Assembly: GCA_965233195.1 (NCBI GenBank) | Contig: CBDDSB010000016.1 | Location: 155,146-219,145, forward strand | Length of the DNA: 64,000 nt | DNA from: an uncultured bacterium | Lineage (GTDB): Bacteria; Pseudomonadota; Gammaproteobacteria; Burkholderiales; SG8-39 | Direction of reading: 5' to 3' | Part shown: positions 1 through 64,000 of the stretch, piece after piece | How positions within the stretch are numbered: position 1 is the first letter of the stretch | Layout of the letters: each line of letters begins with the position of its first letter | Made by a program: the position numbers and the translations under genes | Notes under the pieces: generated by a model | What the model was told of the DNA's origin: nothing | Seen by the model: the letters and a program-made list of their open reading frames with translations, nothing else | The model's database searches: none

Positions 1-63
1 CAGCGTGAGCTGAAAGCGGTTCGGAATTCTCTTCAGGCAGTCGTCAACGGTGATGCGGGCCAT
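1..63 (-). CDS. rpoZ: RNA polymerase omega subunit, N-terminal fragment (runs off window edge)
   Basis: Reverse complement of 1-63 starts with ATG and translates [21 protein letters not shown], the conserved omega N-terminus. It follows gmk as in the canonical gmk-rpoZ arrangement. Too short to appear in the ORF track. Confidence 0.75.
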
Positions 64-667
64 GGGGTTTCGCTCGTTCCTTCCGGATGATCGCCGCCAG
101 CTCATGCCGGGCGGTATCGAAGTCTTTGTTAATTATAGCGTAATGGAACTCCCCGGCGTGCTCCATTTCGCCGCGGGCGTTATCCAGGCGGCGGCGGATC
201 ACCGCGTCCGCGTCCTGGCCGCGCGAGCGCATGCGCCGCTCGAGCTCCTCGATGGACGGCGGCAGGATGAAGATGCCGACGCACTCGGGGTAGATGCCGC
301 GCACCTGCCGCGCTCCCTGCCAGTCGATCTCGAGGATCAGGTCCTCGCCGCGGGCCAGCGCCTCGGTGATGACCTTCTTCGAGGTGCCGTAGCGATAGCC
401 ATGCACCTCGGCGCTCTCGAGGAACTCGTCGCGCTGCTGCATGCCGCGGAAGGCGGCGTCGTCCACGAAGTGGTAGTCGACGCCGTCCTTCTCGCCAGGG
501 CGCGGCGCGCGCGTGGTGTACGAGATCGAGAGCTTCAGGCTCGGATCGGCGCGCACCAGCGCGTCGATGAGCGAGGTTTTCCCCGCGCCGGAGGGCGCCG
601 TGATCACGAACAGCCGGCCTGCCTTGGCTTTTCTCCCCACGTTATTCGAGGTTCTGGACTTGCTCAC
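44..667 (-). CDS. gmk: guanylate kinase
   Basis: 207 aa. P-loop [12 protein letters not shown] and the YHFV...F motif layout typical of Gmk. Confidence 0.95.
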
Positions 668-1490
668 GGATCTGTTCGATCAGCAGCTTCAACTCGAGGG
701 CGCAGTCGGCGATCGGGGCGCTCGCCGCTTTCGAAGCGAGCGTATTCGCTTCCCGGTTCAGTTCCTGTGCCAGAAAATCCAGGCGTTTCCCCACCGCGCC
801 GCCGCCGGCGCGCAAGACGCGTTCCACCTCGTCGAGGTGCGCGCGCAGGCGATCGAGCTCCTCGGCCACGTCCACCTTGGTGGAAAACACAGCGATCTCG
901 GTGCGGATCCGCTCGTCGTCGGCCGAGCCGATCGCTTCGCGCAGACGCTCGGTGATTTTCGCCTGGTACGCGGCGATCGCCTCCGGAACCAGCGGCACGA
1001 CCTTCTCGACCCGTTCGCGCATCGTGCGCACGCGTTCGACGATGCCGCTGGCGAGCTTTGCGCCTTCGCGGCTGCGCGCGGCCAACAGCTCGTCGAGCGC
1101 CCGGCGACAAAGCGCGGCGGCCGCGCTGCGCAGCGATTCGGCGTCGCTTTCCGTGGCGAGCACGCCGGGCCAGCGCAGCAGCTCGCTCAGGCTCGGTGGC
1201 GCGGCATCGGGAAAGGCCTGCTTCGCGGCTTCGGCAACTGCACGCAGGCGGCGCAACGCTTCTTCGTTCAGGCGCGGCGCAGCGCCGTCGCCCTCGGTGA
1301 GCGAGACGCGGCAGTCCACTTTGCCGCGCGCGATGCGCGCCGTGATCAGCTCGCGCAGCACCGGCTCGAGCACGCGCAGCTCGTCGGCGATGCGGAACTG
1401 CACGTCGAGGAAGCGCGCGTTGACCGAACGCAGCTCGAGGCTCAGCGTGCCGCGGGGGGAACCGGCCGACGCCTGGGCGTAGCCGGTCAT
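642..1490 (-). CDS. yicC: YicC family stress-induced protein
   Basis: ORF 642-1589. Start trimmed to the Met of HSMTGYAQA, matching the usual YicC N-terminus (SMTGFA). LSLELRSVNARFLD and the C-terminal [15 protein letters not shown] are YicC-like. Confidence 0.85.
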   Translation of the reverse strand: MTGYAQASAGSPRGTLSLELRSVNARFLDVQFRIADELRVLEPVLRELITARIARGKVDCRVSLTEGDGAAPRLNEEALRRLRAVAEAAKQAFPDAAPPSLSELLRWPGVLATESDAESLRSAAAALCRRALDELLAARSREGAKLASGIVERVRTMRERVEKVVPLVPEAIAAYQAKITERLREAIGSADDERIRTEIAVFSTKVDVAEELDRLRAHLDEVERVLRAGGGAVGKRLDFLAQELNREANTLASKAASAPIADCALELKLLIEQIREQVQNLE

Positions 1491-1551
1491 GCTGTGAACG
1501 GAAAGGGACAAGTGCGCGGGTATCATAGGATAGATGCCATCGATCGGGTAG

Positions 1552-2436
1552 ATGCCTACGCAAGCCAACCAGCCGCTTCCGGACGGCACCGCGCTTCAGA
1601 AATACCGCATTGTCCGCGTGCTCGCCGCCGGCGGCTTTTCGTTCGTCTACCTCGCGCACGATCCGAACGAGCAACCGGTGGCGATCAAGGAATATCTGCC
1701 CTCCGCGGTGGCGCTGCGGGTCAACGGCGCGGCGCACCCGCAGGTCGCGGAGGAGAACGTCGCGCTGTTCAGCGCCGGGATGAAATGCTTTTTCGAGGAA
1801 GCCGGCGCCCTCGCGCGCCTGTCGCATCCGAATGTGATGCGCGTGCTCGATTTCTTCCGCGCGAACGAGACCGCGTACCTCGTAATGCGCTACGAGCGCG
1901 GCCGCGCGCTGAGTGAGCACATCACCGGCCTGAGCGGGCCGGTGGAGGAGCTCTGGATCCGCAATACCTTCGCCCAGCTGCTCGACGGCCTGCGCGAGGT
2001 GCATACCAGCAAGCTGCTGCATCTGGATATCAAGCCGGGCAACGTCTACCTGCGCAACGACGGCACCCCGCTGCTCATCGACTTCGGCGCCGCGCGCCAG
2101 GTGCTCTCCGCCGAGGGCGTGAAGCTGCCGCCGCTTTACACGCCGGGATTCGCCGCCCCCGAGATGCACGACCAGCGCGAGCTGCTCGGGCCGTGGAGCG
2201 ATATCTATTCGGTCGGCGCGACCATGTATGCCTGCCTCGCGCGCGCCACGCCGCAGCCAGCGAACGCGCGCAAGAAAGCCGATGCGGTGGTCCCGGCGAG
2301 CCGCGCCTGGGCCGGCAAGTACGCCGCTGACCTGCTCGAGATCATCGACTGGTGCCTGCGTCTGGACCACCTGCAACGTCCGCAGAGCGTGTTCGCGCTG
2401 CAGAAAGCCCTGCTGGGTGAACATCGTCCAGGCTAG
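1552..2436 (+). CDS. Hanks-type serine/threonine protein kinase, kinase domain only, non-RD
   Basis: 294 aa. Gly-loop LAAGGFSFVY, VAIK lysine, catalytic loop HLDIKPGN (HLD rather than HRD), DFG, and TPGFAAPE. No TM or sensor domain. Confidence 0.85.
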   Translation: MPTQANQPLPDGTALQKYRIVRVLAAGGFSFVYLAHDPNEQPVAIKEYLPSAVALRVNGAAHPQVAEENVALFSAGMKCFFEEAGALARLSHPNVMRVLDFFRANETAYLVMRYERGRALSEHITGLSGPVEELWIRNTFAQLLDGLREVHTSKLLHLDIKPGNVYLRNDGTPLLIDFGAARQVLSAEGVKLPPLYTPGFAAPEMHDQRELLGPWSDIYSVGATMYACLARATPQPANARKKADAVVPASRAWAGKYAADLLEIIDWCLRLDHLQRPQSVFALQKALLGEHRPG

Positions 2437-3154
2437 CCGGGTCGGCGGACGCGAGCGCAACGAGGACCGCGTCGGCCACTGGTCGGCGCCGGATGCGACG
2501 TTGCTCGCGGTGGCCGACGGCCTCGGCGGCCACGCCCATGGCGACGTCGCGGCGCAGATCGCGGTCGACGTCCTCGGCGCCGCCTTTGAAGCGCAGGCGC
2601 GGCCGAAGCTCGCCGACCCGTCCCAGTTCCTGGTCCAGACTATCGATACCGCGCATGCCGCGATCCTGCGCGAGGCGCAGCTGCGCGATTACCCCGATTC
2701 GCCGCGCACCGTGATTGCCACCTGCGTGGTGCAGGATGGCCACGCTTATTGGACGCACGTCGGCGATTGCCGGTTCTACCTCGTGCGCCAGGGGCGCATC
2801 GTGCTGCGCTCGCGCGACCATACCGTGGTGCAGCGCCTGGTCGATGAGGGCCGCATCCGCGAGGAGGCGATGGCGACGCACCCGCACCGCAACCGCCTGC
2901 TGCAATGCCTCGGCGGCATCAAGCAGCCGCAGCCCGACTGGCAGGGCGGCGTGCGCCTTGCGCAGGATGACATTCTGCTGCTCTGCTCGGACGGCTTGTG
3001 GGGGCCGCTCACGCAACGCCAGCTGCTGCACCCGCTGCTTGGCAAGCCGCTGGGCGAGGCAATTCCCGAGCTGGTCGACCTTGCCGAGCGCTGCGCCGGA
3101 GCCGATTCCGACAACATTTCCGTGGTGGCCATGACATGGGATCAAGCCGACTGA
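2417..3154 (+). CDS. PP2C-family Ser/Thr protein phosphatase
   Basis: In-frame GTG at 2417 within ORF 2228-3154. Motifs [30 protein letters not shown] and [10 protein letters not shown]. The start overlaps the kinase stop by 20 nt. Confidence 0.8.
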
Positions 3155-3861
3155 ACGGCCGGGGAGCGGGCGAGCTGCGCCCGGTGCGCATCCAGCGCAG
3201 CTTCACCAAGCACGCCGAGGGCTCGGTGCTGGTGGAGTTCGGCGACACGCGGGTGCTGTGCACCGCGAGCGTCGAGGAGCGCGTGCCGCCGTTCCTCAAG
3301 GACAGCGGCCGCGGCTGGGTCACTGCCGAGTACGGCATGCTGCCGCGAGCGACCAACACGCGCACCGATCGCGAAGCGGCGCGCGGCAAGCAGTCGGGGC
3401 GCACGCAGGAGATCCAGCGCTTGATCGGACGCTCGCTGCGCGCGGTCACTGACCTGGCATCGCTTGGCCAGAGAACGATCCACATTGACTGCGACGTGCT
3501 GCAGGCCGATGGCGGCACGCGCACCGCGGCGATCACCGGCGCCTTCGTGGCGCTTCACGACGCGGTTTCCTGGCTGAATCAGAAGAAGCTCATCACCCGC
3601 AACCCGTTCAAGGATCACGTCGCGGCGATCTCCGTTGGGATGTCCGGCGGCACGCCGCTGCTCGACCTCGACTATCGCGAGGACTCGGCGTGCGGCTGCG
3701 ACATGAACGTGGTGATGACCGGCGCGGGGCAGTTCGTGGAAGTGCAGGGCACGGCGGAAGGCGAGGCTTTCTCGCGCAAGGAGCTGGACGCGCTCCTGGG
3801 ACTTGCACAGACGGGCATCTCGCAGCTCATTGAGCACCAGAAACGCGCCCTAGGGCTGTGA
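3136..3861 (+). CDS. rph: ribonuclease PH
   Basis: Internal Met of ORF 2998-3861 gives 241 aa. [32 protein letters not shown] and [16 protein letters not shown] are hallmark RNase PH motifs. Confidence 0.93.
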
Positions 3862-4457
3862 AGCTGGTTCTGGCGTCGGGTAACCCGGGCAAGCTGCGGG
3901 AAATCGTTGCCATGTTGGCGCCGCTTTCAATCGAGGTCGTGCCCCAATCCGCCCTCGGCATCGGCGAGGCCGACGAGCCGCACGCCACCTTCCTCGAGAA
4001 TGCCCTTGCCAAGGCCCGACACGCCAGCCGCGCTGCACGCCTGCCGGCGCTCGCCGACGATTCCGGCCTGTGCGTCGAGGCGCTCGGTGGCGCGCCGGGG
4101 GTGGATTCCGCCTACTACGCCGGGCGCGAGGGCAGCCGGGAGCAACGTGATGCCCGTAACAACGAAAAATTGCTGAGGGAGTTGGGCGAGCGCCGTGCCG
4201 CCCACTACTGCTGCGTGATCGTTTTCCTCCGCCACGAAAACGATCCACGACCCCTGGTCGCCGAAGGGATCTGGCGCGGCGAGATCGCCCGCGTGGCGCG
4301 CGGATCCAACGGCTTCGGGTACGACCCTCTCTTCATGCTTCCATCCTTGGGCAAGACCGCTGCGGAGCTGGATGCGGAAGAGAAAAACCGCATCAGCCAC
4401 CGGGGCATCGCGCTCGCCAAGCTGATAACGTTGTTGAATGAAAACCGCGGAGATTGA
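3858..4457 (+). CDS. rdgB: dITP/XTP pyrophosphatase (RdgB/HAM1 family)
   Basis: 199 aa. [23 protein letters not shown] and ISHRG motifs. Confidence 0.9.
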
Positions 4458-5676
4458 GCGGCCGGACCGCGTTCGCTTGAAGGCCTTGCCGCCGCTCGCG
4501 CTCTACGTGCACATCCCGTGGTGCGTGCGCAAGTGCCCGTATTGCGACTTCAATTCCCACGAGCGCGCGGGCGCGCTGCCGGAAAAGGCGTACGTCGAGA
4601 AGCTGCTGTTCGACCTCGAAAGCCAGCTGCCTTCGGTCTGGGGTCGGCGCCTTTCCAGTGTGTTCATCGGCGGTGGCACGCCCAGCCTGTTCTCGCCGGA
4701 AGCGATCGACGCACTGCTCTCCGGCGTGCGCGCGCGCCTCCCGCTCGAGCCCGCCGCGGAAATCACGCTCGAGGCGAATCCCGGGACGGTAGAGGCGGGC
4801 CGTTTCCGTGGCTTCCGCGACGCCGGCGTGAATCGCATCTCCATCGGCGTGCAAAGCTTCGACGATCGCATGCTGGGCGCGCTCGGCCGCATTCATTCCG
4901 CAGACGAGGCCCGGCGCGCCATCGCGGCGGCGCTCGCGGCATTCGACAACGTCAACATCGACTTGATGTACGGCCTGCCGGGGCAGGGGGTCGACATGGC
5001 GCGCGCCGACATTCGCGAGGCGGCGAGCGCCGGCACGCCGCACGTCTCGGCCTATCAGCTCACCATCGAGCCGAACACCGCGTTCTGGCGCACGCCGCCG
5101 GCACTCCCGGCGCACGACGAGAGCGCCGATATGCAACTAGCGGTGGAAGGTGTTCTGGCGGACCTCGGCTTCGAGCACTATGAAATCTCCGCCTTTGCCA
5201 AACCCGGGATGCGCTGCCGGCACAACCTCAACTACTGGCAATTCGGCGATTATCTTGGCATCGGCGCCGGCGCGCACGGGAAGATCAGCTTTCCGGACCG
5301 CATCACGCGCCACGAACGCGCCAAGCAGCCGGCGATGCACCTGCAAGAGACGGCGGTGGAAAACCGCGCCATCGTTCCAGCCGAGCTGCCCTTCGAGTTC
5401 ATGCTCAATGCGTTGCGCCTGGTCGAAGGGTTTCCAGTCGGACTCTTCACCGAGCGCACCGGGCTTGCGTTCACTACGACGCAGCCGGGGCTCGAACAGG
5501 GCGAGAAACAAGGCTTGCTGGTGCGCGACCTGAAAGTCGTCCGGCCGACCGAGCGCGGCCAGCGCTTCCTCAACGAGCTGCTGGCGCTTTTCCTGCCCGG
5601 CGAAACACGAGCTCGCGAATCGGGTGACCGAGGCGCTGCCCGCGCGATTCGAATTTCGTCACCGGCCGCGAAGTAA
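4438..5676 (+). CDS. hemW: radical SAM heme chaperone HemW (coproporphyrinogen III oxidase-like)
   Basis: 412 aa. LYVHIPWCVRKCPYCDFNS radical-SAM CxxxCxxC motif and HemN_C-like tail. The 3' end overlaps convergent trmB. Confidence 0.88.
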   Translation: MKTAEIERPDRVRLKALPPLALYVHIPWCVRKCPYCDFNSHERAGALPEKAYVEKLLFDLESQLPSVWGRRLSSVFIGGGTPSLFSPEAIDALLSGVRARLPLEPAAEITLEANPGTVEAGRFRGFRDAGVNRISIGVQSFDDRMLGALGRIHSADEARRAIAAALAAFDNVNIDLMYGLPGQGVDMARADIREAASAGTPHVSAYQLTIEPNTAFWRTPPALPAHDESADMQLAVEGVLADLGFEHYEISAFAKPGMRCRHNLNYWQFGDYLGIGAGAHGKISFPDRITRHERAKQPAMHLQETAVENRAIVPAELPFEFMLNALRLVEGFPVGLFTERTGLAFTTTQPGLEQGEKQGLLVRDLKVVRPTERGQRFLNELLALFLPGETRARESGDRGAARAIRISSPAAK

Positions 5677-6223
5677 AGCCGTTCGCCGCAGGCTCGAGCA
5701 GCGGCTCTTTCGAGAACACCTCGGTCATGTGCTCGGCGTAATCCGGCCAATCCGTCGCCGCGTGCAGGATCCCGCCGTCTTTCAGCTTCCGCGCCGCCAG
5801 CGTGGCGAACGCCGGCTGCACCAGGCGTCGCTTGTGGTGGCGCTTCTTCGGCCAAGGATCCGGAAAGAAGAGATGGATCGCTGCCAGCGTGCCGTCGGCG
5901 ATCATGTGCTCGAGCACGTCGAGGGCGTCGTGACGGATGACACGCAGGTTGGCGAGCTGCTCGCGCTCGATCGCGTTCAACAGGCTGCCAACACCCGGCC
6001 CGTGGACCTCGACGGCGACGAAGTCCACCTCCGGATGCGCCTTAGCGATTTCCACCGTGGTTTCGCCCATGCCGGAGCCGATCTCCAGCACCAGTTTGCG
6101 CGGGGAAGAAAGCTTCTGCTGCGAAAACGGAATGCCGTACTTCGGAAACAGCGCTTCCAGGGCCCTCTTCTGTGCTGGAGTCGTCCTGCCCTGTCGCAGA
6201 ACGTAACTGCGAATGGGCCGCAT
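5570..6223 (-). CDS. trmB: tRNA (guanine46-N7)-methyltransferase
   Basis: 217 aa. LEIGSGMGE SAM motif, FPDPWPKKRHHKRR, and TKFESRGQRLGH. Confidence 0.9.
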   Translation of the reverse strand: MRPIRSYVLRQGRTTPAQKRALEALFPKYGIPFSQQKLSSPRKLVLEIGSGMGETTVEIAKAHPEVDFVAVEVHGPGVGSLLNAIEREQLANLRVIRHDALDVLEHMIADGTLAAIHLFFPDPWPKKRHHKRRLVQPAFATLAARKLKDGGILHAATDWPDYAEHMTEVFSKEPLLEPAANGFTSRPVTKFESRGQRLGHPIRELVFRRAGKAPAAR

Positions 6224-6251
6224 TTACGAGCGCCGTGTGCGAGCCACGGCT

Positions 6252-7052
6252 TTAAGCGGCCTTTGGACTGATCTTTCCTTCGGTGGGCGAGCTCGGCGCC
6301 GCGGTGTAGAGCTTCTTCGGCATGCGGCCGGCGAGGAAGGCCTCGCGCCCGGCCTCGATGGCCTTGCGCATCGCGCGCGCCATCATGATCGGGTCCTGGG
6401 CGGCGGCGATCGCCGTGTTCATCAGCACGCCGTCGCAGCCGAGCTCCATGGCGATGGCGGCGTCGGACGCGGTGCCGACGCCGGCGTCGACCAGCACCGG
6501 CAGCTTCACCTTTTCCATCACCAGCTGCAGGTTCCACGGATTCAGGATGCCCATGCCCGAGCCGATGAGCGAGGCGAGCGGCATCACGGCGACGCAGCCG
6601 GCGGCTTCCAGCATTTGCGCCTGGATCGGGTCGTCGGAGCAATAGACCATGACCTTGAAGCCGTCCTTCACCAGCTCGGCCGCGGCCTTCAGCGTCTCGG
6701 GCATGTTCGGGTACAGCGTGTGCGGATCACCCAGCACCTCGAGCTTGACCAGGTCGTGCCCGTCGAGCAGCTCGCGGGCCAGGCGCAGCGTGCGCACGGC
6801 GTCCGCCGCGCTGTAGCACCCCGCGGTGTTCGGCAGATAGGTGTATTTCGAAGGCGGCAATGCATCGAGCAGGCTCGGCTCGTTGGCGTTCTGGCCGATG
6901 TTGGTGCGGCGGATCGCCACCGTCACGATTTCCGCGCCCGAGGCGTCCACCGCGGCGCGCGTTTGCGCGAAGTCGCGATACTTGCCGGTGCCGATGAGCA
7001 GACGGGAGCCGTAGCTTTTCCCTGCAATGTTGAGTGAATCTTTCAAGATCAA
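6252..7052 (-). CDS. thiG: thiazole synthase
   Basis: 266 aa. [15 protein letters not shown] and [11 protein letters not shown] motifs typical of ThiG. Confidence 0.95.
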
Positions 7053-7252
7053 CCTCCGCCCACGGCGACGACGATCTCGAGCTGATCGCCATCGGCGAGG
7101 ACCGTGCTGGCGTGCGCGCTTCGCGGCACGATTTCACCGTTGCGCTCAACCGCGACTTTTTTGCCAGTGAGCTCGAGCTTGGCCAGCAGGTTCTGAACGT
7201 CCGGAGCCTTCTCGAAACGATGCGCCGCACCGTTGACGGTGACCTGGATCAT
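7049..7252 (-). CDS. thiS: sulfur carrier protein ThiS
   Basis: Internal Met of ORF 7049-7348 gives 67 aa. MIQVTVNG...ends in VGGG (C-terminal GG). The stop overlaps the thiG start (4 nt). Confidence 0.85.
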
Positions 7253-7470
7253 GGCCGCAGATGATAATTCGGATCGTCCACCACGCGCGACTCGCCCTCG
7301 ATCACCCGACCGCGGCGCGTGGTCACTACTCGGCCCCGCCCGCGCCACCAGATCCAGCCCCCGAGCAGCAGCGCCGCCGCGAGGCCGATGAACAGCAGGA
7401 CCGACGCGAAGAGGAACGCGACGATCAGGATCGTAAGGCCCAGGACGGTGGAAACAACGCGTTGGATCAT
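7249..7470 (-). CDS. small hydrophobic membrane protein, unknown function
   Basis: 73 aa with two predicted hydrophobic helices followed by a basic WWRGRGR segment. ATGA overlap with thiS suggests co-translation. No family recognised. Confidence 0.5.
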
Positions 7471-7477
7471 CCCCGGA

Positions 7478-8083
7478 TTATGCCCCCGGCTGGTAGACGA
7501 TAGCCCGGACCGGCGTAGGGTTGTAGTCGTTGACCGGGTTGTTCATCTGCGGGCAGTTGGACACCACGGCGAGCACGTCCATCTCCGCGCGCAGGTCGAT
7601 GCAGTCGCCAGGCTTGGAGATGCTCGGCCCCATGTCCATCGCGCCGTCGGCGGCGACCGGCACGTACATGAAGAAGTTGAGGTTCGCGGCCATGTCGCGC
7701 GGACCCATGCCGTAGCGCGCGAGCTGGTCGAGAAAGTTCTGCCGGCAGTTGGGATCCTGCGGCCTGCCATAGCGCTTGCGGTTGAGCGCCGAGGAGCAGC
7801 AGCCGCCGATGGTGTCGTGCGAGCCGCAGGTATCGTCGATCACGGTGAACATCGGGTTGCAATTCACCGAATAGATCACCGTGCCCTTGCGGATGAAGAT
7901 GTTGCCGTTGATCTTCATCGTGTCCGCCGCGGCGTAGCGATCCTCGTGGTCGCGCGCGTTGTAGCAGAGGAAGTCCACGGCCTGCTTGCCTTCGAGGTCG
8001 ACCAGGCGCAGCACCTGACCGCGCTTAAGCTCGCGGCTCCACCCGGCCCGCGCCGCGATGATCTCGTCCGAAACGATGTTCAT
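7478..8083 (-). CDS. DUF1989 / urea carboxylase-associated family protein
   Basis: 201 aa. GQVLRLVDLEGKQAVDFLCYNA and a Cys-rich core (DDTCGSHDTIGGCCSS) resemble the DUF1989 family as I recall it. Confidence 0.7.
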   Translation of the reverse strand: MNIVSDEIIAARAGWSRELKRGQVLRLVDLEGKQAVDFLCYNARDHEDRYAAADTMKINGNIFIRKGTVIYSVNCNPMFTVIDDTCGSHDTIGGCCSSALNRKRYGRPQDPNCRQNFLDQLARYGMGPRDMAANLNFFMYVPVAADGAMDMGPSISKPGDCIDLRAEMDVLAVVSNCPQMNNPVNDYNPTPVRAIVYQPGA

Positions 8084-8110
8084 AGCGCAAGTTTATAATC
8101 GCCGGCGGGC

Positions 8111-8184
8111 GCGGGTGTAGTTCAATGGCAGAACGGCAGCTTCCCAAGCTGCATACGAGGGTTCGATTCCCTTCACCCGCTCCA
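8111..8184 (+). tRNA. tRNA-Gly (anticodon CCC)
   Basis: 74 nt cloverleaf folded by hand. Acceptor GCGGGTG/CACCCGC, anticodon stem GCAGC/GCTGC with loop TTCCCAA, T-arm GAGGG-TTCGATT-CCCTT, encoded CCA end. Confidence 0.9.
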
Positions 8185-8217
8185 ATCGCCGGACGCTGTC
8201 CCCTATGATCGCGGCCT

Positions 8218-9168
8218 ATGAATAAAAATCTGGTGAAGGACCTTTACCGCTACATCTGGAAGGTCAGCGCCCGGGACCAGGTGCTCCTGTCGCTGCTCGC
8301 GGTGTCCCTTTTTCTGATCGAGCTGGTGCCGCTCGAGTTGCAGCGGCGCATCGTCAATGGCGCGGTCGAGGGCCGGGGGTGGGGGTATGTCGGGACGTTG
8401 TGCCTGATCTACGCCGGCGTGGCGCTTGCGCACGGGGGCCTCAAGCTGCTGATGAACGTCTATCGCGGGTCGGTGAGTGAGGCCGCGAACAAGCGCCTGC
8501 GCCTGCAGATGAACCCGGCCGCCACGGCCGACTCGCCGGGCGCAGCCGCGCCTGGGGAGGAAGGCGTCAAGATCTCGATGATCGTTTCGGAGGTCGAGTC
8601 GGTCGGCGGCTTCGTCGGCTCGAGCTTCTCGGAGCCGCTGCTCAACGGCGGCATGCTGCTGAGCATATTCGGTTACATGCTCTTCACGCAGCCCTTGATG
8701 GCGCTGGTCGCGTTTCTCATTCTCTGCCCGCAGATGCTGTTCATTCCACTCCTGCAGGAGGCGATCAACCGTCGCACCAAGCGGCGCATCGAGACCATGC
8801 GGGCGCTCAGCGTCGATATCGTCAACGAGGCGGCCGATCGCGCGGGCGAGCGCACGCACGAGACTTTCCGGCAGCGCATCGCCAACGTCTACCGGTTGAA
8901 CATGCAGATCTTCGTGCGCAAGTACGGCATGAACTTCCTGATGAACCTGATGCATCAAGTGGGCATCATCGGCATCCTCGCGGTGGGCGGATGGCTGGTG
9001 CTGGAGGGCAAGACCGAGGTGGGTACGATCGTCGCCTTCATCTCGGGCCTGAGCCGCATGAACGACCCCTGGAACGACCTGGTGGATTTCTTCCGCAACT
9101 TGACGAACACCGGCCTGAAGTTCCGCATGATCACCGCCGAGATCGAGAAGCAGCCGGCTGGGCCGTAG
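8218..9168 (+). CDS. ABC-exporter-type six-transmembrane domain protein without an ATPase domain
   Basis: 316 aa. The N-terminus (YRYIWKVSARDQVLLSLLAVSLFLIELVPLELQRRIVN) and helix spacing resemble type I ABC exporter TMDs. The ORF ends without Walker motifs, and the next gene is convergent. Confidence 0.6.
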   Translation: MNKNLVKDLYRYIWKVSARDQVLLSLLAVSLFLIELVPLELQRRIVNGAVEGRGWGYVGTLCLIYAGVALAHGGLKLLMNVYRGSVSEAANKRLRLQMNPAATADSPGAAAPGEEGVKISMIVSEVESVGGFVGSSFSEPLLNGGMLLSIFGYMLFTQPLMALVAFLILCPQMLFIPLLQEAINRRTKRRIETMRALSVDIVNEAADRAGERTHETFRQRIANVYRLNMQIFVRKYGMNFLMNLMHQVGIIGILAVGGWLVLEGKTEVGTIVAFISGLSRMNDPWNDLVDFFRNLTNTGLKFRMITAEIEKQPAGP

Positions 9169-9180
9169 ACTTTTCTCCCC

Positions 9181-9813
9181 TTACGCAGGTTTCCGGAACA
9201 GCGCGCAGTAACTTCCCAAGGGTCCTCGCCCCGGCCAGTCGGTGCGCAGTTGGAGCATTTCAAAGCCGCTCGCCCTGACCTCGTCGATGACGATCTGCGG
9301 TGCGATGCCGAGGGTGCTGCGCTCGAGGAAGAAGAACGGCGCTGGAATATCGATCACCGCCAGCACGCCCCCGGGGCGCAGCGCGCGCAGGAGGCTGGCG
9401 TTGGTCGCGGCCGGTTCGGTTACATGGTGGTACACGCGGCGCAGCACGATCGCATCGCAGCAGTCAGCCGGCAATCCGGATTCGCTGGTTTTCGCCTCCA
9501 CGACCGTGACATTGCCAAGCCCGGCCTGGGCTACCTTTTCTCGAAGCGCTCCGATCCGGGCGGGGTCAATCTCGCTCGAGAATACATGGCCGGGAGAACC
9601 GACGGCTGCAGCCAAAGCAAGGGTGAGCTGCCCCCTGCCGGCGCCGACATCCGCGACCACCATCCCGGTTCTCAAACCGAGCGCCTCTCGCAGCCGAGGC
9701 ATTTCCGGACCGCTTGCGTTGAAACCACCCCCGGGCCAGGTGTTGCATCCGGCGATCAGCACCAAGGCGAGCAGCTTCAGGGGACGCAGCATATTTAGCG
9801 TCATCAAAGCCAC
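9181..9813 (-). CDS. class I SAM-dependent methyltransferase with N-terminal signal/anchor
   Basis: 210 aa. Hydrophobic leader LKLLALVLIAGC and SAM motif I VADVGAGRGQLTLALA. Confidence 0.75.
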   Translation of the reverse strand: MALMTLNMLRPLKLLALVLIAGCNTWPGGGFNASGPEMPRLREALGLRTGMVVADVGAGRGQLTLALAAAVGSPGHVFSSEIDPARIGALREKVAQAGLGNVTVVEAKTSESGLPADCCDAIVLRRVYHHVTEPAATNASLLRALRPGGVLAVIDIPAPFFFLERSTLGIAPQIVIDEVRASGFEMLQLRTDWPGRGPLGSYCALFRKPA

Positions 9814-10292
9814 CGGCGAACACGCGCCTTGTAGTCGCGATAGGCGTCGCCAAAGCGGCGCTCAAGATAGGTCTCTTCACGCGCGATTACGCCGTAGCGC
9901 AGGATGATGACGAGCGGCAACGCGAGAATGAGAACCCAGGGACTGCGCGCGGCGGTGCCGATGCCGGCATAAAGAAGAAGCATGCCGACGTAAATCGGAT
10001 TGCGGCTCCAGCCGTGGATGCCGGTGGTAACCAACGCGCGCACCGGCTGGTTCGAGGGCACTGGCGTGTCTACGCGCGAAAAATTGCGCGCTCCTGCGGC
10101 CATGATCGCAACGCCGATGAGGACCAAGGTGCCGCCTGCGATCGAATAGATCGAGGTTGCCTCCCGATTCGAGAGCGGCATCGGCAGCACGCGTTCTAGG
10201 GCGAATCCCAAGACCAGGCAGCCGAGATAGAGGAATGGCGGACGTCTGATGCCCTCCGCCACTCCCTTCTTATATGACAACATAGGTGTCAT
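9804..10292 (-). CDS. isoprenylcysteine carboxyl methyltransferase (ICMT/PEMT) family membrane protein
   Basis: 162 aa, polytopic. C-terminal signature RNPIYVGMLL...REETYLERRFGDAYRDYKARVRRWL. Confidence 0.75.
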   Translation of the reverse strand: MTPMLSYKKGVAEGIRRPPFLYLGCLVLGFALERVLPMPLSNREATSIYSIAGGTLVLIGVAIMAAGARNFSRVDTPVPSNQPVRALVTTGIHGWSRNPIYVGMLLLYAGIGTAARSPWVLILALPLVIILRYGVIAREETYLERRFGDAYRDYKARVRRWL

Positions 10293-10300
10293 TATCCGAC

Positions 10301-10321
10301 ATTGACAACGTGGATGTCAAT
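10301..10321. promoter_or_regulatory. perfect inverted repeat ATTGACA-N7-TGTCAAT, candidate MarR operator in a divergent promoter region
   Basis: Arms at 10301-10307 and 10315-10321 are exact reverse complements. The repeat lies in the 45-bp gap between the ICMT gene (-) and the marR-family gene (+). Each arm contains a TTGACA -35-like hexamer. Confidence 0.4.
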
Positions 10322-10337
10322 ATAGAAGGATGGCGCG

Positions 10338-10787
10338 ATGCCACAGCGAAAAGCCGAAGCGGTCGCCGACCTGATGCTCGAAGTGGCGCAGTTCTTTTTT
10401 CGAATCCGCGCCGTGGGCCAGAGAACCGGCCTCATTACGAGCTGGGGCGGCGGTGCGTTCGGCTTCATGCGCAGCTTGGCGCTGATGGGCCCGCTGACGG
10501 TGCCGCAGATCGCCCAGCTGCGCCCGACCAGCCGTCAGCGCATGCAACGGCTGGCGGACGACCTGGCCGCGGAGGGCCTGGTGGAGTTCACCGACAATCC
10601 CAGCCATCGCCGATCGAAGCTGGTACGCCTCACTCGCAAGGGCGAGGCGCGCTACCGCGAGATGAGCGCCCGGCTGCTGACGATCGCCTCAAGCATGGGC
10701 CGCCAACTGAGCGAGGCGGACATCCGCAGGACCAGCGAGATCGTGCGACAGCTCAGCGAAGAGGCCAAGCTGGAATCGGCGCGCTGA
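10338..10787 (+). CDS. MarR family transcriptional regulator
   Basis: 149 aa. Winged-helix segment LTVPQIAQLRPTSRQRMQRLADDLAAEGLVEF...RRSKLVRLTRKG. GAAGGA RBS lies 7 nt upstream. Confidence 0.85.
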   Translation: MPQRKAEAVADLMLEVAQFFFRIRAVGQRTGLITSWGGGAFGFMRSLALMGPLTVPQIAQLRPTSRQRMQRLADDLAAEGLVEFTDNPSHRRSKLVRLTRKGEARYREMSARLLTIASSMGRQLSEADIRRTSEIVRQLSEEAKLESAR

Positions 10788-12418
10788 TGATTCGATTCCG
10801 GCCGCGCCTGCTCGACGAGCTTGGGGGCTACGACCGCAGCAAGCTCGCCGCCGACCTCGCGGCCGGACTGACCGTCGCCGCCGTCGCCCTGCCGCTCGCG
10901 CTGGCCTTCGCCATCGCCTCCGGCCTCAAGCCCGAAGCCGGCCTGTTCACCGCCATCGTCGCCGGCTTCGTCGTCTCCGCGCTGGGCGGCTCTCGCGTGC
11001 AGATCGGCGGCCCGGCCGGCGCTTTCGTGGTGGTGGTGTACGCCATCGTCGAGCGCTACGGCGTGGCCAACCTTTTGCTCGCGACCATGCTCGCCGGCGG
11101 GCTGCTCCTGCTGATGGGCGCCTTCCGGCTCGGCAATCTGGTGCGCTACGTGCCGATCACCATCGTCATCGGCTTCACCAACGGCATCGCCGTGCTCATC
11201 ATCCTGTCCCAGCTCAAGGATTTCTTCGGGCTGCAGATGGACGAGCTGCCGGCGGATTTCTTCCTCAAGCTGCGCGCGCTGGCGAATGCCGCGCCCAGCG
11301 CCGATCCGGTCACCATCGCGCTCGCCGTCGCCTCGCTCGGCTTCATCTGGGCCTGGCCGCTGCTGTGGCGTTCGCGCGCAGGCCAACTGGCGCGCGGCAT
11401 GCAGCAGGTTCCCGCAACCATCGTCGGCCTGGTCGCCGGCACCGTGGCCGTGGCGCTGTTCAACCTCCAGGTGGCGACCATCGGCACCCGCTTCGGCGGC
11501 ATCCCGCAGTCGCTGCCGCGGCTTTCGTGGCCGCAGGTCGGCTGGCCGGAGCTCAGCCTGCTCGCCGGGCCGGCGATCACCATCGCGCTCCTCGGCGCCA
11601 TCGAGTCACTGCTTTGCGCACGCGTCGCCGACGCGGCGATCGAGGACCGGCACGACCCGAACCAGGAGCTGATGGCGCAAGGCATCGCCAACATCGCCTC
11701 GCCGCTGTTCGGCGGCTTCTGCGCCACCGGCACCATCGCGCGCACCATGACCAACGTGCGCTCGGGCGCGAGAACGCCGGTTGCCGGCATGGTGCACGCG
11801 GCCTGCCTGCTCGTCATCGTGCTGATGGCCGCGCCGCTCGCCACCCACATTCCGCTGGCCACGCTCGCCGCCGTGCTGCTTTACGTCGCCTACCACATGG
11901 GCGAGTGGCACGAATTCGCGCGGCTCCGGCACTTCTCGAATTACTACCGCATGGTGCTGCTCACGACGTTCATTCTCACCGTGGTGATCGACCTCACTGT
12001 CGCGGTCCAGGCGGGCCTGGTGCTGGCGTGCCTGTTCTTCATTGCGCGCATGTCGGGCCTGACGCGCGTCGAGCCGATCCCATCGAGCACGCAGGACATC
12101 GAGGCTTACCGCATCTCGGGGTCGCTGTTCTTCGGCGCAGTGGGGAAGATGGATGGGCTGCTGGACCCGAAGCGCGTGCAGCCGCGCGTCATGATCCTCG
12201 ACCTCGCGCCGCTCCTCAACATGGACAACACCGGTCTCGAGGCCATCGAGACGCTGCACGGCATGCTGCGAAAGCGCGGCTCGGTGCTGATCCTCTGCGG
12301 GCTGCAGGAGCAGCCCCGGTGGCTCGCCGTGCAATCGGGGCTCGCGGCGGACCTCGGGTCCGAGAACGTCGTGCCGACGCTCGCCGACGCTTTTCGGCGT
12401 GCAAAAGAAGGGTCCTGA
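10787..12418 (+). CDS. SulP family inorganic anion transporter with C-terminal STAS domain
   Basis: In-frame ATG at 10787 (ATGA overlap with the marR stop) within ORF 10286-12418. LAADLAAGLTVAAVALPLALAFAIASG and GGFCATGTIARTMTN motifs. C-terminal STAS-like domain (YRISGSLFFGA...LDLAPLLNMDNTGLEAIE). Confidence 0.9.
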   Translation: MIRFRPRLLDELGGYDRSKLAADLAAGLTVAAVALPLALAFAIASGLKPEAGLFTAIVAGFVVSALGGSRVQIGGPAGAFVVVVYAIVERYGVANLLLATMLAGGLLLLMGAFRLGNLVRYVPITIVIGFTNGIAVLIILSQLKDFFGLQMDELPADFFLKLRALANAAPSADPVTIALAVASLGFIWAWPLLWRSRAGQLARGMQQVPATIVGLVAGTVAVALFNLQVATIGTRFGGIPQSLPRLSWPQVGWPELSLLAGPAITIALLGAIESLLCARVADAAIEDRHDPNQELMAQGIANIASPLFGGFCATGTIARTMTNVRSGARTPVAGMVHAACLLVIVLMAAPLATHIPLATLAAVLLYVAYHMGEWHEFARLRHFSNYYRMVLLTTFILTVVIDLTVAVQAGLVLACLFFIARMSGLTRVEPIPSSTQDIEAYRISGSLFFGAVGKMDGLLDPKRVQPRVMILDLAPLLNMDNTGLEAIETLHGMLRKRGSVLILCGLQEQPRWLAVQSGLAADLGSENVVPTLADAFRRAKEGS

Positions 12419-12434
12419 CCCATAATAGGCAGCG

Positions 12435-13331
12435 ATGCCGTACTCGGTTGAAGGCAAGCTCGTCGTCGCCATCTCCTCGCGGGCGCTGTTCGACTTCGAG
12501 GAAGAGAACGGCGTGTTCGAGAAGGACGGCGAGCCGGCTTACATCGCTCTGCAGTACGCGCGCCTCGACGTGCCAGCGCGTGCCGGGGTCGCGTTCCCCC
12601 TGGTCAAGAAACTCCTCGCTTTCGGCCCGAACTGTGTCGAGGTGGTGGTGCTGTCGAAGAACGATCCGGTTTCGGGGTTGCGCGTGTTCCGCTCGGCCAA
12701 GCTGGCCGGGCTGGGTGTAGAGCGCGGGGTATTTACCCGTGGACGCAGCCCTTACCAATACCTCGGGCCCCTTAAGGCAAATCTGTTTCTGTCGGCGAAC
12801 GAAGCCGACGTGATGGCTGCGCTCGAAGCCAATGTACCGGCGGCGCGTGTCTATCCCGAGTCGGCGCAGGCCGCCAGCAGGCACGCCGGCGAGCTGCGCA
12901 TCGCCTTCGACGGCGACGCAGTGCTGTTCTCCGACGAGGCTGAGTGCGTGTACCAGCGCGACGGGCTCGATGCGTTCACCCAGCACGAGACCGCGCATGC
13001 GCTGCGTCCGTTGCCGCCGGGACCGTTCAAGCCCCTGCTGGAAGCATTGCATCGATTGCAGGCGGCCTCGGGGAAGGATGTTCCAGTCCGGGTGAGAACC
13101 GCGCTGGTGACCGCCCGCAGCGCCTTGGCGCAGGAGCGCGCGGTGCGCACCCTGATGGAATGGAACATCGCCGTGGACGAGGCCATGTTCCTCGGCGGCC
13201 TGGACAAGGGCGCGTTCCTGAAGTCCTTCGAGCCGGACTTCTACTTCGACGACCAGCGCGGCCACATCGACTCGGCGCGGCTGCACGTTGCTGCCGGGCA
13301 TGTCCCGTTCGGCGTCGCGAACCTCCGCTAG
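12435..13331 (+). CDS. 5'-nucleotidase family protein (cN-IA-like, PF06189-type)
   Basis: 298 aa. The N-terminus KLVVAISSRALFDFEEENGVF...Y and the C-terminal FFDDQ resemble that family as I recall it. Not verified. Confidence 0.55.
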   Translation: MPYSVEGKLVVAISSRALFDFEEENGVFEKDGEPAYIALQYARLDVPARAGVAFPLVKKLLAFGPNCVEVVVLSKNDPVSGLRVFRSAKLAGLGVERGVFTRGRSPYQYLGPLKANLFLSANEADVMAALEANVPAARVYPESAQAASRHAGELRIAFDGDAVLFSDEAECVYQRDGLDAFTQHETAHALRPLPPGPFKPLLEALHRLQAASGKDVPVRVRTALVTARSALAQERAVRTLMEWNIAVDEAMFLGGLDKGAFLKSFEPDFYFDDQRGHIDSARLHVAAGHVPFGVANLR

Positions 13332-14240
13332 CTAGATTCTTCCTTCCTCGACGGCGTGGCAGGCCACGTGGTTCAGGAACTTCGGCACTTCGAGGCGGCA
13401 GCGCTCGTTGGCATGCGGGCAGCGCGGATGGAACGCGCAGCCGGACGGCGGCGCGAGCGGGTTGGGGACTTCGCCGGCGACCGGCGTGCGCGCTTTCCCG
13501 CTCATCTGCAGGTCGGGCACGGCGTCGAGCAGCATGCGCGTGTACGGATGGCGCGGGCGCATGAAGAGCTCGGCCGCGCTCGCCAGCTCGACCAGGCGGC
13601 CGAAGTACATGACCCCCACGCGATCGGCCACCAGCGACACCACGGCCAGGTTGTGCGAGATGAAGACGTAGGTGAGGCCCAGGCGTGCCTGCAGGTCGGC
13701 CATGAGGTTGAGGATCTGCGCCTGCACCGAGACGTCGAGCGCCGAGGTCGGCTCGTCGCAGATCAGGAGGTCGGGCTCGCCCGCCAGCGCGCGGGCGATC
13801 GAGATGCGCTGGCGCTGCCCGCCGGAGAACTCGTGCGGATAGCGCTCGGCGTCGTCGGGCGAAAGGCCCACCTGGCGCAGCAGATCGCCGACGCCTCTTT
13901 TCTTTTCGAGGAACATCATCGGCTCTTCGATGATCCGGCGCACGCGCCAGCGGGGGTTCAGGCTGGCGTAGGGATCCTGGAAGATCATCTGCATGCGCCG
14001 GCCGCGGAACTCGAGCCGGCCCTCGCTCGGCGCGTGAAGGCCGACGATGAGGCGCGCGACCGTCGACTTGCCGCAACCCGACTCGCCGACCAGCCCGAGC
14101 GTTTCGCCAGGCTGCACTTCGAAGCTGACGCGGTCCACGGCGCGCAGCAGCCGCCGCGGCTCGCCCTCGATCACTCGGTTGAGCCAGGGCCGCGACACGT
14201 CGAAGTCCCGGCTGACGGATTCGAGTTTAAGTAGATGCAT
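13332..14240 (-). CDS. peptide/nickel ABC transporter ATP-binding protein (DppF/OppF-like)
   Basis: 302 aa. Walker [10 protein letters not shown], signature [15 protein letters not shown], Walker [13 protein letters not shown], and an oligopeptide C-terminal domain with CAFHPRCP. Confidence 0.9.
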
Positions 14241-15186
14241 GGAGCCAGCATGCAGCGCGACTCGTGCCCGCGTTGAGCAGGTCCGGACGCTCGACTACGC
14301 AGCGCGCGAAGCGCCGGGGACAGCGGGGGTTGAAAGCACAGCCGGGCGGGATGGCGTTCAAGCGCGGCATCGCGCCTTCGATCTGCATCAGCTTGTCCTG
14401 CTGCGACCCGAGCTTCGGAATCGAACCCATCAGGCCGACGGTGTACGGGTGGCGCGGCGCGTGGATCACGTCGCGGACCGGGCCGATCTCGGCCAGGCGA
14501 CCGGCGTACATCACGGCGACGCGATGCGCGGTCTCGGCGATGACGCCCATGTCGTGGGTGATGAGCATCACCGCGGCGCCGCGCTCGGCGGCGAGGCGCT
14601 TGAGGAGCGCAATGATTTGCGCCTGGATCGACACGTCGAGCGCGGTGGTCGGCTCGTCGGCGATCAGCAGGCGCGGCTCGGCGGCGAGGGCGAGGGCGAT
14701 CACCACCCGCTGGCGCATGCCGCCGCTGAAATGGTGCGGATAGCTTCCGTAGCGCGCCTCCGGCGCGGGAATGCCGACCTCTCGCAATAGCGACAGGGCT
14801 CTCTCCCGGGCAGCCCGGGGGGAGAGGTCCAGATGCGTCAATATGGTTTCCTCGAGCTGCTGGCCGATGGTGTAGAGGGGATTGAGCGAGGTCAACGGGT
14901 CCTGGAAGATGACGCCGATCCGCCGTCCGCGAATGCGCCGCAGATCTTCGTGCGGCAGATTGTCGATGCGCCGGCCCTCGAGGCGCACTGCGCCCGCCGC
15001 GATGCGGCCGGGCGGGTCGAGCAGGCCGATCACCGCCATGCCGGTAATGGACTTGCCGGCGCCGGATTCGCCGACCACGCCGAGCACCTCGCCGGGCGCG
15101 ATGGAGAATGAGACGTCGTCGACCGCGGTCAATGTTCCGCGCCGCGTCGGAAACTGGATCTTTAGATGTTCAACTTCCAGAATCAT
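14227..15186 (-). CDS. peptide/nickel ABC transporter ATP-binding protein (DppD/OppD-like)
   Basis: Internal Met ([12 protein letters not shown]) of ORF 14227-15570. [35 protein letters not shown] and CAFNPRCP. Confidence 0.9.
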
Positions 15187-16088
15187 CGAAGTCGCGGGTT
15201 GTGCGCATCGCGCAGCCAGTCGCCGAGCAGGTTGACCGACAGCACCAGGATGACCAGCGCCGCGCCCGGAAACACCGTGATCCACCATTCGCCGGAATAG
15301 AGGAACTCGTTGCCGACGCGGATCAGCGTGCCGAGGGAAGGGCGGGTCGCCGGCACGCCGACACCGAGGAACGAAAGCGTCGCCTCGGTGATGATCGCGG
15401 TGGCGATGTTGATCGTCGCCAGCACCAGCACCGGGCCCATTACGTTCGGCAGCACGTGCGACAGCATGATGGCGAGCGGCCGCCGGCCGATGACGCGCGC
15501 CGCCTGCACGTATTCCTTCTCGCGCTCGACCATGGTCGAGCCGCGCACCGTGCGCGCGTAGTGCACCCAACCGGCGAAGCCGATGGCGAGGACCAGGACC
15601 GGAATGGCGATGTCGTCGTGACGCTCGGTCGGCAGCGCGACGCGCGCCACGCCGTCGATCAGCAGCGCGATCAGGATCGCCGGGAACGAGAGCTGCACAT
15701 CCGCCACGCGCATGATGAACGCGTCCAGGCGGCCGCCGAGATAGCCCGAGAGCAGGCCGAGGGACACGCCCAATACCAACGCCAGGGCGACCGAGGCCAG
15801 CCCGACGCCGAGCGAGATGCGCGCGCCATGCATGATGGTCGACAGGATGTCGCGGCCCTGGTTGTCGGTGCCGAGGAGAAAGCCGCGCTCGCCGCCCTCG
15901 ATCCAGGCCGGCGGCTTGAACGCCGCGTTCAGGTCAAGCGCGGCGGCGTCGAACGGGTTCTGCGGGGCAAGCCAGGGAGAGAACATCGCCGCGCCGACAC
16001 AGACCAGTGTCAGCGCGGCGGCGATCATGGTGACCGGCGACCTGCGGAAGCTCCACGCGAGATCGTGGTCCCACAGTGCTCGAAACAC
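15183..16088 (-). CDS. peptide ABC transporter permease (DppC-like)
   Basis: 301 aa, polytopic. BPD_transp_1 EAA-type loop. The stop overlaps the ATPase start. Confidence 0.9.
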   Translation of the reverse strand: MFRALWDHDLAWSFRRSPVTMIAAALTLVCVGAAMFSPWLAPQNPFDAAALDLNAAFKPPAWIEGGERGFLLGTDNQGRDILSTIMHGARISLGVGLASVALALVLGVSLGLLSGYLGGRLDAFIMRVADVQLSFPAILIALLIDGVARVALPTERHDDIAIPVLVLAIGFAGWVHYARTVRGSTMVEREKEYVQAARVIGRRPLAIMLSHVLPNVMGPVLVLATINIATAIITEATLSFLGVGVPATRPSLGTLIRVGNEFLYSGEWWITVFPGAALVILVLSVNLLGDWLRDAHNPRLR

Positions 16089-16114
16089 GGGAGCGTAGAA
16101 GCCCGCCTACCCCG

Positions 16115-17680
16115 TCAATTGCCTCCATCAACCCGCGCGTAGCGCGACTCCGGCCGGTCATCGGCCTTGTGCACCGTGGTGACGCTCTTCTTCATCGCCC
16201 ACGGCCGCAGCTGATGGTGGATCGGCACGTAGTAGTGCTGGTCGCGCGTGGCGATCAGGCCCTCGCGCAGCAGCGCGTCGCGCGCGCGCGGATCGGTCGC
16301 GATCTTGATCGCGTCGATGGTGGTGTCGAGCTTGGGGTCGCTGATGCGCCCAAGGTTGAAGTTCCCCTCCGCGCCGCCGGTCTTCGTGCGCACCAGCGAT
16401 TGCAGCGTGTACTGCGCGTCGAAGGTCGCCACGCCCCAGCCGAGCAGGTAGGCGCTCGAGTCGAAGTTCTGGATCTTGGCGATGAAGGTGGCGAACGGCA
16501 TCGCGTTCAGCCGCGGCTTGAAGCCGGCCTTGGACCACATGCCGATCAGCGCCTGGCAGATCTTCTCGTCGTTGACGTAGCGGTTGTTCGGGCAGTCGAG
16601 GGTGAACTCGAAGCCGTCGGGATAGCCGGCTTCGGCGAGGAGCTTCTTGGCGGCGGCCGGATCGGGCTTGAGCACGATGTCGATGTCCTTGGAATGGCCG
16701 TGCACGCCGGGCGCCACCATGATGCCGGCCGGGATCGACAAACCGCGCATCACCACGCGCTTGATCGCCTCGCGGTCGACCGCCAGGTTCATCGCACGCC
16801 GCACGCGCAGGTCCTGGAACGGGTTCTTGCCCTTGACGTTCGAGTACTTGAGCTCGCTGTTGTGCTGATCCATGCCGATGAAGATGGTGCGCACCTCGTG
16901 ACCGTCGAGCACCTTGACCTTGCTCTCCTTGCGCAGGCGCTCGACGTCCTGCACCGGCAGGTCGGTGACCAGATCGACGTCGCCGGCCAGCAGCGCCGAG
17001 ACCCGGGTGGCGTCCGACTTGATCGGGTTATAGACCACGTCGGTGACGTTGCCGTCGAGCTTGCCCCACCAGTCCTTGTTCTGCACGAAGACGATCTGCT
17101 TGTCCGGCTCCCAGCCCTTGATCAGATACGGGCCGGTGCCATTGGTGTTGCGCGAGGCGAAAGTCTCTTCCTTCTTGGCGTAGTCCTGCACGTTCTGCGA
17201 GCGGTTCTTCTCCGACCAGGACTTGCTCATGATGCGGAAGTCGACGATGTTGCGCAGCAGGATCGGCACCGGGCCGGACAGGATGAAGTCCACCGTGTGG
17301 TCGTCGATCTTCACGATCTCCTTCACCCCGGTGACGTAGATCTGCATCGTGCCCTGCTTCTGCTGGATGCGGCCGAACGAGAACACCACGTCGTCGGCGG
17401 TAAACGGGCTGCCGTCGTGGAACTTGACGTTCTTGCGCAGGTTGAAGCGCCACTGCGTGTCCGACATCTGCTTCCAGCTCACCGCGAGGCTCGGCTCGGC
17501 CTGGTACTGCTTGTTGTAGCGCGTGAGCCCTTCGTAGGTGTGCTGCATCACCGCGTTGGTAGTGGCGTGGTTCTGCGAATGCGGGTCGAGCGTGATGACG
17601 TCGTTCTGGGCGGCCCACTTCAGGTTCACGGCATAAGCGGGCAGCGTGACCAGCGCCAGTAGCATCAGTAGCTTTTTCAT
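16115..17680 (-). CDS. ABC transporter substrate-binding protein, family 5 (peptide/nickel)
   Basis: 521 aa. Signal peptide MKKLLMLLALVTLPAYA and SBP_bac_5-like motifs (FHDGSPFTADDVVFSF). Confidence 0.9.
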   Translation of the reverse strand: MKKLLMLLALVTLPAYAVNLKWAAQNDVITLDPHSQNHATTNAVMQHTYEGLTRYNKQYQAEPSLAVSWKQMSDTQWRFNLRKNVKFHDGSPFTADDVVFSFGRIQQKQGTMQIYVTGVKEIVKIDDHTVDFILSGPVPILLRNIVDFRIMSKSWSEKNRSQNVQDYAKKEETFASRNTNGTGPYLIKGWEPDKQIVFVQNKDWWGKLDGNVTDVVYNPIKSDATRVSALLAGDVDLVTDLPVQDVERLRKESKVKVLDGHEVRTIFIGMDQHNSELKYSNVKGKNPFQDLRVRRAMNLAVDREAIKRVVMRGLSIPAGIMVAPGVHGHSKDIDIVLKPDPAAAKKLLAEAGYPDGFEFTLDCPNNRYVNDEKICQALIGMWSKAGFKPRLNAMPFATFIAKIQNFDSSAYLLGWGVATFDAQYTLQSLVRTKTGGAEGNFNLGRISDPKLDTTIDAIKIATDPRARDALLREGLIATRDQHYYVPIHHQLRPWAMKKSVTTVHKADDRPESRYARVDGGN

Positions 17681-17689
17681 GAATCCTCT

Positions 17690-18871
17690 CTATTTGATCG
17701 GCAGGGCTTCTTCCACCAGGGAGGCCAGATAGCCTGCGCCCAGGGGAATCACCTCGTCGTTGAAATCGTAGCTCGGATTGTGCAGGAAACAGCCACCTGG
17801 GGTGCCGCCCTGGCCGAGAAACACATAGGCCCCGGGCCGCGCCTGCAGCATGTACGAGAAATCCTCACCGCCCATGGTCGGCTCGTGCTCGGTGATTACG
17901 TTGGCCTTGCCGAACAGGTGCTCGCCGACGCGCGCGGCGAACTGCGCCTCGCGCGCGCTGTTGATGGTGGCGGGATAGCCGCGGCTGTATTGAATTTCCG
18001 CGGTAGTGCCCAGGGCTTCGCCCACTTTAGTGACGATTTCGCGCAGCCGCTTTTCGGCCAGGTCGCGCGTCTCCGGGCGGAAGCTGCGCACGGTGCCGAC
18101 CATCTTGACGTGGTCCGGCACCACGTTGAAGGCGCCGAGCTGGCTGGTCTGCATCGAGCAGATGCTGACGACGACGGCGTCGACCGGGCTGACGTTGCGG
18201 CTGGCAATGGTCTGCAGCGCGGTGATGACCTGGGCCGCGGCCACCACCGGATCGGTCACCAGGTGCGGCATCGCCGCGTGGCCGCCGCGCCCCCGCAGCG
18301 TGATTTGCACCTCGTCGGTCGCCGCCATGACCGGCCCGGCGCGTACCGCCATCTGCCCCGCCGGCAGGCCTGGCCAGTTATGGACGGCGTAGACCTCGTC
18401 CGCAGGGAATCGCTCGAACAAGCCCTCCTGCACCATGACCTGCCCGCCGCCGCCGCCTTCCTCCGCGGGCTGGAAGATGACGTACGCGGTGCCGTCGAAG
18501 TTGCGCGTCTCGGCGAGGTAGCGCGCCGCGCCGAGCAGCATCGTGGTGTGGCCATCGTGGCCGCACGCGTGCATGCGCCCCTCATGAATTGATTTATGAG
18601 GAAAACTATTTTGTTCGTGCATCGGCAGACAATCCATGTCGGCGCGCAGCCCGATGCCCTTCCCGCTCTTCGTCTTTCCCGGAATCACACCGACCACGCC
18701 GGTCTTGGCGAGCCCGACATGCGTTTCGATGCCCAGCTTTTTCAAGTACTCGGCAACGAGTGACGAGGTTCTCTGCTCCTTGAACGACAGCTCCGGATGC
18801 GCATGCAGGTCGCGCCGGATCGCGGTGAGTTCCGGATGGAAGCGGCGGATGCGGTCGACGGGGCTGGTCAT
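17690..18871 (-). CDS. M20D amidohydrolase (hippurate hydrolase / N-acyl-L-amino-acid amidohydrolase family)
   Basis: Internal Met (MTSPVDRIRRFHPEL) of ORF 17690-20296 gives 393 aa. LRADMDCLP, MHACGHDGHT and FQPAEEGGGG motifs. ATGA overlap with the upstream permease gene. Confidence 0.88.
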   Translation of the reverse strand: MTSPVDRIRRFHPELTAIRRDLHAHPELSFKEQRTSSLVAEYLKKLGIETHVGLAKTGVVGVIPGKTKSGKGIGLRADMDCLPMHEQNSFPHKSIHEGRMHACGHDGHTTMLLGAARYLAETRNFDGTAYVIFQPAEEGGGGGQVMVQEGLFERFPADEVYAVHNWPGLPAGQMAVRAGPVMAATDEVQITLRGRGGHAAMPHLVTDPVVAAAQVITALQTIASRNVSPVDAVVVSICSMQTSQLGAFNVVPDHVKMVGTVRSFRPETRDLAEKRLREIVTKVGEALGTTAEIQYSRGYPATINSAREAQFAARVGEHLFGKANVITEHEPTMGGEDFSYMLQARPGAYVFLGQGGTPGGCFLHNPSYDFNDEVIPLGAGYLASLVEEALPIK

Positions 18872-19839
18872 GTGGGTTTCAGGCGCAGGCGGGGATCGAC
18901 GGCATAGTAAAGGAGATCGACCGTCAGGTTGATCACGACGAAAAACAGCGCGATCAGGCACAGGTAGGCCGCCATCACCGGCACATCCGCCACCGTGACG
19001 GCCTGGATGAACAGCAGCCCCATGCCAGGCCACTGGAATACGGTTTCGGTGATGATGGCGAAGGCGATGATCGCGCCCAGCTGCAGCCCGGTGATGGTGA
19101 TCACCGGCACCAGCGTGTTCTTGAGCGCGTGGCCGAAATGCACCGCGCGATCGGTCAGTCCCCGGGCACGTGCGAAGCGGATGTAATCGGTGCGCAGCAC
19201 CTCCAGCATCTCCGAGCGCACCAGCCGCTGGATCAGCGTCATCTGGAAAAGGCCGAGCGTGATCGCCGGCAGCACCAGCGCCTTGAGGCCCGACGCGGTG
19301 AGCAGGCCGGTGCTCCACCAGCCGAGCTGCACGGTATCGCCGCGGCCGAACGAGGGCATCCAACCGAGCTGCACCGAGAACACCAGGATCAGCAGGATGC
19401 CGATCAAAAAGGTCGGCAGCGACACGCCGGCGAGCGACACCGCGAGCAGGATGTGCGAGAGCCAGGAGTTGCGCTTGAGCGCGGTGTAGACCCCCATCGG
19501 GATGCCGAGGACCAGCGCGAACAGGGCGGCGGCGATCGACAGCTCCAGCGTCGCCGGCAGCCGCTCGACGATCAGCTTCGATACCGGCTGCACCTGGCGC
19601 AGGCTCAAGCCGAACTCGCCCTGCATCGCGTTGCCCAGGAAACGCAGGTACTGAATGTAAAACGGCCGGTCGAGCCCCAGCACTGCCGTCACTTCGGCGC
19701 GCTGCTCGGCCGTGGCGTCCTGTCCCAGCATGAACGCCACCGGGTCGCCGACGAAGCGGAACAGCGAAAACGCGATCAACCCCACGGTCAGCATGACCAG
19801 AACCGCCTGGGCGATGCGGCGCAGGATGAACGCAGCCAT
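18868..19839 (-). CDS. peptide ABC transporter permease (DppB-like)
   Basis: Start trimmed to MAAFILRRIAQAVLVML (the typical DppB N-terminus) within ORF 18868-19929. Polytopic. Confidence 0.88.
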   Translation of the reverse strand: MAAFILRRIAQAVLVMLTVGLIAFSLFRFVGDPVAFMLGQDATAEQRAEVTAVLGLDRPFYIQYLRFLGNAMQGEFGLSLRQVQPVSKLIVERLPATLELSIAAALFALVLGIPMGVYTALKRNSWLSHILLAVSLAGVSLPTFLIGILLILVFSVQLGWMPSFGRGDTVQLGWWSTGLLTASGLKALVLPAITLGLFQMTLIQRLVRSEMLEVLRTDYIRFARARGLTDRAVHFGHALKNTLVPVITITGLQLGAIIAFAIITETVFQWPGMGLLFIQAVTVADVPVMAAYLCLIALFFVVINLTVDLLYYAVDPRLRLKPT

Positions 19840-19858
19840 TTTGAGAGAATGGTACCCC

Positions 19859-20830
19859 ATGTCTTTTGCGGACAACGTCATCGGCTGGCAGCGGCAGCAT
19901 GGCCGGCGCAACCTGCCGTGGCAGGGCACGCGCGATCCTTATCGCATCTGGTTGTCGGAAGTGATGCTGCAACAGACGCAGGTGAGCGCCGTGATTCCCT
20001 ATTTCGAGCGTTTCCTGGCCAGGTATCCGACGATGAAGGCGCTCGCCGCCGCCTCGGAGGACGAGGTCCTGCAGTTGTGGAGCGGCCTCGGCTATTACGC
20101 GCGCGGGCGCAACCTGCACAAAGCCGCGGTGGAGATTTACAGGAATGGATTCCCGAGAACCGCAGAAACCATCGCGCAGTTGCCCGGCATCGGACGCTCG
20201 ACCGCGGCGGCGATCGCCGTGTTCGCATACGGCGAGCGCGCCGCGATTCTCGACGGCAACGTCAAGCGCGTGCTGTCGCGACGTTACGGGGTTCACGACA
20301 AAGACCTTTGGCCGCTGGCCCAGCGCCTGTTGCCAAAGCGCGATCTCGAGACGTACACCCAGGGACTGATGGATCTCGGCGCCACGGTGTGCAAGCGCGT
20401 ACCGGAGTGCGGCACGTGTCCGGTCAAGGCGCGCTGCGTCGCGCGCAAGACCGGACGCATCGCCGAGCTGCCGGCGCCGCGGGCGAAGAAGGCGCTGCCG
20501 TTGAAGCAGGTCTCTTGGTTTGTGTTTATCGCCAAAGGAAGAATCCTGTTGGAGCGGCGGCCATCGTCGGGAATCTGGGGCGGGCTATGGTGCTTTCCCG
20601 AGCGCCGCCCGTCCCGTTGCCGTGTCACGCGCAAGCTGCCGGTGATCGAGCATGGCTTTACCCATTTCCGCCTGCGGATCCAGCCGCTTCTCTGCAGCGG
20701 TCGCCCGGCAGGGCCGGGTCTTTGGATGGACCTGGACCACGCCGGTCGCGCGGCGATCCCGACGCCTGTCAGGAATCTGTTACACGAATTGCCGAGAATC
20801 GTGACGCCACGCGGCGGTCCCCGGCGATAG
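19859..20830 (+). CDS. mutY: A/G-specific adenine DNA glycosylase
   Basis: Internal Met of ORF 19712-20830. WQRQHGRRNLPWQGTRDPYRIWLSEVMLQQTQV, GLGYYARGRNLHKAA, and the Fe-S cluster CxxxxxxCxxCxxxxxC (CKRVPECGTCPVKARC). Confidence 0.88.
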   Translation: MSFADNVIGWQRQHGRRNLPWQGTRDPYRIWLSEVMLQQTQVSAVIPYFERFLARYPTMKALAAASEDEVLQLWSGLGYYARGRNLHKAAVEIYRNGFPRTAETIAQLPGIGRSTAAAIAVFAYGERAAILDGNVKRVLSRRYGVHDKDLWPLAQRLLPKRDLETYTQGLMDLGATVCKRVPECGTCPVKARCVARKTGRIAELPAPRAKKALPLKQVSWFVFIAKGRILLERRPSSGIWGGLWCFPERRPSRCRVTRKLPVIEHGFTHFRLRIQPLLCSGRPAGPGLWMDLDHAGRAAIPTPVRNLLHELPRIVTPRGGPRR

Positions 20831-20928
20831 CGTCGCCGCCGCTGCGGTGTGAAGATGTCACCCATCGGAAGGACACAGCCGCTAGCTGGGTTCTCCGGGA
20901 TTGCGCCTCAAGCGGCGAGCGGCAGCGA

Positions 20929-21513
20929 CTACACCTTGTTTGGCTCTATACGGACGAACGCGTCCAGCTTCTCCAGGCGCGCGCGTCCGTTTTCCGTCTC
21001 CAGAAGTGCCTGTTTCGCCTCCAGTGGCAGTGGCAGCAACTCCGCGAGGCGGGCGCTCACCCACGCGCTCGAATCCAGCCGATGCGGGCGCTCGAGCAGC
21101 GCCGGGGGCTGCTCGATGACGCGCTCCAGCAGCTTGGCATAGCGCGCTGCAGCCTCGGGCAGTGGCACGTCCTCGCCCTCCGGCAGCAGCTCGATGGACG
21201 CCCGCACCAGGCCGTCGGCCTGCACGCGCTGGTCCAGGATGCGAAAGCGGCTTTCGCCGCGCGCGGTGACCTGCAGCACGCCGAGTTGCGGCATGTCCCA
21301 TTCGGCGATGCGTGCGAGACAGCCGACGCCCACCGGCACCGCGGGCTCGCCCACTTCCTTTCCCTCGTGGATCAGGCAAACGCCGAAGGGCGAGTTGTCC
21401 TTCAGGCAGGTTTTCGCCATTTCCATATAGCGCTGCTCGAAAATGCGCAGCGGCAGGCGTCCCCCGGGAAAGAGGACGGTGTGCAGCGGGAAGAGCGGGA
21501 CCTCTTCGCTCAA
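20929..21513 (-). CDS. LON substrate-binding (Lon N-terminal) domain protein
   Basis: [28 protein letters not shown] is the LON-domain signature. Start placed at an in-frame TTG overlapping the rapZ stop; the longest ORF extends to 21558. Confidence 0.7.
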
Positions 21514-22358
21514 AGATCTTCTTTCGCCAGCCCGCGGTGGCGCACCAGCACCTGCCACTCCTTGCGGAAATCGGCCGCCAGCCGCTCGGCGACGTAGACC
21601 GAGCGGTGGCGCCCGCCGGTGCAGCCGATCGCCACCGTGACCGCGCTGCGGTTCTCGCGCACGATCTCAGGCAGCCAGCGCGCGAGCAACCCGCGCGCGT
21701 CTTCCAGCCAGCGTTGCACTGACGCGTCGCGCGCCAGATACTCGATGACCGGCGCGTCGCGCCCGGTGAACGGCCGCAGTTGCGGGTCGTAGTGCGGGTT
21801 GGCCAGCATGCGACAGTCGAGCACCCAGTCGGCGTCGAGCGGGATGCCGTCGCGATAGGCGAACGACTCGAACAGCAGGGTAAGCGCGCCGGGTCCGAGG
21901 CCGAGCAGGTCGCGGATCCAGTTCTGCAGCACCCGCGGCTGCAGGTCGCTCGTGTCGATGCGCTGTCCCAGCGTTGCGACGTCGGCAAGCAGGCTGCGCT
22001 CACGCTCGATGGCCTCGGGCAGCGTCTGCGTGCCGCCCAGCGGATGGCGGCGGCGCGTTTCGGAGAAGCGGCGCAGCAGGCTCGGCGTATTGGCTTCGAG
22101 ATACAGCAGGCGGCAATCGAAGCCGCGTTCCTTGAGCTTGGCGATGTGCTCCGGCAGCGCGGCGAGCGCCGCGCTGCGCGCATCGACGCTCACGGCGACA
22201 CGCTCGTGCCCGGCGTCGCGCAGAAAGTCGACCACCTCGAGCAGCAGGGTGGCGGGCAGATTGTCGACGCAGTAGTAGCCGGCGTCCTCCAGGACCTTGA
22301 GCGCGATGCTCTTGCCCGAGCCCGACAGGCCGCTGACGAGGACTAGGCTCTGAGGCAC
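21510..22358 (-). CDS. rapZ: RNase adapter protein RapZ (YhbJ)
   Basis: Start placed at an in-frame GTG just after the hprK stop ([24 protein letters not shown]). C-terminal [13 protein letters not shown] motif. Confidence 0.88.
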
Positions 22359-22362
22359 CCCT

Positions 22363-23274
22363 TCACTTCTCTCCTTTCTGCATTTCCTGGTTTTGACGCG
22401 CAAGGAACTCGGCCATCGAATCGATCCCGCGCAGCTTGAGGATTTCGTTGCGCACCGCGGCCTCGACCAGCACCGCGAGGTTGCGCCCGGCGGCCACCGG
22501 GATGATCACCTTGCGCACGGTGACGCCGAGCACCTCCTCGGTGAGCTCGGAGAGCGGCAGGCGCTCGGTCGGGTCGCGCGCGCCGGGCGAAGGCCGCGCG
22601 AGGTGCGCCACCAGCCGCAGCTTCATTTTGCGCCGCACCGCGGTCTCGCCGAAGATGGTGCGGATGTTGAGCACGCCGAGGCCGCGCACCTCGATATAGT
22701 CCTTGAGCAGGTCCGGGCAGCGTCCTTCGAGCGCGCCGCCGCTCATGCGCGAGACCTCGACCACGTCGTCGGCGACCAGGCCGTGGCCCCGGCTGATCAG
22801 TTCGAGCCCGAGCTCGCTCTTGCCGACACCCGACTCGCCGGTAATCAGCACGCCGAGCCCGAGCACATCCATGAACACGCCGTGCAGCTCGGTGCTCTCG
22901 GCGAGCAGCCGGGCGAGGTAGCGGGCGAGCTTCTCGATCACCTGCGGCGCGGGCAGCGGCGAGGTGAAGAGCGGGGTCTGGGTGCGCGTCGCCGACTCCA
23001 TCAGCGCCGCCGGCGGAGCGACGCCATCGGCCACGATCACCGCCGCGGGGTGCGACTCGAGCAGGCGCTCGACGAAGCCGCCGATGATGCCGGCCTCGTA
23101 GGCGCCGATGACCTGGATGCTGTTGGGGTGGGTGAGGTTGAGGTGGCCGATGAGCGCCGCCGCCTGCGCGGCCTCGCGCCGCACCGCCGTGCCGCCTTCG
23201 CGGCCTGCTACCCAGGCGAGCGAAAGCGGCTCGCGGTTGTCGTCATGCAGCCGCGCGACGTTGACCTGCAGCAT
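22363..23274 (-). CDS. hprK: HPr kinase/phosphorylase
   Basis: P-loop [17 protein letters not shown] and signature [11 protein letters not shown]. Start taken at the second Met (MLQVNVARL). Confidence 0.88.
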
Positions 23275-23728
23275 CCGGTTGCCATGCGGCAATCAGCTGG
23301 TAGAGCGCTTCGGCGTCGGCGGCGCGCGCCATCAGCTCGCGCAGCGACTTGTCGGAGAACATCTGCGCCAGCTCGGAGAGGATCTGCAGGTGTTTCTCGG
23401 TGGCCTTCTCGGGCACGAGCAGCACGAACACCAGGTTCACCGGGTTGCCGTCCGGTGCGTCGAACGGCACCGGCTGGGCGAGGCGCAGGAAGGCGCCGCG
23501 CGCCTCCTTCAGTCCCTTGATGCGCCCGTGCGGAATCGCCACGCCCTGGCCCAGGCCGGTGGAGCCGAGGCGCTCGCGCGCGAATAGGCTGTCGAACACC
23601 AGGCTGCGCGCCACCCCGTGCTGGTTTTCGAACAGCAGCCCCGCCTGCTCGAACAGGCGCTTCTTGCTCGACACCGGCAGGTCGAGCGCGATGTGCGCGG
23701 GGGACAGGAGTTTGGCAACAAGGCTCAT
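23243..23728 (-). CDS. ptsN: PTS-Ntr EIIA (nitrogen regulatory IIA)
   Basis: 161 aa. Active-site region GLGQGVAIPHGR, next to rpoN/hpf. Confidence 0.9.
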   Translation of the reverse strand: MSLVAKLLSPAHIALDLPVSSKKRLFEQAGLLFENQHGVARSLVFDSLFARERLGSTGLGQGVAIPHGRIKGLKEARGAFLRLAQPVPFDAPDGNPVNLVFVLLVPEKATEKHLQILSELAQMFSDKSLRELMARAADAEALYQLIAAWQPDAAGQRRAAA

Positions 23729-23740
23729 GCGGCGGGTTAC

Positions 23741-24034
23741 CTATACTCGCTTTTCGTAGAGTTTATCCTTATAGCGTAGGACTTGGCGATCCAGCTTGTC
23801 CGCCAGCAGGTCGATCGCCGCGTACAAGTCGCTTTCCTCGCTCTCGCAATGTAAATCTTTGCCACGGACGTGGAGCGTGACCTCGGCCTTCTGTCCCTGC
23901 TTGTTCGCCGTGAGGATGACGTGCGCATCGATCACGTGATCGAAATGGCGCGTGATGCGCGCGATCTTGGATTCGACGTAGCTGCGGATCGCCGAGGTCA
24001 CTTCGAGATGATGGCCGCTCACGTTTAAGTTCAT
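23741..24034 (-). CDS. hpf: ribosome hibernation promoting factor (sigma-54 modulation protein, short form)
   Basis: 97 aa. MNLNVSGHHLEVTSAIRSYVESK... is typical HPF/YhbH. Immediately downstream of rpoN. Confidence 0.9.
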   Translation of the reverse strand: MNLNVSGHHLEVTSAIRSYVESKIARITRHFDHVIDAHVILTANKQGQKAEVTLHVRGKDLHCESEESDLYAAIDLLADKLDRQVLRYKDKLYEKRV

Positions 24035-24035
24035 G

Positions 24036-25469
24036 TCATAAGGCCTTTCTCTGGTTCACGGGAGGAATCTGCAGCGATTCCCGATATTTCGCAATCGTGC
24101 GGCGCGCGACGACGATGCCCTGCTCGCCGAGGATCTGCGAAATGCGCGCGTCCGACAGCGGCGCCTTGGTGTCCTCGGCGGCGACCAGCTGCTTGATGAG
24201 CGCGCGGATCGCGGTGGAGGAGGCGGCGCCGCCGGCCTCGGTGGCGACGTGGCTGCCGAAAAAATACTTCAGCTCGAAGGTGCCGCGCGGCGTGGCCATG
24301 AACTTCTGCGTGGTGACGCGCGAGATGGTGCTCTCATGCAGGCTCAGGGTCGAGGCGATTTCGCGCAGCACCAGCGGGCGCATCGCCACTTCGCCGTGCT
24401 CCAGGAAATGGCGCTGCCGGTCGACGATCGCCTGCGATACGCGCAGGATGGTATCGAAGCGCTGTTGCACGTTCTTGATCAGCCAGCGCGCCTCCTGCAG
24501 CTGGGACGAGATGCCGGCGCCGCTGCGCGCGGCGGCGGCGAGCTGGGCGTAGAGGCTGTTGATGCGCAGGCGCGGCATGGCGTCGGGATTGAGGCTCGCC
24601 TTCCACACGTTGCGGCTCTTCTTGACGATGACGTCCGGGATCACATAGCGCGCCTCGAGCTTGGCGAATGCCGAACCCGGGCGCGGATTGAGCGCCTGGA
24701 TCAGCCGCTGCGCCGCGCGCAGCGCATCGTCACCGGCGCCGGTGAGGCTTTTCAGGCGCGTGTAGTCGCGCGAGGCGAGCAGCTCGAGGTGCTTGCCGAC
24801 AATCTCGAGGGCGAGCTTGCGGACCCCGTCATCGGGCAGGTTCTTGATCTGCAGCGACAGGCATTCGGCCGGCGTGCGCGCACCGACGCCGGCGGGCTCG
24901 AACTGCTGCAAGTGGCACAGGGCGATCTGCAGCTCTTCCTGCACCGCCCCGGCGTCATCGGGAAGCGGCGCCGGCAGCATTTCCGCGATTTCCTCCAGCG
25001 GCTGCGTCAGGTAGCCGTCCTCGTCGAGCGCGTCGATCAGCAGCTCGACGTACAGCCGGTCGCGGGCACCGAGGTTGGTGAGCGTCAGCTGACTGCGCAG
25101 ATGGTCACGCAGCGTCGGCGTGTCGGCCGTGGCATGGGTACGGTCTCCATCCTCGTCGTCCTCGGGGCCGCGCCAGTTGGCGGCGGCTTCGCTCGGCCAG
25201 TCGGGCTCGCCGCTAGCCGGCGTTTCGGAAGGGGAGGTTTCGGCCGGGGTCGAGACCTGCTCTGACGGCGAGCTGCGCGGCGCCTCGTCGCCGCCCGCGG
25301 CGTGCTCCCCGTCGTGCTCCTCGCGCTCGAGCGCGGGGTTCTCCATCAGGATGCGCTCGATCTCCTGGTTCAGCTCGACCGTCGACAGCTGCAGCAGGCG
25401 AATCGACTGCTGCAGCTGCGGCGTCAGCGTGAGGTGCTGCGAGAGGCGGAATTGAAGCGACGGTTTCAT
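24036..25469 (-). CDS. rpoN: RNA polymerase sigma-54 factor
   Basis: 477 aa. N-terminal LxLxQxLxxxPQLQQSIRLLQLS, an acidic region II, the HTH, and the RpoN box ARRTIAKYRE. Confidence 0.95.
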   Translation of the reverse strand: MKPSLQFRLSQHLTLTPQLQQSIRLLQLSTVELNQEIERILMENPALEREEHDGEHAAGGDEAPRSSPSEQVSTPAETSPSETPASGEPDWPSEAAANWRGPEDDEDGDRTHATADTPTLRDHLRSQLTLTNLGARDRLYVELLIDALDEDGYLTQPLEEIAEMLPAPLPDDAGAVQEELQIALCHLQQFEPAGVGARTPAECLSLQIKNLPDDGVRKLALEIVGKHLELLASRDYTRLKSLTGAGDDALRAAQRLIQALNPRPGSAFAKLEARYVIPDVIVKKSRNVWKASLNPDAMPRLRINSLYAQLAAAARSGAGISSQLQEARWLIKNVQQRFDTILRVSQAIVDRQRHFLEHGEVAMRPLVLREIASTLSLHESTISRVTTQKFMATPRGTFELKYFFGSHVATEAGGAASSTAIRALIKQLVAAEDTKAPLSDARISQILGEQGIVVARRTIAKYRESLQIPPVNQRKAL

Positions 25470-25499
25470 TAAGGGCTGCTGCAGTGTGCGCCGCCAAGA

Positions 25500-26222
25500 C
25501 TACATGCGGAAGTTCTCGCCCAGATATACCCGGCGCACGCTGTCATTGTAAACAATCTCCTCGGGGTGGCCCGAGGCGAGCACCGCGCCCTCGTTGATGA
25601 TGTAGGCGCGGTCGCAGATGCCGAGGGTCTCGCGCACGTTATGGTCCGTTATGAGCACCCCGATGCCGCGCTCCTTGAGGAACCTTATGATGCGCTGGAT
25701 GTCGAGCACCGCGATCGGGTCGACGCCGGCGAACGGCTCGTCGAGCAGGATGAACGCAGGTCGGGTGCCGAGCGCCCGCGCGATCTCCAAGCGCCGCCGC
25801 TCGCCTCCCGATAGTGAGATCGCCGAATGCTTGCGCAGGTGGGCGATGTTCAGGTCCTTGAGCAATTCCGCCAGGCGCGACTCGATTTCGTCGGCCGCCA
25901 GGCCTTGCAGCTCGAGGATCGCCTGCACGTTCTCTTCCACCGTCAGGCGGCGGAACACCGAGTTCTCCTGCGGCAGGTAGGAGATTCCAAGGCGGGCGCG
26001 GCGGTGGATCGGGAGGTGGGTGAGCTCGCGGCTGTCGAGGTGGATGGAGCCGGCGTCGACCGGGATCAGGCCGACGATCATGTAGAAGCACGTGGTCTTG
26101 CCCGCGCCGTTCGGGCCCAGCAGGCCGACCACCTCGCCGCTCGAGACTTCCAAAGACACGTCCTGCACCACGGTGCGCGATTTGTAGCGCTTGCGCAGCC
26201 GCTGGGAGCGCAGCTCGCTCAT
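25500..26222 (-). CDS. lptB: LPS export ABC transporter ATP-binding protein
   Basis: 240 aa. [24 protein letters not shown] and [12 protein letters not shown]. Located between lptA and rpoN. Confidence 0.95.
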
Positions 26223-26731
26223 TTACCTGCAGGAGGTTTTGATTGAATGATGGCTTTGACCCGCCCCGGTTTTTCCCCGCCCTTGCCCGAGCTTACCTGG
26301 TAGAAGTCGGAGCGCTGGTCGACGAAGATGTAGTCGCCGGCGACCTCGTCGCCGCCGCGGTTGACACGTGCCTTGTCGAACAGCTCGATCTTCTGGTTGC
26401 GATCGTCGAGCTCGATGCGCAGCGCTTCGCCCTCGACCCAGATCCCTTCTTTCTCGCCGGCCTTGGCGTCCTGGCGCTGGCGGAAGCGCGCCGGCTTGCC
26501 GGTCGCGGTGGCGAGCTGGAAGCCCTCGGCGTCCTGGCGCACGACCAGCCGGTCGGCGGTGAGCCGGATGGTTCCTTTGGTGACCACGACATCGCCCTCG
26601 AACACGTTCAGGCGGCGCACGTCGTCGGCGCTCATCTTGTTCGCCTCGACTTGCGTCGGCTTGTCGCGGTCGGCCTTCTCCGCAAGCGCCGGGGTCGTCA
26701 AGATGAACAACAGGAAAGCCAGGAACTTCAT
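26219..26731 (-). CDS. lptA: LPS transport periplasmic protein LptA
   Basis: 170 aa. Signal peptide plus OstA-like repeats (F.GDVVVTKG). Synteny lptC-lptA-lptB. Confidence 0.85.
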
Positions 26732-27309
26732 CTCTTCGGCAGCTCGAGGGAGTTGAAGCGGGCCGTGACATCCGCGCGCAGCACCAGCTCGCCCGACTCG
26801 TTGTTGTACTCCATGCCGCGGCCTTGCAGCGAGCGGCTGCCCTCGACGATCTTGACTTCGCGATCGGTGCGCACCAGCGAGCGGTCGCGCAGCACGTGCA
26901 GGAATTCCGTGTTCATGCGCGCTTCCGGGCCGTGCGCCGAGGCTTCGCGCACCAGCTGCACGTCGCCGAAGAGGAAGATCTCGTCGCCGTCGCGCGAGAG
27001 CTGCCCGCGCTCGGCGCGCACGGTGTAGCGCGGCTCGTTGGGCTTCGACTGCACCACGCGCGGGGCGACCAGGTCCGTGGTGTCGTCGTCGGGGTAGTGC
27101 ACCATGCGCGTCGCTGACATCATGGTCTCGGCCGCGCCCTCGCGGTTGTAGGTGGTGGTGGTGAAGTTGGTCACGTAGTAGTCGGGATCGTGGCGCCGCG
27201 CGGACGCCGGCGTTTCGTCCTCACGCACGGTTCGCTCCAGGTAGAAGGTGAGCAACGCGAGCGCGAGCATCATGCCCAGCGGGAACAGGCGGGTAGTGGA
27301 GAATCTCAA
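26728..27309 (-). CDS. lptC: LPS export system protein LptC
   Basis: 193 aa. N-terminal anchor and PDYYV motif. Synteny. Confidence 0.8.
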   Translation of the reverse strand: MRFSTTRLFPLGMMLALALLTFYLERTVREDETPASARRHDPDYYVTNFTTTTYNREGAAETMMSATRMVHYPDDDTTDLVAPRVVQSKPNEPRYTVRAERGQLSRDGDEIFLFGDVQLVREASAHGPEARMNTEFLHVLRDRSLVRTDREVKIVEGSRSLQGRGMEYNNESGELVLRADVTARFNSLELPKR

Positions 27310-27319
27310 CGCCGCAACC

Positions 27320-27847
27320 TCACGTCAGGTATTTTCCCAGCGCGCGATCGAGGGTGCCCTGGGCGCGCATCAGCAGCTCGCACACTTCGCGTACCGCGCC
27401 GCGCCCGGCCGCCGCTTGCGCGACGTAGTGCACGCGCGTGCGCACGGCTTCGGGCGCCTCGCGCGGCGCGCAGGCGAAACCGCAGCGCGTGAGCACCGGC
27501 AGGTCGACGAGCTCGTCGCCCATGTAACCGGTTTGTTGAACCGTGAGGCGTTGCTGGGCGGTCAGCTGCTGGAATATTTCCAATTTGTCCTCAACGCCCT
27601 GGAAGACGGTTTCAATCCCGAGCTCCGCGGCGCGCGTCGCCACCGCGGCGGAGCGCCGGCCGGAAAGCAGCGCGCAACCGACGCCGCTCGCCGCCAGCAT
27701 CTTGATGCCGTGGCCGTCGTGCGCGAAGAAGCGCTTCAGCTCCTCGCCCCGCGGGCCGTAGAGCAGCGTGCCGTCGGTGAGCACCCCGTCGACATCGAAG
27801 ATCATCAAGCGCACGCCGCGTGCGCGCTCTTGAACGCCTTCTTTCAA
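27320..27847 (-). CDS. kdsC: 3-deoxy-D-manno-octulosonate 8-phosphate phosphatase
   Basis: 175 aa. HAD motif I FDVDGVLTDG and YMGDELVDLPV. Confidence 0.88.
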   Translation of the reverse strand: MKEGVQERARGVRLMIFDVDGVLTDGTLLYGPRGEELKRFFAHDGHGIKMLAASGVGCALLSGRRSAAVATRAAELGIETVFQGVEDKLEIFQQLTAQQRLTVQQTGYMGDELVDLPVLTRCGFACAPREAPEAVRTRVHYVAQAAAGRGAVREVCELLMRAQGTLDRALGKYLT

Positions 27848-28845
27848 ATCACCTTCGCACGGAAGAGATCGTGCATGTTCAACGCACCGAGCAGGGCGCC
27901 GCGCTCGTCGACCACCAGCAGCTGGTTGACCTTGTGCTTTTCCATGATCTGCACCGCCTCCACCGCCAGCGCCTCCGGCCGGATGGTGCGCGGCCCGGCG
28001 CTCATCAGCTGGTCGACGCGCGCCCCCTTGATCTCGACGCCCTTCTCCAGCGCGCGGCGCAGATCGCCGTCGGTGAAGATGCCGCGCACTTGGCCGGCTT
28101 CGTCCACCACCGCGGTCATGCCGATGCGCCCGCGCGTCATCTCCGACACCGCCTGCATGGCGCTCGCGCCGCTTTGCACGCGGGCCACGTCCCCGCCGCG
28201 GCGCATCACGTCGGCCACGTGCACCAGCGCCTGGCGCGGCAGCTGCCCGCGGGGATGGCTGCGGGCGAAATCGTCGGCCGAGAAGCCGCGCTTGTCGAGC
28301 AGCGCCACCGCGAGGGCGTCGCCAAGCGCGAGCGCCGCCGTGGTGCTCGCGGTGGGTGCCAGGTTATGCGGGCAGGCCTCCTGCGCCACCGCGGCATCGA
28401 GGTGCACGTCGGCCTCGCGCGCGAGCGCGGATTCAGGCTTGCCGGTGAGCGCGATCAGCTTGGCGCCGCGGCGCTTCACCAGCGGCACGATCTGCAGCAG
28501 CTCCTCGCTCGCGCCCGAGTAGGAGATGGCAATAAACACGTCGCCGGCCTCGACCATGCCGAGGTCGCCGTGGCTCGCCTCGGCGGGGTGCACGAAGTAA
28601 GCCGGCGTGCCGGTGCTCGCGAGCGTAGAGGCGATCTTGCGCGCGATATGGCCCGACTTGCCCATGCCACTCACTACCACGCGCCCCTTGCGTTGATGAA
28701 TCAGCTCCACCGCATCGAGAAATTTCTGATCGATGCGCTCGATCAGCGCGCGCACCGCTTCGGCCTCGATCGCGAGCACGCGGCGCGCGAGCGCGAGCAC
28801 CGAGCTGGAAGCGGTTTTCCCTACGTCAACAGCCGCCCGTATCAT
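27844..28845 (-). CDS. kdsD: arabinose-5-phosphate isomerase (SIS + tandem CBS)
   Basis: VVVSGMGKSGHIARKIASTLASTG SIS motif and C-terminal CBS pair. Start trimmed to the second Met to avoid overlapping the divergent antiporter gene. Confidence 0.9.
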   Translation of the reverse strand: MIRAAVDVGKTASSSVLALARRVLAIEAEAVRALIERIDQKFLDAVELIHQRKGRVVVSGMGKSGHIARKIASTLASTGTPAYFVHPAEASHGDLGMVEAGDVFIAISYSGASEELLQIVPLVKRRGAKLIALTGKPESALAREADVHLDAAVAQEACPHNLAPTASTTAALALGDALAVALLDKRGFSADDFARSHPRGQLPRQALVHVADVMRRGGDVARVQSGASAMQAVSEMTRGRIGMTAVVDEAGQVRGIFTDGDLRRALEKGVEIKGARVDQLMSAGPRTIRPEALAVEAVQIMEKHKVNQLLVVDERGALLGALNMHDLFRAKVI

Positions 28846-28862
28846 GCGGGGGAGTATAGCCC

Positions 28863-30854
28863 ATGGACCATAGCGCAATGAGTGGAGAAGCGGCTCTGCT
28901 GTCGGTGCTGATCCTCCTCGCCTCCAGCGTGCTTGCGGTCGCCGCGTGCCGCAGCCTGCGCGTGCCGCCGACCATCGGCTACCTCGTGACCGGCGTTGCC
29001 CTCGGGCCGCATGCGCTCGGCGTGGTGTCGGAAGGCGAGGAGATCAACCGCCTCGCCGAATTCGGCGTGGTGTTCCTCATGTTCTCCATCGGCCTCGAAT
29101 TCAGCCTGACCAAGCTGAAGACGATGCGCCGCCTCGTGTTCGGGCTCGGCGGCGCGCAGGTCGCCGGCACCATCGCGCTCGCGGTCGGCGGCGCGGCGCT
29201 GCTCGGCGCGCCGTGGCAGGCCGGCCTCGCATTGGGCGGGATCCTCGCCATGTCCTCGACCGCGATCGTGTCGAAGCTGATGGTGGAACGCGGCGAGCTC
29301 GACAGCGCGCACGGGCGCGAGGTCATCGCGGTGCTGCTGTTCCAGGACCTCGCGGTCGTGCCGCTGCTGGTGCTGATCCCGGTGCTGGGCCAGCCGGCGG
29401 ACGCCATCGGCCTCGCGATGGCGGCGGCGCTTGCCAAGGCGGCCGCGGCGCTGACGCTGGTCATCCTCGGCGGGCCGCGGCCGATGCGCGCCTGGCTGCG
29501 GGTGGTGGCGCGGCGCCGCTCGAACGAGCTGTTCGTGCTCAACGTCATCCTGATCACGCTGGTGGCAGCGTTCATTACTGCGGCGGCCGGGCTGTCGCTG
29601 GTACTCGGCGCGTTCCTCGCCGGGATGCTGATCTCGGAAACCGAGTACCGGTTTCAAGTCGAGCAGGACATCAAGCCGTTCCGCGACGTGCTGCTCGGGC
29701 TGTTCTTCATCACCGTGGGCATGATGCTCGACCCGCGCCTGGTCGCGGCGCAGTTCTGGCTGGTGTTCGCTTTCCTCGCGGTCCTGCTGCTCGGCAAGTT
29801 CGCGCTGATCGCGGCGCTCTCGCGTGGGTTCGGCGCCAACACCGGCAGCGCGCTGCGCGTCGGCCTCGCCCTCGCGCAAGGCGGCGAATTCGGCTTCGTG
29901 CTCCTGACGCTCGCCGGCATCGCCGGTATCGTGCCCGCGCAGTTCCTGCAGCCGCTGCTCGCCGCCATGATCCTGTCGATGCTCGGCACGCCGTTCATCA
30001 TCGCCGCGAGCGACAAGATCGTGCTGCGCCTGTCACGCGCGGAATGGATGCAGCGCTCCCTCGAGCTGCATCGCGTCGCGGTGCAATCGCTCGAGGCCGA
30101 GCGCCACGTCATCATCGTCGGCTACGGGCGCAACGGCCAGCGCCTCGCGCGCCTGCTCGACGCCGAGGGCGTGCGCTATATCGCGCTCGATCTGGACCCG
30201 GAGCGCGTGCGCGAGGCCGTCGCCGGCGGCGACACCGTGGTGTTTGCCGACGGCCTGCGCCCCGAGGCGCTCTCCGCCGCCGGCATCTCGCGCGCGGCGG
30301 CCGTGGTGCTCACGTTCGCGGATGCCGCGGCCGCGAAGCGCGTGCTCGCGCATCTCCACGAGCTCAATCCCGCCGTGCCGGTCATCGTGCGCGCGCGCGA
30401 CGAAGCCGACATCGAGCCGCTCACCGCCGCCGGCGCTTCCGAGGTGGTGCCGGAGGCATTCGAGTCCGGGCTGATGCTCGCTTCGCACACGCTGGTGTGG
30501 GTCGGCGTGCCGCTCAGCCGGGTGATGCGGCGCGTGAGCCAGGTGCGCGGTGAGCGTTACGGACTGCTGCGCGGCCTGTTCCAGGGACGCGACCGCGACG
30601 AAGGCGAAGGCGACTCCGCGGCGGCACGCCTGCACGCGGTCACGCTCGAACCCGGCGCCAGGGCGCTGGGCCGCCGGCTCGATGCTCTCGGCCTGCAGGC
30701 GATGGGCGTGGAAGTCAGGGCGGTGCGTCGGCGCGGCGCGAAGCCGAAGCTGCAGCCCGCCGAGGCTGGCGAGCTGCAGGCGGGCGACGTGGTGGTGCTG
30801 CTAGGGCCGCCGGAGGCGCTCGCCGAGGCGGAGGAGCGCCTCGCGGCCCGCTGA
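28863..30854 (+). CDS. CPA2 family monovalent cation:proton antiporter with RCK (TrkA-N/TrkA-C) domains (KefB/YbaL-like)
   Basis: 663 aa. Na_H_Exchanger-like polytopic N-terminal half, a Rossmann GYGRNGQRLARLL, and a C-terminal TrkA-C-like domain. The start could be Met at 28878. Confidence 0.88.
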   Translation: MDHSAMSGEAALLSVLILLASSVLAVAACRSLRVPPTIGYLVTGVALGPHALGVVSEGEEINRLAEFGVVFLMFSIGLEFSLTKLKTMRRLVFGLGGAQVAGTIALAVGGAALLGAPWQAGLALGGILAMSSTAIVSKLMVERGELDSAHGREVIAVLLFQDLAVVPLLVLIPVLGQPADAIGLAMAAALAKAAAALTLVILGGPRPMRAWLRVVARRRSNELFVLNVILITLVAAFITAAAGLSLVLGAFLAGMLISETEYRFQVEQDIKPFRDVLLGLFFITVGMMLDPRLVAAQFWLVFAFLAVLLLGKFALIAALSRGFGANTGSALRVGLALAQGGEFGFVLLTLAGIAGIVPAQFLQPLLAAMILSMLGTPFIIAASDKIVLRLSRAEWMQRSLELHRVAVQSLEAERHVIIVGYGRNGQRLARLLDAEGVRYIALDLDPERVREAVAGGDTVVFADGLRPEALSAAGISRAAAVVLTFADAAAAKRVLAHLHELNPAVPVIVRARDEADIEPLTAAGASEVVPEAFESGLMLASHTLVWVGVPLSRVMRRVSQVRGERYGLLRGLFQGRDRDEGEGDSAAARLHAVTLEPGARALGRRLDALGLQAMGVEVRAVRRRGAKPKLQPAEAGELQAGDVVVLLGPPEALAEAEERLAAR

Positions 30855-30869
30855 AGAACTAGAGGTCTG

Positions 30870-31547
30870 TTACAGCGCGCGGCACAGCACGTAGATGTTG
30901 GTGCTGGTTTCAGCGTAGGCCGGGGTCGCGACCTGGCCGACGCCGATCGCCGGGTTCGGCGCCGTCTGGAGCAGCGCCCGCACGGTGCCGAGGTTGGAAG
31001 CGCCGTCGTCCATCTGCGTGTCGACCGCGATCGCGATCTTGTCCGGCAGGTTGGCCGAACACATGATGAGGCCGACAAAACCGTTGCCGCCCGCGGCGTT
31101 GAGCAGGGTCGGACCGGCGGCAGCGTCGCCGGTTTGGACGCCGATCATTCCGGTGACCGCGTTAAACGGCTGCTGCGTGCCGGTACCCGACACGAAGCCC
31201 GCGCGACGCAAATGATCCCACCAGCGGCGCGATTCACCCGCGGCGCCCGCGGCGTCCGCGGCGAGATTATAGGCACCGCCCACCACGCCGTCGCCGGTGC
31301 CGGCGGTCGCGGCCGGCGCTACTGCCCAGCGCGTCGCGGCATTCGGATCGTCGCCCGGAATCGCGCGATAGCGGTCCTGGTAGCCGTGGTACGCGGCCGA
31401 GACGCCCGAGAAGTCGGCGATCACGTTCTTGATCTTCGCCTGGGTGATCATTTCCTGGCCTTTCAGGATGCCGCCGAGCAGCAGCCCGATGATGACCAGC
31501 ACGATCGCGATCTCGACCAGCGTGAAGCCCGTTTGCCTTGCTTTCAT
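30870..31547 (-). CDS. prepilin-type N-terminal cleavage/methylation domain protein (type IV pilin / pseudopilin)
   Basis: 225 aa. Class III signal MKARQTG|FTLVEIAIVLVIIGLLLGGIL with Glu5 after the cleavage Gly. Two Cys near the C-terminus (MCSANL...YVLCRAL) fit a D-region disulfide. Strong RBS AGAGGGAG. Confidence 0.85.
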   Translation of the reverse strand: MKARQTGFTLVEIAIVLVIIGLLLGGILKGQEMITQAKIKNVIADFSGVSAAYHGYQDRYRAIPGDDPNAATRWAVAPAATAGTGDGVVGGAYNLAADAAGAAGESRRWWDHLRRAGFVSGTGTQQPFNAVTGMIGVQTGDAAAGPTLLNAAGGNGFVGLIMCSANLPDKIAIAVDTQMDDGASNLGTVRALLQTAPNPAIGVGQVATPAYAETSTNIYVLCRAL

Positions 31548-31588
31548 GCGCGTTCTCCCTCTTGGGGCGATCCAAGTAACCCAGCTTT

Positions 31589-31606
31589 ACGCAACCCCCG
31601 TGCCAA
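31589..31606 (-). promoter_or_regulatory. sigma-54 (-24/-12) promoter upstream of the detached pilin gene
   Basis: The minus strand reads TTGGCACGGGGGTTGCGT, i.e. TGGCAC-N5-TTGC with exact spacing. The -12 GC lies 44 nt upstream of the pilin ATG (31547). Confidence 0.65.
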
Positions 31607-31694
31607 GATTGTCATTGTTCTAAAACAGGGGCTTAACTCACATCTCATCGCGGCAGAACGTCGAAATGCCGACAGGTGCGTTGGGGCGCCGACA

Positions 31695-32366
31695 CTAGCG
31701 TCGCGTCCGCGACTCGAGCTCGTGCAGCCGCTGTTTCAGGAAATCGAGCTCCGCCGGATCGGCGATCCTGCCGCTCGCGAGCAGGCCGCCGAGCATGATG
31801 CGAGCCGCCTCGAGCTCGTTCATGTCCTCGAGGATGAAGATCTCCATCTGCCTTGCCCATAGCGGCACGTCGGCCGCGGTGGTGTGGCGATCGATGGCCG
31901 CGGCGTAGCGTCGAGCCAGGGGCAGGTCCTTCAGCCGGTGCTTGGCGAGCAGGGCGGCGTGCGCGAGCCACGGCCAGCGCCGGTTCGGGTCGAGCAGGAA
32001 TTGTTCGTGGATGAGCTCGAGCATCATGCTCGCGCGCGCTGGGTCCGGGTGCTCGGCATAAACGCGCGCCGCTGCGAACAAGGGATATTGCCCACGCGGA
32101 TCGAGCTCGATCAGGGCGCGTAGCCAGGCGGCAAGGCGCGCGTAATCCAGCGCCTGCAGGTCGAATGCCTGTAGATACAGCATGCCCAGCCGCGCCGCGG
32201 CTTGCGTTTCGCCGAAGGTCGCGAGGCGCAGCGCGCGCGCGGAGGGCGCCGGCGGCAGCTCGTCGTCGGCGAGGCGCGGCCGGCCGAGTGCTGCGTGCCA
32301 GGCCGCCTGCGCGGCGAGGCTCGCGGCGAGCAGGACGAGGATCCAGGCCGGGACGGCGCGCGTCAT
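31695..32366 (-). CDS. hypothetical signal-anchored helical-repeat protein
   Basis: Internal Met (MTRAVPAWILVLLAASLAAQA) of ORF 31695-33065, 223 aa. ATGA overlap with the upstream permease-like gene. Amphipathic helical, TPR-like composition. No family recognised. Confidence 0.5.
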   Translation of the reverse strand: MTRAVPAWILVLLAASLAAQAAWHAALGRPRLADDELPPAPSARALRLATFGETQAAARLGMLYLQAFDLQALDYARLAAWLRALIELDPRGQYPLFAAARVYAEHPDPARASMMLELIHEQFLLDPNRRWPWLAHAALLAKHRLKDLPLARRYAAAIDRHTTAADVPLWARQMEIFILEDMNELEAARIMLGGLLASGRIADPAELDFLKQRLHELESRTRR

Positions 32367-33124
32367 ACGTTGCGGCGATGGAAGTCGAATAGCCCCGCAG
32401 CGGTCAGCAGGACGATGTAGACGGCCAGCGCGGCCAGCGCCGCGGTGTATTCGCCGAGCGGCGGCGCGTCGTAGACCAGCCACTCGGTGCGCGTCGCGGC
32501 GTCCACGCGGGGCAGCACGAAGGCGATGGCGTCGACCGCGCCGCGCGCGAGCCAACCGGGCCACGTGTCTGCCGCGAGCGGCGTGCCGGCGAGCACCTGG
32601 ATTGCGGGCATGGCGCGGGCGAGCAGGTAGAGGCCCGCCGTGGCGGCGATGGCGGCGACCACCGTGGACAGCGTCATGGCGAAAAAAAGCGCGGCTGCGG
32701 CGATCAGTGCAGCCTCGATGGCGAGCGAGATGCCCCAGAGCGCGACCTGCAGCGGCGGCGCCCAGGGAAGCAACGCCGCAGAGAAGATCGCGGCTAAAGC
32801 AGTGCCGCAGCCGACGAAGCCCGCGAGGCGTCCGAGATAGTGCGTGGTGCGCGAAAGCGGCAGCGAGAGCATGAGCTCGAGGCCCTTGTCCTGGATCTCG
32901 CGCAGCGTGCCGGCGGTGACTTGCGCGGCGACGAGGAAGACGGCGCACGCGCGCAGCACCCCGGCCAGCACTGCGAGTTGCAGCGCCGCGGTTTCGGTGA
33001 GCGCGACCTGCGAAAGAAAAACCGCGGCAGCGAGGCCGATCGCCAGAGCGCCCGCGGCGAGCCATGGCAATCCGCCGCGGCAGGCTTCGAGCAGGACCGA
33101 GCGGGCGAGCGTGGCGGCGGGCAT
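32363..33124 (-). CDS. ABC-2 type (NosY/GldF-like) permease-like polytopic membrane protein
   Basis: 253 aa with about 6 hydrophobic helices. The loop REIQDKGLELMLSLPLSRTTHYLGRLAGF resembles the E-x-GTLE-LL-x-P-x-SR motif of ABC-2 permeases. Confidence 0.5.
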   Translation of the reverse strand: MPAATLARSVLLEACRGGLPWLAAGALAIGLAAAVFLSQVALTETAALQLAVLAGVLRACAVFLVAAQVTAGTLREIQDKGLELMLSLPLSRTTHYLGRLAGFVGCGTALAAIFSAALLPWAPPLQVALWGISLAIEAALIAAAALFFAMTLSTVVAAIAATAGLYLLARAMPAIQVLAGTPLAADTWPGWLARGAVDAIAFVLPRVDAATRTEWLVYDAPPLGEYTAALAALAVYIVLLTAAGLFDFHRRNV

Positions 33125-33135
33125 GCGGAGTTGTG

Positions 33136-33148
33136 GACTAGACTAGTC
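33136..33148. promoter_or_regulatory. 13-bp palindrome GACTAG-A-CTAGTC in the divergent kinase/permease intergenic region
   Basis: Odd-length perfect palindrome, locally AT-richer than its surroundings. It sits in the short gap between 33124 (- gene start) and the histidine kinase start. Confidence 0.3.
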
Positions 33149-33156
33149 GCGGGGGA

Positions 33157-34890
33157 TTGACTGTGCAACTGACCGCGGCCCGGGCGCCGATTCTTACGCG
33201 CATCGCCAACATGGCCTGGGCCTTCAGCCAGCGCTACTGGCGCGTGGTCCTGGTGGCGATGCTCGCGCTGCTGCACATCGCGGTGTTCCGTGGTGTGGCC
33301 GATCCGTGGGCGCGCGCGTTGCTGCTGGCGCATCTCGGCCTGCTCCTCCTGTGGCAACCGTTCCTGCGCGGCGAGCAGCGCGTCTCGCCGGTCCAGGGCG
33401 TGATCCTCGCGCTGGTCGCGAGCGCAGTGATGCTGCGGCTCGACTGGTGGTTCCTCGCCTTCTGGGTGGTGGTGCTCGCCGGCCTGGTCGGCGGCAAGGT
33501 GTACCAGCAGCATGCACGCTGGCAGCGGCGCTGCTACCTCGTGGTGCTCGCCTACCTGCTCGCGCTGCTCGCCATCGCCATCCTGCCGGAGATCGCGCCC
33601 CGGCGCGAAATCGAGGCCGACGTGCGCGCGTATGCCGAGTACGTGCTGCCCTTCGCGTTCGTGCTGATCGCGCTGTTGCCTTCGGAGCCCGATTCGGCCG
33701 ACGCGCCGCACATCATCGACTTTTTCTACAGCGTGTTCGTGATGCTGGTGATCATGGTCGTGATCCTGGGCAGCTTCACCTTCATGAGCGTGACGCGCAC
33801 GCCGTATCTCGAGGCGCTGACCGCCACCATCTTCGTCACCGCCGGCGCCATGCTGCTCGTCGCCTTGGCATGGAATCCGCGCAGCGGCGGCGGCATCGAC
33901 GTGTTTTTTTCCCGCTACCTGTTCTCGATCGGCCTGCCGGTGGAGAAGTGGATGCAGGTGCTCGCCGAGCTGCTGCAGGTGGAAGCCCGGCCCGAGCGCT
34001 TCCTGAGCGAGGCAGTCGCGGCGCTGCTGCGCGTGCCGTCGGTGGCCGGGGTGCGCTGGCGTGCCGGGGAGAGCGCGGACGAGCAGGGGATTCGCACGCC
34101 GCATGGGGTTGACTACGCTTCGAGCGAGCTCGCGCTCACCATCTTTTCGCGCTATCGCCTCGGACCGACACTGCGCTGGCACCTGCACCTGCTGGGTCAG
34201 CTGCTGGGCGAGTTCTACGTCGCCAAGCTGCGCGAGGAAAAGCTGCGCCAGGCGAGCTATCTGCAGGCGGTGCACGAGACCGGCGCGCGCATGACGCACG
34301 ACATCAAGAACCTGCTGCAGTCGCTCTCGGTGCTGACCTCGGTGGCGGCGCGCGACGACGGCCGGGATTCGGCGCAGCTTCAGGCGCTGCTGCGCCGTCA
34401 GCTGCCGCTCATCGAGCGCCGCCTGTCCGAGACGCTGGAGAAGCTGCAGCGCCCGCAGGAAGGCCGCGAGCACTACGTGGCCGCGCGCCCCTGGTGGGAG
34501 TCGCTCGCGCGCCAGTACCGCGGCGAGGGGGTGGAATTCGAGCCGGCCACGCCGCCGCCGGGCGTGCGGCTGCCGCGCTCACTGTTCGACAGCGTGGCCG
34601 ACAACCTGATCCGCAACGCACTATCGAAGCGCGCTGCCGATGCGGATGTGCGCGTACGCGTAGCCCTTGAATGCGGCGAGCGCGTGGCGCTGCGTGTTTG
34701 CGACAGCGGCGCCGCGATGCCGGCGGACATCGCCGCCAGCGTGCTGCGCGCGCCGGTGAGCTCGCGCAGCGGCCTGGGCATCGGCCTGTACCAGGCGGCG
34801 CGCCAGGCCGAGGCCAGCGGCTATCGCCTGGTGCTGGAGTCCAACCGCGACGGAAAAGTCTGCTTCGCGCTGAGCGGAAAGCCGGCTTAG
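33157..34890 (+). CDS. polytopic sensor histidine kinase (PrsK-like architecture)
   Basis: 577 aa from TTG; an ATG alternative is at 33211. The first ~240 aa are hydrophobic with 6-7 helices. H-box ARMTHDIKNLLQSLSVL, N-box DNLIRNALSK, G-boxes CDSGAAM and GLGIGLY. Confidence 0.8.
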   Translation: MTVQLTAARAPILTRIANMAWAFSQRYWRVVLVAMLALLHIAVFRGVADPWARALLLAHLGLLLLWQPFLRGEQRVSPVQGVILALVASAVMLRLDWWFLAFWVVVLAGLVGGKVYQQHARWQRRCYLVVLAYLLALLAIAILPEIAPRREIEADVRAYAEYVLPFAFVLIALLPSEPDSADAPHIIDFFYSVFVMLVIMVVILGSFTFMSVTRTPYLEALTATIFVTAGAMLLVALAWNPRSGGGIDVFFSRYLFSIGLPVEKWMQVLAELLQVEARPERFLSEAVAALLRVPSVAGVRWRAGESADEQGIRTPHGVDYASSELALTIFSRYRLGPTLRWHLHLLGQLLGEFYVAKLREEKLRQASYLQAVHETGARMTHDIKNLLQSLSVLTSVAARDDGRDSAQLQALLRRQLPLIERRLSETLEKLQRPQEGREHYVAARPWWESLARQYRGEGVEFEPATPPPGVRLPRSLFDSVADNLIRNALSKRAADADVRVRVALECGERVALRVCDSGAAMPADIAASVLRAPVSSRSGLGIGLYQAARQAEASGYRLVLESNRDGKVCFALSGKPA

Positions 34891-35714
34891 GGCAGCACGC
34901 CGGCAGAGATCATGCGGCCGTAGAACTGCCCCACCGGGATCCACAAGAGCAGGTCGTCATACTCGCCGCCGACCGCACCCTGCGGGCGCATGTCGTGCCA
35001 GACGAAGGCGGCATTGTTGTTCAGCGGCGCTGGCAGGCGGTGCTTGTTGTTGATCTGCTCGTCGATGTTGCCCGCGGGCATGGTCGCCAGGTTCTTGCCC
35101 TGCGACCACACGACTGCGGCGACGACCGTCTGGTTGGTCACGACGTTCGCAGCCGGGCCGCAGGTCGGCGTCGCGGCGTTGAACCCTGCCCCGAGGGCCG
35201 AGTTGCATAGCAGCAGATCGCTCGGCATCGTGGTAATGCCGTTGGTTTTGAGGTTCGCCGTATGCGTGAAGTGGGGCACCGTGCCGGCATTGATTGTCTG
35301 CGCCACGGCGTAGCGGATGCGATGGCCCCAGGCGTCGAGCGCGTAACCGCTGCCGTCCGTCGGCTGGAACCCGAGGGTGCGGCCGGGAAGGTACCCGGTG
35401 TAGCCGTCGCTGCAGGCGCCGCCGCCAGCGGGCATGGCGCCGCCGCCAGCCGGCATCTCGTCGCCGCCGTCGCCCGCGGCATTGCAGGCCGGGAAGTTCG
35501 AGCAGCGCGCCGGGCACGGCAACCGGCCGTTGACGATGGCGAAGCTGAGCAGCCCCTCCTTCGCCTGCTCCAAGCGCCGCAGCGTCTCATCGCGGCCGCG
35601 CGCCTCGCTTTGCGCCGACAGCGTGTACATCAGGCTGCTGATCAGGATCGCGACGATGGTGAGCACCACCGCCAACTCGGTGAGGGTGAAGCCCCGATCG
35701 CGTCGCGTCGGCAT
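34887..35714 (-). CDS. prepilin-type minor pilin/pseudopilin, Cys-rich
   Basis: 275 aa. MPTRRDRG|FTLTELAVVLTIVAILISSL class III signal. NGRLPCPA and GYLPGRTLGF...DAWGHRIRYAV motifs. Internal MPAGGGA duplication. Confidence 0.8.
   Translation of the reverse strand: MPTRRDRGFTLTELAVVLTIVAILISSLMYTLSAQSEARGRDETLRRLEQAKEGLLSFAIVNGRLPCPARCSNFPACNAAGDGGDEMPAGGGAMPAGGGACSDGYTGYLPGRTLGFQPTDGSGYALDAWGHRIRYAVAQTINAGTVPHFTHTANLKTNGITTMPSDLLLCNSALGAGFNAATPTCGPAANVVTNQTVVAAVVWSQGKNLATMPAGNIDEQINNKHRLPAPLNNNAAFVWHDMRPQGAVGGEYDDLLLWIPVGQFYGRMISAGVLP
35415..35456. repeat. 21-bp tandem duplication (2 copies, 1 mismatch) inside the 275-aa pilin gene
   Basis: ggcgccgccgccagcgggcat / ggcgccgccgccagccggcat. On the coding strand this encodes MPAGGGA-MPAGGGA. 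Confidence 0.8.
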
Positions 35715-37453
35715 CAGTTCGCGTCAATCACCGCGATGCGGTCGTTGAAGCCCCGGTTGATCATCTGGGTCGGGTCGCGGCTGGCGAAGGAGGTGTTCAG
35801 GTCGCTGTTGCTGCCTTCCAGCCAATCGGTCAGGGTGCCGTTGGGACGCGCGGTTCCGTTCAGGCTGCGGCCGGAGATCACCAGGAGGCCGCGCTGCGTA
35901 TTGCCCGGGTTCATGAACGCGACCGAAAGGCACGTGCCCCCGGTGGTGCAGTTGCGCGGCGCCGCGCCCGCCGGCGAGACGCTCTGCGCCACCGCGTAGT
36001 AGGAAACCTGGTGCCAGTTGTTGCGGAAGAACCAGCTGAAAGTCGCGTCGGTGGAATCGAGGATCGGATGGTCGGCGAGGAAGGCGATCGGGACCGAGAG
36101 GGTTTCGAGCTTGCAGACTTGAAGGAGGCCGAGCACGCCGCACAACAGGTCGCCGAGCAAGCCGCCGAAGCCCACTCCGCCGCCGACGGCGGCCTCGGCG
36201 TTCAAGGTGATGGTGGCCGAACCGCTGGCGTTGAGCACGCCGCCAGAGGTGCGCGGCGCGGCGTTCACGTTGGTCATCGCCGCTGCGTTGTTGAGCTGCC
36301 GCAGCGCCATGCCGACGTTGGCGGCCGTGGCGGTGAGCGTGAACGGCATATTGCCGGCGGGGCAGATGATGAAGCAGCGGCGGTAGAAGTCGCAATCCAC
36401 CGTCGTGGCGGTGGTGGTGCAGGTTGCCGAGTTGATCCCCGCCCCGGCGAGTGAAGCCGCGCTCCAGGCCACGAAGGTGGGGTCGCAGCGCGGGCCGGCG
36501 GTGCCGGGATCACAGGCAATGCCGGAGCCGGGTATCGTCTCGGAGAAGCTGGCGGGCAGCAGGCCGCCAGACGTCGCCGTCGCCGCGCTGCCTTGGAACT
36601 TGTCGAATGGGGCCAGCGTGGGATTGCCGAACGGCGCGGCGAATGGCAGCGCCGGGTTCGCCGGCCAGGCACCGGTCGAGTAGACGGTGCGCAGCTGCGG
36701 CGCGAACTGGCGCTCGAAGCGCGAGGCCACGGCAGCTTCGATTCCAGGCAAGATCTCGGCGCCACTGATCGACAGCACCTGATCGTTGAACGACTCCGCG
36801 GGGCCGGCGCTCTGGAACGCTGTGTTTGCCGGCGTGGTCGCGTTCTCGCACTCGAGGTAGTCGCGCAGGTCGATGGCTGGCGAGGGCGTGGTGCGGCTCT
36901 GCACCCGCGCGTTACAGCCGGCGGCGGCCGCGACCTGCAGCGGCCGTCCCGGCGCGATGATCAGCGCGACGATGTCGCCGGTGGCGTCGAGCGTGAGCTG
37001 ACCTGTCGAGTTCGAATTGATGACGGTGTTGGTCGCTGCGTTGGGCTTCGCCCAGGCCGGCGATACCACGTACCAGAGCGGCTCGCCGGCGATGTCGCGC
37101 CATTTGTCGAGGCCGAGAGTCCGCCAGGGCAGCCGGCCGACGGCGGGCAGCGTGCAATTGCCCGCGGCGATGCCTTCGTTCGCGGTGCCGATGTTGCCGG
37201 CCGCCTCGGGACACGGCAGCCGTCCCGGGTCGTTCTCGGTGGTCATCGCGGTGCGGTGCGCGACGTAGCCGATGAGCGCGCTTTTCGCTTCTTGCAGGAT
37301 GCGCGCGTTGTGCGTCCGGTCCAGCGCCGTGCGGTTGATCGGCGTGCTGATCAGGGTCACGCCCCACCAGGCGGCGCCGAGGATCAGCACCGCGAGCATC
37401 GCCATCAACGCTGCGCCGCTTTGCTGCGCGCGCAGCTTGACTTCGCGATTCAT
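35714..37453 (-). CDS. large Cys-rich GspK-like minor pseudopilin candidate
   Basis: 579 aa. The N-terminus RAQQSG|AALMAMLAVLILGAAWW resembles the GspK-type leader (no Glu5). It shares GRLPCPE and GRLPWRTLGL...PLWYVV motifs with the adjacent 275-aa pilin. About 18 Cys. Confidence 0.5.
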   Translation of the reverse strand: MNREVKLRAQQSGAALMAMLAVLILGAAWWGVTLISTPINRTALDRTHNARILQEAKSALIGYVAHRTAMTTENDPGRLPCPEAAGNIGTANEGIAAGNCTLPAVGRLPWRTLGLDKWRDIAGEPLWYVVSPAWAKPNAATNTVINSNSTGQLTLDATGDIVALIIAPGRPLQVAAAAGCNARVQSRTTPSPAIDLRDYLECENATTPANTAFQSAGPAESFNDQVLSISGAEILPGIEAAVASRFERQFAPQLRTVYSTGAWPANPALPFAAPFGNPTLAPFDKFQGSAATATSGGLLPASFSETIPGSGIACDPGTAGPRCDPTFVAWSAASLAGAGINSATCTTTATTVDCDFYRRCFIICPAGNMPFTLTATAANVGMALRQLNNAAAMTNVNAAPRTSGGVLNASGSATITLNAEAAVGGGVGFGGLLGDLLCGVLGLLQVCKLETLSVPIAFLADHPILDSTDATFSWFFRNNWHQVSYYAVAQSVSPAGAAPRNCTTGGTCLSVAFMNPGNTQRGLLVISGRSLNGTARPNGTLTDWLEGSNSDLNTSFASRDPTQMINRGFNDRIAVIDAN

Positions 37454-37875
37454 TTGCGCGCCGGGGCCGCCTGCACGCGACCGCCCTCGCCAAGAACGTC
37501 GCGCACCTGGCCGGTGCTGCGGTCGAGCACTTCGCCGGGGCGCAGCTCGACGCGCTGGCCGCCTTCGCCGGCGGGCACCGGCACCCGCCCGCCGCGGCGC
37601 TCGGGGTCGATCACCGGCGCGTCGGCCGTGCCTTCGAGCATGGCGTCGCCGTTGACGAATACCGTCGAGCGCCCGCCCGAGCGCTTCACGTAGCCGTCGA
37701 GGCGGGTGGTCGGCGACACAGTGGTCACCGCCGGCCGGTCGGGCACGCGCGCCTTGCGCCGCGCGTCGAGCGCCGCGCGCTGCTCGGGCGTGAAAAACAG
37801 GCGGCCGAGTTCCTGGGAACTCGCATCAGCAACGATCCCCGCAAACAAGATTGTGGATAGAAGGGCGCGCTTCAT
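37450..37875 (-). CDS. small secreted protein, PilP/MshK/GspC-HR-like candidate
   Basis: Internal Met (MKRALLSTILFAGIVADASSQ signal peptide) of ORF 37450-37986, 141 aa. Beta-rich C-terminal part (STVFVNGDAML...VELRPGEVLD). ATGA overlaps on both sides. Confidence 0.4.
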   Translation of the reverse strand: MKRALLSTILFAGIVADASSQELGRLFFTPEQRAALDARRKARVPDRPAVTTVSPTTRLDGYVKRSGGRSTVFVNGDAMLEGTADAPVIDPERRGGRVPVPAGEGGQRVELRPGEVLDRSTGQVRDVLGEGGRVQAAPARK

Positions 37876-38480
37876 CCCTTCGCCGCCCGGTCGATGATGG
37901 TGATGAGGTCGAGGTCGCACTCGCCGCGCAGGCGCGGTGAAATCTGGATGCCGGCCGGCGGCTGGGCGATGCGGGTCAGCGAGCACTGGCGCACCGCGTA
38001 GTAGGCGTTGCCGGAAGCGCGCAGGTCGGCGAGGAAGCGCAGCAGGTCCTCCTCGTGCAGGAGCGCGAGCTGCACGCGCATCGCGCTGGCGAAGAACTCG
38101 ACGTTACCCGGTTTGCCCGGCGCCGAGACCAGCAGCCGCTGGCGGTCGACGCGATACGAAAGGTCGAGCAGCTCGCGCTGCTTGCGGATGCGGGTGATGG
38201 CGTCGGCCCACTCGAGGCGTCGCTCCTCGCCGAGGATGTTGAGCTGCTGGAGGCGCTTGTAGACGTCAAGCTTCTCGATCACCTCGCGCTCCTCCTCGGA
38301 AATGCGCGCGAGGCGCTCGGTGGCCTGCTGGCGCTCGGCCTGCGCCGCCTGCGCCTGCCGCTGCGCTGCGCCGAGCGTGGCGTCGGCGCCCCCGATCAGG
38401 CCGGCGCCGGCCGCGACCAGCAGCGCGGCGAAGAGCGCGGGCAGCGCGAGCTTGCGCAGCTCGTCGGGGGTGAAGGTCAC
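37872..38480 (-). CDS. bitopic assembly protein, GspM/PilO/MshJ-like
   Basis: 202 aa. One N-terminal TM (LALPALFAALLVAAGAGLIGG), a coiled-coil Q/E/R-rich segment, and a C-terminal globular domain. Its position after the GspL-like gene fits. Confidence 0.5.
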   Translation of the reverse strand: MTFTPDELRKLALPALFAALLVAAGAGLIGGADATLGAAQRQAQAAQAERQQATERLARISEEEREVIEKLDVYKRLQQLNILGEERRLEWADAITRIRKQRELLDLSYRVDRQRLLVSAPGKPGNVEFFASAMRVQLALLHEEDLLRFLADLRASGNAYYAVRQCSLTRIAQPPAGIQISPRLRGECDLDLITIIDRAAKG

Positions 38481-40024
38481 GGCAGCCTCCGCGTCAGCGT
38501 GATGGTGAAGCGCGGCGCCTCGCTCGACTCGGCCGCGCCGATGTCGCCGGTGAGCGTGCCCTCCGAAGTGATATCGAATGGTAGCTGGGTACGCGCGAGC
38601 TCGTAGCCGCCGCTTGCCAGGGCCTCGGCGAAGCGCTGCACCTGCGCGGTAATGCCGCGGTAGTCATTGCGCTGCGTCGCGTTGACCCGCCCGGAGAGGG
38701 CGAATTGCACGATCGCCTCGCCTTGGGCCGCGGGTTTTGCTTCGGTGGGGGGAGGTTTCGCGCCTCGCGGGTCGGCGGGCTTGCCCACACTCCAGTTGAT
38801 CAGCTCGACTTCCATCTGCGGGAAGCGGTCGAGCACCCGCGCGGCGTGGACGAACGCGGCGTCGGGCGAGGCGCTGCGCTCGGCGATGCGCCGGAACTCC
38901 ACGACGGTTACGCGCAGGTTCTCGGTGGTCGTCTGCGTCACCGGGAAGGTGGCCGTAATGCGCTCGTACTGCTGCGTCGCCGCGCGCGCTTCGCGCGTTT
39001 GCGACTCGGCGCGTTCGCGCGCGTTCATTGCCTCGAGCCAGCGGTTGCCGCTGAAGAGAGCGCAAACGGCGAACACGGCGGCGCCGGTCGCCACGATGCC
39101 GCGCTGCAGCTGCCAGATGGAATAGTTGCGTCGATCCGCGCTGCTGGCGAACTGCTCGCGCGGCGGCTTGCGCGCCGCGAGCCGGAGATAGAGCGCTTCG
39201 GCGCCGATGCCCTCGGGCGTAGCGCGCAGACCGACGGCGCGCAGGGCGTCGGCGCCGTCGACGGTCTGGAAGGAAACGCGGGCGTCCGACACCAGCATCT
39301 GTTCGAAGAGCGCGCGCTCCCCCGGCGGGGCGACGACCAGCGCGCGCAGCGGCCCGCCGTCGCGCGGCAGGGCGCGCAGCGTGGTCAGGTACTGGGTGAG
39401 GCGCAGCGTCTCCGAGCGCACGAACGCCGCCAGAGCCTGCGCCGGCACCATCTCGACGATGCGCTCAAGGCGCGCGAAGCGCAGCTTGCCGCCGTCGATG
39501 AAGCACTGGCGCAGACCGGCACGGTCGGCGGTTACCACCAGCGCTCGCGCGCCACGGGCGCCAAGGCGCGCCGCGAGGAGCGGGGCGAGCAGCGGCACGG
39601 AGTACACGCCGGCCAGCCGCGCCCCCGCTTCCGCGAGCGCATCGAGCCAGGGCACGAACTGCAGGGTATTGGTGAACGACGTGAGCAACAGCTTCTCGTT
39701 GCGGCGCTGTGGCGTTTGCACCGGGCCGAGCGACAGGGCTGCGGCGAGGCGTGTGTCGCGGTAGCGCTGGGCGAGGCGGCGCTCGACCACCGCCACGCGG
39801 TCGCTGCCGCGCAGCCAGGGCACCTGCTCCTCGTGGAAATCCTCGCCGGCCAGGTCGGCGAGCACGGCGAATAGTGCGCCGCGCCGCCCGCGCAGGAACT
39901 CTCGGAAGGCGCTCACGCCGAGGTCGTCGCCGGAGAACTTGGCTTCGAGCTCAAGCTTGCCGCGCGCCGCGGTGTAGAGGTAATGATCCGCCGCGGTGAA
40001 GTAGAGGAGGTGGCGCACCGCCAT
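38477..40024 (-). CDS. bitopic GspL / fused PilM-PilN / MshI-like assembly protein
   Basis: Internal Met (MAVRHLLYFTAADHYLY) of ORF 38477-41035, 515 aa. A cytoplasmic domain of about 300 aa, one TM (IVATGAAVFAVCALFSG), and a periplasmic domain of about 190 aa. The start shares one nt with the gspF-like stop. Confidence 0.5.
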   Translation of the reverse strand: MAVRHLLYFTAADHYLYTAARGKLELEAKFSGDDLGVSAFREFLRGRRGALFAVLADLAGEDFHEEQVPWLRGSDRVAVVERRLAQRYRDTRLAAALSLGPVQTPQRRNEKLLLTSFTNTLQFVPWLDALAEAGARLAGVYSVPLLAPLLAARLGARGARALVVTADRAGLRQCFIDGGKLRFARLERIVEMVPAQALAAFVRSETLRLTQYLTTLRALPRDGGPLRALVVAPPGERALFEQMLVSDARVSFQTVDGADALRAVGLRATPEGIGAEALYLRLAARKPPREQFASSADRRNYSIWQLQRGIVATGAAVFAVCALFSGNRWLEAMNARERAESQTREARAATQQYERITATFPVTQTTTENLRVTVVEFRRIAERSASPDAAFVHAARVLDRFPQMEVELINWSVGKPADPRGAKPPPTEAKPAAQGEAIVQFALSGRVNATQRNDYRGITAQVQRFAEALASGGYELARTQLPFDITSEGTLTGDIGAAESSEAPRFTITLTRRLP

Positions 40025-41229
40025 CAGAACTTCATTTTCGAGATGGCGTCGTACACCGGTCCGAGCACCGACAGCATCACCCATCCGAGGATCGCGCCCA
40101 GTACCACGGTGAGCAACGGCTCGATCATCGCCTGCACCTTGGCGATCGACTCGCGCACCTCGCGGTTGTAGAAGTAGCTGACGTTGAGCAGCGCGGTGTC
40201 GAGCTTGCCGGTGCCCTCGCCGATGCGCATCATGCGGATCACCAGCGGCGGGAACAGCGACAGATCCTGGAATGCCGCGGTCAGGTTCTTGCCCTCGGCG
40301 ATCTGCTGCCCGGCCTTGCGCAGCGCGCGCTCGAGCGGACGGTTGCCGACGATCTCCTCGCAGCTGCGGATCGCGTCGAGCACCGTGATGCCGGAGCTGT
40401 ACATCATGGCAAAGCTCGAGGCGAAGCGCGACAGGATGATCTTGCGCAGAATCGGGCCGATCACCGGCATGGAGATCTTGTAGCGATCGACCGCGTACTC
40501 CACCGCCGGGTTGGTCCGGATCGCGAGCTTCAGGCCGAACCAGGCGACGAACGGCGCGGCGAGAATCGCCCACCAGTAGCCGACGAAGAAGCTCGACACC
40601 GCCATCAGGATGCGGGTCTGCAGCGGCACCTCCTGCCCCATGTTGCGGATGAAGCCGGTCATCTGCGGCACGAGGTAAATCATCAGGAAGAAGGTGACGA
40701 TGAGCACGATGCTGCCGACGAACGCGGGGTACATGGCGAGCTTCTTGGTCTGCGCGGCGAGCTCGTCCTCCCACTTTAGCGACTCCGAGAGGCTCTGCAG
40801 CACGTCGGCCAGCTTGCCGGTGGCCTCGCCCGAGCGCACCAGGCTGACGAACACCCGGCCGAAGACGTTGGGGTAGTCCGCGAGCGCCTGCGACAGGTTC
40901 TGGCCGCCCTGGATCGATTCGATCAGGCCCGACACCACCTCGCGAAAGCGCGGATTCTCGAGGCTGTCGCGCAGGTCGGTCAGCCCTTCGACCAGGGGCA
41001 CGCCGGCGGTGGCGAGCTGCTCGAGATGGAAGCAAAAGTTGATCAGGTCCTGGCGCGTGACCTTGCCGCCGCCGAACAGGCGCGCCATGTCGCTCGCCAG
41101 CGTGCCGCCCACCAGGTCGAGCTCCATGCGCTGCAGGCGCTGCTCGAGGTCGAACAGGTTGATCGCCTCCAGCCGGCCGACGACCGCCTTGCCCTGCGCG
41201 TCGATCGCCTTGTAGCTGAAGAGTGGCAT
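40024..41229 (-). CDS. type II secretion / type IV pilus platform protein (GspF/PilC/MshG family)
   Basis: 401 aa. Duplicated T2SF domains with three TM segments. LSQALADYPNVFGRVFVSLVRSGEATGKL and the second-repeat motif MMRIGEGTGKLD. Confidence 0.92.
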   Translation of the reverse strand: MPLFSYKAIDAQGKAVVGRLEAINLFDLEQRLQRMELDLVGGTLASDMARLFGGGKVTRQDLINFCFHLEQLATAGVPLVEGLTDLRDSLENPRFREVVSGLIESIQGGQNLSQALADYPNVFGRVFVSLVRSGEATGKLADVLQSLSESLKWEDELAAQTKKLAMYPAFVGSIVLIVTFFLMIYLVPQMTGFIRNMGQEVPLQTRILMAVSSFFVGYWWAILAAPFVAWFGLKLAIRTNPAVEYAVDRYKISMPVIGPILRKIILSRFASSFAMMYSSGITVLDAIRSCEEIVGNRPLERALRKAGQQIAEGKNLTAAFQDLSLFPPLVIRMMRIGEGTGKLDTALLNVSYFYNREVRESIAKVQAMIEPLLTVVLGAILGWVMLSVLGPVYDAISKMKF

Positions 41230-41231
41230 GA

Positions 41232-42941
41232 CTAGGCCATGCGGTCCGTCAGATCGACCACGCGCATCACCTCATCCAGCGAGGTCGATCCCCCGCGCAC
41301 CAGGCGCACGCCGTCGTCGGCGAGGGTCTTGAAGCCGTTTGCGCGCGCCGCCGTGAGGATCTCGCGGGCGGTGGCGCGCCGCGCGATGAGCTCATCGATG
41401 CCCGAGTCGATCTTGAGCAGCTCGAGGATGCTCTGGCGGCCGTTGTAGCCCTGGTATTCGCACTTCTCGCAGCCGACGGCGCGGAAGATGGCGGCCGGCT
41501 CGGTGGGCGAGAGGCCCAGCAGGCGACGGTCCTTGGCGTCCGGCTCGTAGGACTGGCGGCACGTGCGGCACAGGCGCCGGACCAGCCGCTGGCCGATGAT
41601 GCCGATGATGTTGCCGGCGAGGATGTCGGGCACGATGCCGATGTCGAGCAGGCGCGGAAAGGCGCCCACCGCGGAGTTGGTGTGGAGGGTCGAATACACC
41701 TGGTGACCGGTCATGGCCGCGCGGAATGCCATCTCGGCGGTGTCTTGGTCGCGGATCTCGCCGACCAGGATGACATCTGGATCCTGACGCATCATCGCGC
41801 GGATGCCGTTGGCGAAGTCGAGCTTGGCCGCCTCCGACACCGAGGTCTGGCGGATCAGCGTCATTGGGTACTCGACCGGGTCCTCCAGGGTCATGATGTT
41901 CACCCCGTCGGAGTTGATGTGGTTGAGCACCGAGTAGAGCGTGGTGGTCTTGCCGCTGCCGGTCGGGCCGGTCACCAGGATGATGCCCTCGGGCCGCGCG
42001 AGCATGCGCTTCAGCAGCTCGAGCTGCGATTCTTCCAGGCCGAGCTTGTCGAGCGGCACGATGCCCTTTTGCCGGTCGAGAATGCGCAGCACCAGGTTCT
42101 CGCCGTGCGTCGTGGGCAGGCTGGCGACGCGGAAATCGATCACCCGGCCGGCCATGGTCGCCGAAATGCGGCCGTCCTGCGGCGCGCGCGTCTCGGCAAT
42201 GTTCATCTTCGCCATCACCTTGATGCGCACCGCCATCGCCGGCCAGTACGTCTTGTGCAGCGAACGGATCTGGCGCAGCACGCCGTCGATCCGGTAGCGG
42301 ATGCGCAGGAAGTTCTGCTCGGGCTCGAAGTGGATATCGGAGCCGCCGCGCTCCACCGCGTCGGCGAGCAGCGCCGAGATCAGGCGCACCACCGGCTGCG
42401 AGTACTCGTCGCCCTCGGCGACCGTGGCGTAGTCGACCTCGCCGGTCTCGATTTCCTTGAGGATGCCGTCGATCGAGAACTCGTGGCCGTAGTAGTGCTC
42501 GATCGCGCGCTCGATCTCCGATTCGCCGGCCAGGCGCAGCTCGATCTCGTACTCGCCCTTGAGGTGCGCCCGCAGCTGGTCGATCGCCACGATGTTGTTG
42601 GTGTCGGAGAGGGCGACCATGAATTTGCGCTGGCTGCGGTCGAGTGCCACCGGGAACATGCGGTTGCGCCGCGCCATTTCGCGCGGCAGCTGCTTGAGCG
42701 CCGCCGGGTCGACGATGATGCGCGCGAGGTCCACCGACTGCAGTCCCAGCTTCTCGGACAGCGCGTCGCGCAGCGTCGCTTCCGAGACGAAGCCGAGCTG
42801 CACCAGCAGCTTGCCGACCGGGATGTGCTGCTTGGTCTGCTCGAGCAGCGCGATGCGCAGCTGGTCCTCGGTCAGAATCCCCTGGTCGATCAGGATCTGG
42901 CCGATATGGCGCTTCGCCTGCGGCGGAACCGGCTGGTTCAT
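41232..42941 (-). CDS. GspE/PilB/MshE family secretion ATPase with MshEN-type N-terminal domain
   Basis: 569 aa. Walker A GPTGSGKTTT, Asp box, Walker B ILVGEIRD, His box, and tetracysteine CRTC...CEKC. The N-terminus has two 24-aa Leu/Gly repeats separated by 5 aa. Confidence 0.93.
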   Translation of the reverse strand: MNQPVPPQAKRHIGQILIDQGILTEDQLRIALLEQTKQHIPVGKLLVQLGFVSEATLRDALSEKLGLQSVDLARIIVDPAALKQLPREMARRNRMFPVALDRSQRKFMVALSDTNNIVAIDQLRAHLKGEYEIELRLAGESEIERAIEHYYGHEFSIDGILKEIETGEVDYATVAEGDEYSQPVVRLISALLADAVERGGSDIHFEPEQNFLRIRYRIDGVLRQIRSLHKTYWPAMAVRIKVMAKMNIAETRAPQDGRISATMAGRVIDFRVASLPTTHGENLVLRILDRQKGIVPLDKLGLEESQLELLKRMLARPEGIILVTGPTGSGKTTTLYSVLNHINSDGVNIMTLEDPVEYPMTLIRQTSVSEAAKLDFANGIRAMMRQDPDVILVGEIRDQDTAEMAFRAAMTGHQVYSTLHTNSAVGAFPRLLDIGIVPDILAGNIIGIIGQRLVRRLCRTCRQSYEPDAKDRRLLGLSPTEPAAIFRAVGCEKCEYQGYNGRQSILELLKIDSGIDELIARRATAREILTAARANGFKTLADDGVRLVRGGSTSLDEVMRVVDLTDRMA

Positions 42942-43009
42942 TGGAGGATCATAAGGGGGCTGTTCATGAAGCCACTGTCAACAATTCCCATGCACGTTGT
43001 CAGCTTCCT

Positions 43010-44293
43010 TCAGCGGGTGAGCTGCGCGGCGCGGGTCTCGGCGCCGGGCAGATCGAAGCGGGCGCCGCGCGCCTTGGCGAGCGCGATGGCGCGCTGGTAA
43101 TAGTCGAGCGCGAGCTTCGGCTGGCGCAGCTGGTCCAGGCTCACCGCGAGGTTGTAGGCGAAATCGGCGTTGTCCGGCTCGGCGGTATACGCCCTGAAGT
43201 ATTCCTGCTGGGCCTCGGCCCAGCGGCCCTGCTGCGCAAGCTGATTGCCGAGGGTGAAATTGAGCACGTGCGACCCCGGATTGTCGGCCAGCACGGATTT
43301 CACCCGGCTCTCCGCGGCCACCGGATCCGTGCGCCCGGCGCGCAACGCGATGAGGGCTGCCAGTGCGTGCGAATCGCGCGGATCGGATTGCAGCAGGCGC
43401 AGGTAGCCGGCCTCGGCATGCTCGAAACGTCCCGCGCGCACGTCGAGCGCGGCGAGGCCGAGCAGCGCGTCGCGATTCGCCGGTTCCTCGCGCAGCGCGT
43501 GCTGGTACTCAGTACGCGCGCTGGCGAGATCGCCCGCGAGGTAGGCGGCGTAGCCGCTGGTGATGTTCGGATGCACCTGTGGCGCCGGCCGGCTCGACGT
43601 GATCTCGGTCGCGGGTGCGGGGCGGGGTGCCTGGAGTCGCGGGGTCTCCGGCGCGCGCTGTATCGGCGGCAGCGGAATCGCCGGCGCAGGCTGCGCAAGC
43701 GCTGGCGGCGCCGGGGGGGTCGGCTGCGGCGCGGGCTTCGACGGGGTTGAGGCCGGGAGGCCGGGAATCGCCGCCGCTGGCACTTGCGGCACCAGGCTCG
43801 GCGTGGGCTTCAGATCCGCGGCTGCGACCTGCGTCTCGCCTGCCGGCGGAGGCGGGTTGCGGTTGACCAGCGCCGCCGGCGGTTGCAGCTGAAGCCAGAA
43901 ATAGACCACGGTGCCGACGGCGAACACGCCGAGCGCGCCCATGGTGATGTAGAAGGGCAGGCGCGGGTTGGGCTCCCGGAACTTTGCCTCGAAGACCTTG
44001 CGAGCGCTGGCGCGGCCGCCCGCCTCCGCGTCGGCCGTGGGTGCGGGTCGCGCGGCCGGCGCGGCCTCGCGCGGCGGCCGGTTCTCGCGCTCCGTCGGCG
44101 GCGCGGGCTTGGCCGGCTGCTCGTCGCCCTCCAGCGCGAGGGGCTGGCGGATATCGGGTAGCTGGTCGCGCGTGACCACCGCCTGCTCGGGTAGCGGAGC
44201 GGGCTCGGCGATCGCAGGCTCGCCGCGCGCGCGGCGCTGCGCCTCCTCCTTGGCCCTTTCCGCCTTCTTCAGCGCCTCGAGCAGCAGGCTCAT
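43010..44293 (-). CDS. GspB/ExeB-like N-terminus + TM + Pro-rich linker + TPR protein (MshN-like)
   Basis: 427 aa. MSLLLEALKKAERAKEE resembles the GspB N-terminus. TM segment FYITMGALGVFAVGTVVYFWL. The C-terminal half has TPR-like A/Y/L repeats. Confidence 0.65.
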   Translation of the reverse strand: MSLLLEALKKAERAKEEAQRRARGEPAIAEPAPLPEQAVVTRDQLPDIRQPLALEGDEQPAKPAPPTERENRPPREAAPAARPAPTADAEAGGRASARKVFEAKFREPNPRLPFYITMGALGVFAVGTVVYFWLQLQPPAALVNRNPPPPAGETQVAAADLKPTPSLVPQVPAAAIPGLPASTPSKPAPQPTPPAPPALAQPAPAIPLPPIQRAPETPRLQAPRPAPATEITSSRPAPQVHPNITSGYAAYLAGDLASARTEYQHALREEPANRDALLGLAALDVRAGRFEHAEAGYLRLLQSDPRDSHALAALIALRAGRTDPVAAESRVKSVLADNPGSHVLNFTLGNQLAQQGRWAEAQQEYFRAYTAEPDNADFAYNLAVSLDQLRQPKLALDYYQRAIALAKARGARFDLPGAETRAAQLTR

Positions 44294-44296
44294 GGC

Positions 44297-46051
44297 TCAG
44301 TCGACCGCGGCGGCGCTGCGCGGCCTGCTCGGATTGGGCTTGCTGAAAAAATCCGCGCCGGGAAGGAGCTGGCGGTAGCCGGCGTAGTCGCCGTCGATGC
44401 TCGCGTCCTTGATCACCACCGCGCGCAGGAAGATCACCAATTCCGTTTTCTGGTTGCCATCCCTGCGCTGCGAGAAAATCTGCCCGATCCCCGGCAGGTC
44501 GCGCACGCCGGGAATCGTGTCCTCGATGTTGGTGACGGCGTCCTGCATCAGCCCGCCGAGCACCGCGACTTGGCCGCTCTGCACGCGCAGCACCGATTCC
44601 ATCTCGCGCGTCTGGATCACCGGCACCAGGCTGGTGACGCCGGCGATGGCGAGGCTCGGGTTGGGGTCGGCGACGTCGCCGATCTTGCGCGAAATGGTCG
44701 GCCGCAGGTTCAGCACCACGGTATCGGTATCGCTGATCTGCGGCACCAGGCTCATGATGAAGCCCACCGGCACCGAATTGAGCGTGGTGGTGAAGGTTGA
44801 AATACCTGGCCCACCCACGGTAGGCGCGGACTGCGTCGCCTGGATGGTGAAATAGACCAGGTTGTCGACCACCTTCAGCACCGCGGTCTGGTTGTTGAGC
44901 ACGCTGATCTTGGGGCTGGAGAGCACGCGCACGTCGCCGAACGACTCGAGGAACTTGAGCGCGAAGTTGAAGTTGAGGCTGGTGATCGCCCCGCCGAACA
45001 CGAATGCATTGGTATTGATGCCCGCAGGGGTGTTGGCGGAGGACTGGCCGAACTCGAGGCCGCTCGCGCCCTGGTTGAAGCTCGGCACGCCGGTCGAGGT
45101 CACGCCGCCCGAGCGCAGCCGCTGCCAGTCAATGCCGCGCTGGTACTGGTTGTTGAGCTGCACCTCCGCCACCGTCGCCTCGATCAGTACCTGGCGGCGT
45201 GCGTTGGTCATCACGTTGTCGAGGAACTCCTGCACCTTCTCGTGCTGGCGGGACGTGGCGCGGATGTTGAGGATTCCCGTCTCCGGGTTGGCGATGACCG
45301 AGGCGGCCTCGCGGAACGTGGCGACCGGCGAGGGCGGCGGCGTGCCCGGGGTGGCGGACGGCGTGGCAGGCGCACCGCCAGGCTGCGCCGCCGAGGTGGT
45401 CGACGGTGGCGGTGGCGGCGGCGCGGCGGGGATCACCTTGTCGGTCTCCTGCAGGATCTCCTTGATGTTCGCGACCAGCGTGTCCCAGAACTTGTTGGCC
45501 GATATCGAATTGATGGTGGCGGTGGAATTGTTCTGCCCGCTCGCTCCCTGGCCCACCAGGCCGCCGGTGACCTGGGTCGACACCGTGGCGATGCTGCGCG
45601 CATCGCGCGTCATATTCACGTAGTCGATGCGGTATACGCGCAGGAAGGGCGTGTCGCGCATCACCACCAGGTTGCCGCCGTCGATCTCGTAGCGCATGTC
45701 GACTTGCCGCGAGATGCGCGTGAGCAGCTGCGGCAGCGTCTGGTCGATGGCATTCAGCGTCACCGTCCCGGTCAGGTCCGGGTGGATATCAACGTTGAGC
45801 CGGGCATCGCGCGCGAGCGCGAACAGCAGCTCCTGCACGCGCACGTTGTTCACCACCACGCTATAGGTCTCGGGGCGCACCGACGGCTTGGGCTGCGGCA
45901 GCATCGGCGTGATCTGCACCGGCGGCGGAATGGTCCCGGCCACGGGCCCCTGCTCACGGAGATGGGAATCGCCCGGCTTGAGCGGCTGCTGGCCGCAACC
46001 GGCGAGGACTGCCACTGCGAACGCGGCTAATGCCGTCTTTGTCGTGCTCAT
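44297..46051 (-). CDS. secretin (GspD/PilQ/MshL family), lipoprotein
   Basis: 584 aa. Lipobox VLAGC, N-domains, a Pro/Ala/Thr-rich linker, and a secretin C-domain (VLSSPKISVLNNQTAVLKV; IPGVRDLPGIGQIFS...TELVIFLRAVVI). Confidence 0.9.
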   Translation of the reverse strand: MSTTKTALAAFAVAVLAGCGQQPLKPGDSHLREQGPVAGTIPPPVQITPMLPQPKPSVRPETYSVVVNNVRVQELLFALARDARLNVDIHPDLTGTVTLNAIDQTLPQLLTRISRQVDMRYEIDGGNLVVMRDTPFLRVYRIDYVNMTRDARSIATVSTQVTGGLVGQGASGQNNSTATINSISANKFWDTLVANIKEILQETDKVIPAAPPPPPPSTTSAAQPGGAPATPSATPGTPPPSPVATFREAASVIANPETGILNIRATSRQHEKVQEFLDNVMTNARRQVLIEATVAEVQLNNQYQRGIDWQRLRSGGVTSTGVPSFNQGASGLEFGQSSANTPAGINTNAFVFGGAITSLNFNFALKFLESFGDVRVLSSPKISVLNNQTAVLKVVDNLVYFTIQATQSAPTVGGPGISTFTTTLNSVPVGFIMSLVPQISDTDTVVLNLRPTISRKIGDVADPNPSLAIAGVTSLVPVIQTREMESVLRVQSGQVAVLGGLMQDAVTNIEDTIPGVRDLPGIGQIFSQRRDGNQKTELVIFLRAVVIKDASIDGDYAGYRQLLPGADFFSKPNPSRPRSAAAVD

Positions 46052-46142
46052 TCCGAGGAACGCCCTCCCCTAGTAAGGATACCACGATCATTACCTGAGG
46101 AACCCGTCGTAAACGCCTGTCGCGCAGGCATTTTCCGCTTGT

Positions 46143-47555
46143 TTACAACTCCCGCCGGAGCTCGCCGAAGCTGCGCGGCGCGACGCGGAACGCTTCCCGG
46201 TAGCGCGGGGGCAGCCGCCGCGCGGCGGCGACGGCCTCCTCGTGGCTGGCGAAATCCCCGAACAACACCCAGAGCCGGTACTGGTCGCCCGATGCGACCG
46301 GAATCACCATCAATTCGTCCAGGGGCACAAGGTCGCGGGCGCGGAGGAGGAAGCGCTCCATGCGCGCCGGATCGCTGTTGTCGGTGACGTAGAGCTCGAG
46401 CGAATAGCGTTCGTCGTCCGCCTGTTCGAGCCGCTCGCGGCTGGCGGAGAGGCGCGCGGCGAGCAGGCGCTGCCCCGCGGGTGAATACCCGGCCAGGCGG
46501 TGCTCTTGCTCGGCGTCCAGCCGCTGTGCCGGCTCCGGTTTTGCCGGCTCGGGCGGATCTTCGCGCACCGGTTCGCGCACCGGTTCCCGGACCGCGCTTG
46601 ACGGGGCGACCGCTACGGGGGCCGGCGCGCTCGGCGCGCTCGGCTCCGGCGGCGATCGCAGCCACGGGATGCCGGCTCCCACGGCGACGCCCAACGCGGC
46701 CGCGGCGGCCAGGTATGCCAGCGGCCGCCAGGACCGGCGCGGCGCCGCAAACTCCGAATCGGCGACCGCAGCGCGCACGTGCCGGTCGGTTATTGCGTGC
46801 GTGTTCTCGGTATAGGCTGCGAGCAGGGCCTTGTCGGCGAGGATATTGATGCGCCGCGTGAGACCGTCGGCGGCGCGACCGATGCGCCGCACGGCGCGCG
46901 GCGTAAACACCTCGGGACCGCGATAGCCGGCCGCGCGCATGCGGAAGGAAAGATACTTCGCCACCTCCGCCAGCGTGAGCGGACGCATGCGGAACGAGTG
47001 CGTGATGCGGTCGCGCAGCTGGCGCAACTCGTTCTTCGCCAGGGTCTGGTCGAGCTCGGGCTGCCCGAACAGCACGATCTGCAGCAGCTTGTGCCGGTTC
47101 GACTCCAGGTTGGACAGCAGCCGCACCTGCTCCAGGGTGTCCTCGGGCATGACGTGGGCTTCGTCGATCAGGATCACCACGCGACGTCCGGCGCCGTAGA
47201 GCGCGATCAGGTGCTCCTGCAGCTCGCGCAGGGCGACGCTGCGCCGCTCAGGCGAAAGCTTGAGCTCCAGGTCGTCGGCGATCGCATGCAGGATTTCCTC
47301 GCGCGCGAGCGACGCCGTGGCGAGGTAGATGGTCGCCACCTGCGGCGGCAGACGCTCCATCAGCACCCGGCACAGCATGGTCTTGCCGCTGCCGACCTCG
47401 CCCGACACCTTGACGATGCCCTCGTCGTGCAGCACGGCGTAGATCAGCGCCTCGAGCGTGGCGCCGCGGTCCGCGCCATCGAAGAAGAAATCGGTGTGCG
47501 GCGTGATGCGAAACGGCGGCTCGGTGAGCCCGAAGTGCTCCAGATACAGCGCCAC
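46143..47555 (-). CDS. ExeA/GspA/MshM-like AAA+ ATPase with TM and SPOR-like periplasmic domain
   Basis: 470 aa. MALYLEHFGLTEPPFRITP, Walker A GEVGSGKT, Walker B VVILIDEAH, a TM (LAYLAAAAALGVAVGAGI), a Pro-rich linker with REPV repeats, and a C-terminal YRLWVLFGDFASHEEAVAAARRLP (SPOR-like). Confidence 0.85.
   Translation of the reverse strand: MALYLEHFGLTEPPFRITPHTDFFFDGADRGATLEALIYAVLHDEGIVKVSGEVGSGKTMLCRVLMERLPPQVATIYLATASLAREEILHAIADDLELKLSPERRSVALRELQEHLIALYGAGRRVVILIDEAHVMPEDTLEQVRLLSNLESNRHKLLQIVLFGQPELDQTLAKNELRQLRDRITHSFRMRPLTLAEVAKYLSFRMRAAGYRGPEVFTPRAVRRIGRAADGLTRRINILADKALLAAYTENTHAITDRHVRAAVADSEFAAPRRSWRPLAYLAAAAALGVAVGAGIPWLRSPPEPSAPSAPAPVAVAPSSAVREPVREPVREDPPEPAKPEPAQRLDAEQEHRLAGYSPAGQRLLAARLSASRERLEQADDERYSLELYVTDNSDPARMERFLLRARDLVPLDELMVIPVASGDQYRLWVLFGDFASHEEAVAAARRLPPRYREAFRVAPRSFGELRREL
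46560..46595. repeat. 12-bp tandem repeat x3 (third copy degenerate) in the ExeA-like linker
   Basis: ttcgcgcaccgg ttcgcgcaccgg ttcccggaccgc. This encodes the REPV-REPV-RE segment on the coding strand. Confidence 0.7.
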
Positions 47556-47557
47556 GC

Positions 47558-48940
47558 CTACTTGTCCTCGCCGCTGTTCATGCGGCTGTAGAGGGTGGTG
47601 CGATTGACGCCGAGCAGCTTCGCCGCCTGGCTGACGTTGCCGCGGGTGAGGCGCAGCGCCGCCTCGATATAGCCGCGCTCCCAGGCCTTCAGGGTCTGGT
47701 CGAGGTCGAACGCGCCGCCGCGCTCGAGCTGGCGCAGGGCCTGCTCGGCGATGGCGTCTTTCGCCTCACCTCTCGGAAAGCGTTGTTCTTCGATGTCCAG
47801 CTCCGGCTCGAGCTCGGCCGGCGACAGGCGCTGCCCGGGGTACTTGGCGGCGAGGCGGATGACGATGTTGCGCAGCTCGCGCACGTTCCCCGGGAAGTCG
47901 TAGCGCAGCCAGCGCGCGGCCGCGGCGTCGTCGAGCTCGAACGAATCCTTCTTGAAGTGATCCAGCAGCAGGAGCTTGTCCTGTTCCAGCTCGCGCAGCG
48001 GCGGCACGCTCAGCGTGAACACCGACAGGCGGTGGTAGAGATCGGCACGGAACGCGCCCTCGCGCACCGCGCGACGCAGGTCGCGGTTGGTGGCGGCGAC
48101 GACGCGGCAGCGCGCGACCCGGCGCTGGGTCTCGCCCACGCGCTGGTACTCGCCGTTCTCGAGCACGCGCAGCAGCTTCGCCTGCATCTCGATCGGCAGC
48201 TCGCCGATCTCGTCAAGGAACAAGGTGCCGTCGGCCGCATCCTCGAAGAAGCCCGGCTTGGTCGCCTGGGCGCCGGTAAAGGCGCCTTTGACGTGGCCGA
48301 ACAGCGTGGGCTCGACGAGCTGCGGCGAGATCGCCGCGCAGTTCAGGCTGAAATACGGTCGCGAGGCGCGCGGCGACAGGCGGTGCAGTCGCGTCGCTAC
48401 CAGCTCCTTGCCGCTGCCCGATTCGCCTTCGATCAGCACCGGATAAGGTGCGCCGGCGAATTGCGCGATCTGGCTCTTCAGCTTGGCGAGCGGCGGGCTC
48501 GCGCCGACGAAGTCCTGCGCCTCGGTTGCCGGCAGCTCCAGGCCCCGCGCGAGCGCGCGCGCGAGGCTCGCCGGATCGGCGGGCTTGGCGACGAACTCCC
48601 AGGCGCCGAGCGCACGCGCGTGGCGCGCGTTGGCGGCCTCGTTCTGGCCCGACAGCACGAAGATGCGCATGCGCGGCGAGTGCGCGAGCAGGTCGGCGAT
48701 CAGGCGAAAGCCCTCCTCCGGCGAGTGCGGCGCCGGCGGCAGCCCGAGGTCGACCAGCGCGAGCGGCGGCGGCGCGTCCAGCTGGCGCAAGAGCTCGATG
48801 GCGTGCGGGCGCGAGTCGCAGGCGTAGACCGTGTATTCGGCGCCGAGCGCGAAGGCGAGCGTGTCGGTGATCAGCGGGTCGTCGTCCACGACCAGCAACC
48901 CCGGCTTTCCTTCAGACTTGAATTGCGGCTTCGTTGTCAC
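47558..48940 (-). CDS. sigma-54-dependent response regulator (receiver + AAA+ EBP + Fis-type HTH)
   Basis: 460 aa. Receiver LLVVDDD...ALVDLGLPP...FVAKP. AAA+ GESGSGKE, GAFTGA loop (GHVKGAFTGAQ), FPGNVRELRN, and a C-terminal HTH NVSQAAKLLGVNRTTLYSRM. Confidence 0.92.
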   Translation of the reverse strand: MTTKPQFKSEGKPGLLVVDDDPLITDTLAFALGAEYTVYACDSRPHAIELLRQLDAPPPLALVDLGLPPAPHSPEEGFRLIADLLAHSPRMRIFVLSGQNEAANARHARALGAWEFVAKPADPASLARALARGLELPATEAQDFVGASPPLAKLKSQIAQFAGAPYPVLIEGESGSGKELVATRLHRLSPRASRPYFSLNCAAISPQLVEPTLFGHVKGAFTGAQATKPGFFEDAADGTLFLDEIGELPIEMQAKLLRVLENGEYQRVGETQRRVARCRVVAATNRDLRRAVREGAFRADLYHRLSVFTLSVPPLRELEQDKLLLLDHFKKDSFELDDAAAARWLRYDFPGNVRELRNIVIRLAAKYPGQRLSPAELEPELDIEEQRFPRGEAKDAIAEQALRQLERGGAFDLDQTLKAWERGYIEAALRLTRGNVSQAAKLLGVNRTTLYSRMNSGEDK

Positions 48941-49649
48941 GAACGCATCTCATGAACGCGGTTTCGAGGCTGGCCTCGCCGTAGCGCGCGCGCAGCGCGG
49001 CCGGGGTTCCCCGCCAGCGCACCCGGCCGCGGTCGAGCACCGCGATGGACGTGCACAGCTCGTCGACGTCGGCGAGCACGTGCGAGGTGAAGAACAGCGT
49101 GCGGCCCTCGGCGGCAAGGCGGCGCAGCACCGATTTCACCGCGACGCGCGCCGCGGGGTCAAGGCCGCTCATCGGTTCGTCAAGCAGGTACAGATCGCGC
49201 GGCAGCAGGAAGCAGGCGGCGAGGCCGAGCTTCTGCGTCATGCCTTTCGACAGCGTCCGCACCGGCCGCTCGAGCGCCCCGCGCTCCAGCTCGAGCTCAT
49301 CGAACAGCGCCACGGCCCGGGATGCGTCATAACGCGCGCCGGCGAGCTCCAACATCATGGAGAGGAATTCGCGTCCGCGCAGGTAGTGGGGCGGGTTGAA
49401 GCGCTCCGGCAGATAAGCAAGGCGACGCCTTGCCGCGGGGTCCTGCGCGGCGATACCGAAAATCTCGATCGCACCGGCGTCGCGCGCAATGAGATCGAGC
49501 ACGCACTTGATCAGCGTGGTCTTGCCGGCGCCGTTGGCGCCCACCAATCCGAATGCCTCGCCGGCCGCGACGTCGATATCGACGCGCGCCAGCGCTTCGT
49601 CTCGGTTGTAACGCTTGACGAGCGCCGCAATTCTTAACGCTTCCCCCAT
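48912..49649 (-). CDS. ABC transporter ATP-binding protein (ABC-2/DrrA-like subfamily)
   Basis: Internal Met (MGEALRIAALVKRY) of ORF 48912-50429, 245 aa. GANGAGKTT, LSKGMTQKLGLA and LYLLDEPMSGLDP. The 3' end overlaps the response-regulator start by 29 nt. Confidence 0.85.
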   Translation of the reverse strand: MGEALRIAALVKRYNRDEALARVDIDVAAGEAFGLVGANGAGKTTLIKCVLDLIARDAGAIEIFGIAAQDPAARRRLAYLPERFNPPHYLRGREFLSMMLELAGARYDASRAVALFDELELERGALERPVRTLSKGMTQKLGLAACFLLPRDLYLLDEPMSGLDPAARVAVKSVLRRLAAEGRTLFFTSHVLADVDELCTSIAVLDRGRVRWRGTPAALRARYGEASLETAFMRCVRDNEAAIQV

Positions 49650-49667
49650 GCTTGATAATATTACGCC

Positions 49668-50477
49668 GTGCCGCAAGCGCAGATTGTTGAAATACAGGAC
49701 GTTTCCTTCGGCTATGACCCCGCCCGGCCGGTGCTGCGAGACATCAATCTCGCGATCCCGCGCGGCGCGGTCGTCGGCATCATGGGGCAATCGGGCTGCG
49801 GCAAGACCACGCTGCTGCGCATCATCATGGGCGCCTACCTGCCCTCGCGCGGCAGCGCGCGCGTGCTCGGGCACGCGACCCGCGAGCTCGACGCCGATGG
49901 CCTGTATGCCATGCGCCGCAAGATGGGCATGCTGTTCCAGTTCGGGGCCCTGTTCACCGACATGTCGGTCTACGAGAACGTGGCCTTTCCGCTGCGCGAG
50001 CACGCCGACCTGCCGCCCGAGCTGCTGCACGACCTGGTGACGCTCAAGCTGGAGGCGGTCGGCCTGCGCGGCGCGGCGCACCTGATGCCGACCGAGCTTT
50101 CCGGCGGCATGGCGCGGCGCGTGGCGCTCGCGCGCTCGATCGCGCTCGACCCGCAGCTCATCCTGTACGACGAGCCGTTCACCGGCCTCGACCCGATCTC
50201 GTTCGGCGTCATCGTGCGCCTGATCCGCAGCCTGAATGATTCGCTCGGCGCCACCTCGGTGATCGTCACGCACGACGTGCAGGAGGCGCTGGACGTGGTG
50301 GACTACGTGTATTTCATGGCGGCCGGCCGCGTCATCGCGCAAGGCACGCCGGACGAGATCCGGGCGAGCCCCGAGCCGTTCGTCAACCAGTTCGTGAACG
50401 GCCGGCCCGACGGGCCGGTGCCGTTCCACTACCCGGCGCCGGAATACGCCGCGGATCTCGAAGTGGTTGCGGTTTGA
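49668..50477 (+). CDS. mlaF: phospholipid ABC transporter ATP-binding protein MlaF
   Basis: 269 aa, GTG start. GQSGCGKTT, LSGGMARRVALARS and ILYDEPFTGLDP. Followed by mlaE and mlaD. Confidence 0.9.
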   Translation: MPQAQIVEIQDVSFGYDPARPVLRDINLAIPRGAVVGIMGQSGCGKTTLLRIIMGAYLPSRGSARVLGHATRELDADGLYAMRRKMGMLFQFGALFTDMSVYENVAFPLREHADLPPELLHDLVTLKLEAVGLRGAAHLMPTELSGGMARRVALARSIALDPQLILYDEPFTGLDPISFGVIVRLIRSLNDSLGATSVIVTHDVQEALDVVDYVYFMAAGRVIAQGTPDEIRASPEPFVNQFVNGRPDGPVPFHYPAPEYAADLEVVAV

Positions 50478-51280
50478 TCGAACTCGCCTGGCTTCGCAGC
50501 CGCCTCGAGCGCCTGGGGGGCACGGTGACCTCGCAGGTCTGGCGCCTGGGGTACGCCAGCCGCTTCCTGTTTTATCTGGTGATGCACTCCGGCACGGCGC
50601 TGCGCCGCTTTCGCCTGACCACGGCCGAGATCTACTTCGCCGGCGTGCTGTCGCTGGTGATCATCCTGGTTTCGGGACTGTTCGTCGGCATGGTGCTCGC
50701 GCTGCAGGGCTACGAGACGCTGCAGCGCTTCGGCGCCTCGGAGTCGCTCGGCGTGCTGGTCGCGCTCTCCCTGGTGCGTGAGCTCGGCCCGGTGGTGGCC
50801 GGCCTGCTGTTCGCGAGCCGCGCGGGCTCGGCGATCACCGCGGAGATCGGCCTGATGAAGGCGACCGAGCAGATTTCGGCGATGGAAATGATGGCGGTCG
50901 ACCCGATCGCGCGCGTGGTGGCGCCGCGCTTCTGGGGCGGGGTGCTGTCGATGCCGCTGCTCGCGGCGCTGTTTTCGGCCGCCGGCGTGTTCGGCGGCTA
51001 TCTCGTGGGGGTGCAGCTCATCGGCGTCGACGCCGGCGCGTTCTGGTCGCAGATGCAGGCGGCGGTCGACGTGCGCAACGATATCCTGAACGGCGTGATC
51101 AAGAGTGTAGTGTTCGGCGTCGCCGTGACCTGGATCGCCGTGTTCGAGGGTTACGATGCGCCGCCGACCGCGGAAGGCGTGTCGCGCGCCACCACGCGCA
51201 CGGTGGTGACCTCCTCGCTCGCTATTCTTGCGCTCGACTTCGTTCTGACGGCGCTAATGTTCACTGGAGGCAACCACTGA
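50474..51280 (+). CDS. mlaE: phospholipid ABC transporter permease MlaE
   Basis: 268 aa, polytopic. LVRELGPVVAGLLFASRAGSAITAEIG motif. Confidence 0.9.
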   Translation: MIELAWLRSRLERLGGTVTSQVWRLGYASRFLFYLVMHSGTALRRFRLTTAEIYFAGVLSLVIILVSGLFVGMVLALQGYETLQRFGASESLGVLVALSLVRELGPVVAGLLFASRAGSAITAEIGLMKATEQISAMEMMAVDPIARVVAPRFWGGVLSMPLLAALFSAAGVFGGYLVGVQLIGVDAGAFWSQMQAAVDVRNDILNGVIKSVVFGVAVTWIAVFEGYDAPPTAEGVSRATTRTVVTSSLAILALDFVLTALMFTGGNH

Positions 51281-51765
51281 TGAACCGCTCGATGATCGAT
51301 CTGTGGGTCGGAGTCTTCGTCGCGGTCGGATTCGCCGCGCTGCTGTTCCTGGCGCTCAAGGTCGGCAACCTCGCGACTTTCTCCACCGACCAGACCTACC
51401 AGGTGCACGCCAAGTTCGCCAACATCGGCGGACTCAAGGTGCGCGGCCCGGTGAAGAGCGCGGGCGTGGTGGTGGGGCGCGTGGCCGACATCCGCTTCGA
51501 CAACGAAAGCTACGAGGCCATCGTCTCGATGACGCTCGGGCTCAATTACCAGTTTCCGCGCGACACCACCGCCAAGATCCTGACTTCCGGCATCCTCGGG
51601 GAGCAGTACGTCGGCCTGGAAGCGGGCGGCGATGGCGTGATGCTCAAGCAGGGCGACCGCGTGCGGCTGACGCAGTCGGCCGTGGTGCTGGAGAATCTGA
51701 TCAGCCAGTTCCTGTTCAACAAGGCCGCCGAAGGCAAGCCGGAAGGGAAGGACGAGAAGAAGTGA
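51280..51765 (+). CDS. mlaD: outer membrane lipid asymmetry protein MlaD (MCE domain)
   Basis: 161 aa. N-terminal anchor and MCE motif GLKVRGPVKSAGVVVGRV. Confidence 0.88.
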   Translation: MNRSMIDLWVGVFVAVGFAALLFLALKVGNLATFSTDQTYQVHAKFANIGGLKVRGPVKSAGVVVGRVADIRFDNESYEAIVSMTLGLNYQFPRDTTAKILTSGILGEQYVGLEAGGDGVMLKQGDRVRLTQSAVVLENLISQFLFNKAAEGKPEGKDEKK

Positions 51766-52457
51766 GGCAGGTTTTACTCATCGCCCTGTTGACCGCGCTC
51801 GCGGGCTGCGCCAGCACCGGCGAGGAGCGCGACCCGCGGGATCCCTTCGAGCCTTTCAACCGTGGCGTCTATCGCTTCAACGACAAGTTCGACGAGTACC
51901 TGGCGACGCCCGTGGCGCGCACCTATCGCAAGGCGGTGCACCAGGAGATTCGCTCGCGGGTGGGGAACTTCTTCGCCAACATCCAGGATCTGTTCATCGG
52001 CGTGAACAATTTCCTGCAGGGCAAGGTGCAGGATGGCGTCAACGACTGGGCGCGCTTTGCGTTTAATAGCTCGTTCGGGCTGCTGGGAATCCACGATGTC
52101 GCCTCGGAATGGGGGTTGGAGAAGCACAACGAGGATTTCGGCCAGACCTTCGGCCGCTGGGGCGTGCCGCCGGGGCCGTACCTCGTGTTGCCGTTCCTCA
52201 GCTCGAGCACGGTGCGCGACGGCGTCGGAACTGCAATCGACTACACCGTCTCGCCGGCTAGCGAGATTCGGCCGATCAACCTGCGCAACACGTTGTACGG
52301 GCTTTACCTGGTCAATACCCGGGCCGAGCTGCTCGACGCGAGCCGGCTGCTCGAGGAGGCGGCGCTGGACCGGTACGTGTTCCAGCGCGACGCCTATCTG
52401 CAGCGGCGCCGCAGCCTGATCTACGACGGCAGCCCGCCGCGCGAAAAACTGGAGTAA
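51762..52457 (+). CDS. mlaA: MlaA/VacJ family lipoprotein
   Basis: In-frame GTG at 51762 within ORF 51303-52457. Lipobox LTALAGC, DPFEPFNRGVYRFND and GPYLVLPFL motifs. Confidence 0.82.
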   Translation: MRQVLLIALLTALAGCASTGEERDPRDPFEPFNRGVYRFNDKFDEYLATPVARTYRKAVHQEIRSRVGNFFANIQDLFIGVNNFLQGKVQDGVNDWARFAFNSSFGLLGIHDVASEWGLEKHNEDFGQTFGRWGVPPGPYLVLPFLSSSTVRDGVGTAIDYTVSPASEIRPINLRNTLYGLYLVNTRAELLDASRLLEEAALDRYVFQRDAYLQRRRSLIYDGSPPREKLE

Positions 52458-52459
52458 CC

Positions 52460-53059
52460 ATGAACAAACTCATTGCAACCATGCTGTCCTGCGCGCTGCT
52501 GACCCCGGCGCTCGCGCAGGACCTAGCGCCCGATGTGCTGGTGAAGAACGTCACCCAGGAGGTGGTGGCGCTCATCGCCAAGGATAAGGACATCAAGGCC
52601 GGCAATCGCACCAAGCTGGTGGAGGTGATCGAGGCCAAGGTGCTGCCGCACTTCAATTTTGCCGCCATGACCGCGCTCGCCATGGGGCAGAACTGGGGCA
52701 AGGCGAATCCAGAGCAGAAAAAGCAGCTCACCGAGGAGTTCAAGACCCTGCTGGTGCGCACCTACGCAAGCGCCCTGGCCGCGTACAGCGAGCAGAAGTT
52801 CGATTTCCGCCCGTTGCGCGCCAAGCCGACCGACACCGACGTCACGGTGAACGTGCGCGTGCTGCAGCCCGGCGCTCAGGCCGTCACCATCGACTACAGC
52901 ATGGAGAAGACCGGCAGCGGCTGGAAGGTGTACGACGTGATGGTGGGAGGCGTCAGCCTGGTGGCGAACTACCGCACGGAGTTTTCCAACACGGTGCGCA
53001 ACTCCAGCATCGACGGGCTGATCAAGGAGCTGCGGGCCAAGAACCAGGGGAAGAAGTGA
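52460..53059 (+). CDS. mlaC: phospholipid-binding periplasmic protein MlaC (Ttg2D)
   Basis: 199 aa. Signal peptide and the toluene-tolerance family pattern (FNFAAMTALAMGQNW...). Synteny. Confidence 0.85.
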   Translation: MNKLIATMLSCALLTPALAQDLAPDVLVKNVTQEVVALIAKDKDIKAGNRTKLVEVIEAKVLPHFNFAAMTALAMGQNWGKANPEQKKQLTEEFKTLLVRTYASALAAYSEQKFDFRPLRAKPTDTDVTVNVRVLQPGAQAVTIDYSMEKTGSGWKVYDVMVGGVSLVANYRTEFSNTVRNSSIDGLIKELRAKNQGKK

Positions 53060-53343
53060 TCCGTCGCGAAGGGCGGCGCATCGTGGTAAGCGGTCCGGTG
53101 ACGCTGGCCAACGTCGCCAAGCTGCTGGACGAAGGCCGCCTGCACCTCGCCGAAGGGGCTGGCGCGGTGGACCTTGGCGAGGTCACCGAGATGGATTCGG
53201 CGCTGCTCGCCCTCAGCCTCGCGTGGCTGCGCGATGCGCGGGCCGCCAACCGCGAGCTCGCCTTCATGAATCTGCCCGAGGCTTTGCAAACCCTGTCGCG
53301 CCTTTACGGCGTTGAATCCCTTCTCCCTGCCTCGAACACCTGA
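53056..53343 (+). CDS. mlaB: STAS domain protein (MlaB-like)
   Basis: 95 aa. Small STAS-like sequence after mlaC. The call rests mainly on synteny. Confidence 0.65.
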   Translation: MIRREGRRIVVSGPVTLANVAKLLDEGRLHLAEGAGAVDLGEVTEMDSALLALSLAWLRDARAANRELAFMNLPEALQTLSRLYGVESLLPASNT

Positions 53344-54202
53344 ACCAAGCCTGAACGCGATTGAAGTTCGCAGCATCGAGAAGCGCTATGGCGCGGTGCG
53401 CGCGCTTTCCGGCGTCAGCCTCGAGATCCCGCAGGGCGAATTCTTCGGACTGCTCGGACCCAACGGCGCCGGCAAGACCACGCTGATCAACATCGTCGCC
53501 GGGCTCGCGCGCGCCGACGCCGGCACGGTGTCGGTGATGGGTGCCGACACGGTCGCGAGCTACCGGCGCGCGCGCCGCATGCTCGGCGTGGTGCCGCAGG
53601 AGCTGGTGTTCGACCCGTTCTTCACGGTGCGCGAGACGCTGCGTCTGCAGTCGGGATACTTCGGCATCCGCGACAACGACGCGTGGATCGACGAGGTGAT
53701 GGAGCACCTCGACCTGGTGAGCAAGGCGCACGCCAATATGCGCTCGCTGTCGGGCGGCATGAAGCGCCGCGTTCTGATCGCGCAGGCGCTGGTGCACAAG
53801 CCGCCGGTCATCGTGCTGGACGAGCCCACCGCGGGCGTCGACGTCGAGCTGCGCCAGGATTTGTGGCAGTTCGTGCGCCGTCTCAACCGCGACGGCCACA
53901 CCATCGTGCTCACCACCCATTACCTGGAGGAGGCCGAGCTGCATTGCAGCCGGATCGCGATGCTCAAGGCCGGCCGCGTCGTTGCGCTCGACTCGACGCG
54001 CAACCTGCTCGCGCGTTTCTCCGGCTCGCGCACCAAGGCGCGCGTGATCGCGCGCGACGGCACGCAAATCGTCCTCGACCTGGCGGATTACGGTGAACTG
54101 GAACGCGAGCTTGCCAGACTGCGCGAGTCCGGGGTCCAGATCGCCGACCTCGAGCTCGACCGCCCCGACCTCGAGCAGGTCTTCCTGCGGCTCACGTCGT
54201 GA
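53312..54202 (+). CDS. ABC-2 type transporter ATP-binding protein (YadG-like)
   Basis: 296 aa. [24 protein letters not shown] and IVLDEPTAGVD. Confidence 0.85.
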   Translation: MNPFSLPRTPEPSLNAIEVRSIEKRYGAVRALSGVSLEIPQGEFFGLLGPNGAGKTTLINIVAGLARADAGTVSVMGADTVASYRRARRMLGVVPQELVFDPFFTVRETLRLQSGYFGIRDNDAWIDEVMEHLDLVSKAHANMRSLSGGMKRRVLIAQALVHKPPVIVLDEPTAGVDVELRQDLWQFVRRLNRDGHTIVLTTHYLEEAELHCSRIAMLKAGRVVALDSTRNLLARFSGSRTKARVIARDGTQIVLDLADYGELERELARLRESGVQIADLELDRPDLEQVFLRLTS

Positions 54203-54206
54203 TGAG

Positions 54207-54968
54207 ATGCGCTTGACGGGGTTCTCGACCCTATTCCGTAAGGAGATGCTGCGCTTCCTCAAGGTGAGCGTGCAGACCGTGGCCGCGCCGGTGCTGACCT
54301 CGGTGCTGTACCTCGTGATCTTCGGCCAGGTGCTGGAAGGCCGCCTGCGGGTGTTCGACGGGGTGCGCTACATCTCGTTCCTGGTGCCGGGCCTGGTGAT
54401 GATGAGCGTGCTGCAGAATGCGTTTGCCAACAGCTCGTCGAGCCTGATCCAGTCGAAAATCACCGGCAACATTGTCTTCGTCCTGCTCGCGCCGATCTCC
54501 TACCTGGAATTTTTCTGGGCGTACGTGGCGGCTTCGGTGGCGCGCGGCCTGGCGGTCGGCGGCGCGGTGCTCGCGGTGACGGCCTGGTTCGTCGAGCTGC
54601 GACTGGAGGCGCCGCTCTGGACCGCGGCGTTCGCGCTCCTCGGCGCCGCGCTTGCCGGCGCGCTCGGCCTGCTCGCCGGCATCGTCTCGGAGAAAATCGA
54701 CCAGCTCGCGGCGTTCCAGAACTTCGTCATCCTGCCGCTCACCATGCTGTCGGGCGTGTTCTACTCCATCCACTCGCTGCCGTCCTTCTGGCGCGAGCTT
54801 TCGCACGCCAACCCCTTCTTCTACATGATCGACGGCTTTCGCTATGGCTTCTTCGGTGCTTCCGACGTCGCCCCCGGCATCAGCCTGGCGCTGGTCGCGA
54901 CCGCATTCCTCGCGGTGGCCACTGCGTGCCTTATGCTGCTCAAATCCGGCTACAAACTGAGAACCTGA
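54207..54968 (+). CDS. ABC-2 type transporter permease (YadH-like)
   Basis: In-frame ATG at 54207 within ORF 54093-54968, 253 aa, polytopic. F.KE..RF.K N-terminus. Confidence 0.85.
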   Translation: MRLTGFSTLFRKEMLRFLKVSVQTVAAPVLTSVLYLVIFGQVLEGRLRVFDGVRYISFLVPGLVMMSVLQNAFANSSSSLIQSKITGNIVFVLLAPISYLEFFWAYVAASVARGLAVGGAVLAVTAWFVELRLEAPLWTAAFALLGAALAGALGLLAGIVSEKIDQLAAFQNFVILPLTMLSGVFYSIHSLPSFWRELSHANPFFYMIDGFRYGFFGASDVAPGISLALVATAFLAVATACLMLLKSGYKLRT

Positions 54969-55219
54969 TGGTCACTCCTGAAAGCGTAAAAAGCGGCATC
55001 GAAAGCGGCCTTGCGTGCGAGCACCTGGAGGTGATCGGCGACGGTCAGCACTTCCAGGCCGTGATCGTCTCGGCGCAATTCGCCGGCAAAAGCCGCGTCC
55101 AGCGCCACCAGCTGGTGTATGCCGCGCTCGGCGATCGCATGCGCGAAGAAATTCACGCGCTCTCCATGCAGACGCTGACGCCCGAGGAATGGAATAAAAA
55201 AGACAGAATTGGCGGGTAG
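54968..55219 (+). CDS. BolA family protein (IbaG/YrbA-like)
   Basis: Internal Met of ORF 54926-55219, 83 aa. F.G.SRV.RH..VY motif. Upstream of murA, as in many Proteobacteria. Confidence 0.8.
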   Translation: MVTPESVKSGIESGLACEHLEVIGDGQHFQAVIVSAQFAGKSRVQRHQLVYAALGDRMREEIHALSMQTLTPEEWNKKDRIGG

Positions 55220-56479
<1,260 letters not shown>

Positions 56480-56541
56480 GGATTGCTGTAGAATGCGCGC
56501 CCCTGTCACGGTTTCCGAGGCGATTTCCCGGATGGTTGCAC

Positions 56542-57186
56542 ATGGCGAGCATCAGCATTGCGCTTTCGAAGGGGCGGATCTTCGACGAGACCGCACCGCT
56601 GCTCGCGCGCGTCGGCATCCGGCCTCGGGCTGACCCGGAAACTTCGCGCAAGCTCGTCATCGCCACCAACCGCCGCGACCTGCGGCTGGTCGTAGTCCGG
56701 GCGAGCGACACCCCCACTTACGTGCAGCACGGCGGCGCCGACATCGGCATCGCGGGACGCGACGTGCTGGTCGAGCACGGCGGCGAAGGCCTGTACCAGC
56801 CGGTCGACCTCGGGATCGCCCCGTGCCGCATGGTGGTCGCGGTCAAGAAGGGCTTCGGCTACGCCGCGGCGGTGCGCCAGGGCGCGCGCTTGCGCGTCGC
56901 CACCAAGTACATCAACACCGCGCGCGAGCACTTCGCCGCCAAGGGCGTGCACGTCGACCTCATCCGCCTCTACGGCTCGATGGAGCTCGCGCCGCTGCTC
57001 GGCCTTGCCGACGCGATCGTCGATCTCGTCGCCACCGGCAACACGCTGAAGGCGAACGGGCTGGTGGCGGTGGAAGAGATCATGGCGGTGTCGGCGCGGC
57101 TGATCGTCAACCAGGCGGCGCTCAAGACCAAGCGCGCGACACTGCAGCCGTTGATCGACGCCTTTGCCAAGGCTTGCGTCAAGTGA
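56542..57186 (+). CDS. hisG: ATP phosphoribosyltransferase, short form
   Basis: In-frame ATG within ORF 55540-57186, 214 aa. [28 protein letters not shown] and [14 protein letters not shown]. The short form implies a HisZ partner elsewhere. Confidence 0.92.
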
Positions 57187-57191
57187 TAAAA

Positions 57192-58448
57192 ATGCGCCGT
57201 CTTTCAACCAAAGACCAGGGGTTCGAAGGCAAGTTAAAAGCCCTCACGCGCGACGACGCCGCGCAGGATCCGGCGGTGCAGAAGGCGGTGCGCAAGATCC
57301 TCGCCGACGTACGCAAGCGCGGCGACGCGGCGGTGCGCGCGTACACGAAGAAATTCGACGGGGTATCCCCTCGGCGGTTCGAGCTCACTCCAGACCTCAT
57401 CGACGCCATCCCGCGCGAGCAGGCCGACGCCCTGCGCGCCGCGCACCAGCGAATCAAGACGTTCCACGACCGCCAGCTGCAGAAATCCTGGGACTTCACC
57501 GACGCCGACGGCACCCGCCTCGGGCAGCAGGTAACCGCGCTCGAGCGCGTGGGTCTGTACGTGCCCGGCGGCAAGGCCGCGTACCCGTCGTCGGTGCTGA
57601 TGAACGCGGTGCCGGCGAAGGTGGCCGGCGTGCGTGAGCTCATCATGGCGAGCCCCAACCCCAATCCGCTCGTGCTGGCGGCGGCCGCGCTCGCCGGCGT
57701 GGATCGCGTGCTCGGCATTGGCGGCGCGCAGGCGATCGGGGCGCTTGCCTACGGCACGAAATCTATCCCGCGCGTCGACAAGATCGTGGGTCCCGGCAAC
57801 GCCTACGTCGCCGAGGCCAAGCGCCAGGTTTTCGGCGAGGTGGGCATCGACATGATCGCGGGTCCCTCCGAGATCCTGGTCATCGCCGACGGCAGCACGC
57901 CGGCCGACTGGGTGGCGATGGACCTTTTCTCGCAGGCCGAGCACGACGAGTCAGCGCAGGCGATTCTGCTTTCGCCCGACGAGAAATACCTTGATGCGGT
58001 CGCCGCCTCGATTCGGCGATTGCTGGTGGAAATGCCAAGGCGGGACGTGATTGCCGCGTCCTTGAAAGCAAGGGGTGCGCTGATCCTGACGCGCAACCTC
58101 GAGGAAGCGTGCGCGGTGGCAAACCGCATCGCGCCCGAGCATCTCGAATTGTTGGTCGACCAGGCGGAGACCTGGCTGCCGAAGCTCACGCGCGCAGGCG
58201 CGATCTTCCTGGGGCGCTGGAGCTCCGAGGCCATCGGCGACTACTGCGCCGGTCCGAACCACGTGCTGCCCACCGCCGGAACGGCGCGCTTCTCGTCGCC
58301 GCTGGGCGTGTATGACTTCCAGAAGCGAACCAGTGTGATCGGCGTGTCGAAGCAAGGGGCGCAGACGCTGGGCCGGGTCGCGGCCACGCTGGCCGCGGGC
58401 GAAGGGTTAAGCGCGCACGCGCGAGCGGCGGAAATGAGATTCGAATGA
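57192..58448 (+). CDS. hisD: histidinol dehydrogenase
   Basis: In-frame ATG within ORF 56823-58448, 418 aa. [29 protein letters not shown] and QAEHDE motifs. Confidence 0.93.
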
Positions 58449-58458
58449 GGCAATTCGA

Positions 58459-59514
58459 ATGAAGCCCGAAGATCTGGTGCGGCCCGAGATCCTCGCCCTC
58501 AAGGCGTATCCGGTGCCCTCCTCGGAAGGCATGGTGAAGCTCGACGCGATGGAAAATCCGTACCCGCTGCCCGAGTACCTGCGTCGCGAGCTCGCGGCGG
58601 TCCTCGCGCGCGTCGACGTCAATCGCTATCCGACGCCGAGCCCAAGCCAGCTGCGCGATGCCATCGCGCGGCGCATGAATGTGCCGGCTGGCATGGAGGT
58701 CCTGCTCGGCAACGGCTCCGACGAGCTGATCCAGATCCTGATCACGGCCCTGGCGCGACCGGGCGCGGCGATGATGTATCCGTCGCCGACCTTCGTCATG
58801 TATTCGATGGGGGCCACCTTCAGCGGCATGCGCGCACTGCCGGTGCCGCTGCGCGAGGACTTCTCGCTCGACGCCGAAACGTTCATCGCGCGCATGCAGG
58901 CTGAGAAGCCGGCGCTGGTGTTTCTCGCCTATCCGAATAATCCGACCGGCGTGCTCTATCCGGAAGCCGATGTCGTCAAGATCATCCGCGCCTGCGGGGG
59001 GCTGGTGGTGCTGGACGAGGCCTACCACGTGTTCGCCGGCAAGAGCTTTCTGCCGCGACTGGCCGAGTTCGACAATCTGGTGGTGATCCGCACGGTATCC
59101 AAGCTGGGGCTTGCCGGCATCCGGCTGGGCTATCTCGTCGGCCGCCCGGAATGGGTCGCGCAACTCGACAAGGTACGTCCGCCATACAACGTCAGCGTGC
59201 TTACGCAGGCCGCGGCGCTGTTCATGCTCGAGCGGCTCGATGTGCTCGAGGAGCAGGCGGCTCGCATCAAGGCCGAGAGGTCAAAGCTCGGTGACGCCTT
59301 GAAGGGCCTGAAGGGCGTTACGGTGTTCCCATCGGAGGCAAACTTTTTTCTGATCCGCGTGCCGGACGCTGATCGCAGCTACGAGGCACTCAAGGAGCAG
59401 AACGTGCTGGTGCGCAACCTGAACCCCGGCATTCGTAACTGTCTGCGCGTCACGGTCGGCACGCCGGACGAAAACCGTATACTGATCACCGCTTTGCGCG
59501 AAGCCCTGTCATGA
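58459..59514 (+). CDS. hisC: histidinol-phosphate aminotransferase
   Basis: 351 aa. [16 protein letters not shown], and the PLP lysine region [15 protein letters not shown]. Confidence 0.92.
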
Positions 59515-60098
59515 GAACCGCGGAAGTCACCCGAAACACCAAAGAGACGCAGATCCGCGTCAAGGTCAACCTCGACGGCAAGGGGATGGCCAAGCTTTCG
59601 ACCGGCGTGCCGTTCCTCGAACACATGCTCGACCAGGTGGCGCGCCACGCCATGCTGGACCTCGACATCGAGGCCAAGGGCGACCTGCACATCGATGGTC
59701 ACCACACGGTCGAGGACATCGGCATCACGCTCGGCCAGGCGGTGGCCAAGGCCATCGGCGACAAGGCTGGCGTGCGCCGCTTCGGCCACGCCTACGTGCC
59801 GCTCGACGAGGCGCTGTCGCGGGTGGTGCTCGACTTTTCCGGGCGCCCGGGCCTCGAGTACCACGTCAAGTTCACGCGCGCCCTGATCGGCGAGTTCGAC
59901 GTCGACCTGATGCACGAGTTTTTCCAGGGCTTCGTCAACCACGCCCAGGTGACGCTGCACATCGACAACCTGCGCGGCGACAACGCGCACCACCAGTGCG
60001 AGACCATGTTCAAGGCGTTCGCGCGCGCCCTGCGCATGGCGGCCGAGCCCGACCCGCGCACCGCGGGCACCGTGCCATCGACCAAGGGCAGCCTTTAG
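59511..60098 (+). CDS. hisB: imidazoleglycerol-phosphate dehydratase
   Basis: 195 aa. [23 protein letters not shown] and [15 protein letters not shown] motifs. Confidence 0.95.
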
Positions 60099-60099
60099 C

Positions 60100-60711
60100 T
60101 TGAAGATCGCGGTGGTGGACTACGGCATGGGCAACCTGCGCTCGGTGTCGAAGGCGCTGGAGCATGTCGCGCCCGGCGCCGAGGTGCAGCTGACCGCCGA
60201 TCCGGAGAAGATTCTCTCGGCGGAGCGCATCGTGGTTCCGGGCCAGGGCGCGATGCCCGACTGCATGCGCCAGCTCGAGGCGAGCGGGGCGCGCGCGGCG
60301 GTGGTGGAAGCGACGCGCGCCAAGCCCTTCCTCGGCATTTGTATCGGCCTCCAGATGCTGTTCGAGCGCGGTGAGGAAGGCGACGCCGCCGGGCTCGGGG
60401 TGCTGGGGGGTCGGGTACCGCGCTTTGCGGTCTCAGGCTTGAAGATCCCGCACATCGGCTGGAACGAGGTGATGCAGGAGCGGTCACACCCCCTGTGGTC
60501 GGGGATTCCGGACCGCAGCCGCTTCTATTTCGTGCACAGCTACTACCCTGCGCCGCGCGATGCGGCACTGACGGCCGCGACCTCGGTCTACGGCACGCCC
60601 TTTACCTGCGCCATCGCCCGGGATAATATTTTCGCGGTCCAGTTCCATCCTGAAAAAAGCGCCTCCGCCGGCCTTCAGCTCCTCTCCAATTTCGTGCGCT
60701 GGCGTCCCTGA
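60100..60711 (+). CDS. hisH: imidazole glycerol phosphate synthase, glutamine amidotransferase subunit
   Basis: 203 aa, TTG start. VVDYGMGNLRSV, GICIGLQML (catalytic Cys) and VQFHPEKS. Confidence 0.93.
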   Translation: MKIAVVDYGMGNLRSVSKALEHVAPGAEVQLTADPEKILSAERIVVPGQGAMPDCMRQLEASGARAAVVEATRAKPFLGICIGLQMLFERGEEGDAAGLGVLGGRVPRFAVSGLKIPHIGWNEVMQERSHPLWSGIPDRSRFYFVHSYYPAPRDAALTAATSVYGTPFTCAIARDNIFAVQFHPEKSASAGLQLLSNFVRWRP

Positions 60712-60730
60712 TTTGTGAATAGAGCACTCC

Positions 60731-61480
60731 GTGCTCATCATCCCGGCTATTGACCTGAAAGACGGCCGCTGCGTGCGCCTGAAGCAAGGCGACATGAGCA
60801 CGGCGACCGTGTTCTCCGAGGACCCGGTGGCCATGGCGCGCCACTGGGCCGGGCTCGGCGCCAAGCGCCTGCACATCGTCGACCTGAACGGCGCGATCGC
60901 CGGCCGGCCGAAGAACGAGCGCGTGATCCGCGAGATGATCGCCGCGGTCGGCGACAAGACCGCGATCCAGCTCGGCGGCGGGATCCGCGACCTCGACGCG
61001 ATCGAGAGCTACCTCGACGCCGGGGTGACCTACGTGATCATCGGCACCGCCGCGGTGAAGAATCCCGGCTTCCTGTCGGACGCGTGCTACGCGTTCCCCG
61101 GCCATGTCATCGCCGGCCTGGACGCGAAGGACGGCAAGGTCGCGGTCGAGGGCTGGTCGAAGCTCACCGGGCACGACGTGGTGGATCTCGCGAAGAAGTA
61201 CGAGGAGTACGGCATCGAGGCACTGATCTACACCGACATCGGCCGCGACGGCATGATGAGCGGGATCAACATCGAGGCCACGCTCAAGCTCGCCCAGCAG
61301 CTGAAGACGCCGATCATCGCTTCGGGCGGCCTCAACAGCCTGGAGGACGTGCAGGCCATCTGCCAGAAGCTGGCCCCGGAAGGCGTGATCGGTGCCATCG
61401 CCGGGCGTGCGCTCTACGAGGGAAAAATCGAGCTGCAGAAGGCGCAGGCCACGGCCAACAAGGCGCTGGGGAAGGAATAG
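60731..61480 (+). CDS. hisA: ProFAR isomerase
   Basis: 249 aa, GTG start. [15 protein letters not shown] and IASGGL motifs. Confidence 0.93.
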
Positions 61481-61503
61481 CGTGCCGTTGGAGGACTGGC
61501 GAG

Positions 61504-62262
61504 ATGCCTCTAGCTAAACGCGTGATCCCTTGCCTGGACGTGAACGCGGGCCGGGTGGTGAAAGGCGTCAACTTCGTCGGCCTGCGCGACGCCGGCGACC
61601 CGGTGGAGATCGCGGCGCGCTACGACGGCGAGGGTGCCGACGAAGTCTGCTTCCTCGACATCACGGCGAGCTCGGACGAGCGCGACCTGCTGTTGCACGT
61701 GATCGAGGCGGTGGCCGAGCGCGTGTTCATACCCCTGACCGTGGGCGGCGGCGTGCGCCAGGTCAATGACGTGCGGCGCCTGCTCAATGCCGGCGCCGAC
61801 AAGGTCTCGATCAACACCGCCGCGGTGCAGAACCCGCAGCTGGTGCGCGACGCCTCCAGTATTGTCGGTAACCAGTGCATCGTCGTCGCGATCGATGCCA
61901 AGAAGAGCGCTGCCGGCTGGGAGGTCTACACCCATGGAGGCCGCCGGGCCACGGGGATCGATGTCGTTCAATGGGCGAAGCGCATGGCCGATGCGGGCGC
62001 CGGCGAGATTCTGCTCACCAGCATGGACCGCGACGGCACACGCGATGGCTTCGACCTCGCGCTCACGCGGGCGGTCGCCGATGCCGTCAGCGTGCCGGTC
62101 ATCGCTTCCGGCGGCGTCGGCTCGGTCGAGCATCTGGCCGACGGCGTGCTCGAAGGCCGCGCCGACGCGGTGCTCGCCGCGAGCGTGTTCCATTTCGGCG
62201 ATTTCACCGTTCGTGCCGCGAAAGAACACATGCGCACGCGCGGCATCGAGGTTCGCTTATGA
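61504..62262 (+). CDS. hisF: imidazole glycerol phosphate synthase, cyclase subunit
   Basis: In-frame ATG within ORF 61084-62262, 252 aa. [21 protein letters not shown] and IASGGVG. Confidence 0.95.
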
Positions 62263-62642
62263 GTTTCCTGGATGAAGTTCCGTGGAATGGCGACGGGCTG
62301 ATCGCTGCGGTGGCGCAGGATGCCTATAGCGGCCGGGTCCTGACCGTCGCGTGGATGAATCGCGATGCGCTGCGCGAGACCGCAGAGAAGCGCGAAGCGG
62401 TCTACTGGTCGCGCTCGCGCCAGCGGCTGTGGCGCAAGGGCGAGGAGTCGGGCCACGTGCAGATGGTGGTCGAGGTCCGCCTCGACTGCGACGCCGACGC
62501 GGTGCTGCTCAAGGTGCAGCAAGCCGGGGGCATCGCCTGCCACACTGGCCGCGAAAGCTGCTTCTTCCGTAAACTCGAGAATGGAAAGTGGACCACGGTC
62601 GATCCGGTGCTCAAGGATCCGGCGCTGATCTACAAGAAATGA
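62259..62642 (+). CDS. hisI: phosphoribosyl-AMP cyclohydrolase
   Basis: In-frame ATG within ORF 61875-62642, 127 aa. [18 protein letters not shown] and CHTGRESCF. Confidence 0.92.
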
Positions 62643-62956
62643 AAAACATCCTGGAACGAATCGCGGACTCGATCCACGAGCGCAAGGACGGCGACCCGAC
62701 CAAGTCCTACGTCGCGAAGCTGTTCGCTCAGGGCGAAGACGCGATGCTGAAGAAAATCGGCGAGGAGGCGACCGAAACCGTGCTCGCGGCGAAGAGCGGC
62801 GATCGCCTGCACCTGGTGCGCGAAGTCACCGACCTGTGGTTCCACTGCATGATCGTGCTCGAGCGCCACGGCCTCGGGCCGGCCGACGTGCTGGCGGAGA
62901 TGCAGCGGCGCGAAGGCATCTCCGGCCTCGACGAAAAGGCAGCACGGAAAAAATGA
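62639..62956 (+). CDS. hisE: phosphoribosyl-ATP pyrophosphatase
   Basis: In-frame ATG within ORF 62588-62956, 105 aa. SYVAKLF..G.....KKIGEEATE and E..DL.FH motifs. Confidence 0.9.
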
Positions 62957-63324
62957 CCAAAGACGCGACTGAGCCCAACTGCCTTTTTTGCAAGATCGTG
63001 CGCGGCGAGATCCCGTCGAAGAAGATCTTCGACGACGCCGAAGTGATGGCATTCCACGACATTCGCCCGCAGGCGCCGGTTCACCTGCTGATCATCCCGA
63101 AGATGCACATCGCGACGCTGTACGACGCGCAGCCCGCCCACCAGTCAGCGCTCGGCAAGATGCTTGCCGTCGCCGGGCGCCTCGCGCGCGAAGCCGGCGC
63201 CACCGACGGCTTCCGCACCATCATCAACAACGGCAGGGTGGGCCATCAGGAGGTGTATCATGTTCATATGCACGTCTTGGGCGGGCCCGATCCTTTAGGC
63301 TCTATGCTCCAGAGGCACCGATAG
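62953..63324 (+). CDS. HIT (histidine triad) family protein
   Basis: In-frame ATG within ORF 62836-63324, 123 aa. [13 protein letters not shown] and the triad HVHMHVLGG. Confidence 0.88.
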
Positions 63325-63334
63325 GAGAAGGAAT

Positions 63335-63574
63335 ATGGGCTCGTTCAGCATCTGGCATTGGCTGATCGTTCTGGTGATCGTGATGCTGATCTTCGGCACG
63401 AAGAAGCTGCGCAACATGGGCACCGACCTTGGCGGCGCGGTGCGCGGCTTCAAGGACGGCATGCGCGAAGGCGGCGGCGAGAAGTCGGCCGAAGCCGCCA
63501 TGCCGCCGGCGCACCAGGTCAGCGGCAAGACGGTCGAAGGCGAAGTGAAGGGCAAGACCGAGCAGAAGGCCTGA
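63335..63574 (+). CDS. tatA: twin-arginine translocase subunit TatA
   Basis: 79 aa. [36 protein letters not shown]. Confidence 0.92.
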
Positions 63575-63596
63575 TCGCCCGGTCCGGTTCCACGCC

Positions 63597-63624
63597 AAAG
63601 GCGCCCAGCGGGCGCCTTTTTGTT
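63597..63624 (+). terminator. rho-independent terminator/attenuator between tatA and tatB
   Basis: Perfect 10-bp stem AAAGGCGCCC / GGGCGCCTTT with a 3-nt loop AGC, followed by a T-run (TTTTTGTT). Confidence 0.55.
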
Positions 63625-63635
63625 CATAGGGTCCG

Positions 63636-63977
63636 ATGTTCGATATAGGCTTTTCCGAGCTGATGGTGATCGGGGTGGTCGCGCTCATCGTGATCGGCCC
63701 CGAGAAGCTGCCGCGCATGGCGCGCACCGTCGGCCACCTCGCCGGGCGCCTGCAGCGCTATGTGTCCGACGTGAAGGCCGATATCAACCGCGAGATCGAG
63801 CTCGACGAGCTGCGCAAGATGCGCGACTCGATGCAGCAGGCGGCGAGCAACTTCGAGAGCACGGTACAGACCGAGATGCACAAGACCGAGACCGAGCTCA
63901 ACAAATCGGTCGAAGAAGTGGTGGCAGACACCCCTGCCGAGAAAAAACCTGACGAACCGAAGCCGCCGCCCGCATGA
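63636..63977 (+). CDS. tatB: twin-arginine translocase subunit TatB
   Basis: 113 aa. [33 protein letters not shown]. Confidence 0.9.
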
Positions 63978-64000
63978 GCGACCAGGAAAGCTTCATCTCG
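63974..64000 (+). CDS. tatC: TatC, first 9 codons (runs off window edge)
   Basis: ATG at 63974 overlaps the tatB stop (ATGA). Reads MSDQESFIS. The call is from tatABC synteny only. Confidence 0.55.

Follow-up and report, generated by a model that had tools for sequence, protein, structure and literature searches.

Two-component, sigma-54-dependent control of the major pilin gene is textbook knowledge, and the locus described here therefore leaves the concepts unchanged, while placing a known regulatory design in unstudied soil Burkholderiales. In commensal Neisseria, the control of pilE by RpoN, IHF and Npa/Nps has been shown experimentally, with pilE alone being controlled (PMC6528607). Control of pilA by PilS/PilR and RpoN has been described in Pseudomonas aeruginosa, Lysobacter and Xanthomonas (PMC8035640, PMC7170775), and the PilR consensus has been reported as TGT-N11-ACA (PMC8035640). 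PEP-CTERM genes are regulated in a related way by PrsK/PrsR/PrsT (Haft et al. 2006, PMC1569441). As for the filament, the comparison is with the MSHA system of Vibrio (mshI-Q), in which MshE is a c-di-GMP receptor; the corresponding papers concern the c-di-GMP control of MshE (PMC4624772, PMC4624765).

The pilin gene considered here is the last gene of a conserved MSHA-like cluster of ~19 kb, located in the window, i.e., the whole 64-kb stretch of DNA that was analysed. The genes of the window that bear on its regulation are the following:
24036-25469, minus strand: rpoN (sigma-54), after lptB, in its canonical place
30870-31547, minus strand: prepilin gene, 225 aa, with a class III signal peptide and with Pfam N_methyl and TIGR02532 matches above cutoffs
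31695-32366, minus strand: gene for a periplasmic TPR-like protein with a signal peptide, whose stop codon abuts the distal dyad described below
32363-33124, minus strand: ABC-2-like membrane protein gene, with an ATGA overlap with the TPR-like gene
33157-34890, plus strand: multi-pass histidine kinase gene (H-box THDIKN, HATPase_c), convergent with the machinery operon
34887-49649, minus strand: machinery operon, recognized by family and domain matches, with its order kept in metagenome loci
47558-48940, minus strand: NtrC-family enhancer-binding response regulator gene (REC, sigma-54 AAA+ and Fis-type HTH), the candidate activator
48912-49649, minus strand: ABC ATPase gene, the first of the machinery operon

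The machinery operon encodes, in this order, the ABC ATPase, the enhancer-binding response regulator, an MshM/ExeA-like ATPase, an MshL-like secretin, a TPR protein, an MshE-like ATPase with a c-di-GMP-binding domain, a GspF/PilC-like platform protein, three unknowns and two minor pilin-like genes. The secretin scores just under the cutoff for MshL (245.8 against 250.2), the MshE-like ATPase exceeds those of the MshE-related c-di-GMP motif (57.2 against 38) and Pfam MshEN (53.6 against 23.1), and an ExeA-like AAA_22 domain and TPR repeats are also present in the operon; no family matches to equivalents of MshI/J/K were found in the cluster. The components likened to those of Vibrio MSHA are the MshL-type secretin, the ExeA/MshM-like ATPase, the TPR protein (MshN-like) and the MshE-type ATPase with its N-terminal c-di-GMP-binding domain, whereas the pilin gene here lies apart at the cluster end and appears to have its own enhancer-dependent promoter. 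The initial annotation had described this pilin gene as detached from the machinery operon. However, the intervening genes are fixed members of one conserved cluster. The kinase gene is syntenic in 58/80 genome loci and in every metagenome locus reaching that far, the ABC-2-like gene in 62/80 and the TPR-like gene in 67/80 genome loci, and the regulator, kinase and pilin genes always co-occur. In the kinase, about 7-8 hydrophobic segments accompany a catalytic part resembling PrsK, the ABC-2-like protein shows a weak match to Pfam ABC2_membrane_3 and five hydrophobic segments, and Pfam/NCBIfam-type profile searches with the TPR-like protein found no family match.

The predicted promoter sits in the 147-bp intergenic gap between the TPR-like and pilin genes and is oriented toward the latter. 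Its elements are:
31555-31561, minus strand: Shine-Dalgarno sequence GAGGGAG, 7 nt 5' of the pilin ATG
31577-31581, minus strand: predicted transcription start, ~12 nt 3' of the -12 C (31591), giving a leader of ~32 nt
31590-31605, minus strand: sigma-54 -24/-12 element TGGCACGGGGGTTGCG, with GG at 31604-31603 and GC at 31592-31591
31623-31635, plus strand: IHF-like site AAACAGGGGCTTA, with 2 mismatches to WATCAANNNNTTR, in the AT-rich spacer ~-50 from the predicted start
31659-31674, minus strand: putative proximal enhancer dyad TGTCGgcatttCGACG, centred ~61 bp 5' of the first T of TGGCAC and at ~-85 from the predicted start
31679-31694, minus strand: putative distal enhancer dyad TGTCGgcgcccCAACG, with one mismatch, exactly 20 bp 5' of the proximal dyad

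Re-reading of the minus strand at 31606-31589 gives TTGGCACGGGGGTTGCGT. A TGGCAC-N5-TTGC element on this strand, 44 nt before the pilin ATG and accompanied by a strong ribosome-binding site, had been reported in the initial annotation, and all its coordinates hold. The distance between the -12 C (31591) and the first base of the ATG (31547) is 44 nt, the GG and GC doublets are spaced by exactly 10 nt, and TGGCACGGGGGTTGCG fits TGGCAC-N5-TTGCW at 15/16 positions, the last W being a G. Established sigma-54 promoter geometry would place the transcription start ~12 nt past 31591. The element has the best sigma-54-like score of the window (14.5 of 15) and is its only exact TGGCAC-N5-TTGC, against 0.19 expected, though at least one exact match appears in 16/100 shuffles of the window and matches with one mismatch are not enriched (3 found, 5.0 expected). 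The heptamer TGTCGGC (GCCGACA on the plus strand), located upstream at 31694-31688 and 31674-31668, is likewise common in the window (23 found, 17.7 expected). On these shuffle, mismatch and heptamer counts, the motifs of the window are weakly significant when taken alone. Two other sigma-54-like matches were dropped, one at 826-811 in coding sequence upstream of gmk, and the other at 33308-33323, which lies within the kinase gene, as do its counterparts in other loci. Small stems near the ribosome-binding site recur across loci, and we make no structural claim for the 5' UTR since their folding energies are not better than those of shuffles (mean z -0.46). An Rfam scan of 30700-31900 returned nothing but one sub-threshold chance match.

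It is the conservation across genomes, and not the motif count, that establishes the promoter as real. We compared 77 pilin-upstream regions, comprising the window and 76 loci from uncultured Burkholderiales, as well as a second, independent set of 15 metagenome loci. A GG-N10-GC site is present 30-60 nt 5' of the start codon in 68/77 regions (the window and 67 genome loci), mostly at a distance of 39-43 nt, against a chance expectation of ~0.05 per region, and an equivalent sigma-54 site is present in 15/15 metagenome loci. The site is found at orthologous pilin genes, where the initial annotation had suggested that related genomes be scanned. The proposal of that annotation, namely, that the pilin gene has a sigma-54 promoter with an activator site further upstream, gains strong support from this conservation, which includes the dyads. 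The non-coding DNA around the promoter and enhancer elements varies freely between loci. Four paralogous pilin genes (L029, L037, L002 and L008) are without a sigma-54 site and are located outside the cluster. Judged by this comparison, the sigma-54 promoter of the pilin gene is genuine and has been maintained in evolution, together with a predicted enhancer made of two activator sites.

The two GCCGACA copies had earlier been read as plain direct repeats. Their coordinates and 20-bp spacing stand, but a heptamer direct-repeat model is not significant in the window and was replaced by a dyad model, in which the copies are the left halves of two 16-bp dyads of the form TGTCG-N6-CGAC(A/G). The proximal dyad is the sole exact TGTCG-N6-CGACR in the window, and the distal dyad, which begins 1 nt past the TAG stop of the upstream TPR-like gene, is perfect in the closest relative (L001). 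With up to 2 mismatches, the proximal dyad is centred 57-61 bp upstream of TGGCAC in 60/68 loci and found in 0/68 at control offsets; with up to 3 mismatches, the distal dyad is found in 58/68 loci and again in 0/68 at control offsets. Pairs of dyads were scored in 44/68 loci, where 0.065 would be expected from shuffles, and their spacing is exactly 20 bp in 41 of these 44. The half-sites carry 1.2-2.0 bits of information per position across loci. A third dyad at 31714-31699, in the upstream coding region, is conserved in 1/68 loci and was dropped. Within the cluster, both in the window and in the other loci, the composite of enhancer and promoter occurs solely upstream of the first pilin gene; neither a sigma-54 promoter nor dyads were found at the head of the machinery operon (49649-49720) or in the gap between the kinase and ABC-2-like genes. 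The layout, with two phased and conserved sites, suggests that the dyads form the enhancer of an NtrC-family activator.

The spacer between the dyads and the promoter has a GC content of 44%, compared to 64% for the flanking coding DNA. IHF-like sites with up to 2 mismatches share one offset and orientation in 20/68 loci, and a further 12/68 have them at another fixed offset, which gives 32/68 loci in all; the background is 0.6 per position. With up to 1 mismatch, such a site is present in 17/68 loci (2.9 in shuffles), and in other loci phased T-tracts replace it. Support for the IHF-like site is moderate, and the pilin promoter may make use of IHF.

Both sigma-54 and an activator bearing the GAFTGA motif are encoded in the window. 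The initial annotation had counted rpoN as part of a regulatory circuit; the gene is indeed there (NF004598, 704.9 bits against a cutoff of 621), but its setting is the canonical mla/kdsD-lptCAB-rpoN neighbourhood and does not speak for such a circuit. The enhancer-binding response regulator, with GAFTGA at residue 219 and Pfam domains including HTH_8, was likewise correctly recognized, though its gene is preceded in the machinery operon by that of the ABC ATPase and is thus second in line, not at the head. The regulator gene is present in 15/15 loci that extend far enough, it is the only enhancer-binding protein of the cluster, and its HTH (GNVSQAAKLLGvNRTTLYSRM) is nearly invariant across loci, in keeping with the invariance of the half-site. 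In view of this synteny, its being the sole candidate of the cluster and its invariant HTH, we infer that the cluster regulator is the protein that binds the dyads. Co-variation of HTH and half-site is uninformative here, as neither varies among the 5 loci in which the two occur together. A distance of 13 kb separates the kinase gene from the regulator gene, which is on the other strand; most cognate pairs are arranged differently, and the two genes do not form an adjacent pair. Taken together, the cluster-encoded kinase/regulator pair probably controls the pilin promoter.

This arrangement parallels that of Nps/Npa, IHF and pilE in several respects. Both occur in betaproteobacteria, and in both a GG-N10-GC promoter lies just 5' of the gene for the major pilin, with an activator sequence further upstream to which an NtrC-type response regulator binds (predicted in the present case), an IHF or, in our case, IHF-like site between the two and a sensor kinase as the (here probable) partner. 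In both, the pilin gene and not the machinery genes would be the sole responder, as suggested here by the distribution of sites. However, our case differs in its filament, which is MSHA-like instead of type IVa, in the 13-kb distance between the genes of the kinase and the regulator, which in Neisseria share an operon, and in its predicted enhancer, composed of two TGTCG-N6-CGAC(A/G) dyads. The locus resembles PilS/PilR in its multi-pass membrane kinase and its candidate REC-AAA+-HTH activator, in having the sigma-54 promoter at the gene for the major pilin, and in the TGT...ACA outline of the site, but the outline here is TGT-N10-ACA in two copies with 20-bp phasing, the machinery is of another type and the catalytic region of the kinase is nearest to PrsK. 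The resemblance to PrsK/PrsR/PrsT lies in single-gene units with a sigma-54 promoter and a conserved motif some 50-60 nt upstream of the promoter, and in the combination of a transmembrane kinase, an NtrC-like regulator and TPR proteins. The NCBIfam matches of the kinase and the regulator, as well as of the TPR protein and the ExeA-like ATPase, include PEP-CTERM-associated families, though the scores of the Prs families are far below their cutoffs (kinase 71.9 against 300, regulator 316.3 against 502.6, TPR protein 67 against 312.2). Unlike the Prs targets, the pilin is without a PEP-CTERM tail, and the enhancer is a dyad in place of a 17-nt motif ending in TTTACA.

We consider it likely that the 147-bp gap is a complete enhancer-dependent promoter, with the cluster regulator (47558-48940) and the kinase as its likeliest controllers. 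In the mechanism that we propose, sigma-54 RNA polymerase would bind TGGCAC-N5-TTGC (31605-31591) as a closed complex, and two dimers of the NtrC-family activator would occupy the tandem TGTCG-N6-CGAC(A/G) dyads, centred at about -85 and -105. Being 20 bp apart and on the same helix face, the dyads may nucleate the active oligomer, and the AT-rich spacer with its IHF-like site (~-50) would bend the DNA such that the activator contacts sigma-54, ATP hydrolysis then driving promoter opening. The pilin mRNA produced in this way would be monocistronic, carrying ~32 nt of leader and a strong site for ribosome binding; the gene is taken to be monocistronic because the downstream kefB converges on it. 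Upstream in the pathway, the multi-pass kinase (33157-34890) is expected to phosphorylate the cluster response regulator, so that a signal would switch the supply of the major subunit of the MSHA-like filament, the machinery operon being transcribed from a different promoter.

The alternative with the most to be said for it, albeit an unlikely one in our view, is that of a genuine promoter and enhancer whose dyads are occupied by a sigma-54 activator encoded elsewhere in the genome, such as a PilR-like protein, with the cluster regulator controlling something else. The lineage is known from metagenome-assembled genomes only. As 64 kb of this genome are in view, enhancer-binding proteins encoded elsewhere could bind the dyads. 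The separation of the kinase and regulator genes is in keeping with this, as is the TGT-N10-ACA outline of the dyads, which resembles the sites of other activators, for example, TGT-N11-ACA of P. aeruginosa PilR (PMC8035640). Moreover, Fis-type HTHs are common among NtrC relatives, which makes the invariance of this HTH weak evidence. Against this, the cluster regulator is fixed in 15/15 loci as the sole enhancer-binding protein of the cluster, which offers it no further composite sigma-54 site. We regard it as improbable that the pilin is expressed mainly by read-through from the ABC-2-like and TPR-like genes or from an unrecognised sigma-70 promoter, with the sigma-54 element being auxiliary or vestigial. 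A scan of 30700-33400 detected no terminator, including between the TPR-like gene and the pilin gene, and read-through could thus add to pilin expression; also, the paralogous pilin genes that have no sigma-54 site must use other promoters. However, these paralogues are located outside the cluster, the same scan found no sigma-70-like promoter, and a vestigial element would not have kept its sequence, 20-bp phasing and 57-61-bp distance in loci whose pilins are 55-78% identical.

It is conceivable, though highly improbable, that the dyads act in RNA, folding into hairpins where the upstream mRNA ends (3') and serving as a stabiliser, a processing site or a weak terminator. A stem of 5 bp closed by a loop of 6 nt could form from each dyad right after the stop codon, and in some loci both halves are changed symmetrically (for example, TGACG...CGTCA). 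Yet the primary sequence of the half-sites is conserved beyond what complementarity demands, as their information content indicates, no T-run follows and no Rfam match is found, and the 20-bp phasing and the fixed distance to the -24 element make sense only as promoter geometry at the level of DNA. A chance match to the sigma-54 consensus in GC-rich DNA has practically no probability left. The counts in the window agree with it, a single exact site not being rare among shuffles and one-mismatch sites not being enriched, but it is refuted by the comparison of loci, in which the site recurs upstream of the pilin in 68/77 and 15/15 regions, its distance to the start codon being fixed.

The reading of the gap as a complete sigma-54 promoter under the cluster-encoded pair gives a precise and testable map, with a promoter, two activator sites, a bend site and a candidate regulator and kinase. 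The enhancer consensus could be used for finding the remaining regulon in complete genomes and for building reporters in surrogate hosts. We further put forward, tentatively and with a chance that we place a little short of even, that a dedicated, hitherto undescribed two-component system is made up of the PrsK-like kinase and the NtrC/PrsR-like regulator. Its only target in the cluster would be the gene for the major subunit of an MSHA-like filament that is distinct and widespread among uncultured Burkholderiales of soil and groundwater. It would act through a new double-dyad enhancer (TGTCG-N6-CGACR in two copies with 20-bp phasing), and the kinase might, like PilS, monitor the amount of pilin in the membrane. 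If true, this would amount to a new regulon and filament subtype, and to more than another PilR-pilA pair.

The 225-aa prepilin is the putative major filament subunit. Its N terminus, MKARQTG|FTLVEIAIVLVIIGLLLGG, with the cleavage region MKARQTG|FTLVE, shows a short basic leader, Gly at -1, Phe at +1, Glu at +5 and a hydrophobic N-terminal helix that resembles those of solved type IV pilins. The matches to Pfam N_methyl (27.9 bits against a cutoff of 21.2) and TIGR02532 (22.1 against 16.3) agree with this. The C-terminus (...NIYVLCRAL) has no PEP motif and no transmembrane-plus-basic tail, and the AlphaFold2 model, with a mean pLDDT of 41, is too low in confidence for use. Across loci, residues 7-41 are nearly all invariant, Cys163 and Cys222 are conserved, and the pilins are 55-94% identical, compared to 25-53% for the minor pilins, closest relatives excepted. 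To our knowledge, none of the organisms bearing this pilus-like system has been studied. The system is very common in uncultured soil Burkholderiales, and public metagenomes contain more than 7,900 protein clusters homologous to the pilin.

The prepilin gene of 225 aa (30870-31547, minus strand) encodes a class III signal (MKARQTG/FTLVE), its product exceeds the cutoffs of the family profiles Pfam N_methyl and TIGR02532, and it has the strong ribosome-binding site described in the initial annotation (Shine-Dalgarno GAGGGAG, 31561-31555, 7 nt ahead of the ATG). The sigma-54 element proposed for this gene is also present in the sequence, with the C of its -12 GC (31591) 44 nt from the ATG at 31547:

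31606-31589, minus strand, sigma-54 -24/-12 element, reads TTGGCACGGGGGTTGCGT

This is the top sigma-54-like site of the full 64 kb and is correctly oriented within an intergenic gap of 147 bp, in which neither a sigma-70-like promoter nor a terminator was found. Inside this one window the motif statistics are weak. A single exact TGGCAC-N5-TTGC was found where 0.19 are expected, at least one match is seen in 16 of 100 shuffles, and with one mismatch permitted the window shows no excess. Two other sigma-54-like matches were rejected as false positives, viz., 811-826 (minus strand, TGGAACGCGTCTTGCG) within the coding region of the gene upstream of gmk, and 33308-33323 (plus strand, GGGCGCGCGCGTTGCT) within the kinase gene, which recurs in relatives as conserved coding sequence.

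Metagenomes contain thousands of pilin homologues, and a scan of one genome per species yielded 80 loci, almost all of them in uncultured Burkholderiales and Betaproteobacteria. The initial annotation had suggested scanning related genomes for the site; when the upstream regions of the window and of the 76 loci with a placeable start codon were compared, a strong GG-N10-GC site (counted as TGGCAC, TGGCAT or TGGTAC followed by N5 and TTGC) was found in 68 of the 77, with a GC-to-ATG distance of 30-60 nt, mostly 39-43 nt. Sites of equal strength occur across the loci at 4.9e-4 per nucleotide, or about 0.05 per region. The nine site-less regions belong to second copies of tandem pilin pairs or to paralogues outside the cluster. 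Metagenome contigs around the gene of the GspF/PilC-like platform protein provided an independent second set, in which all 15 loci that extend to the pilin upstream region have the site.

The initial annotation also reported two direct GCCGACA copies upstream of the promoter. These exist (as TGTCGGC at 31694-31688 and 31674-31668), and the heptamer is common in the window (23 found, 17.7 expected), but anchoring all upstream regions on the -24 element revealed that each supposed direct repeat is really the left half of a 16-bp dyad, TGTCG-N6-CGAC(A/G), and that the two dyads make up the enhancer:

31674-31659, minus strand, proximal dyad TGTCGgcatttCGACG, perfect and the sole exact match in the window
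31694-31679, minus strand, distal dyad TGTCGgcgcccCAACG, one mismatch, perfect in the closest relative (L001)

Both dyads are present at no more than two mismatches each in 44 of the 68 loci, while dyad pairs in shuffled sequences amount to 0.065. Among the 44 paired loci, the spacing is exactly 20 bp in 41, and in 42 the T of TGGCAC follows the centre of the proximal dyad at a distance of 57-61 bp. At looser thresholds the proximal dyad is found in 60/68 loci and the distal in 58/68, against 0/68 at control offsets. The 20-bp phasing places both dyads on one helix face, and their centres fall near -85 and -105 relative to a predicted start at about 31579, the usual location of enhancers for NtrC-family activators. 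A third dyad-like sequence (31699-31714, minus strand, AGTCGCGGACGCGACG) continues the series, exactly 20 bp further upstream than the distal dyad and within the last part of the preceding coding region, but with 1 of 68 loci having it the sequence is not conserved and is probably due to chance.

The spacer between enhancer and promoter has 44% GC as against 64% in flanking coding DNA, and IHF-like sequences (WATCAANNNNTTR) pile up at two fixed offsets within it, with at most two mismatches in 20/68 loci at the first and 12/68 at the second (background 0.6 per position). At the more frequent of these offsets the window also has such a site, and its use by IHF is likely:

31623-31635, plus strand, IHF-like site AAACAGGGGCTTA, two mismatches

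A subset of loci (L003, L009, L019, L026, L051, L069 and L079) instead carries T-tracts or TTYTGA repeats at a 10-bp phase, about -47 and -37 from TGGCAC; this direct repeat, which is absent from the window, may represent intrinsic curvature or an additional binding site. The IHF-like sites and phased T-tracts together point to a required bend. Predicted leaders are about 30 nt long across loci (31548-31579, minus strand, in the window) and often hold a small hairpin beside or including the Shine-Dalgarno sequence, formed in the window by CTTGG (31576-31572) and CCAAG (31565-31561). Folding energies are no better than those of shuffles (mean z -0.46).

The pilin had been described as detached from the machinery operon. 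It instead belongs to a conserved cluster, whose order in most genome loci is minor pilin genes, convergent histidine kinase, ABC-2-like membrane protein, TPR-like periplasmic protein, enhancer and promoter, pilin, convergent kefB, and then kdsD. With the loci around the platform-protein gene, this order can be extended to a complete cluster of about 19 kb, running from an ABC ATPase, the enhancer-binding response regulator, an MshM/ExeA-like ATPase, an MshL-like secretin and a TPR protein, through an MshE-like ATPase with a c-di-GMP-binding domain, the platform protein and three unknown genes, to two minor pilin-like genes and the kinase and pilin module. The regulator does lie near the start, though the ABC ATPase gene, and not the regulator gene, comes first. 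It is present in all 15 loci that extend far enough and comprises a receiver, a GAFTGA-bearing sigma-54 AAA+ domain and an HTH of Fis type; orthologues are 67-84% identical overall with an almost invariant HTH, which fits the invariance of the half-site. In the kinase, about 7-8 hydrophobic segments and an NtrB-like H-box were recognised. As for rpoN, it is indeed encoded in the window, but in its canonical position after lptB; since the cluster lies between mlaFE and kdsD-lptCAB-rpoN, this proximity is ancestral synteny and no evidence for a circuit.

The anatomy is conserved and its parts are co-inherited, whereas start site, use of IHF, dyad-binding protein and signal are inferences. Of the models considered, an enhancer-dependent switch of the standard type has the best support. 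Sigma-54 polymerase would wait at the -24/-12 element, the two dyads would serve as assembly platform for the phosphorylated regulator, and a bend (IHF or intrinsic curvature) would carry the regulator to the polymerase; ATP hydrolysis would then open the promoter. The resulting pilin mRNA would be monocistronic, its leader short and its ribosome-binding site strong. In the rest of the cluster and in its flanks no further composite of enhancer and promoter was found, and none at the head of the machinery operon, so the switch would gate subunit supply rather than the machine. Four indirect grounds make the pilin the probable major subunit: its own strong promoter, an almost invariant N-terminal helix, much better conservation than the other pilin-like genes, and tandem paralogues in some genomes. 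The N-terminal c-di-GMP-binding domain of the assembly ATPase (41232-42941, minus strand) is of the MshE type (NF053729, 57.2 bits against a cutoff of 38; Pfam MshEN), and hence filament assembly is probably controlled by c-di-GMP too, as an additional input independent of the pilin's transcriptional switch.

A chance sigma-54 match is excluded by the comparative data. Read-through from upstream genes may contribute, given the lack of a terminator, but cannot account for the conservation. That the dyads act as RNA hairpins, as their symmetry would allow, is unlikely, because primary sequence, exact phasing and distance to the -24 element are all conserved and a T-run is absent. Our view of the genome spans 64 kb, which leaves room for another activator encoded elsewhere to bind the dyads, a reading that we consider rather improbable. 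We regard the promoter as real and, with the enhancer anatomy corrected, as very probably functioning in the way first proposed.

This kind of regulation is well known, while the lineage is unstudied; the chief result is a regulatory map, precise and testable, together with a consensus for the enhancer. Commensal Neisseria show the same design at pilE, where RpoN, IHF and the Npa/Nps two-component system control pilE alone (PMC6528607), and so do Pseudomonas, Lysobacter and Xanthomonas with PilS/PilR and pilA (PMC8035640, PMC7170775). For PilR the consensus is reported as TGT-N11-ACA; the dyads described here have the outline TGT-N10-ACA. When the kinase, the regulator, the TPR protein and the ExeA-like ATPase were matched to families, hits included PrsK/PrsR/PrsT, which are PEP-CTERM regulators, and the ATPase associated with them; single-gene units of that system likewise lie behind an upstream motif and a sigma-54 promoter (PMC1569441). 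The regulatory logic is the same, but every score falls far short of its family cutoff and the target does not belong to the PEP-CTERM proteins, and membership is therefore rejected. The machinery resembles MSHA, with the secretin slightly below the MshL cutoff and the MshE c-di-GMP domain above its own.

The pilus cluster and kefB are flanked by mlaF/mlaE (49668-51280, plus strand) and kdsD-kdsC-lptCAB-rpoN (24036-28878, minus strand), a position that corresponds to the classical divergent mlaF/kdsD junction (24036-51280 in the window); the arrangement on the kefB/kdsD side is retained in most related loci. An ABC transporter is apparently split, its ATPase gene (48912-49649, minus strand) opening the machinery operon and the ABC-2-like membrane protein gene (32363-33124, minus strand) lying 16 kb away beside the pilin, with an ATGA overlap with the signal-peptide TPR-like gene (31695-32366); both ends are kept in related loci. 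Several genomes have two tandem pilin paralogues, and the loci with paralogues are L010, L018, L034, L061, L063, L067, L068, L011 and L024, as well as L029, L037, L002, L008, L038 and L054. In the tandem pairs whose upstream regions were compared, the enhancer and sigma-54 promoter precede one copy only, the first (checked in L011 and L024); paralogues outside the cluster lack the site, and those of L029 and L037 instead have an AT-rich, sigma-70-looking upstream region. Some related clusters (L084-L086) carry, within the machinery operon and between the homologues of p178 and p579, an extra set of minor pilin-like genes, which includes a distant relative of the major pilin (about 30% identical).

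Follow-up and report, generated by a model that had tools for sequence, protein, structure and literature searches.

The 579-aa pilin-like protein without Glu at +5 (hereafter BIG) that is encoded in the window (the whole 64,000-nucleotide stretch of DNA analyzed here) is probably an atypical modular minor pilin that enters an MSHA-like type IV pilus first and sits at its apex. Judged by profile alignment and predicted structure, its residues 1-255 are a complete paralogue of the neighboring 275-aa pilin—leader, alpha-1, five-stranded head and C-terminal helix. Both where BIG sits and what it does, including a role as tip adhesin or cap, we infer from the architecture, conservation and gene context described below.

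The Gene Pair and the Leader of BIG

The first-pass annotation had read two open reading frames here, 35714-37453 (579 aa) and 34887-35714 (275 aa), and both were found as described, on the minus strand. The BIG stop and the start codon of the 275-aa pilin overlap by one base (TGATG), and on its other side BIG begins within the stop of the 178-aa gene upstream (ATGA). The genes of BIG and the 275-aa pilin are translationally coupled, and they are almost always adjacent. The pair has the following features:

35714..37453 (-), BIG gene, 579 aa, stop codon included (open reading frame confirmed)
37415..37453 (-), residues 1-13, short basic leader ending Q-x-G, putative prepilin-peptidase site after Gly13 (homologue conservation)
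37247..37414 (-), residues 14-69, alpha-1 with hydrophobic N-terminal half, amphipathic C-terminal half, kink at 36-41 near Pro38 and non-polar +5 (model helices 12-35 and 42-69; alignment to the 275-aa pilin's alpha-1)
36758..37246 (-), residues 70-232, pilin head 1 with GRLPCPE, Cys81/Cys100, GRLPWRTLG, PLWYVVSP, IIAPG and FNDQV (hhalign without alpha-1; model strands)
36689..36757 (-), residues 233-255, helix after head 1, counterpart of the C-terminal helix (261-270) of the 275-aa pilin (models and alignment)
36164..36688 (-), residues about 256-430, beta-rich domain of approximate limits, no relatives detected (strands at 296-423, pLDDT above 90)
35717..36163 (-), residues about 431-579, pilin head 2, a helix-less duplicate of head 1 ending in the conserved C-terminal strand FNDRIAVID (internal repeat)
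34887..35714 (-), 275-aa prepilin gene (FTLTE after the cleavage Gly, Glu5 present), BIG paralogue and presumed partner (N_methyl match; adjoins BIG downstream in 64/65 loci)

The N-terminus of BIG (MNREVKLRAQQSG/AALMAMLAVLILGAAWW, the slash marking the putative cut) has the organization of a class III leader, i.e., a basic leader, a Gly and then ~20 hydrophobic residues. Among 109 aligned homologues, Gly(-1) is present in all 97 that cover the site and Gln(-2) in 92 of these 97, while position +5, which is Ala in BIG, is A, V, L, I, G or T in the homologues and Glu in none (107/109 cover +5 and two are gapped). From this pattern we infer that prepilin peptidase cleaves BIG after Gly13. The GspK-style leader noted earlier (cleavage Gly, hydrophobic helix, no Glu5) is confirmed in the sequence and throughout the homologue alignment. 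The N_methyl model (PF07963/TIGR02532; Phe/Met at +1, Glu at +5) matches both neighboring pilins (275 and 225 aa) and gives no match for BIG, which has no Phe at +1; it matches just 2 of 36 BIG family members, weakly (E=0.0095).

Kinship With the 275-aa Pilin

A pairwise BLASTP match no better than E=1e-4, at 24% identity, might be explained by the generic resemblance of pilin N-termini, with a biased hydrophobic helix and motifs shared by chance. Profile–profile comparison (hhalign) of the BIG family with the 275-aa pilin family, however, gave Prob 97.9% and E=4.1e-13 over 120 columns. The match stood at E=9.6e-10 over 177 columns without the hydrophobic helix (BIG 38-255 vs. pilin 31-275), and still at E=2.1e-7 over 149 columns without the whole of alpha-1, the alignment extending to pilin residue 271. 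Under the same conditions the 225-aa pilin family, the third pilin of the cluster, matched neither BIG head (E=0.16), so that the BIG/275-aa pilin similarity is specific; the match between the 225-aa and 275-aa pilin families did not reach past the generic 45 columns at the N-terminus. Both the BIG and the 275-aa pilin family, moreover, conserve the motifs and the Cys pair throughout. The alpha-1-free comparison and the 225-aa pilin control refute the generic explanation, to which we attach a negligible probability.

The ordered motifs from which kinship had first been proposed (EAKSALIGY...GRLPCPE in BIG and QAKEGLLSF...GRLPCPA in the pilin; GRLPWRTLGL...PLWYVV and GYLPGRTLGF...DAWGHRIRYAV) are all present in the two proteins, in the same order, and the paralogy then claimed for the N-terminal module of BIG proves wider, taking in the whole pilin by hhalign. 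Because homology spans the entire 275-aa pilin and covers BIG 1-255, the part added to the pilin module comes to about 325 aa and not to the roughly 400 aa given before.

Domain Architecture and Predicted Structure

The AlphaFold2 models of BIG (pLDDT 89.5, pTM 0.85) and of the 275-aa pilin (pLDDT 79.3) both place a long N-terminal helix before five strands and a C-terminal helix; in BIG, the helix of 58 residues and the five strands follow in the order of the pilin model. The first-pass annotation had named the lack of an N-terminal helix plus beta-sheet in a structure prediction as an outcome that would count against its reading, and both elements are predicted. The pilin-type module that it took the two proteins to share is likewise supported by profile homology and by the same order of predicted secondary structure. 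In Foldseek searches, eight of the nine matches of the 275-aa pilin model were type IV pilins, all at E>=1, and the BIG model retrieved neither GspK nor any pilin from the PDB (best E=0.17, unrelated beta folds) and nothing below E=0.1 from BFVD (viral predicted structures). As Foldseek finds no pilin, the predicted pilin fold of BIG rests on sequence homology and on the order of secondary structure.

Head 1, homologous to the head of the 275-aa pilin, is the best conserved part of BIG, with AlphaFold2 model strands at 104-107, 127-130, 153-155, 158-167 and 225-230. The disulfide-rich beta domain is more variable, with insertion hot spots after residues 304 and 397. In it lie three pairs of conserved Cys (314/323, 345/354 and 438/447, the last at the boundary) and the invariant-like motif NVGMALRQL. 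Head 2, which like the beta-rich domain varies more than head 1 and accepts insertions, emerged from an internal repeat (BIG 117-232 vs. 475-578: Prob 96.3%, E=1.8e-9; extended to about 104 vs. 449), and the five strands of the two heads correspond one to one. The strand FNDRIAVID is thus predicted to be the last strand of head 2 (model strand 572-578); at the C-terminus F569, N570, D571, R572 and D577 are each conserved at at least 90%. Compared directly with the 275-aa pilin, neither head 2 nor the middle domain showed significant homology (E=0.1-0.4), and head 2 is therefore linked to that pilin only via head 1. What had been described as a single large unrecognized domain is instead two parts, a beta-rich domain without detectable relatives and a duplicate of BIG's own head (E=1.8e-9).

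The addition had also been called Thr/Ala/Gly/Cys-rich. The composition is A 15.5%, G 9.3%, T 9.2% and C 2.4%, and prediction gives the region a good fold and no low complexity. The ~18 Cys reported earlier are 14 by our count (residues 81, 100, 180, 202, 314, 323, 345, 354, 360, 364, 438, 447, 502 and 508), of which 12 are conserved, as six adjacent pairs; this pairing fits an exported, oxidized protein. The conservation gradient within BIG, in turn, is what a constant end for docking and an exposed end distal to it would produce.

No family in Pfam or NCBIfam (both at E<=0.1) or in PHROGs matched BIG, and none of these three collections yielded a recognizable binding domain that would suggest adhesion. 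Pfam returned nothing relevant for 36 BIG family members, and the family profile had zero matches at E<=10 among PDB sequences. Insertions of ~75 aa near the C-terminus of some homologues (P0048, P0115) were considered as phage-tail-fiber-like and dropped, with one weak PHROGs match (P0048, unnamed family, E=0.0027) and none in Pfam.

The Surrounding MSHA-Like Cluster

The genes around the pair are as follows, the upstream machinery block as a whole being 37450..46051 (-):

30870..31547 (-), 225-aa prepilin gene, putative major pilin (N_methyl match)
31591..31605 (-), sigma-54 type promoter (TGGCAC-N5-TTGC) preceding the 225-aa pilin gene (read directly from the sequence)
33157..34890 (+), divergent histidine kinase, conserved in the cluster (sub-threshold PrsK relative, 72 bits vs. 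cut-off 300)
37450-37875 (-), 141-aa secreted protein (unedited open reading frame to 37986, 178 aa), upstream machinery, same operon direction
37872-38480 (-), 202-aa protein, upstream machinery, same operon direction
38477-39970 (-), 497-aa protein, upstream machinery, same operon direction
40024-41229 (-), GspF/PilC platform (Pfam, NCBIfam)
41232-42941 (-), MshE-type ATPase with c-di-GMP-binding N-terminus (Pfam, NCBIfam)
43010-44293 (-), TPR protein, upstream machinery, same operon direction
44297-46051 (-), MshL-type secretin (Pfam, NCBIfam)
47558-48940, sigma-54 response regulator, pairs with the histidine kinase, conserved in the cluster

By the criterion of an MshL-type secretin plus an MshE-type ATPase, the predicted machinery is of the MSHA type. 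For the secretin the best model is MshL (245.8 bits, just under the cut-off of 250.2), with GspD at 161 bits, and the ATPase carries the c-di-GMP motif domain (57.2 bits, cut-off 38) and MshEN (53.6 bits, cut-off 23.1); an ExeA/MshM-like ATPase is also present in the cluster. The 497-, 202- and 178-aa accessory proteins, whose profiles found no meaningful match among PDB sequences, would be MshI/J/K-like by size and position only. A PEP-CTERM/exosortase system was considered as the meaning of the kinase, the regulator and the ATPase and rejected, the relatives being sub-threshold only.

Just three genes in the 64-kb window encode class III leaders, one of them the putative major pilin, the head of which is unrelated to BIG or the 275-aa pilin. 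No third minor pilin was present across 80 loci in which the order of BIG and the 275-aa pilin is conserved. In the cluster no model matched for the MshB/C/D/O/P minor pilins or the large MshQ, nor was there a PilY1- or MshQ-like gene, and no prepilin peptidase gene was identified in the part of the window that was searched.

Family Size and Conservation Across Loci

The homologues of BIG number more than 1322, none of them with a name or a Pfam domain, and in metagenomes the family forms 3934 clusters at 50% identity. The gene order of the MSHA-like cluster is conserved in the 80 loci, which are species representatives and all but one labeled as MAGs. The order 178-aa gene, BIG, 275-aa pilin is kept in 64/65 (for BIG followed by the 275-aa pilin) and 69/72 loci, and BIG and the 275-aa pilin are also found as orphan pairs at a distance from the machinery (L028 and L023); with both the conserved order and the orphan pairs, the two genes behave as a unit. 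Median identity within the cluster is lowest for BIG (40%), as against 68% for the major pilin and 87% for the ATPase. Among the three pilin-like genes the 225-aa pilin is the best conserved, and its cluster at 90% has 40 members.

Comparison With Known Tip Proteins

The apical minor pilins of the GspK type are large, lack Glu5 and come first at the tip (PMC5207764, PMC11870444); GspK/PilK proteins are defined by a non-polar +5 and a size above that of the other minor pilins (PMC5207764), and in proteins of this type the pilin-domain sheet is completed by a conserved beta-strand from the extreme C-terminus (PMC12918778). BIG resembles GspK/PilK proteins (PilX, XcpX, MshP) in its leader with Gly(-1) and a non-polar residue in place of Glu at +5, in being the largest pilin-like protein of its system (579 vs. 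275 and 225 aa), in having its gene beside that of another minor pilin, in its predicted rigidity and in having a conserved strand at the extreme C-terminus, by homology the last strand of head 2. It differs in that the pilin module is complete before the extra ~325 aa begin and these are mostly beta, in place of an alpha domain set between strands 1 and 2, and in that there is no I-J-K triad, the sole companion of BIG being one paralogous pilin. The T2SSK and PilX_N (Pfam) and GspK (NCBIfam) models matched neither BIG nor, at E<=1, any of 36 family members, and BIG is not a GspK family member by any of the sequence- or model-based tests run. Of the label "GspK-like" used in the first-pass annotation, then, Gly(-1), the non-polar +5 and the large size stand; family models, Foldseek, the architecture and the missing I-J-K set speak against it.

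Assembly is licensed by apical pilin-like proteins such as CpaL, which are about 600 aa long and have a conserved strand at the C-terminus (PMC12918778), and CpaL/TadG of the Tad (type IVc) systems has been proposed as the first subunit at the tip (PMC11870444, PMC12918778). Similar to BIG are the length, the N-terminal pilin-like domain without the stacking residue, the large middle region, with beta-rich parts to which no structure is related, and the conserved C-terminal strand. On the other hand, BIG has no vWA domain or Tad-type motifs (Pfam), its C-terminal strand belongs to a duplicated head, and the machinery is of the MSHA/GspE-F-secretin type and not Tad.

Modular pilins such as PilB and PilC of Streptococcus sanguinis, which are expected to fit only at filament tips (PMC8179133), start, like BIG, with a complete pilin module to which one or more further modules are added. 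As with BIG, PilC acts with a smaller partner pilin. The extra modules of BIG, however, are not recognizable domains, and we know of no description of a second pilin head in such a position. Modular pilins, moreover, are searched for by the IPR012902/N_methyl signature, which BIG lacks, and surveys based on that signature would therefore miss it.

Two further systems are comparable in part. ComZ and PilA2 of Thermus thermophilus, an unusual large pilin with a small partner, have been proposed to form a two-protein tip complex that acts as receptor (PMC6561018), although the extra part of ComZ is a beta-solenoid inserted within the pilin fold. CofB and TcpB (type IVb) have a pilin domain followed by C-terminal beta domains, each disulfide-stabilized, and initiate assembly from the tip (PMC5207764), but they keep Glu5, which BIG lacks, form homotrimers and are the sole minor pilin of their system. 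Neither ComZ nor CofB/TcpB matched BIG by Foldseek or PDB sequence profile.

A Proposed Role for BIG and Its Alternatives

Lower pilin subunits use Glu5 for pairing with the N-terminus of the subunit above. In the sequence of events that we propose, prepilin peptidase would cut BIG after Gly13, and BIG, because it lacks Glu5, would fit only at the top of the filament. A small priming complex of BIG and its 275-aa paralogue would form in the inner membrane, the 225-aa major pilin (produced from the sigma-54 promoter) would be polymerized beneath it by the c-di-GMP-responsive MshE-type ATPase, and the complex would pass through the MshL-type secretin to become the cap. The more variable distal beta domain and head 2 would then point outward, and it is these that are likely to bind a ligand or a surface. 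In BIG there would thereby be merged roles that are divided elsewhere between a PilK/GspK-type pilin and a PilY1/MshQ-type tip protein. Canonical tips of type IVa pili, MSHA pili and type II secretion systems contain an I-J-K trio, often plus H, and the analogy to them is incomplete, as BIG has just one other minor pilin alongside.

It is unlikely, in our estimate, that the cluster is instead a secretion machine of the type II kind in which BIG acts as a functional GspK, i.e., as a bulky, rigid cap that keeps a periplasmic pseudopilus short, gates the secretin and expels substrate. The ATPase and platform do score well against GspE (530 bits) and GspF (303 bits), no retraction ATPase is present in the cluster, an ABC transporter and the regulator pair are conserved nearby, and BIG is, like GspK, large, predicted rigid (pTM 0.85) and without Glu5 (PMC5207764). 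Yet the secretin prefers MshL to GspD (246 vs. 161 bits), the ATPase has an MshE-type c-di-GMP N-terminal domain above cut-off, and models for GspC, GspL, GspM, GspH, GspI and GspJ match nothing in the cluster. The putative major subunit, at 225 aa, is much larger than GspG (134 positions in the NCBIfam model), and its gene has a strong sigma-54 promoter of its own, as expected for an abundant fiber subunit; BIG, for its part, fails the GspK tests of sequence and architecture.

Somewhat more improbable still is that BIG is an uncleaved, signal-anchored protein of the inner membrane, derived from a pilin, whose periplasmic domains serve as an assembly or alignment factor comparable to membrane-anchored parts such as GspL, GspM or PilN-like proteins. 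With neither an N_methyl HMM match nor Phe+1 or Glu+5, with no pilin among its Foldseek matches and with accessory proteins in the system too divergent to classify—so that an extra unusual component is conceivable—BIG offers this reading some footing. A plain anchor, however, would have no reason to keep an invariant Gly after Gln and a basic residue, right before the hydrophobic stretch, which is the pattern of a cleavage site. Nor does it suit such a factor that the BIG gene is coupled to a pilin gene and not placed among the machinery genes, that BIG and pilin occur as orphan pairs without any machinery, or that BIG is the fastest-evolving gene of the cluster, unlike core machinery.

Within the preferred reading of BIG as an apical minor pilin, a more specific arrangement is conceivable, which we offer tentatively and consider doubtful as it stands: two gene products with three homologous heads (two from BIG, one from the 275-aa pilin) might form a pseudo-trimeric cap in place of the I-J-K(-Y1) priming complex that is usual in type IV filaments, with FNDRIAVID as a "licensing" strand provided in cis, as described recently for GspK and CpaL. 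If true, filaments would be initiated here in a different and simpler way, and the system would show tip complexes in the course of arising from one pilin gene that was duplicated and fused.

The start of type IV filaments and the make-up of their tips are active questions. Known systems use three or four minor pilins, often plus a separate large adhesin; the data presented here suggest a two-gene tip, built from one duplicated pilin head and a domain without known relatives. The BIG family is large and without name or domain model, and surveys built on the standard pilin signature do not see it. Since a confident model exists, BIG is a practical target for multimer modeling and could be expressed in a host that is related and in culture. 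Among uncultured Betaproteobacteria of soil and groundwater the system is common, and, given the c-di-GMP-binding domain of its ATPase and the sigma-54 promoter of its major pilin gene, it may be their main attachment organelle.

Paralogy of BIG and the Neighboring Prepilin

The first-pass annotation had proposed, from two ordered motifs, that the 579-aa pilin-like protein studied here (BIG) shares an N-terminal module with the Glu5-bearing prepilin encoded beside it.

35714-37453, minus strand: BIG, 579-aa ORF
34887-35714, minus strand: 275-aa pilin, 275-aa ORF

Profile comparisons bear out this proposal and extend it to the whole pilin. Pairwise BLASTP detects 24% identity (E = 1e-4), and hhalign of the two families (36 BIG and 34 pilin sequences) places BIG 3-132 on pilin 1-139 (Prob 97.9%, E = 4.1e-13). 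Because the hydrophobic helix might by itself have raised this score, the comparison was rerun without it: BIG 38-255 against pilin 31-275 gave E = 9.6e-10 over 177 columns (pilin residues 35-271), and with the N-terminal helix (alpha-1) wholly removed, BIG 70-255 and pilin 63-275 aligned over 149 columns (E = 2.1e-7). That the similarity arose by chance is highly improbable, and is refuted by these values and by the control: the family of the 225-aa pilin (a third pilin-like protein in the window) gave E = 0.16 against either head without alpha-1N and aligned with the 275-aa pilin family over the first 45 N-terminal columns only. Judged by these alignments, the relationship is a specific paralogy spanning the whole pilin. 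Common to both proteins are GRLPCP with a conserved Cys pair (BIG C81/C100, pilin C67/C101), a G(R/Y)LP-x-RTLG motif, a (W/R)Y(V/A)V strand, a hydrophobic strand followed by G(R/K), an (F/Y)(N/D)D-x-hydrophobic motif, and a C-terminal helix.

The N-terminus of BIG reads MNREVKLRAQQSG/AALMAMLAVLILGAAWW, the slash marking the putative cleavage site. In a 109-homologue alignment, Gly(-1) is invariant (97/97 homologues covering the position), Gln(-2) occurs in 92 of 97, Gly+13 is nearly invariant, and the +5 residue is A, V, L, I, G, or T in all 107 homologues that cover it, never Glu. The 275-aa and 225-aa pilins carry canonical leaders with Phe+1 and Glu+5 (RDRG/FTLTELAVV and RQTG/FTLVEIAIV, respectively) and, unlike BIG, are recognized by the N_methyl model. 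A six-frame regular-expression scan of the 64-kb window found class III-type leaders in these three proteins only. BIG would presumably undergo prepilin-type cleavage.

BIG is a genuine gene. Its stop codon shares one base with the start codon of the 275-aa pilin gene (TGATG), and its own start runs into the stop codon that ends the 178-aa ORF upstream (ATGA), so that the three genes are translationally coupled. More than 1322 homologues were recognized among 8000 candidates scored, and the profile, run against 1.84 billion cluster representatives, returned 3934 clusters with E <= 1e-3, of which 1265 reach E <= 1e-30. All homologues with a name are called "hypothetical protein," and none of these carries a Pfam domain.

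Architecture and Predicted Structure

AlphaFold2, given the 109-sequence alignment, produced a confident model of BIG (mean pLDDT 89.5, pTM 0.85), in which the N-terminal helix and following strands expected of a pilin module are present.

Architecture of BIG (residues), with elements of the model
1-13: leader
14-69: alpha-1 helix (model helices 12-35 and 42-69, kinked at 36-41)
70-232: head 1 (strands 104-107, 127-130, 153-155, 158-167, and 225-230)
233-255: helix after head 1 (model helix 231-255)
~256-430: beta-rich domain with no detectable relatives
296-461: beta-rich block of the model
~431-579: head 2, helix-less (short helices 473-483; strands 484-488, 509-512, 520-526, 555-557, and 572-578)

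The 275-aa pilin model (pLDDT 79.3, pTM 0.80) has a helix at 11-62, strands at 106-108, 134-137, 168-170, 198-203, and 256-260, and a helix at 261-270, the same order (helix, five strands, helix) as in the N-terminal part of BIG. A Gly-rich direct repeat, EMPAGGGAMPAGGGA, lies in its helix-sheet loop (residues ~80-100); homologues have a shorter version or none, and the repeat region is the model's sole stretch of very low confidence (pLDDT <50 at residues 92-97).

Unexpectedly, BIG contains an internal repeat: residues 117-232 align with 475-578 (Prob 96.3%, E = 1.8e-9), and a wider comparison stretches the match to ~104 and ~449 (E = 9.1e-8). The five strands of head 1 correspond one to one to five strands of the C-terminal region, as do the motifs D-x-x-G-E-P-L-W-Y-V-V and R-N-x-W-H-x-V-x-Y-Y-A-V, IIAPGR and VISGRS, DYLEC-x-NA and DWLEG-x-N, and SFNDQVLSI and GFNDRIAVI. 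The large domain that the first-pass annotation could not recognize therefore stays without detectable relatives for ~256-430, whereas ~431-579 is a duplicate of head 1. BIG has 14 Cys, rather than the ~18 counted earlier, and 12 are conserved in neighboring pairs (81/100, 180/202, 314/323, 345/354, 438/447, and 502/508), a pattern that fits an exported protein with these residues putatively paired in disulfide bonds.

Conservation is highest in head 1; it is lower in the beta domain and in head 2, where the insertion hot spots lie. Some homologues carry insertions of 60-80 aa just upstream of the conserved C-terminal strand (P0048, ~585-646; P0115; P0306, ~578-646), with weak, sub-threshold matches only (E1_FCCH, E = 2e-6; a phage major tail PHROG, E = 7e-4; an unnamed PHROG, E = 0.003), which suggests that this site tolerates grafted modules.

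BIG matched nothing in Pfam, NCBIfam, or PHROGs; the T2SSK, PilX_N, vWA, and lectin models matched none of 36 family members; the family profile found nothing at E <= 10 among PDB sequences; and Foldseek with the model found nothing below E = 0.1 in PDB and BFVD. The pilin assignment is therefore not based on three-dimensional similarity to solved pilins; it rests on the leader, on the predicted order of secondary-structure elements, and on BIG being homologous to a bona fide prepilin. With the 275-aa pilin model, eight of nine Foldseek matches were type IV pilins (CofA, PilE, PAK, MshA), all at E >= 1.

The Gene Cluster

Genes around BIG, with median identity of homologues to the window protein where given (BIG, 40%; 275-aa pilin, 48%)
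47558-48940, minus: sigma-54 response regulator
46143-47555, minus: ExeA/MshM-like AAA ATPase
44297-46051, minus: MshL-type secretin (top secretin model, 245.8 bits, just below the cut-off of 250.2)
43010-44293, minus: TPR protein
41232-42941, minus: GspE-type ATPase (MshEN and MshE-type c-di-GMP motif domain, both over cut-off); 87%
40024-41229, minus: GspF/PilC platform; 78%
within 37450-39970, minus: 497-, 202-, and 178-aa proteins of no recognizable family
33157-34890, plus (opposite to the cluster): histidine kinase
32363-33124, minus: ABC-2 type permease
31695-32420, minus: 241-aa secreted protein
30870-31547, minus: 225-aa pilin; 68%, the best conserved pilin

The 497-, 202-, and 178-aa genes are followed by BIG, the 275-aa pilin, the kinase, the ABC-2 permease with the 241-aa protein, and the 225-aa pilin. 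Overall, the cluster is an MSHA-like variant whose minor-pilin set is reduced and different. A perfect sigma-54 promoter (TGGCAC-N5-TTGC, 31605-31591, minus) lies ~44 nt before the ATG of the 225-aa pilin; it fits the conserved sigma-54 response regulator and histidine kinase and suggests PilS/PilR-like control of this putative major pilin. Because of this promoter, its best conservation, and the largest 90% cluster among the pilins, the 225-aa pilin is likely the major subunit.

For the kinase, AAA ATPase, response regulator, and TPR protein, the best or near-best NCBIfam models are those of the XrtA/PEP-CTERM system (PrsK, system ATPase, PrsR, and PrsT), with all scores well under cut-offs; these proteins therefore appear to be paralogues of that regulatory set, recruited to the pilus cluster. 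An ABC ATPase (48912-50429, minus) bears an N-terminal extension of ~260 aa and, with the permease and the 241-aa protein, is a conserved cluster part in most of 80 loci; the three are reminiscent of PilGHI, an ABC transporter encoded at the Myxococcus pil locus. The 497-, 202-, and 178-aa proteins occupy the expected place of PilM/N/O/P or MshI/J/K-type parts, and none has a Pfam or NCBIfam family or a PDB sequence relative, profile searches included. For the 178-aa ORF the most probable start is MKRALL (37875); the protein has a Sec-type signal peptide and an invariant LGRLFFTPEQR motif.

A Candidate Pilus Tip

In type IV filaments, each subunit enters by pairing its Glu5 with the N-terminus of its neighbor above. 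Among the minor pilins, only that of the GspK family has a non-polar residue at +5; it goes in first, occupies the top of the filament, and is large and rigid (PMC5207764, PMC11870444). For pilins with extra modules only the tip position fits (PMC8179133), a two-pilin tip receptor is formed by ComZ and PilA2 (PMC6561018), and in CpaL and other apical pilin-like proteins of ~600 aa a conserved extreme C-terminal strand licenses assembly (PMC12918778).

BIG resembles these apical subunits in that it lacks Glu5, is the largest pilin-like protein of its own system, is rigid by prediction, is coupled to a Glu5-bearing paralogue, is the cluster's fastest-evolving gene (its proximal head conserved, its distal parts variable), keeps a strongly conserved C-terminal strand, and has no PilY1- or MshQ-like gene beside it in the cluster. 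On this match we propose, with moderate confidence, that BIG and the 275-aa pilin would bind one another in a complex that primes and caps an MSHA-like pilus, responsive to c-di-GMP and built of the 225-aa pilin. In this model BIG would expose its distal domains, which are possibly adhesive.

That BIG instead caps a type II secretion-like pseudopilus appears unlikely, and that it is a signal-anchored assembly factor outside the filament strikes us as distinctly unlikely. As the proposed apical subunit, BIG would work like those of the GspK/PilK/CpaL type but does not belong to the GspK family: none of the family models recognizes it, its extra mass is C-terminal and beta-rich whereas GspK has an inserted alpha domain, and no I-J-K triad accompanies it. 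The interpretation made at first pass is partly supported, and its shared pilin module stands. BIG also fits the broad concept of modular pilins, but without the signature used to find such proteins, and we found no description of an added module that is itself a second pilin head lacking the helix. BIG falls inside an established conceptual frame; its family is large and unnamed, its duplicated-head architecture is unusual, and with its partner it possibly forms a minimal two-gene tip.

Conservation Across Loci

Gene order is almost invariant across the 80 loci (one genome per species), which come mostly from uncultured Betaproteobacteria or Burkholderiales and are all but one labelled MAG. 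A 275-aa pilin homologue directly follows BIG in 64 of the 65 loci with enough downstream sequence, and the 178-aa gene precedes it in 69 of 72. Two loci, L028 (9893-12450) and L023 (10001-12543), hold the BIG and 275-aa pilin homologues as a pair with no machinery nearby, in unrelated neighborhoods (that of L028 includes glycogen-debranching-type enzymes and a Rieske oxygenase); the two proteins therefore behave as a two-gene module. As L023 shares its MAG with a canonical locus, L045, some genomes have a second, possibly alternative, tip module.

A 454-aa membrane protein, absent from the window, is encoded between the 275-aa pilin and kinase genes in one subgroup of loci, namely L002 (12668-14032), L011, L022, L025, L029, L030, and others with a ~1.3-kb gap; by eye, its sequence motifs point to an apparent C-terminal class III nucleotidyl cyclase-like domain.

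Follow-up and report, generated by a model that had tools for sequence, protein, structure and literature searches.

A sigma-54 response regulator with a PrsR-type receiver that probably serves an MSHA-like type IV filament locus

The 64-kb window (the whole stretch of DNA analysed here) encodes a sole sigma-54 activator, a response regulator whose receiver resembles that of PrsR, yet which is situated in a pilus and secretin locus and not beside the PEP-CTERM or exopolysaccharide genes that PrsR accompanies. The question raised by this locus is whether the protein is a displaced PrsR or a member of another family, and which gene it controls. A literature search on this locus type returned nothing relevant. 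The regulator and its parts are as follows.

47558..48940, minus strand: sigma-54 enhancer-binding response regulator, 460 aa, GTG start (ORF, Pfam and NCBIfam)
48551..48895, minus strand: receiver, residues 16-130, with D64, S97 and K119 (Pfam Response_reg, E 3.4e-13)
48686..48760, minus strand: segment ALVDLGLPPAPHSPEEGFRLIADLL, residues 61-85, with the PrsR-type 5-residue insertion past the phospho-Asp (alignments)
48011..48508, minus strand: sigma-54 interaction AAA+ domain, residues 145-310 (Pfam Sigma54_activat, E 1.1e-63)
48269..48286, minus strand: GAFTGA, residues 219-224 (motif reading)
47579..47689, minus strand: Fis-type HTH, residues 418-454 (Pfam HTH_8, E 4.9e-13)

The complete architecture of receiver, AAA+ domain with intact GAFTGA, and Fis-HTH, as given in a preliminary description of the sequence, was borne out by the Pfam domains and motifs. 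The receiver has an acidic pocket at D19-D21, the phospho-acceptor D64 inside VDLGLPP (63-69), S97 and K119, and the AAA+ motifs comprise Walker A GESGSGKE (172-179), GAFTGA, and Walker B LFLDEIGE (240-247); AAA_lid_14 covers residues 332-386 (Pfam). The start codon had been placed 29 nt inside the 3′-end of the upstream ABC ATPase gene, and so it is, with the ABC stop codon at 48912-48914 and the GTG at 48940. The only alternative in-frame start is a TTG at 48898; since homologues of the regulator keep “KP” directly ahead of LLxVDDD, the start is to be sought upstream of this TTG, which supports the GTG and the overlap with the ABC gene. A comparable overlap of 26 nt was present in the locus of a close homologue (L081, 89% identity).

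Alignment also confirmed the DLGLPP...EG segment, named earlier as a hallmark of PrsR: each of the 16 bona fide PrsR proteins has LDLGLPPxPxxxxEGF, an extended loop of the form DLGLPP-x5/6-EGF, and the same 5-residue insertion is common to the regulator and its entire clade. About 70 other receiver-containing sigma-54 activators were without it, and two (L021 and L077) had insertions of other lengths. The Acidobacteria activator L021, which has a similar loop, was considered as a PrsR reference and left unused, as its 436 bits are below the cut-off. When the receiver alone was searched against 1.84 billion cluster representatives, its own clade was retrieved first, followed by bona fide PrsR.

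Likeness to the PrsR subfamily, which had been proposed for the regulator, thus held for the receiver with its insertion and failed for the whole protein. Against the PrsR model TIGR02915 the regulator scored 316.3 bits, 186 bits short of the cut-off of 502.6 (positive controls P0251 and P0262, 605.7 and 525.6 bits), and the NtrC model TIGR01818 was marginally higher with 332.3 bits, itself 226 bits short of its cut-off of 558.6, and no NCBIfam model reached its cut-off; among the best 25 of 29 NCBIfam matches there was no PilR model. Because unrelated activators obtained 407–441 bits on TIGR02915, the absolute PrsR score of the regulator carries no weight, and it was dropped as support for PrsR; on TIGR01818 other activators obtained 390–464 bits. 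In six of the eight other clade members scanned, TIGR02915 was the top model ahead of NtrC, always below the cut-off (293–377 bits), and the window protein, with NtrC outranking PrsR, is the exception in its clade. By domain, the window receiver scored 96 bits on a PrsR-receiver profile vs 63 on a generic one, whereas its AAA+ domain scored 225 bits on the PrsR profile vs 283 on the generic. Over the clade, the difference between PrsR and generic profiles was +29.7 bits for the receiver (all 23 members higher on PrsR), −50.9 bits for the AAA+ domain, and −22.3 bits for the C-terminus. According to these profiles only the receiver resembles PrsR; neither the AAA+ nor the DNA-binding domain does.

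A neighbour-joining tree was built with an outgroup sample of 79 loci from a scan of genome contigs with the regulator, matched via generic activator patterns such as FGHVKGAF and including no curated references for PilR or NtrC; the scan yielded one true orthologue (L001). Contrary to a position inside PrsR, the regulator fell in a clade of its own (95% bootstrap support), which was sister to the PrsR clade (likewise 95%) with 83% for both together. The grouping obtained 44% exact support from the receiver alone, or 84% when up to two stray sequences were allowed, and 12% from the AAA+ domain alone. Nearly all of the signal for the sister relation comes from some 120 receiver residues, and domain shuffling or loop convergence may be the source of the PrsR likeness.

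The gene surroundings of the regulator were annotated as follows.

48912..49649, minus strand: 245-aa ATPase of an ABC transporter, overlapping the regulator start by 29 nt at its 3′-end (DrrA-like subfamily, ABC_tran)
46143..47555, minus strand: ExeA/MshM-like AAA_22 ATPase (best model TIGR03015, 213.6 bits vs cut-off 324.5)
44297..46051, minus strand: MshL-like secretin (TIGR02519, 245.8 bits vs cut-off 250.2; Pfam Secretin)
43010..44293, minus strand: TPR protein in MshN position (Pfam TPR families; weak best NCBIfam match PrsT, 67 bits)
41232..42941, minus strand: GspE/MshE-type assembly ATPase with N-terminal MshEN c-di-GMP-binding motif (T2SSE and MshEN; NF053729, 57.2 bits vs cut-off 38)
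40024..41229, minus strand: GspF/PilC-type platform protein (T2SSF; GspF model, 303 bits)
34887..40024, minus strand: five more genes of the string, 515, 202, about 141 (signal peptide), 579 and 275 aa (ORFs, GC3 pattern)
34887..35714, minus strand: prepilin-type protein, the 275-aa product (N_methyl motif)
32363..33124, minus strand: weak ABC-2-type permease (ABC2_membrane_3, 19.8 bits, below threshold)
31695..32360, minus strand: 221-aa signal-peptide protein (ORF)
24036..25469, minus strand: rpoN (sigma-54), at the end of a kdsD-kdsC-lptCAB-rpoN cluster flanking the locus (reading of translation)

The regulator had been described as heading the operon, which applies to L001, where it is first; in the window it is second in the gene string, behind the ABC ATPase. 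The ABC ATPase-regulator arrangement is kept in L081 and L164 and absent in L001. The ExeA-like gene starts 2 nt past the regulator stop codon, and its product is the immediate downstream neighbour in every clade locus reaching past the activator gene. The gene order activator-ExeA-secretin-TPR-MshE-GspF recurs in L081 (89% identity), L001 (Rhodocyclaceae, 57%), the marine loci L162 and L163, and L167, and in L081 the GspF gene is followed by homologues of the 515-aa and 202-aa genes and the start of a third. Among the string proteins, those of 515, 202, about 141 and 579 aa had no family match. The permease and the 221-aa protein are a pair which adjoins the pilin gene in most of the 57 metagenome loci, and in L165 the kdsD-kdsC-lptCAB-rpoN cluster comes after the activator-ExeA pair (Pfam Sigma54_CBD and Sigma54_DBD). 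A scan for sigma-70 promoters and terminators over 30500..50400 found nothing over chance, so the operon boundaries are those of gene spacing only.

PrsR is characteristically encoded together with the 7TM and GAF kinase PrsK and near PrsT, exosortase or PEP-CTERM genes, and in the true-PrsR control locus (L168) a HisKA_7TM and GAF kinase, PrsR, and two PEP-CTERM genes are present. In agreement with the preliminary description, a regex scan of the window's ORFs in all six frames detected no PEP-CTERM tail, and no exosortase or PEP-CTERM family occurred among the NCBIfam-scanned window proteins, a set comprising all but about nine left-flank ORFs. The best matches of the ExeA-like ATPase (TIGR03015) and the TPR protein (PrsT) to PEP-CTERM-associated families were set aside as an exosortase link, both being below the cut-off and the TPR match generic; MshM and MshN models were absent among the matches of these two proteins.

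A candidate target promoter was identified ahead of a second prepilin-type gene.

31590..31605, minus strand: predicted sigma-54 promoter TGGCACGGGGGTTGCG, with the ATG of the pilin gene 42 nt downstream (TGGCAC-N5-TTGC match and conservation)
31657..31695, minus strand: predicted upstream activating sequence of two tandem dyads (columns conserved in 52 aligned loci)
31677..31695, minus strand: dyad GTGTCGGCGCCCCAACGCA
31657..31675, minus strand: dyad CTGTCGGCATTTCGACGTT
30870..31547, minus strand: prepilin-type protein, 225 aa, MKARQTGFTLVEIAIV..., predicted target gene (N_methyl motif)

This promoter is the single exact TGGCAC-N5-TTGC match of the window (0.19 expected), a pattern that is weakly significant alone, with at least one match in 16 of 100 shuffles. 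Over 52 metagenome loci, in which pilin identity drops to about 50%, GGCA...TTGC was conserved at 80% or more, with a variable spacer between the −24 and −12 elements, and the strict pattern occurred in 35 of the 52. The dyads have the form GTCG-N6-CGAC, with nTGTCgnnnnncCGACgna and cTGTCGgnanttCGACGnn as consensus in the 52 aligned loci; dyad 2 obtained a PWM score of 23.5, above the top shuffle score of 18.7, and dyad 1 scored 15.4, near chance taken alone. By PWM no comparable dyad site was found elsewhere in the window, and no further sigma-54 promoters or dyads were found ahead of the ABC/regulator string, the secretin gene or mshE; a match with one mismatch at 36001 was discarded as lying inside a coding region. 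The prepilin gene is conserved in 57 loci (47–95% identity), and its product is likely the major filament subunit. The window holds one sigma-54 activator and one exact sigma-54 core match, both within the same conserved cluster; the candidate dyads could nonetheless be the sites of a different regulator, with its gene in another part of the genome.

Between the prepilin-type genes lies a kinase gene on the opposite strand.

33157..34890, plus strand: 577-aa histidine kinase with several membrane passes, probably paired with the regulator (TIGR02916, PrsK, as top NCBIfam model)

The kinase matched TIGR02916 in its catalytic core only (71.9 bits, E 4.3e-20, cut-off 300), with the next kinase models at about 21 bits, and its identity to one true PrsK across the catalytic core was 26%, with HDIKNL vs HDLKNL in the H-box. 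It has about seven hydrophobic segments within residues 26-235, and no GAF or HisKA_7TM match. Its position is kept in the metagenome loci, and it is likely the partner of the regulator, at a distance of 12.7 kb.

Taken together, the regulator probably belongs to a two-component system of common ancestry with PrsK/PrsR but represents a family of its own, which is tied to an MSHA-like filament locus (type IV) and activates a pilin promoter within it; the gene it most likely switches on is the pilin gene of the locus. The membrane kinase would phosphorylate D64 of the PrsR-type receiver, upon which the activated AAA+ ring would bind the two tandem GTCG-N6-CGAC dyads, about 55–95 bp upstream of the −24 element, and remodel the sigma-54 holoenzyme at TGGCAC-N5-TTGC (31590..31605), turning on the prepilin-type gene 30870..31547. 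Both the binding to the dyads and the phosphorylation-dependent activation are inferred steps of this circuit, which would follow the logic of PilS/PilR control of pilA. A separate gate on filament assembly is probably provided by c-di-GMP via the MshEN domain of the assembly ATPase. On this reading it is no longer puzzling to meet a PrsR-like protein among pilus genes, since it stands for a separate family with filament-locus synteny and a plausible target in the locus.

A more speculative extension, for which we see little likelihood, is that PrsK/PrsR and the pilus-locus pair derive from one ancestral module in which the multi-pass kinase senses how many precursors with a single-helix anchor are present in the inner membrane, prepilins here and PEP-CTERM proteins in exosortase systems. 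PilS is reported to sense PilA, a parallel to this idea. The nature of the PrsK stimulus “remains obscure” in Haft et al. 2006 (PMC1569441). In a weaker version, both systems may answer the same cue and be co-regulated during floc or biofilm formation.

That the protein is a genuine, divergent PrsR, with its real regulon in a PEP-CTERM/exosortase exopolysaccharide locus elsewhere and an incidental position at the pilus genes, is improbable. It would explain the PrsR-type receiver, the preference of most clade members for TIGR02915, and the XrtA/PEP-CTERM families that come out best, below threshold, for kinase, ExeA-like ATPase and TPR protein alike; PEP-CTERM systems also occur in relatives such as Aquincola, Rubrivivax and Leptothrix (PMC9850573). 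However, the TIGR02915 score lies under those of unrelated activators, the protein belongs to a well-supported clade outside PrsR with non-PrsR-like AAA+ and DNA-binding domains, and neither a PEP-CTERM tail in the six-frame ORFs of the window nor an exosortase among its scanned proteins was found. The synteny with filament genes is kept from Burkholderiales to marine metagenomes, whereas true PrsR adjoins PEP-CTERM genes. In the PEP-CTERM box a sigma-54 promoter is preceded by motif 1, which is 17 nt long and has TTTACA at its end (PMC1569441); the conserved sequence upstream of the pilin gene is without such a motif, and neither TTTACA nor TGTAAA is present in the one sigma-54 promoter region of the window.

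If the regulator were the PilR orthologue of the filament system, the loop being convergent or ancestral noise, the predicted function would be the same, a response regulator that is partnered by a multi-pass membrane kinase and acts with sigma-54 on a pilin gene, and a TGTC core is likewise present in the sites bound by PilR in Pseudomonas aeruginosa. We nevertheless regard this as unlikely: activators close to PilB/PilC-like genes (L019, L038 and L044) fell outside the clade and had receivers without the insertion, in a comparison without curated PilR models or sequences, the best model of the kinase is PrsK, and regulator and kinase are non-adjacent, unlike pilS-pilR. A regulator of nitrogen or general metabolism of the NtrC type, a chance neighbour of the locus, would accord with TIGR01818 as the top NCBIfam model of the window protein and with the JGI label of its homologues, “NtrC family response regulator”, but is very improbable, given a score far under the cut-off and below those of other activators on the same model, and the higher rank of PrsR in most other clade members. 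No glnL/glnA-type context was seen in the locus, and the gene lies 2 nt from the ExeA-like gene, with which it is co-conserved.

With the family dedicated to the filament locus as the preferred reading, a family of sigma-54 activators is defined that is very abundant, has no name and is currently annotated just as “NtrC family”; it is given a concrete candidate target in the conserved predicted promoter and operator ahead of the pilin gene. More than 120 clusters with at least 84% identity were counted in soil and freshwater Burkholderiales metagenomes alone, and Rhodocyclaceae and marine samples contained more distant members. The PrsK/PrsR signalling interface would accordingly not be exclusive to PEP-CTERM/exosortase systems, and caution is advised in using the DLGLPP...EGF loop or a best-hit annotation as proxy for a PEP-CTERM regulon. 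Sigma-54 and two-component control would be added to MSHA-like filaments, which apparently are also c-di-GMP-gated via MshE. If the precursor-pool idea were true, the pilus-locus family would be a convenient system in which to learn what PrsK senses.

Among known systems, PrsR has the same three-domain architecture (which is not PrsR-specific) and the same DLGLPPxPxxxxEGF insertion past the phospho-Asp, and it is the nearest labelled relative of the regulator in the receiver search and its sister group by neighbour-joining; the core of PrsK resembles that of the locus kinase, and the promoter layout is similar, with an upstream site, a spacer of about 50–60 nt, and a sigma-54 promoter before a single gene. 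The regulator differs from PrsR in its sub-cut-off score (316 vs 502.6), its own clade, its AAA+ and HTH domains, and its surroundings, and also in a shorter receiver-AAA+ linker without the LExENRxL helix of PrsR, as read from the sequences. The dyads upstream of the pilin gene are GTCG-N6-CGAC with no TTTACA, and the locus kinase, unlike PrsK, matches neither GAF nor HisKA_7TM.

In the type IVa pili of Pseudomonas, Myxococcus and Geobacter, PilS/PilR controls pilA. Shared with this system, as predicted here, are a multi-pass kinase and a receiver-AAA+-HTH activator, a sigma-54 promoter directly ahead of the major pilin gene, and tandem upstream sites. In contrast to PilS/PilR, the receiver subtype and the kinase core are PrsR/PrsK-like, the regulator heads the string of assembly genes away from its kinase and the pilin gene, and the machinery is MSHA-like (MshL-like secretin, MshE with MshEN, ExeA/MshM-like ATPase, TPR protein) and not type IVa. 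We know of no dedicated sigma-54 activator described inside an MSHA locus. The MSHA loci of Vibrio and Shewanella have in common with the present one the MshL-like secretin, the MshE-type ATPase with MshEN, the GspF-type platform, the MshM-like ATPase, the MshN-like TPR protein, and the prepilins. They differ in that the gene order is rearranged here, candidate MshI/J/K equivalents match no family model, and the locus adds a sigma-54 activator, a kinase, an ABC ATPase, and an ABC-2-like permease.

The regulator lies in an MSHA-like type IV filament locus that carries its own two-component system, flanked by the mla operon on one side and the kdsD-kdsC-lptCAB-rpoN cluster on the other. Downstream of the regulator the genes form a tightly packed string on the same strand.

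48912-49649, minus: ABC ATPase (245 aa), stop codon 48912-48914
47558-48940, minus: regulator (460 aa), GTG start
minus, beginning 2 nt past the regulator stop codon: ExeA/MshM-like AAA_22 ATPase
minus: MshL-like secretin (245.8 bits, below the cut-off of 250.2)
minus, between the secretin and MshE-type ATPase genes: TPR protein
41232-42941, minus: MshE-type ATPase (NF053729, MshE-related c-di-GMP-binding motif, 57.2 bits, passing the cut-off of 38)
minus, after the MshE-type ATPase: GspF-type platform protein
after the GspF-type gene: four proteins without any family match
minus, end of the gene string: prepilin-type protein (275 aa)
33157-34890, plus, convergent to the gene string: multi-pass histidine kinase
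32363-33124, minus: ABC-2-like permease (weak match)
31695-32360, minus: signal-peptide protein
30870-31547, minus, after a 147-nt gap: prepilin-type protein (225 aa)

The N-terminus of the MshE-type ATPase has two LGxxLLxxGxLxxxxL-type repeats. Because this protein matches a c-di-GMP-binding family model, c-di-GMP probably gates filament assembly via MshEN, as a second layer beside transcriptional control. The C-terminus of the ExeA-like ATPase (46143-46450, minus) comprises a TM segment, a proline-rich spacer and about 90 residues (YSLELYVTDN...YRLWVLFGDFASHEEA...) that look like a SPOR-type peptidoglycan-binding domain; Pfam returned no match for these residues. Such a domain would fit an ExeA-like part in secretin assembly. 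The 91-nt gap between this gene and the secretin gene (46052-46142, minus) contains the hairpin GCCTG-cgcga-CAGGC and, after it, GTTTACG; attenuation or RNA processing inside the gene string is a possible role. The ABC ATPase heading the locus, and the permease and signal-peptide protein at its tail, both conserved in relatives, may together make up a split ABC transporter devoted to this filament system, an arrangement that brings to mind Myxococcus PilG/H/I. Overlapping Ser/Thr protein kinase-like and PP2C phosphatase-like genes, unrelated to the regulator, adjoin a YicC-family gene at 1552-3154 (plus).

Pfam placed Response_reg (residues 16-130), Sigma54_activat (145-310), AAA_lid_14 (332-386) and HTH_8 (418-454) in the regulator. 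The receiver residues D19-D21, phospho-acceptor D64, S97 and K119 are intact, as are Walker A (172-179), GAFTGA (219-224) and Walker B (240-247), in agreement with the complete receiver, AAA+ and Fis-HTH architecture of the preliminary description. Its start codon indeed lies 29 nt inside the 3′ end of the ABC ATPase gene, and in the homologous locus L081 the same two genes overlap by 26 nt at the equivalent place. The GTG start with overlap is the better call, since the sole alternative, TTG at 48898, would drop the "KP" kept in homologues directly ahead of LLxVDDD. The ABC ATPase gene and mlaF diverge from start codons only 18 bp apart (49650-49667), with identical spacing in L081; therefore both promoters lie inside opposite coding regions, or the start codons are miscalled.

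The resemblance to PrsR claimed earlier held for the receiver and failed for the rest of the protein. By the curated criterion the regulator was rejected as PrsR, with 316.3 bits on TIGR02915 against a cut-off of 502.6; the NtrC model TIGR01818 scored marginally higher (332.3 bits), also under its cut-off (558.6). The absolute PrsR score is uninformative, because unrelated receiver-containing activators of Geobacteraceae and Myxococcales reach 407-441 bits on the PrsR model. These rank the models AtoC > NtrC > PrsR, and what sets the query family apart is where PrsR ranks against AtoC. PrsR was the top model for the Rhodocyclaceae orthologue (57% identity) and, among seven more distant members of the clade, for five, all under the cut-off (293-377 bits).

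Residues 61-85, the segment ALVDLGLPPAPHSPEEGFRLIADLL, had been matched to a PrsR hallmark (DLGLPP...EG) in the preliminary description. When residues 1-140 only were searched against 1.84 billion cluster representatives, a broad set of full-length activators ranked first, all with DLGLPPxPHxPxEGF and constituting the query's own clade, followed by the bona fide PrsR proteins P0251 (605.7 bits) and P0262 (525.6 bits), both above the PrsR cut-off. Further PrsR proteins were gathered by a search with P0251, and three carry that name at NCBI. The hallmark proved real, since in a joint alignment a 5-residue insertion after the phospho-Asp was present in 16/16 PrsR and essentially all clade members, and absent from about 70 other activators. 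Two of the latter have insertions of different lengths, one being the Acidobacteria activator L021, for which PrsR is the top model at a sub-threshold score. In two further proteins of the receiver search, P0255 and P0270, receiver and HTH are clearly those of PrsR, and TIGR02915 is the sole NCBIfam match (363-411 bits, under the cut-off). The AAA+ domains of both are degenerate, without Walker A or GAFTGA, and they may be PrsR derivatives no longer activating sigma-54.

Bootstrap support (full length; receiver only; AAA+ only) from 100 replicates; neighbour-joining tree, 114 activators with a receiver domain
Query clade: 95%; 92%; 35%
PrsR with two degenerate relatives: 95%; 46%; 85%
Query clade + PrsR, exact bipartition: 83%; 44%; none
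Query clade + PrsR, up to two strays allowed: 95%; 84%; 12%

The query clade thus groups with PrsR at full length (83%) as a clade separate from it, and the AAA+ domain alone gives no exact grouping and 12% with strays allowed. Per-domain profiles say the same: all 23 of 23 clade members scored higher on PrsR than on generic receiver profiles (mean +29.7 bits), all scored lower on PrsR for AAA+ (mean -50.9 bits), and 22/23 did so for the C-terminus (mean -22.3 bits).

For the catalytic core of the kinase, PrsK was the best NCBIfam model (71.9 bits, E 4e-20, cut-off 300), leading every other kinase family by about 50 bits. Identity to a true PrsK is 26%, with similar H-boxes (HDIKNL vs HDLKNL); the N-terminus has about seven hydrophobic segments and no detectable GAF or HisKA_7TM. 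By tree, domain profiles and kinase matches, the phosphotransfer interface (kinase core and receiver) is PrsK/PrsR-like, and the output half differs. A precursor-sensing ancestry shared with PrsK is speculative, since homology is its sole support here.

Synteny ties the regulator family to the filament locus and not to exosortase loci. L081 (89% identity) has mla followed by divergent ABC-activator-ExeA-secretin-TPR-MshE-GspF and onward; L001, a Rhodocyclaceae MAG (57% identity), has this order without the ABC gene, and the core order recurs in the marine metagenome loci L162 and L163 and in L167. In the true-PrsR control L168, in contrast, the regulator stands between a HisKA_7TM+GAF kinase and two PEP-CTERM genes. 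Two very distant clade members, P0190 and P0201 (loci L165:5074-8138 and L166:8001-10864), have lost HTH_8 and have degenerate GAFTGA (GSFSGA, GSYTGA). Of the filament genes only the ExeA-like neighbour is retained there, and kdsD-kdsC-lptCAB-rpoN follows directly downstream; secretin and assembly genes are missing. This arrangement may be what decay has left of the filament locus, which in the window is intact at the same place relative to the rpoN cluster.

The regulator is the only sigma-54 activator in the window, which contains a single exact TGGCAC-N5-TTGC (31591..31605; 0.19 expected). The ATG of the 225-aa prepilin gene lies 42 nt downstream of this match. Scanning metagenomes with a neighbouring gene yielded 57 loci with a shared kinase/permease/signal-peptide-protein/pilin/kefB arrangement. 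Across 52 aligned intergenic regions, GGCA...TTGC is kept in at least 80% with a freely varying spacer, and 35/52 have the strict promoter pattern 29-52 nt ahead of the ATG. Upstream are two tandem dyads with consensus nTGTCgnnnnncCGACgna (31677..31695) and cTGTCGgnanttCGACGnn (31657..31675). With a PWM from the aligned sites, dyad 1 scored 15.4 and dyad 2 23.5, against a highest shuffle of 18.7, and nothing comparable was found elsewhere in the window. Between the dyads and the -24 element, an A/T-rich element TAAgnnnnTGTTTta (31606-31656, minus), conserved in most of the 52 loci, is IHF-site-like on the opposite strand (two mismatches to WATCAANNNNTTR) and is possibly an IHF site.

Of the other identities considered, a PilR orthologue is the least improbable, though still unlikely. 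That the protein is a true PrsR acting elsewhere is more doubtful: the shared insertion favours it, and the model cut-off and the synteny stand against it. The window, as previously stated, also revealed no PEP-CTERM tail, and no exosortase or PEP-CTERM-system family among the proteins scanned (all but about nine left-flank ORFs). NtrC is very improbable, despite its marginally higher model score and the database label of these proteins, which is "NtrC family" only. Most likely the locus holds a PilS/PilR-like circuit made from a PrsK/PrsR-related module, in which, we infer, the kinase would phosphorylate D64 of the regulator, the activator would bind the dyads upstream of the pilin gene, and sigma-54-dependent transcription of that gene would ensue.

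A literature search on such a locus found no relevant paper. The regulatory logic is already known; a pilus-locus-specific activator family that is sister to PrsR, the operator predicted for it, and sigma-54 with two-component control inside an MSHA-like locus appear to be undescribed so far. The PEP-CTERM box of Haft et al. (PMC1569441) has a 17-nt motif with TTTACA at its end; about 63 nt of spacer separate this motif from a sigma-54 site downstream. The window promoter is similar in layout and differs in operator sequence, with no TTTACA in its sigma-54 promoter region.
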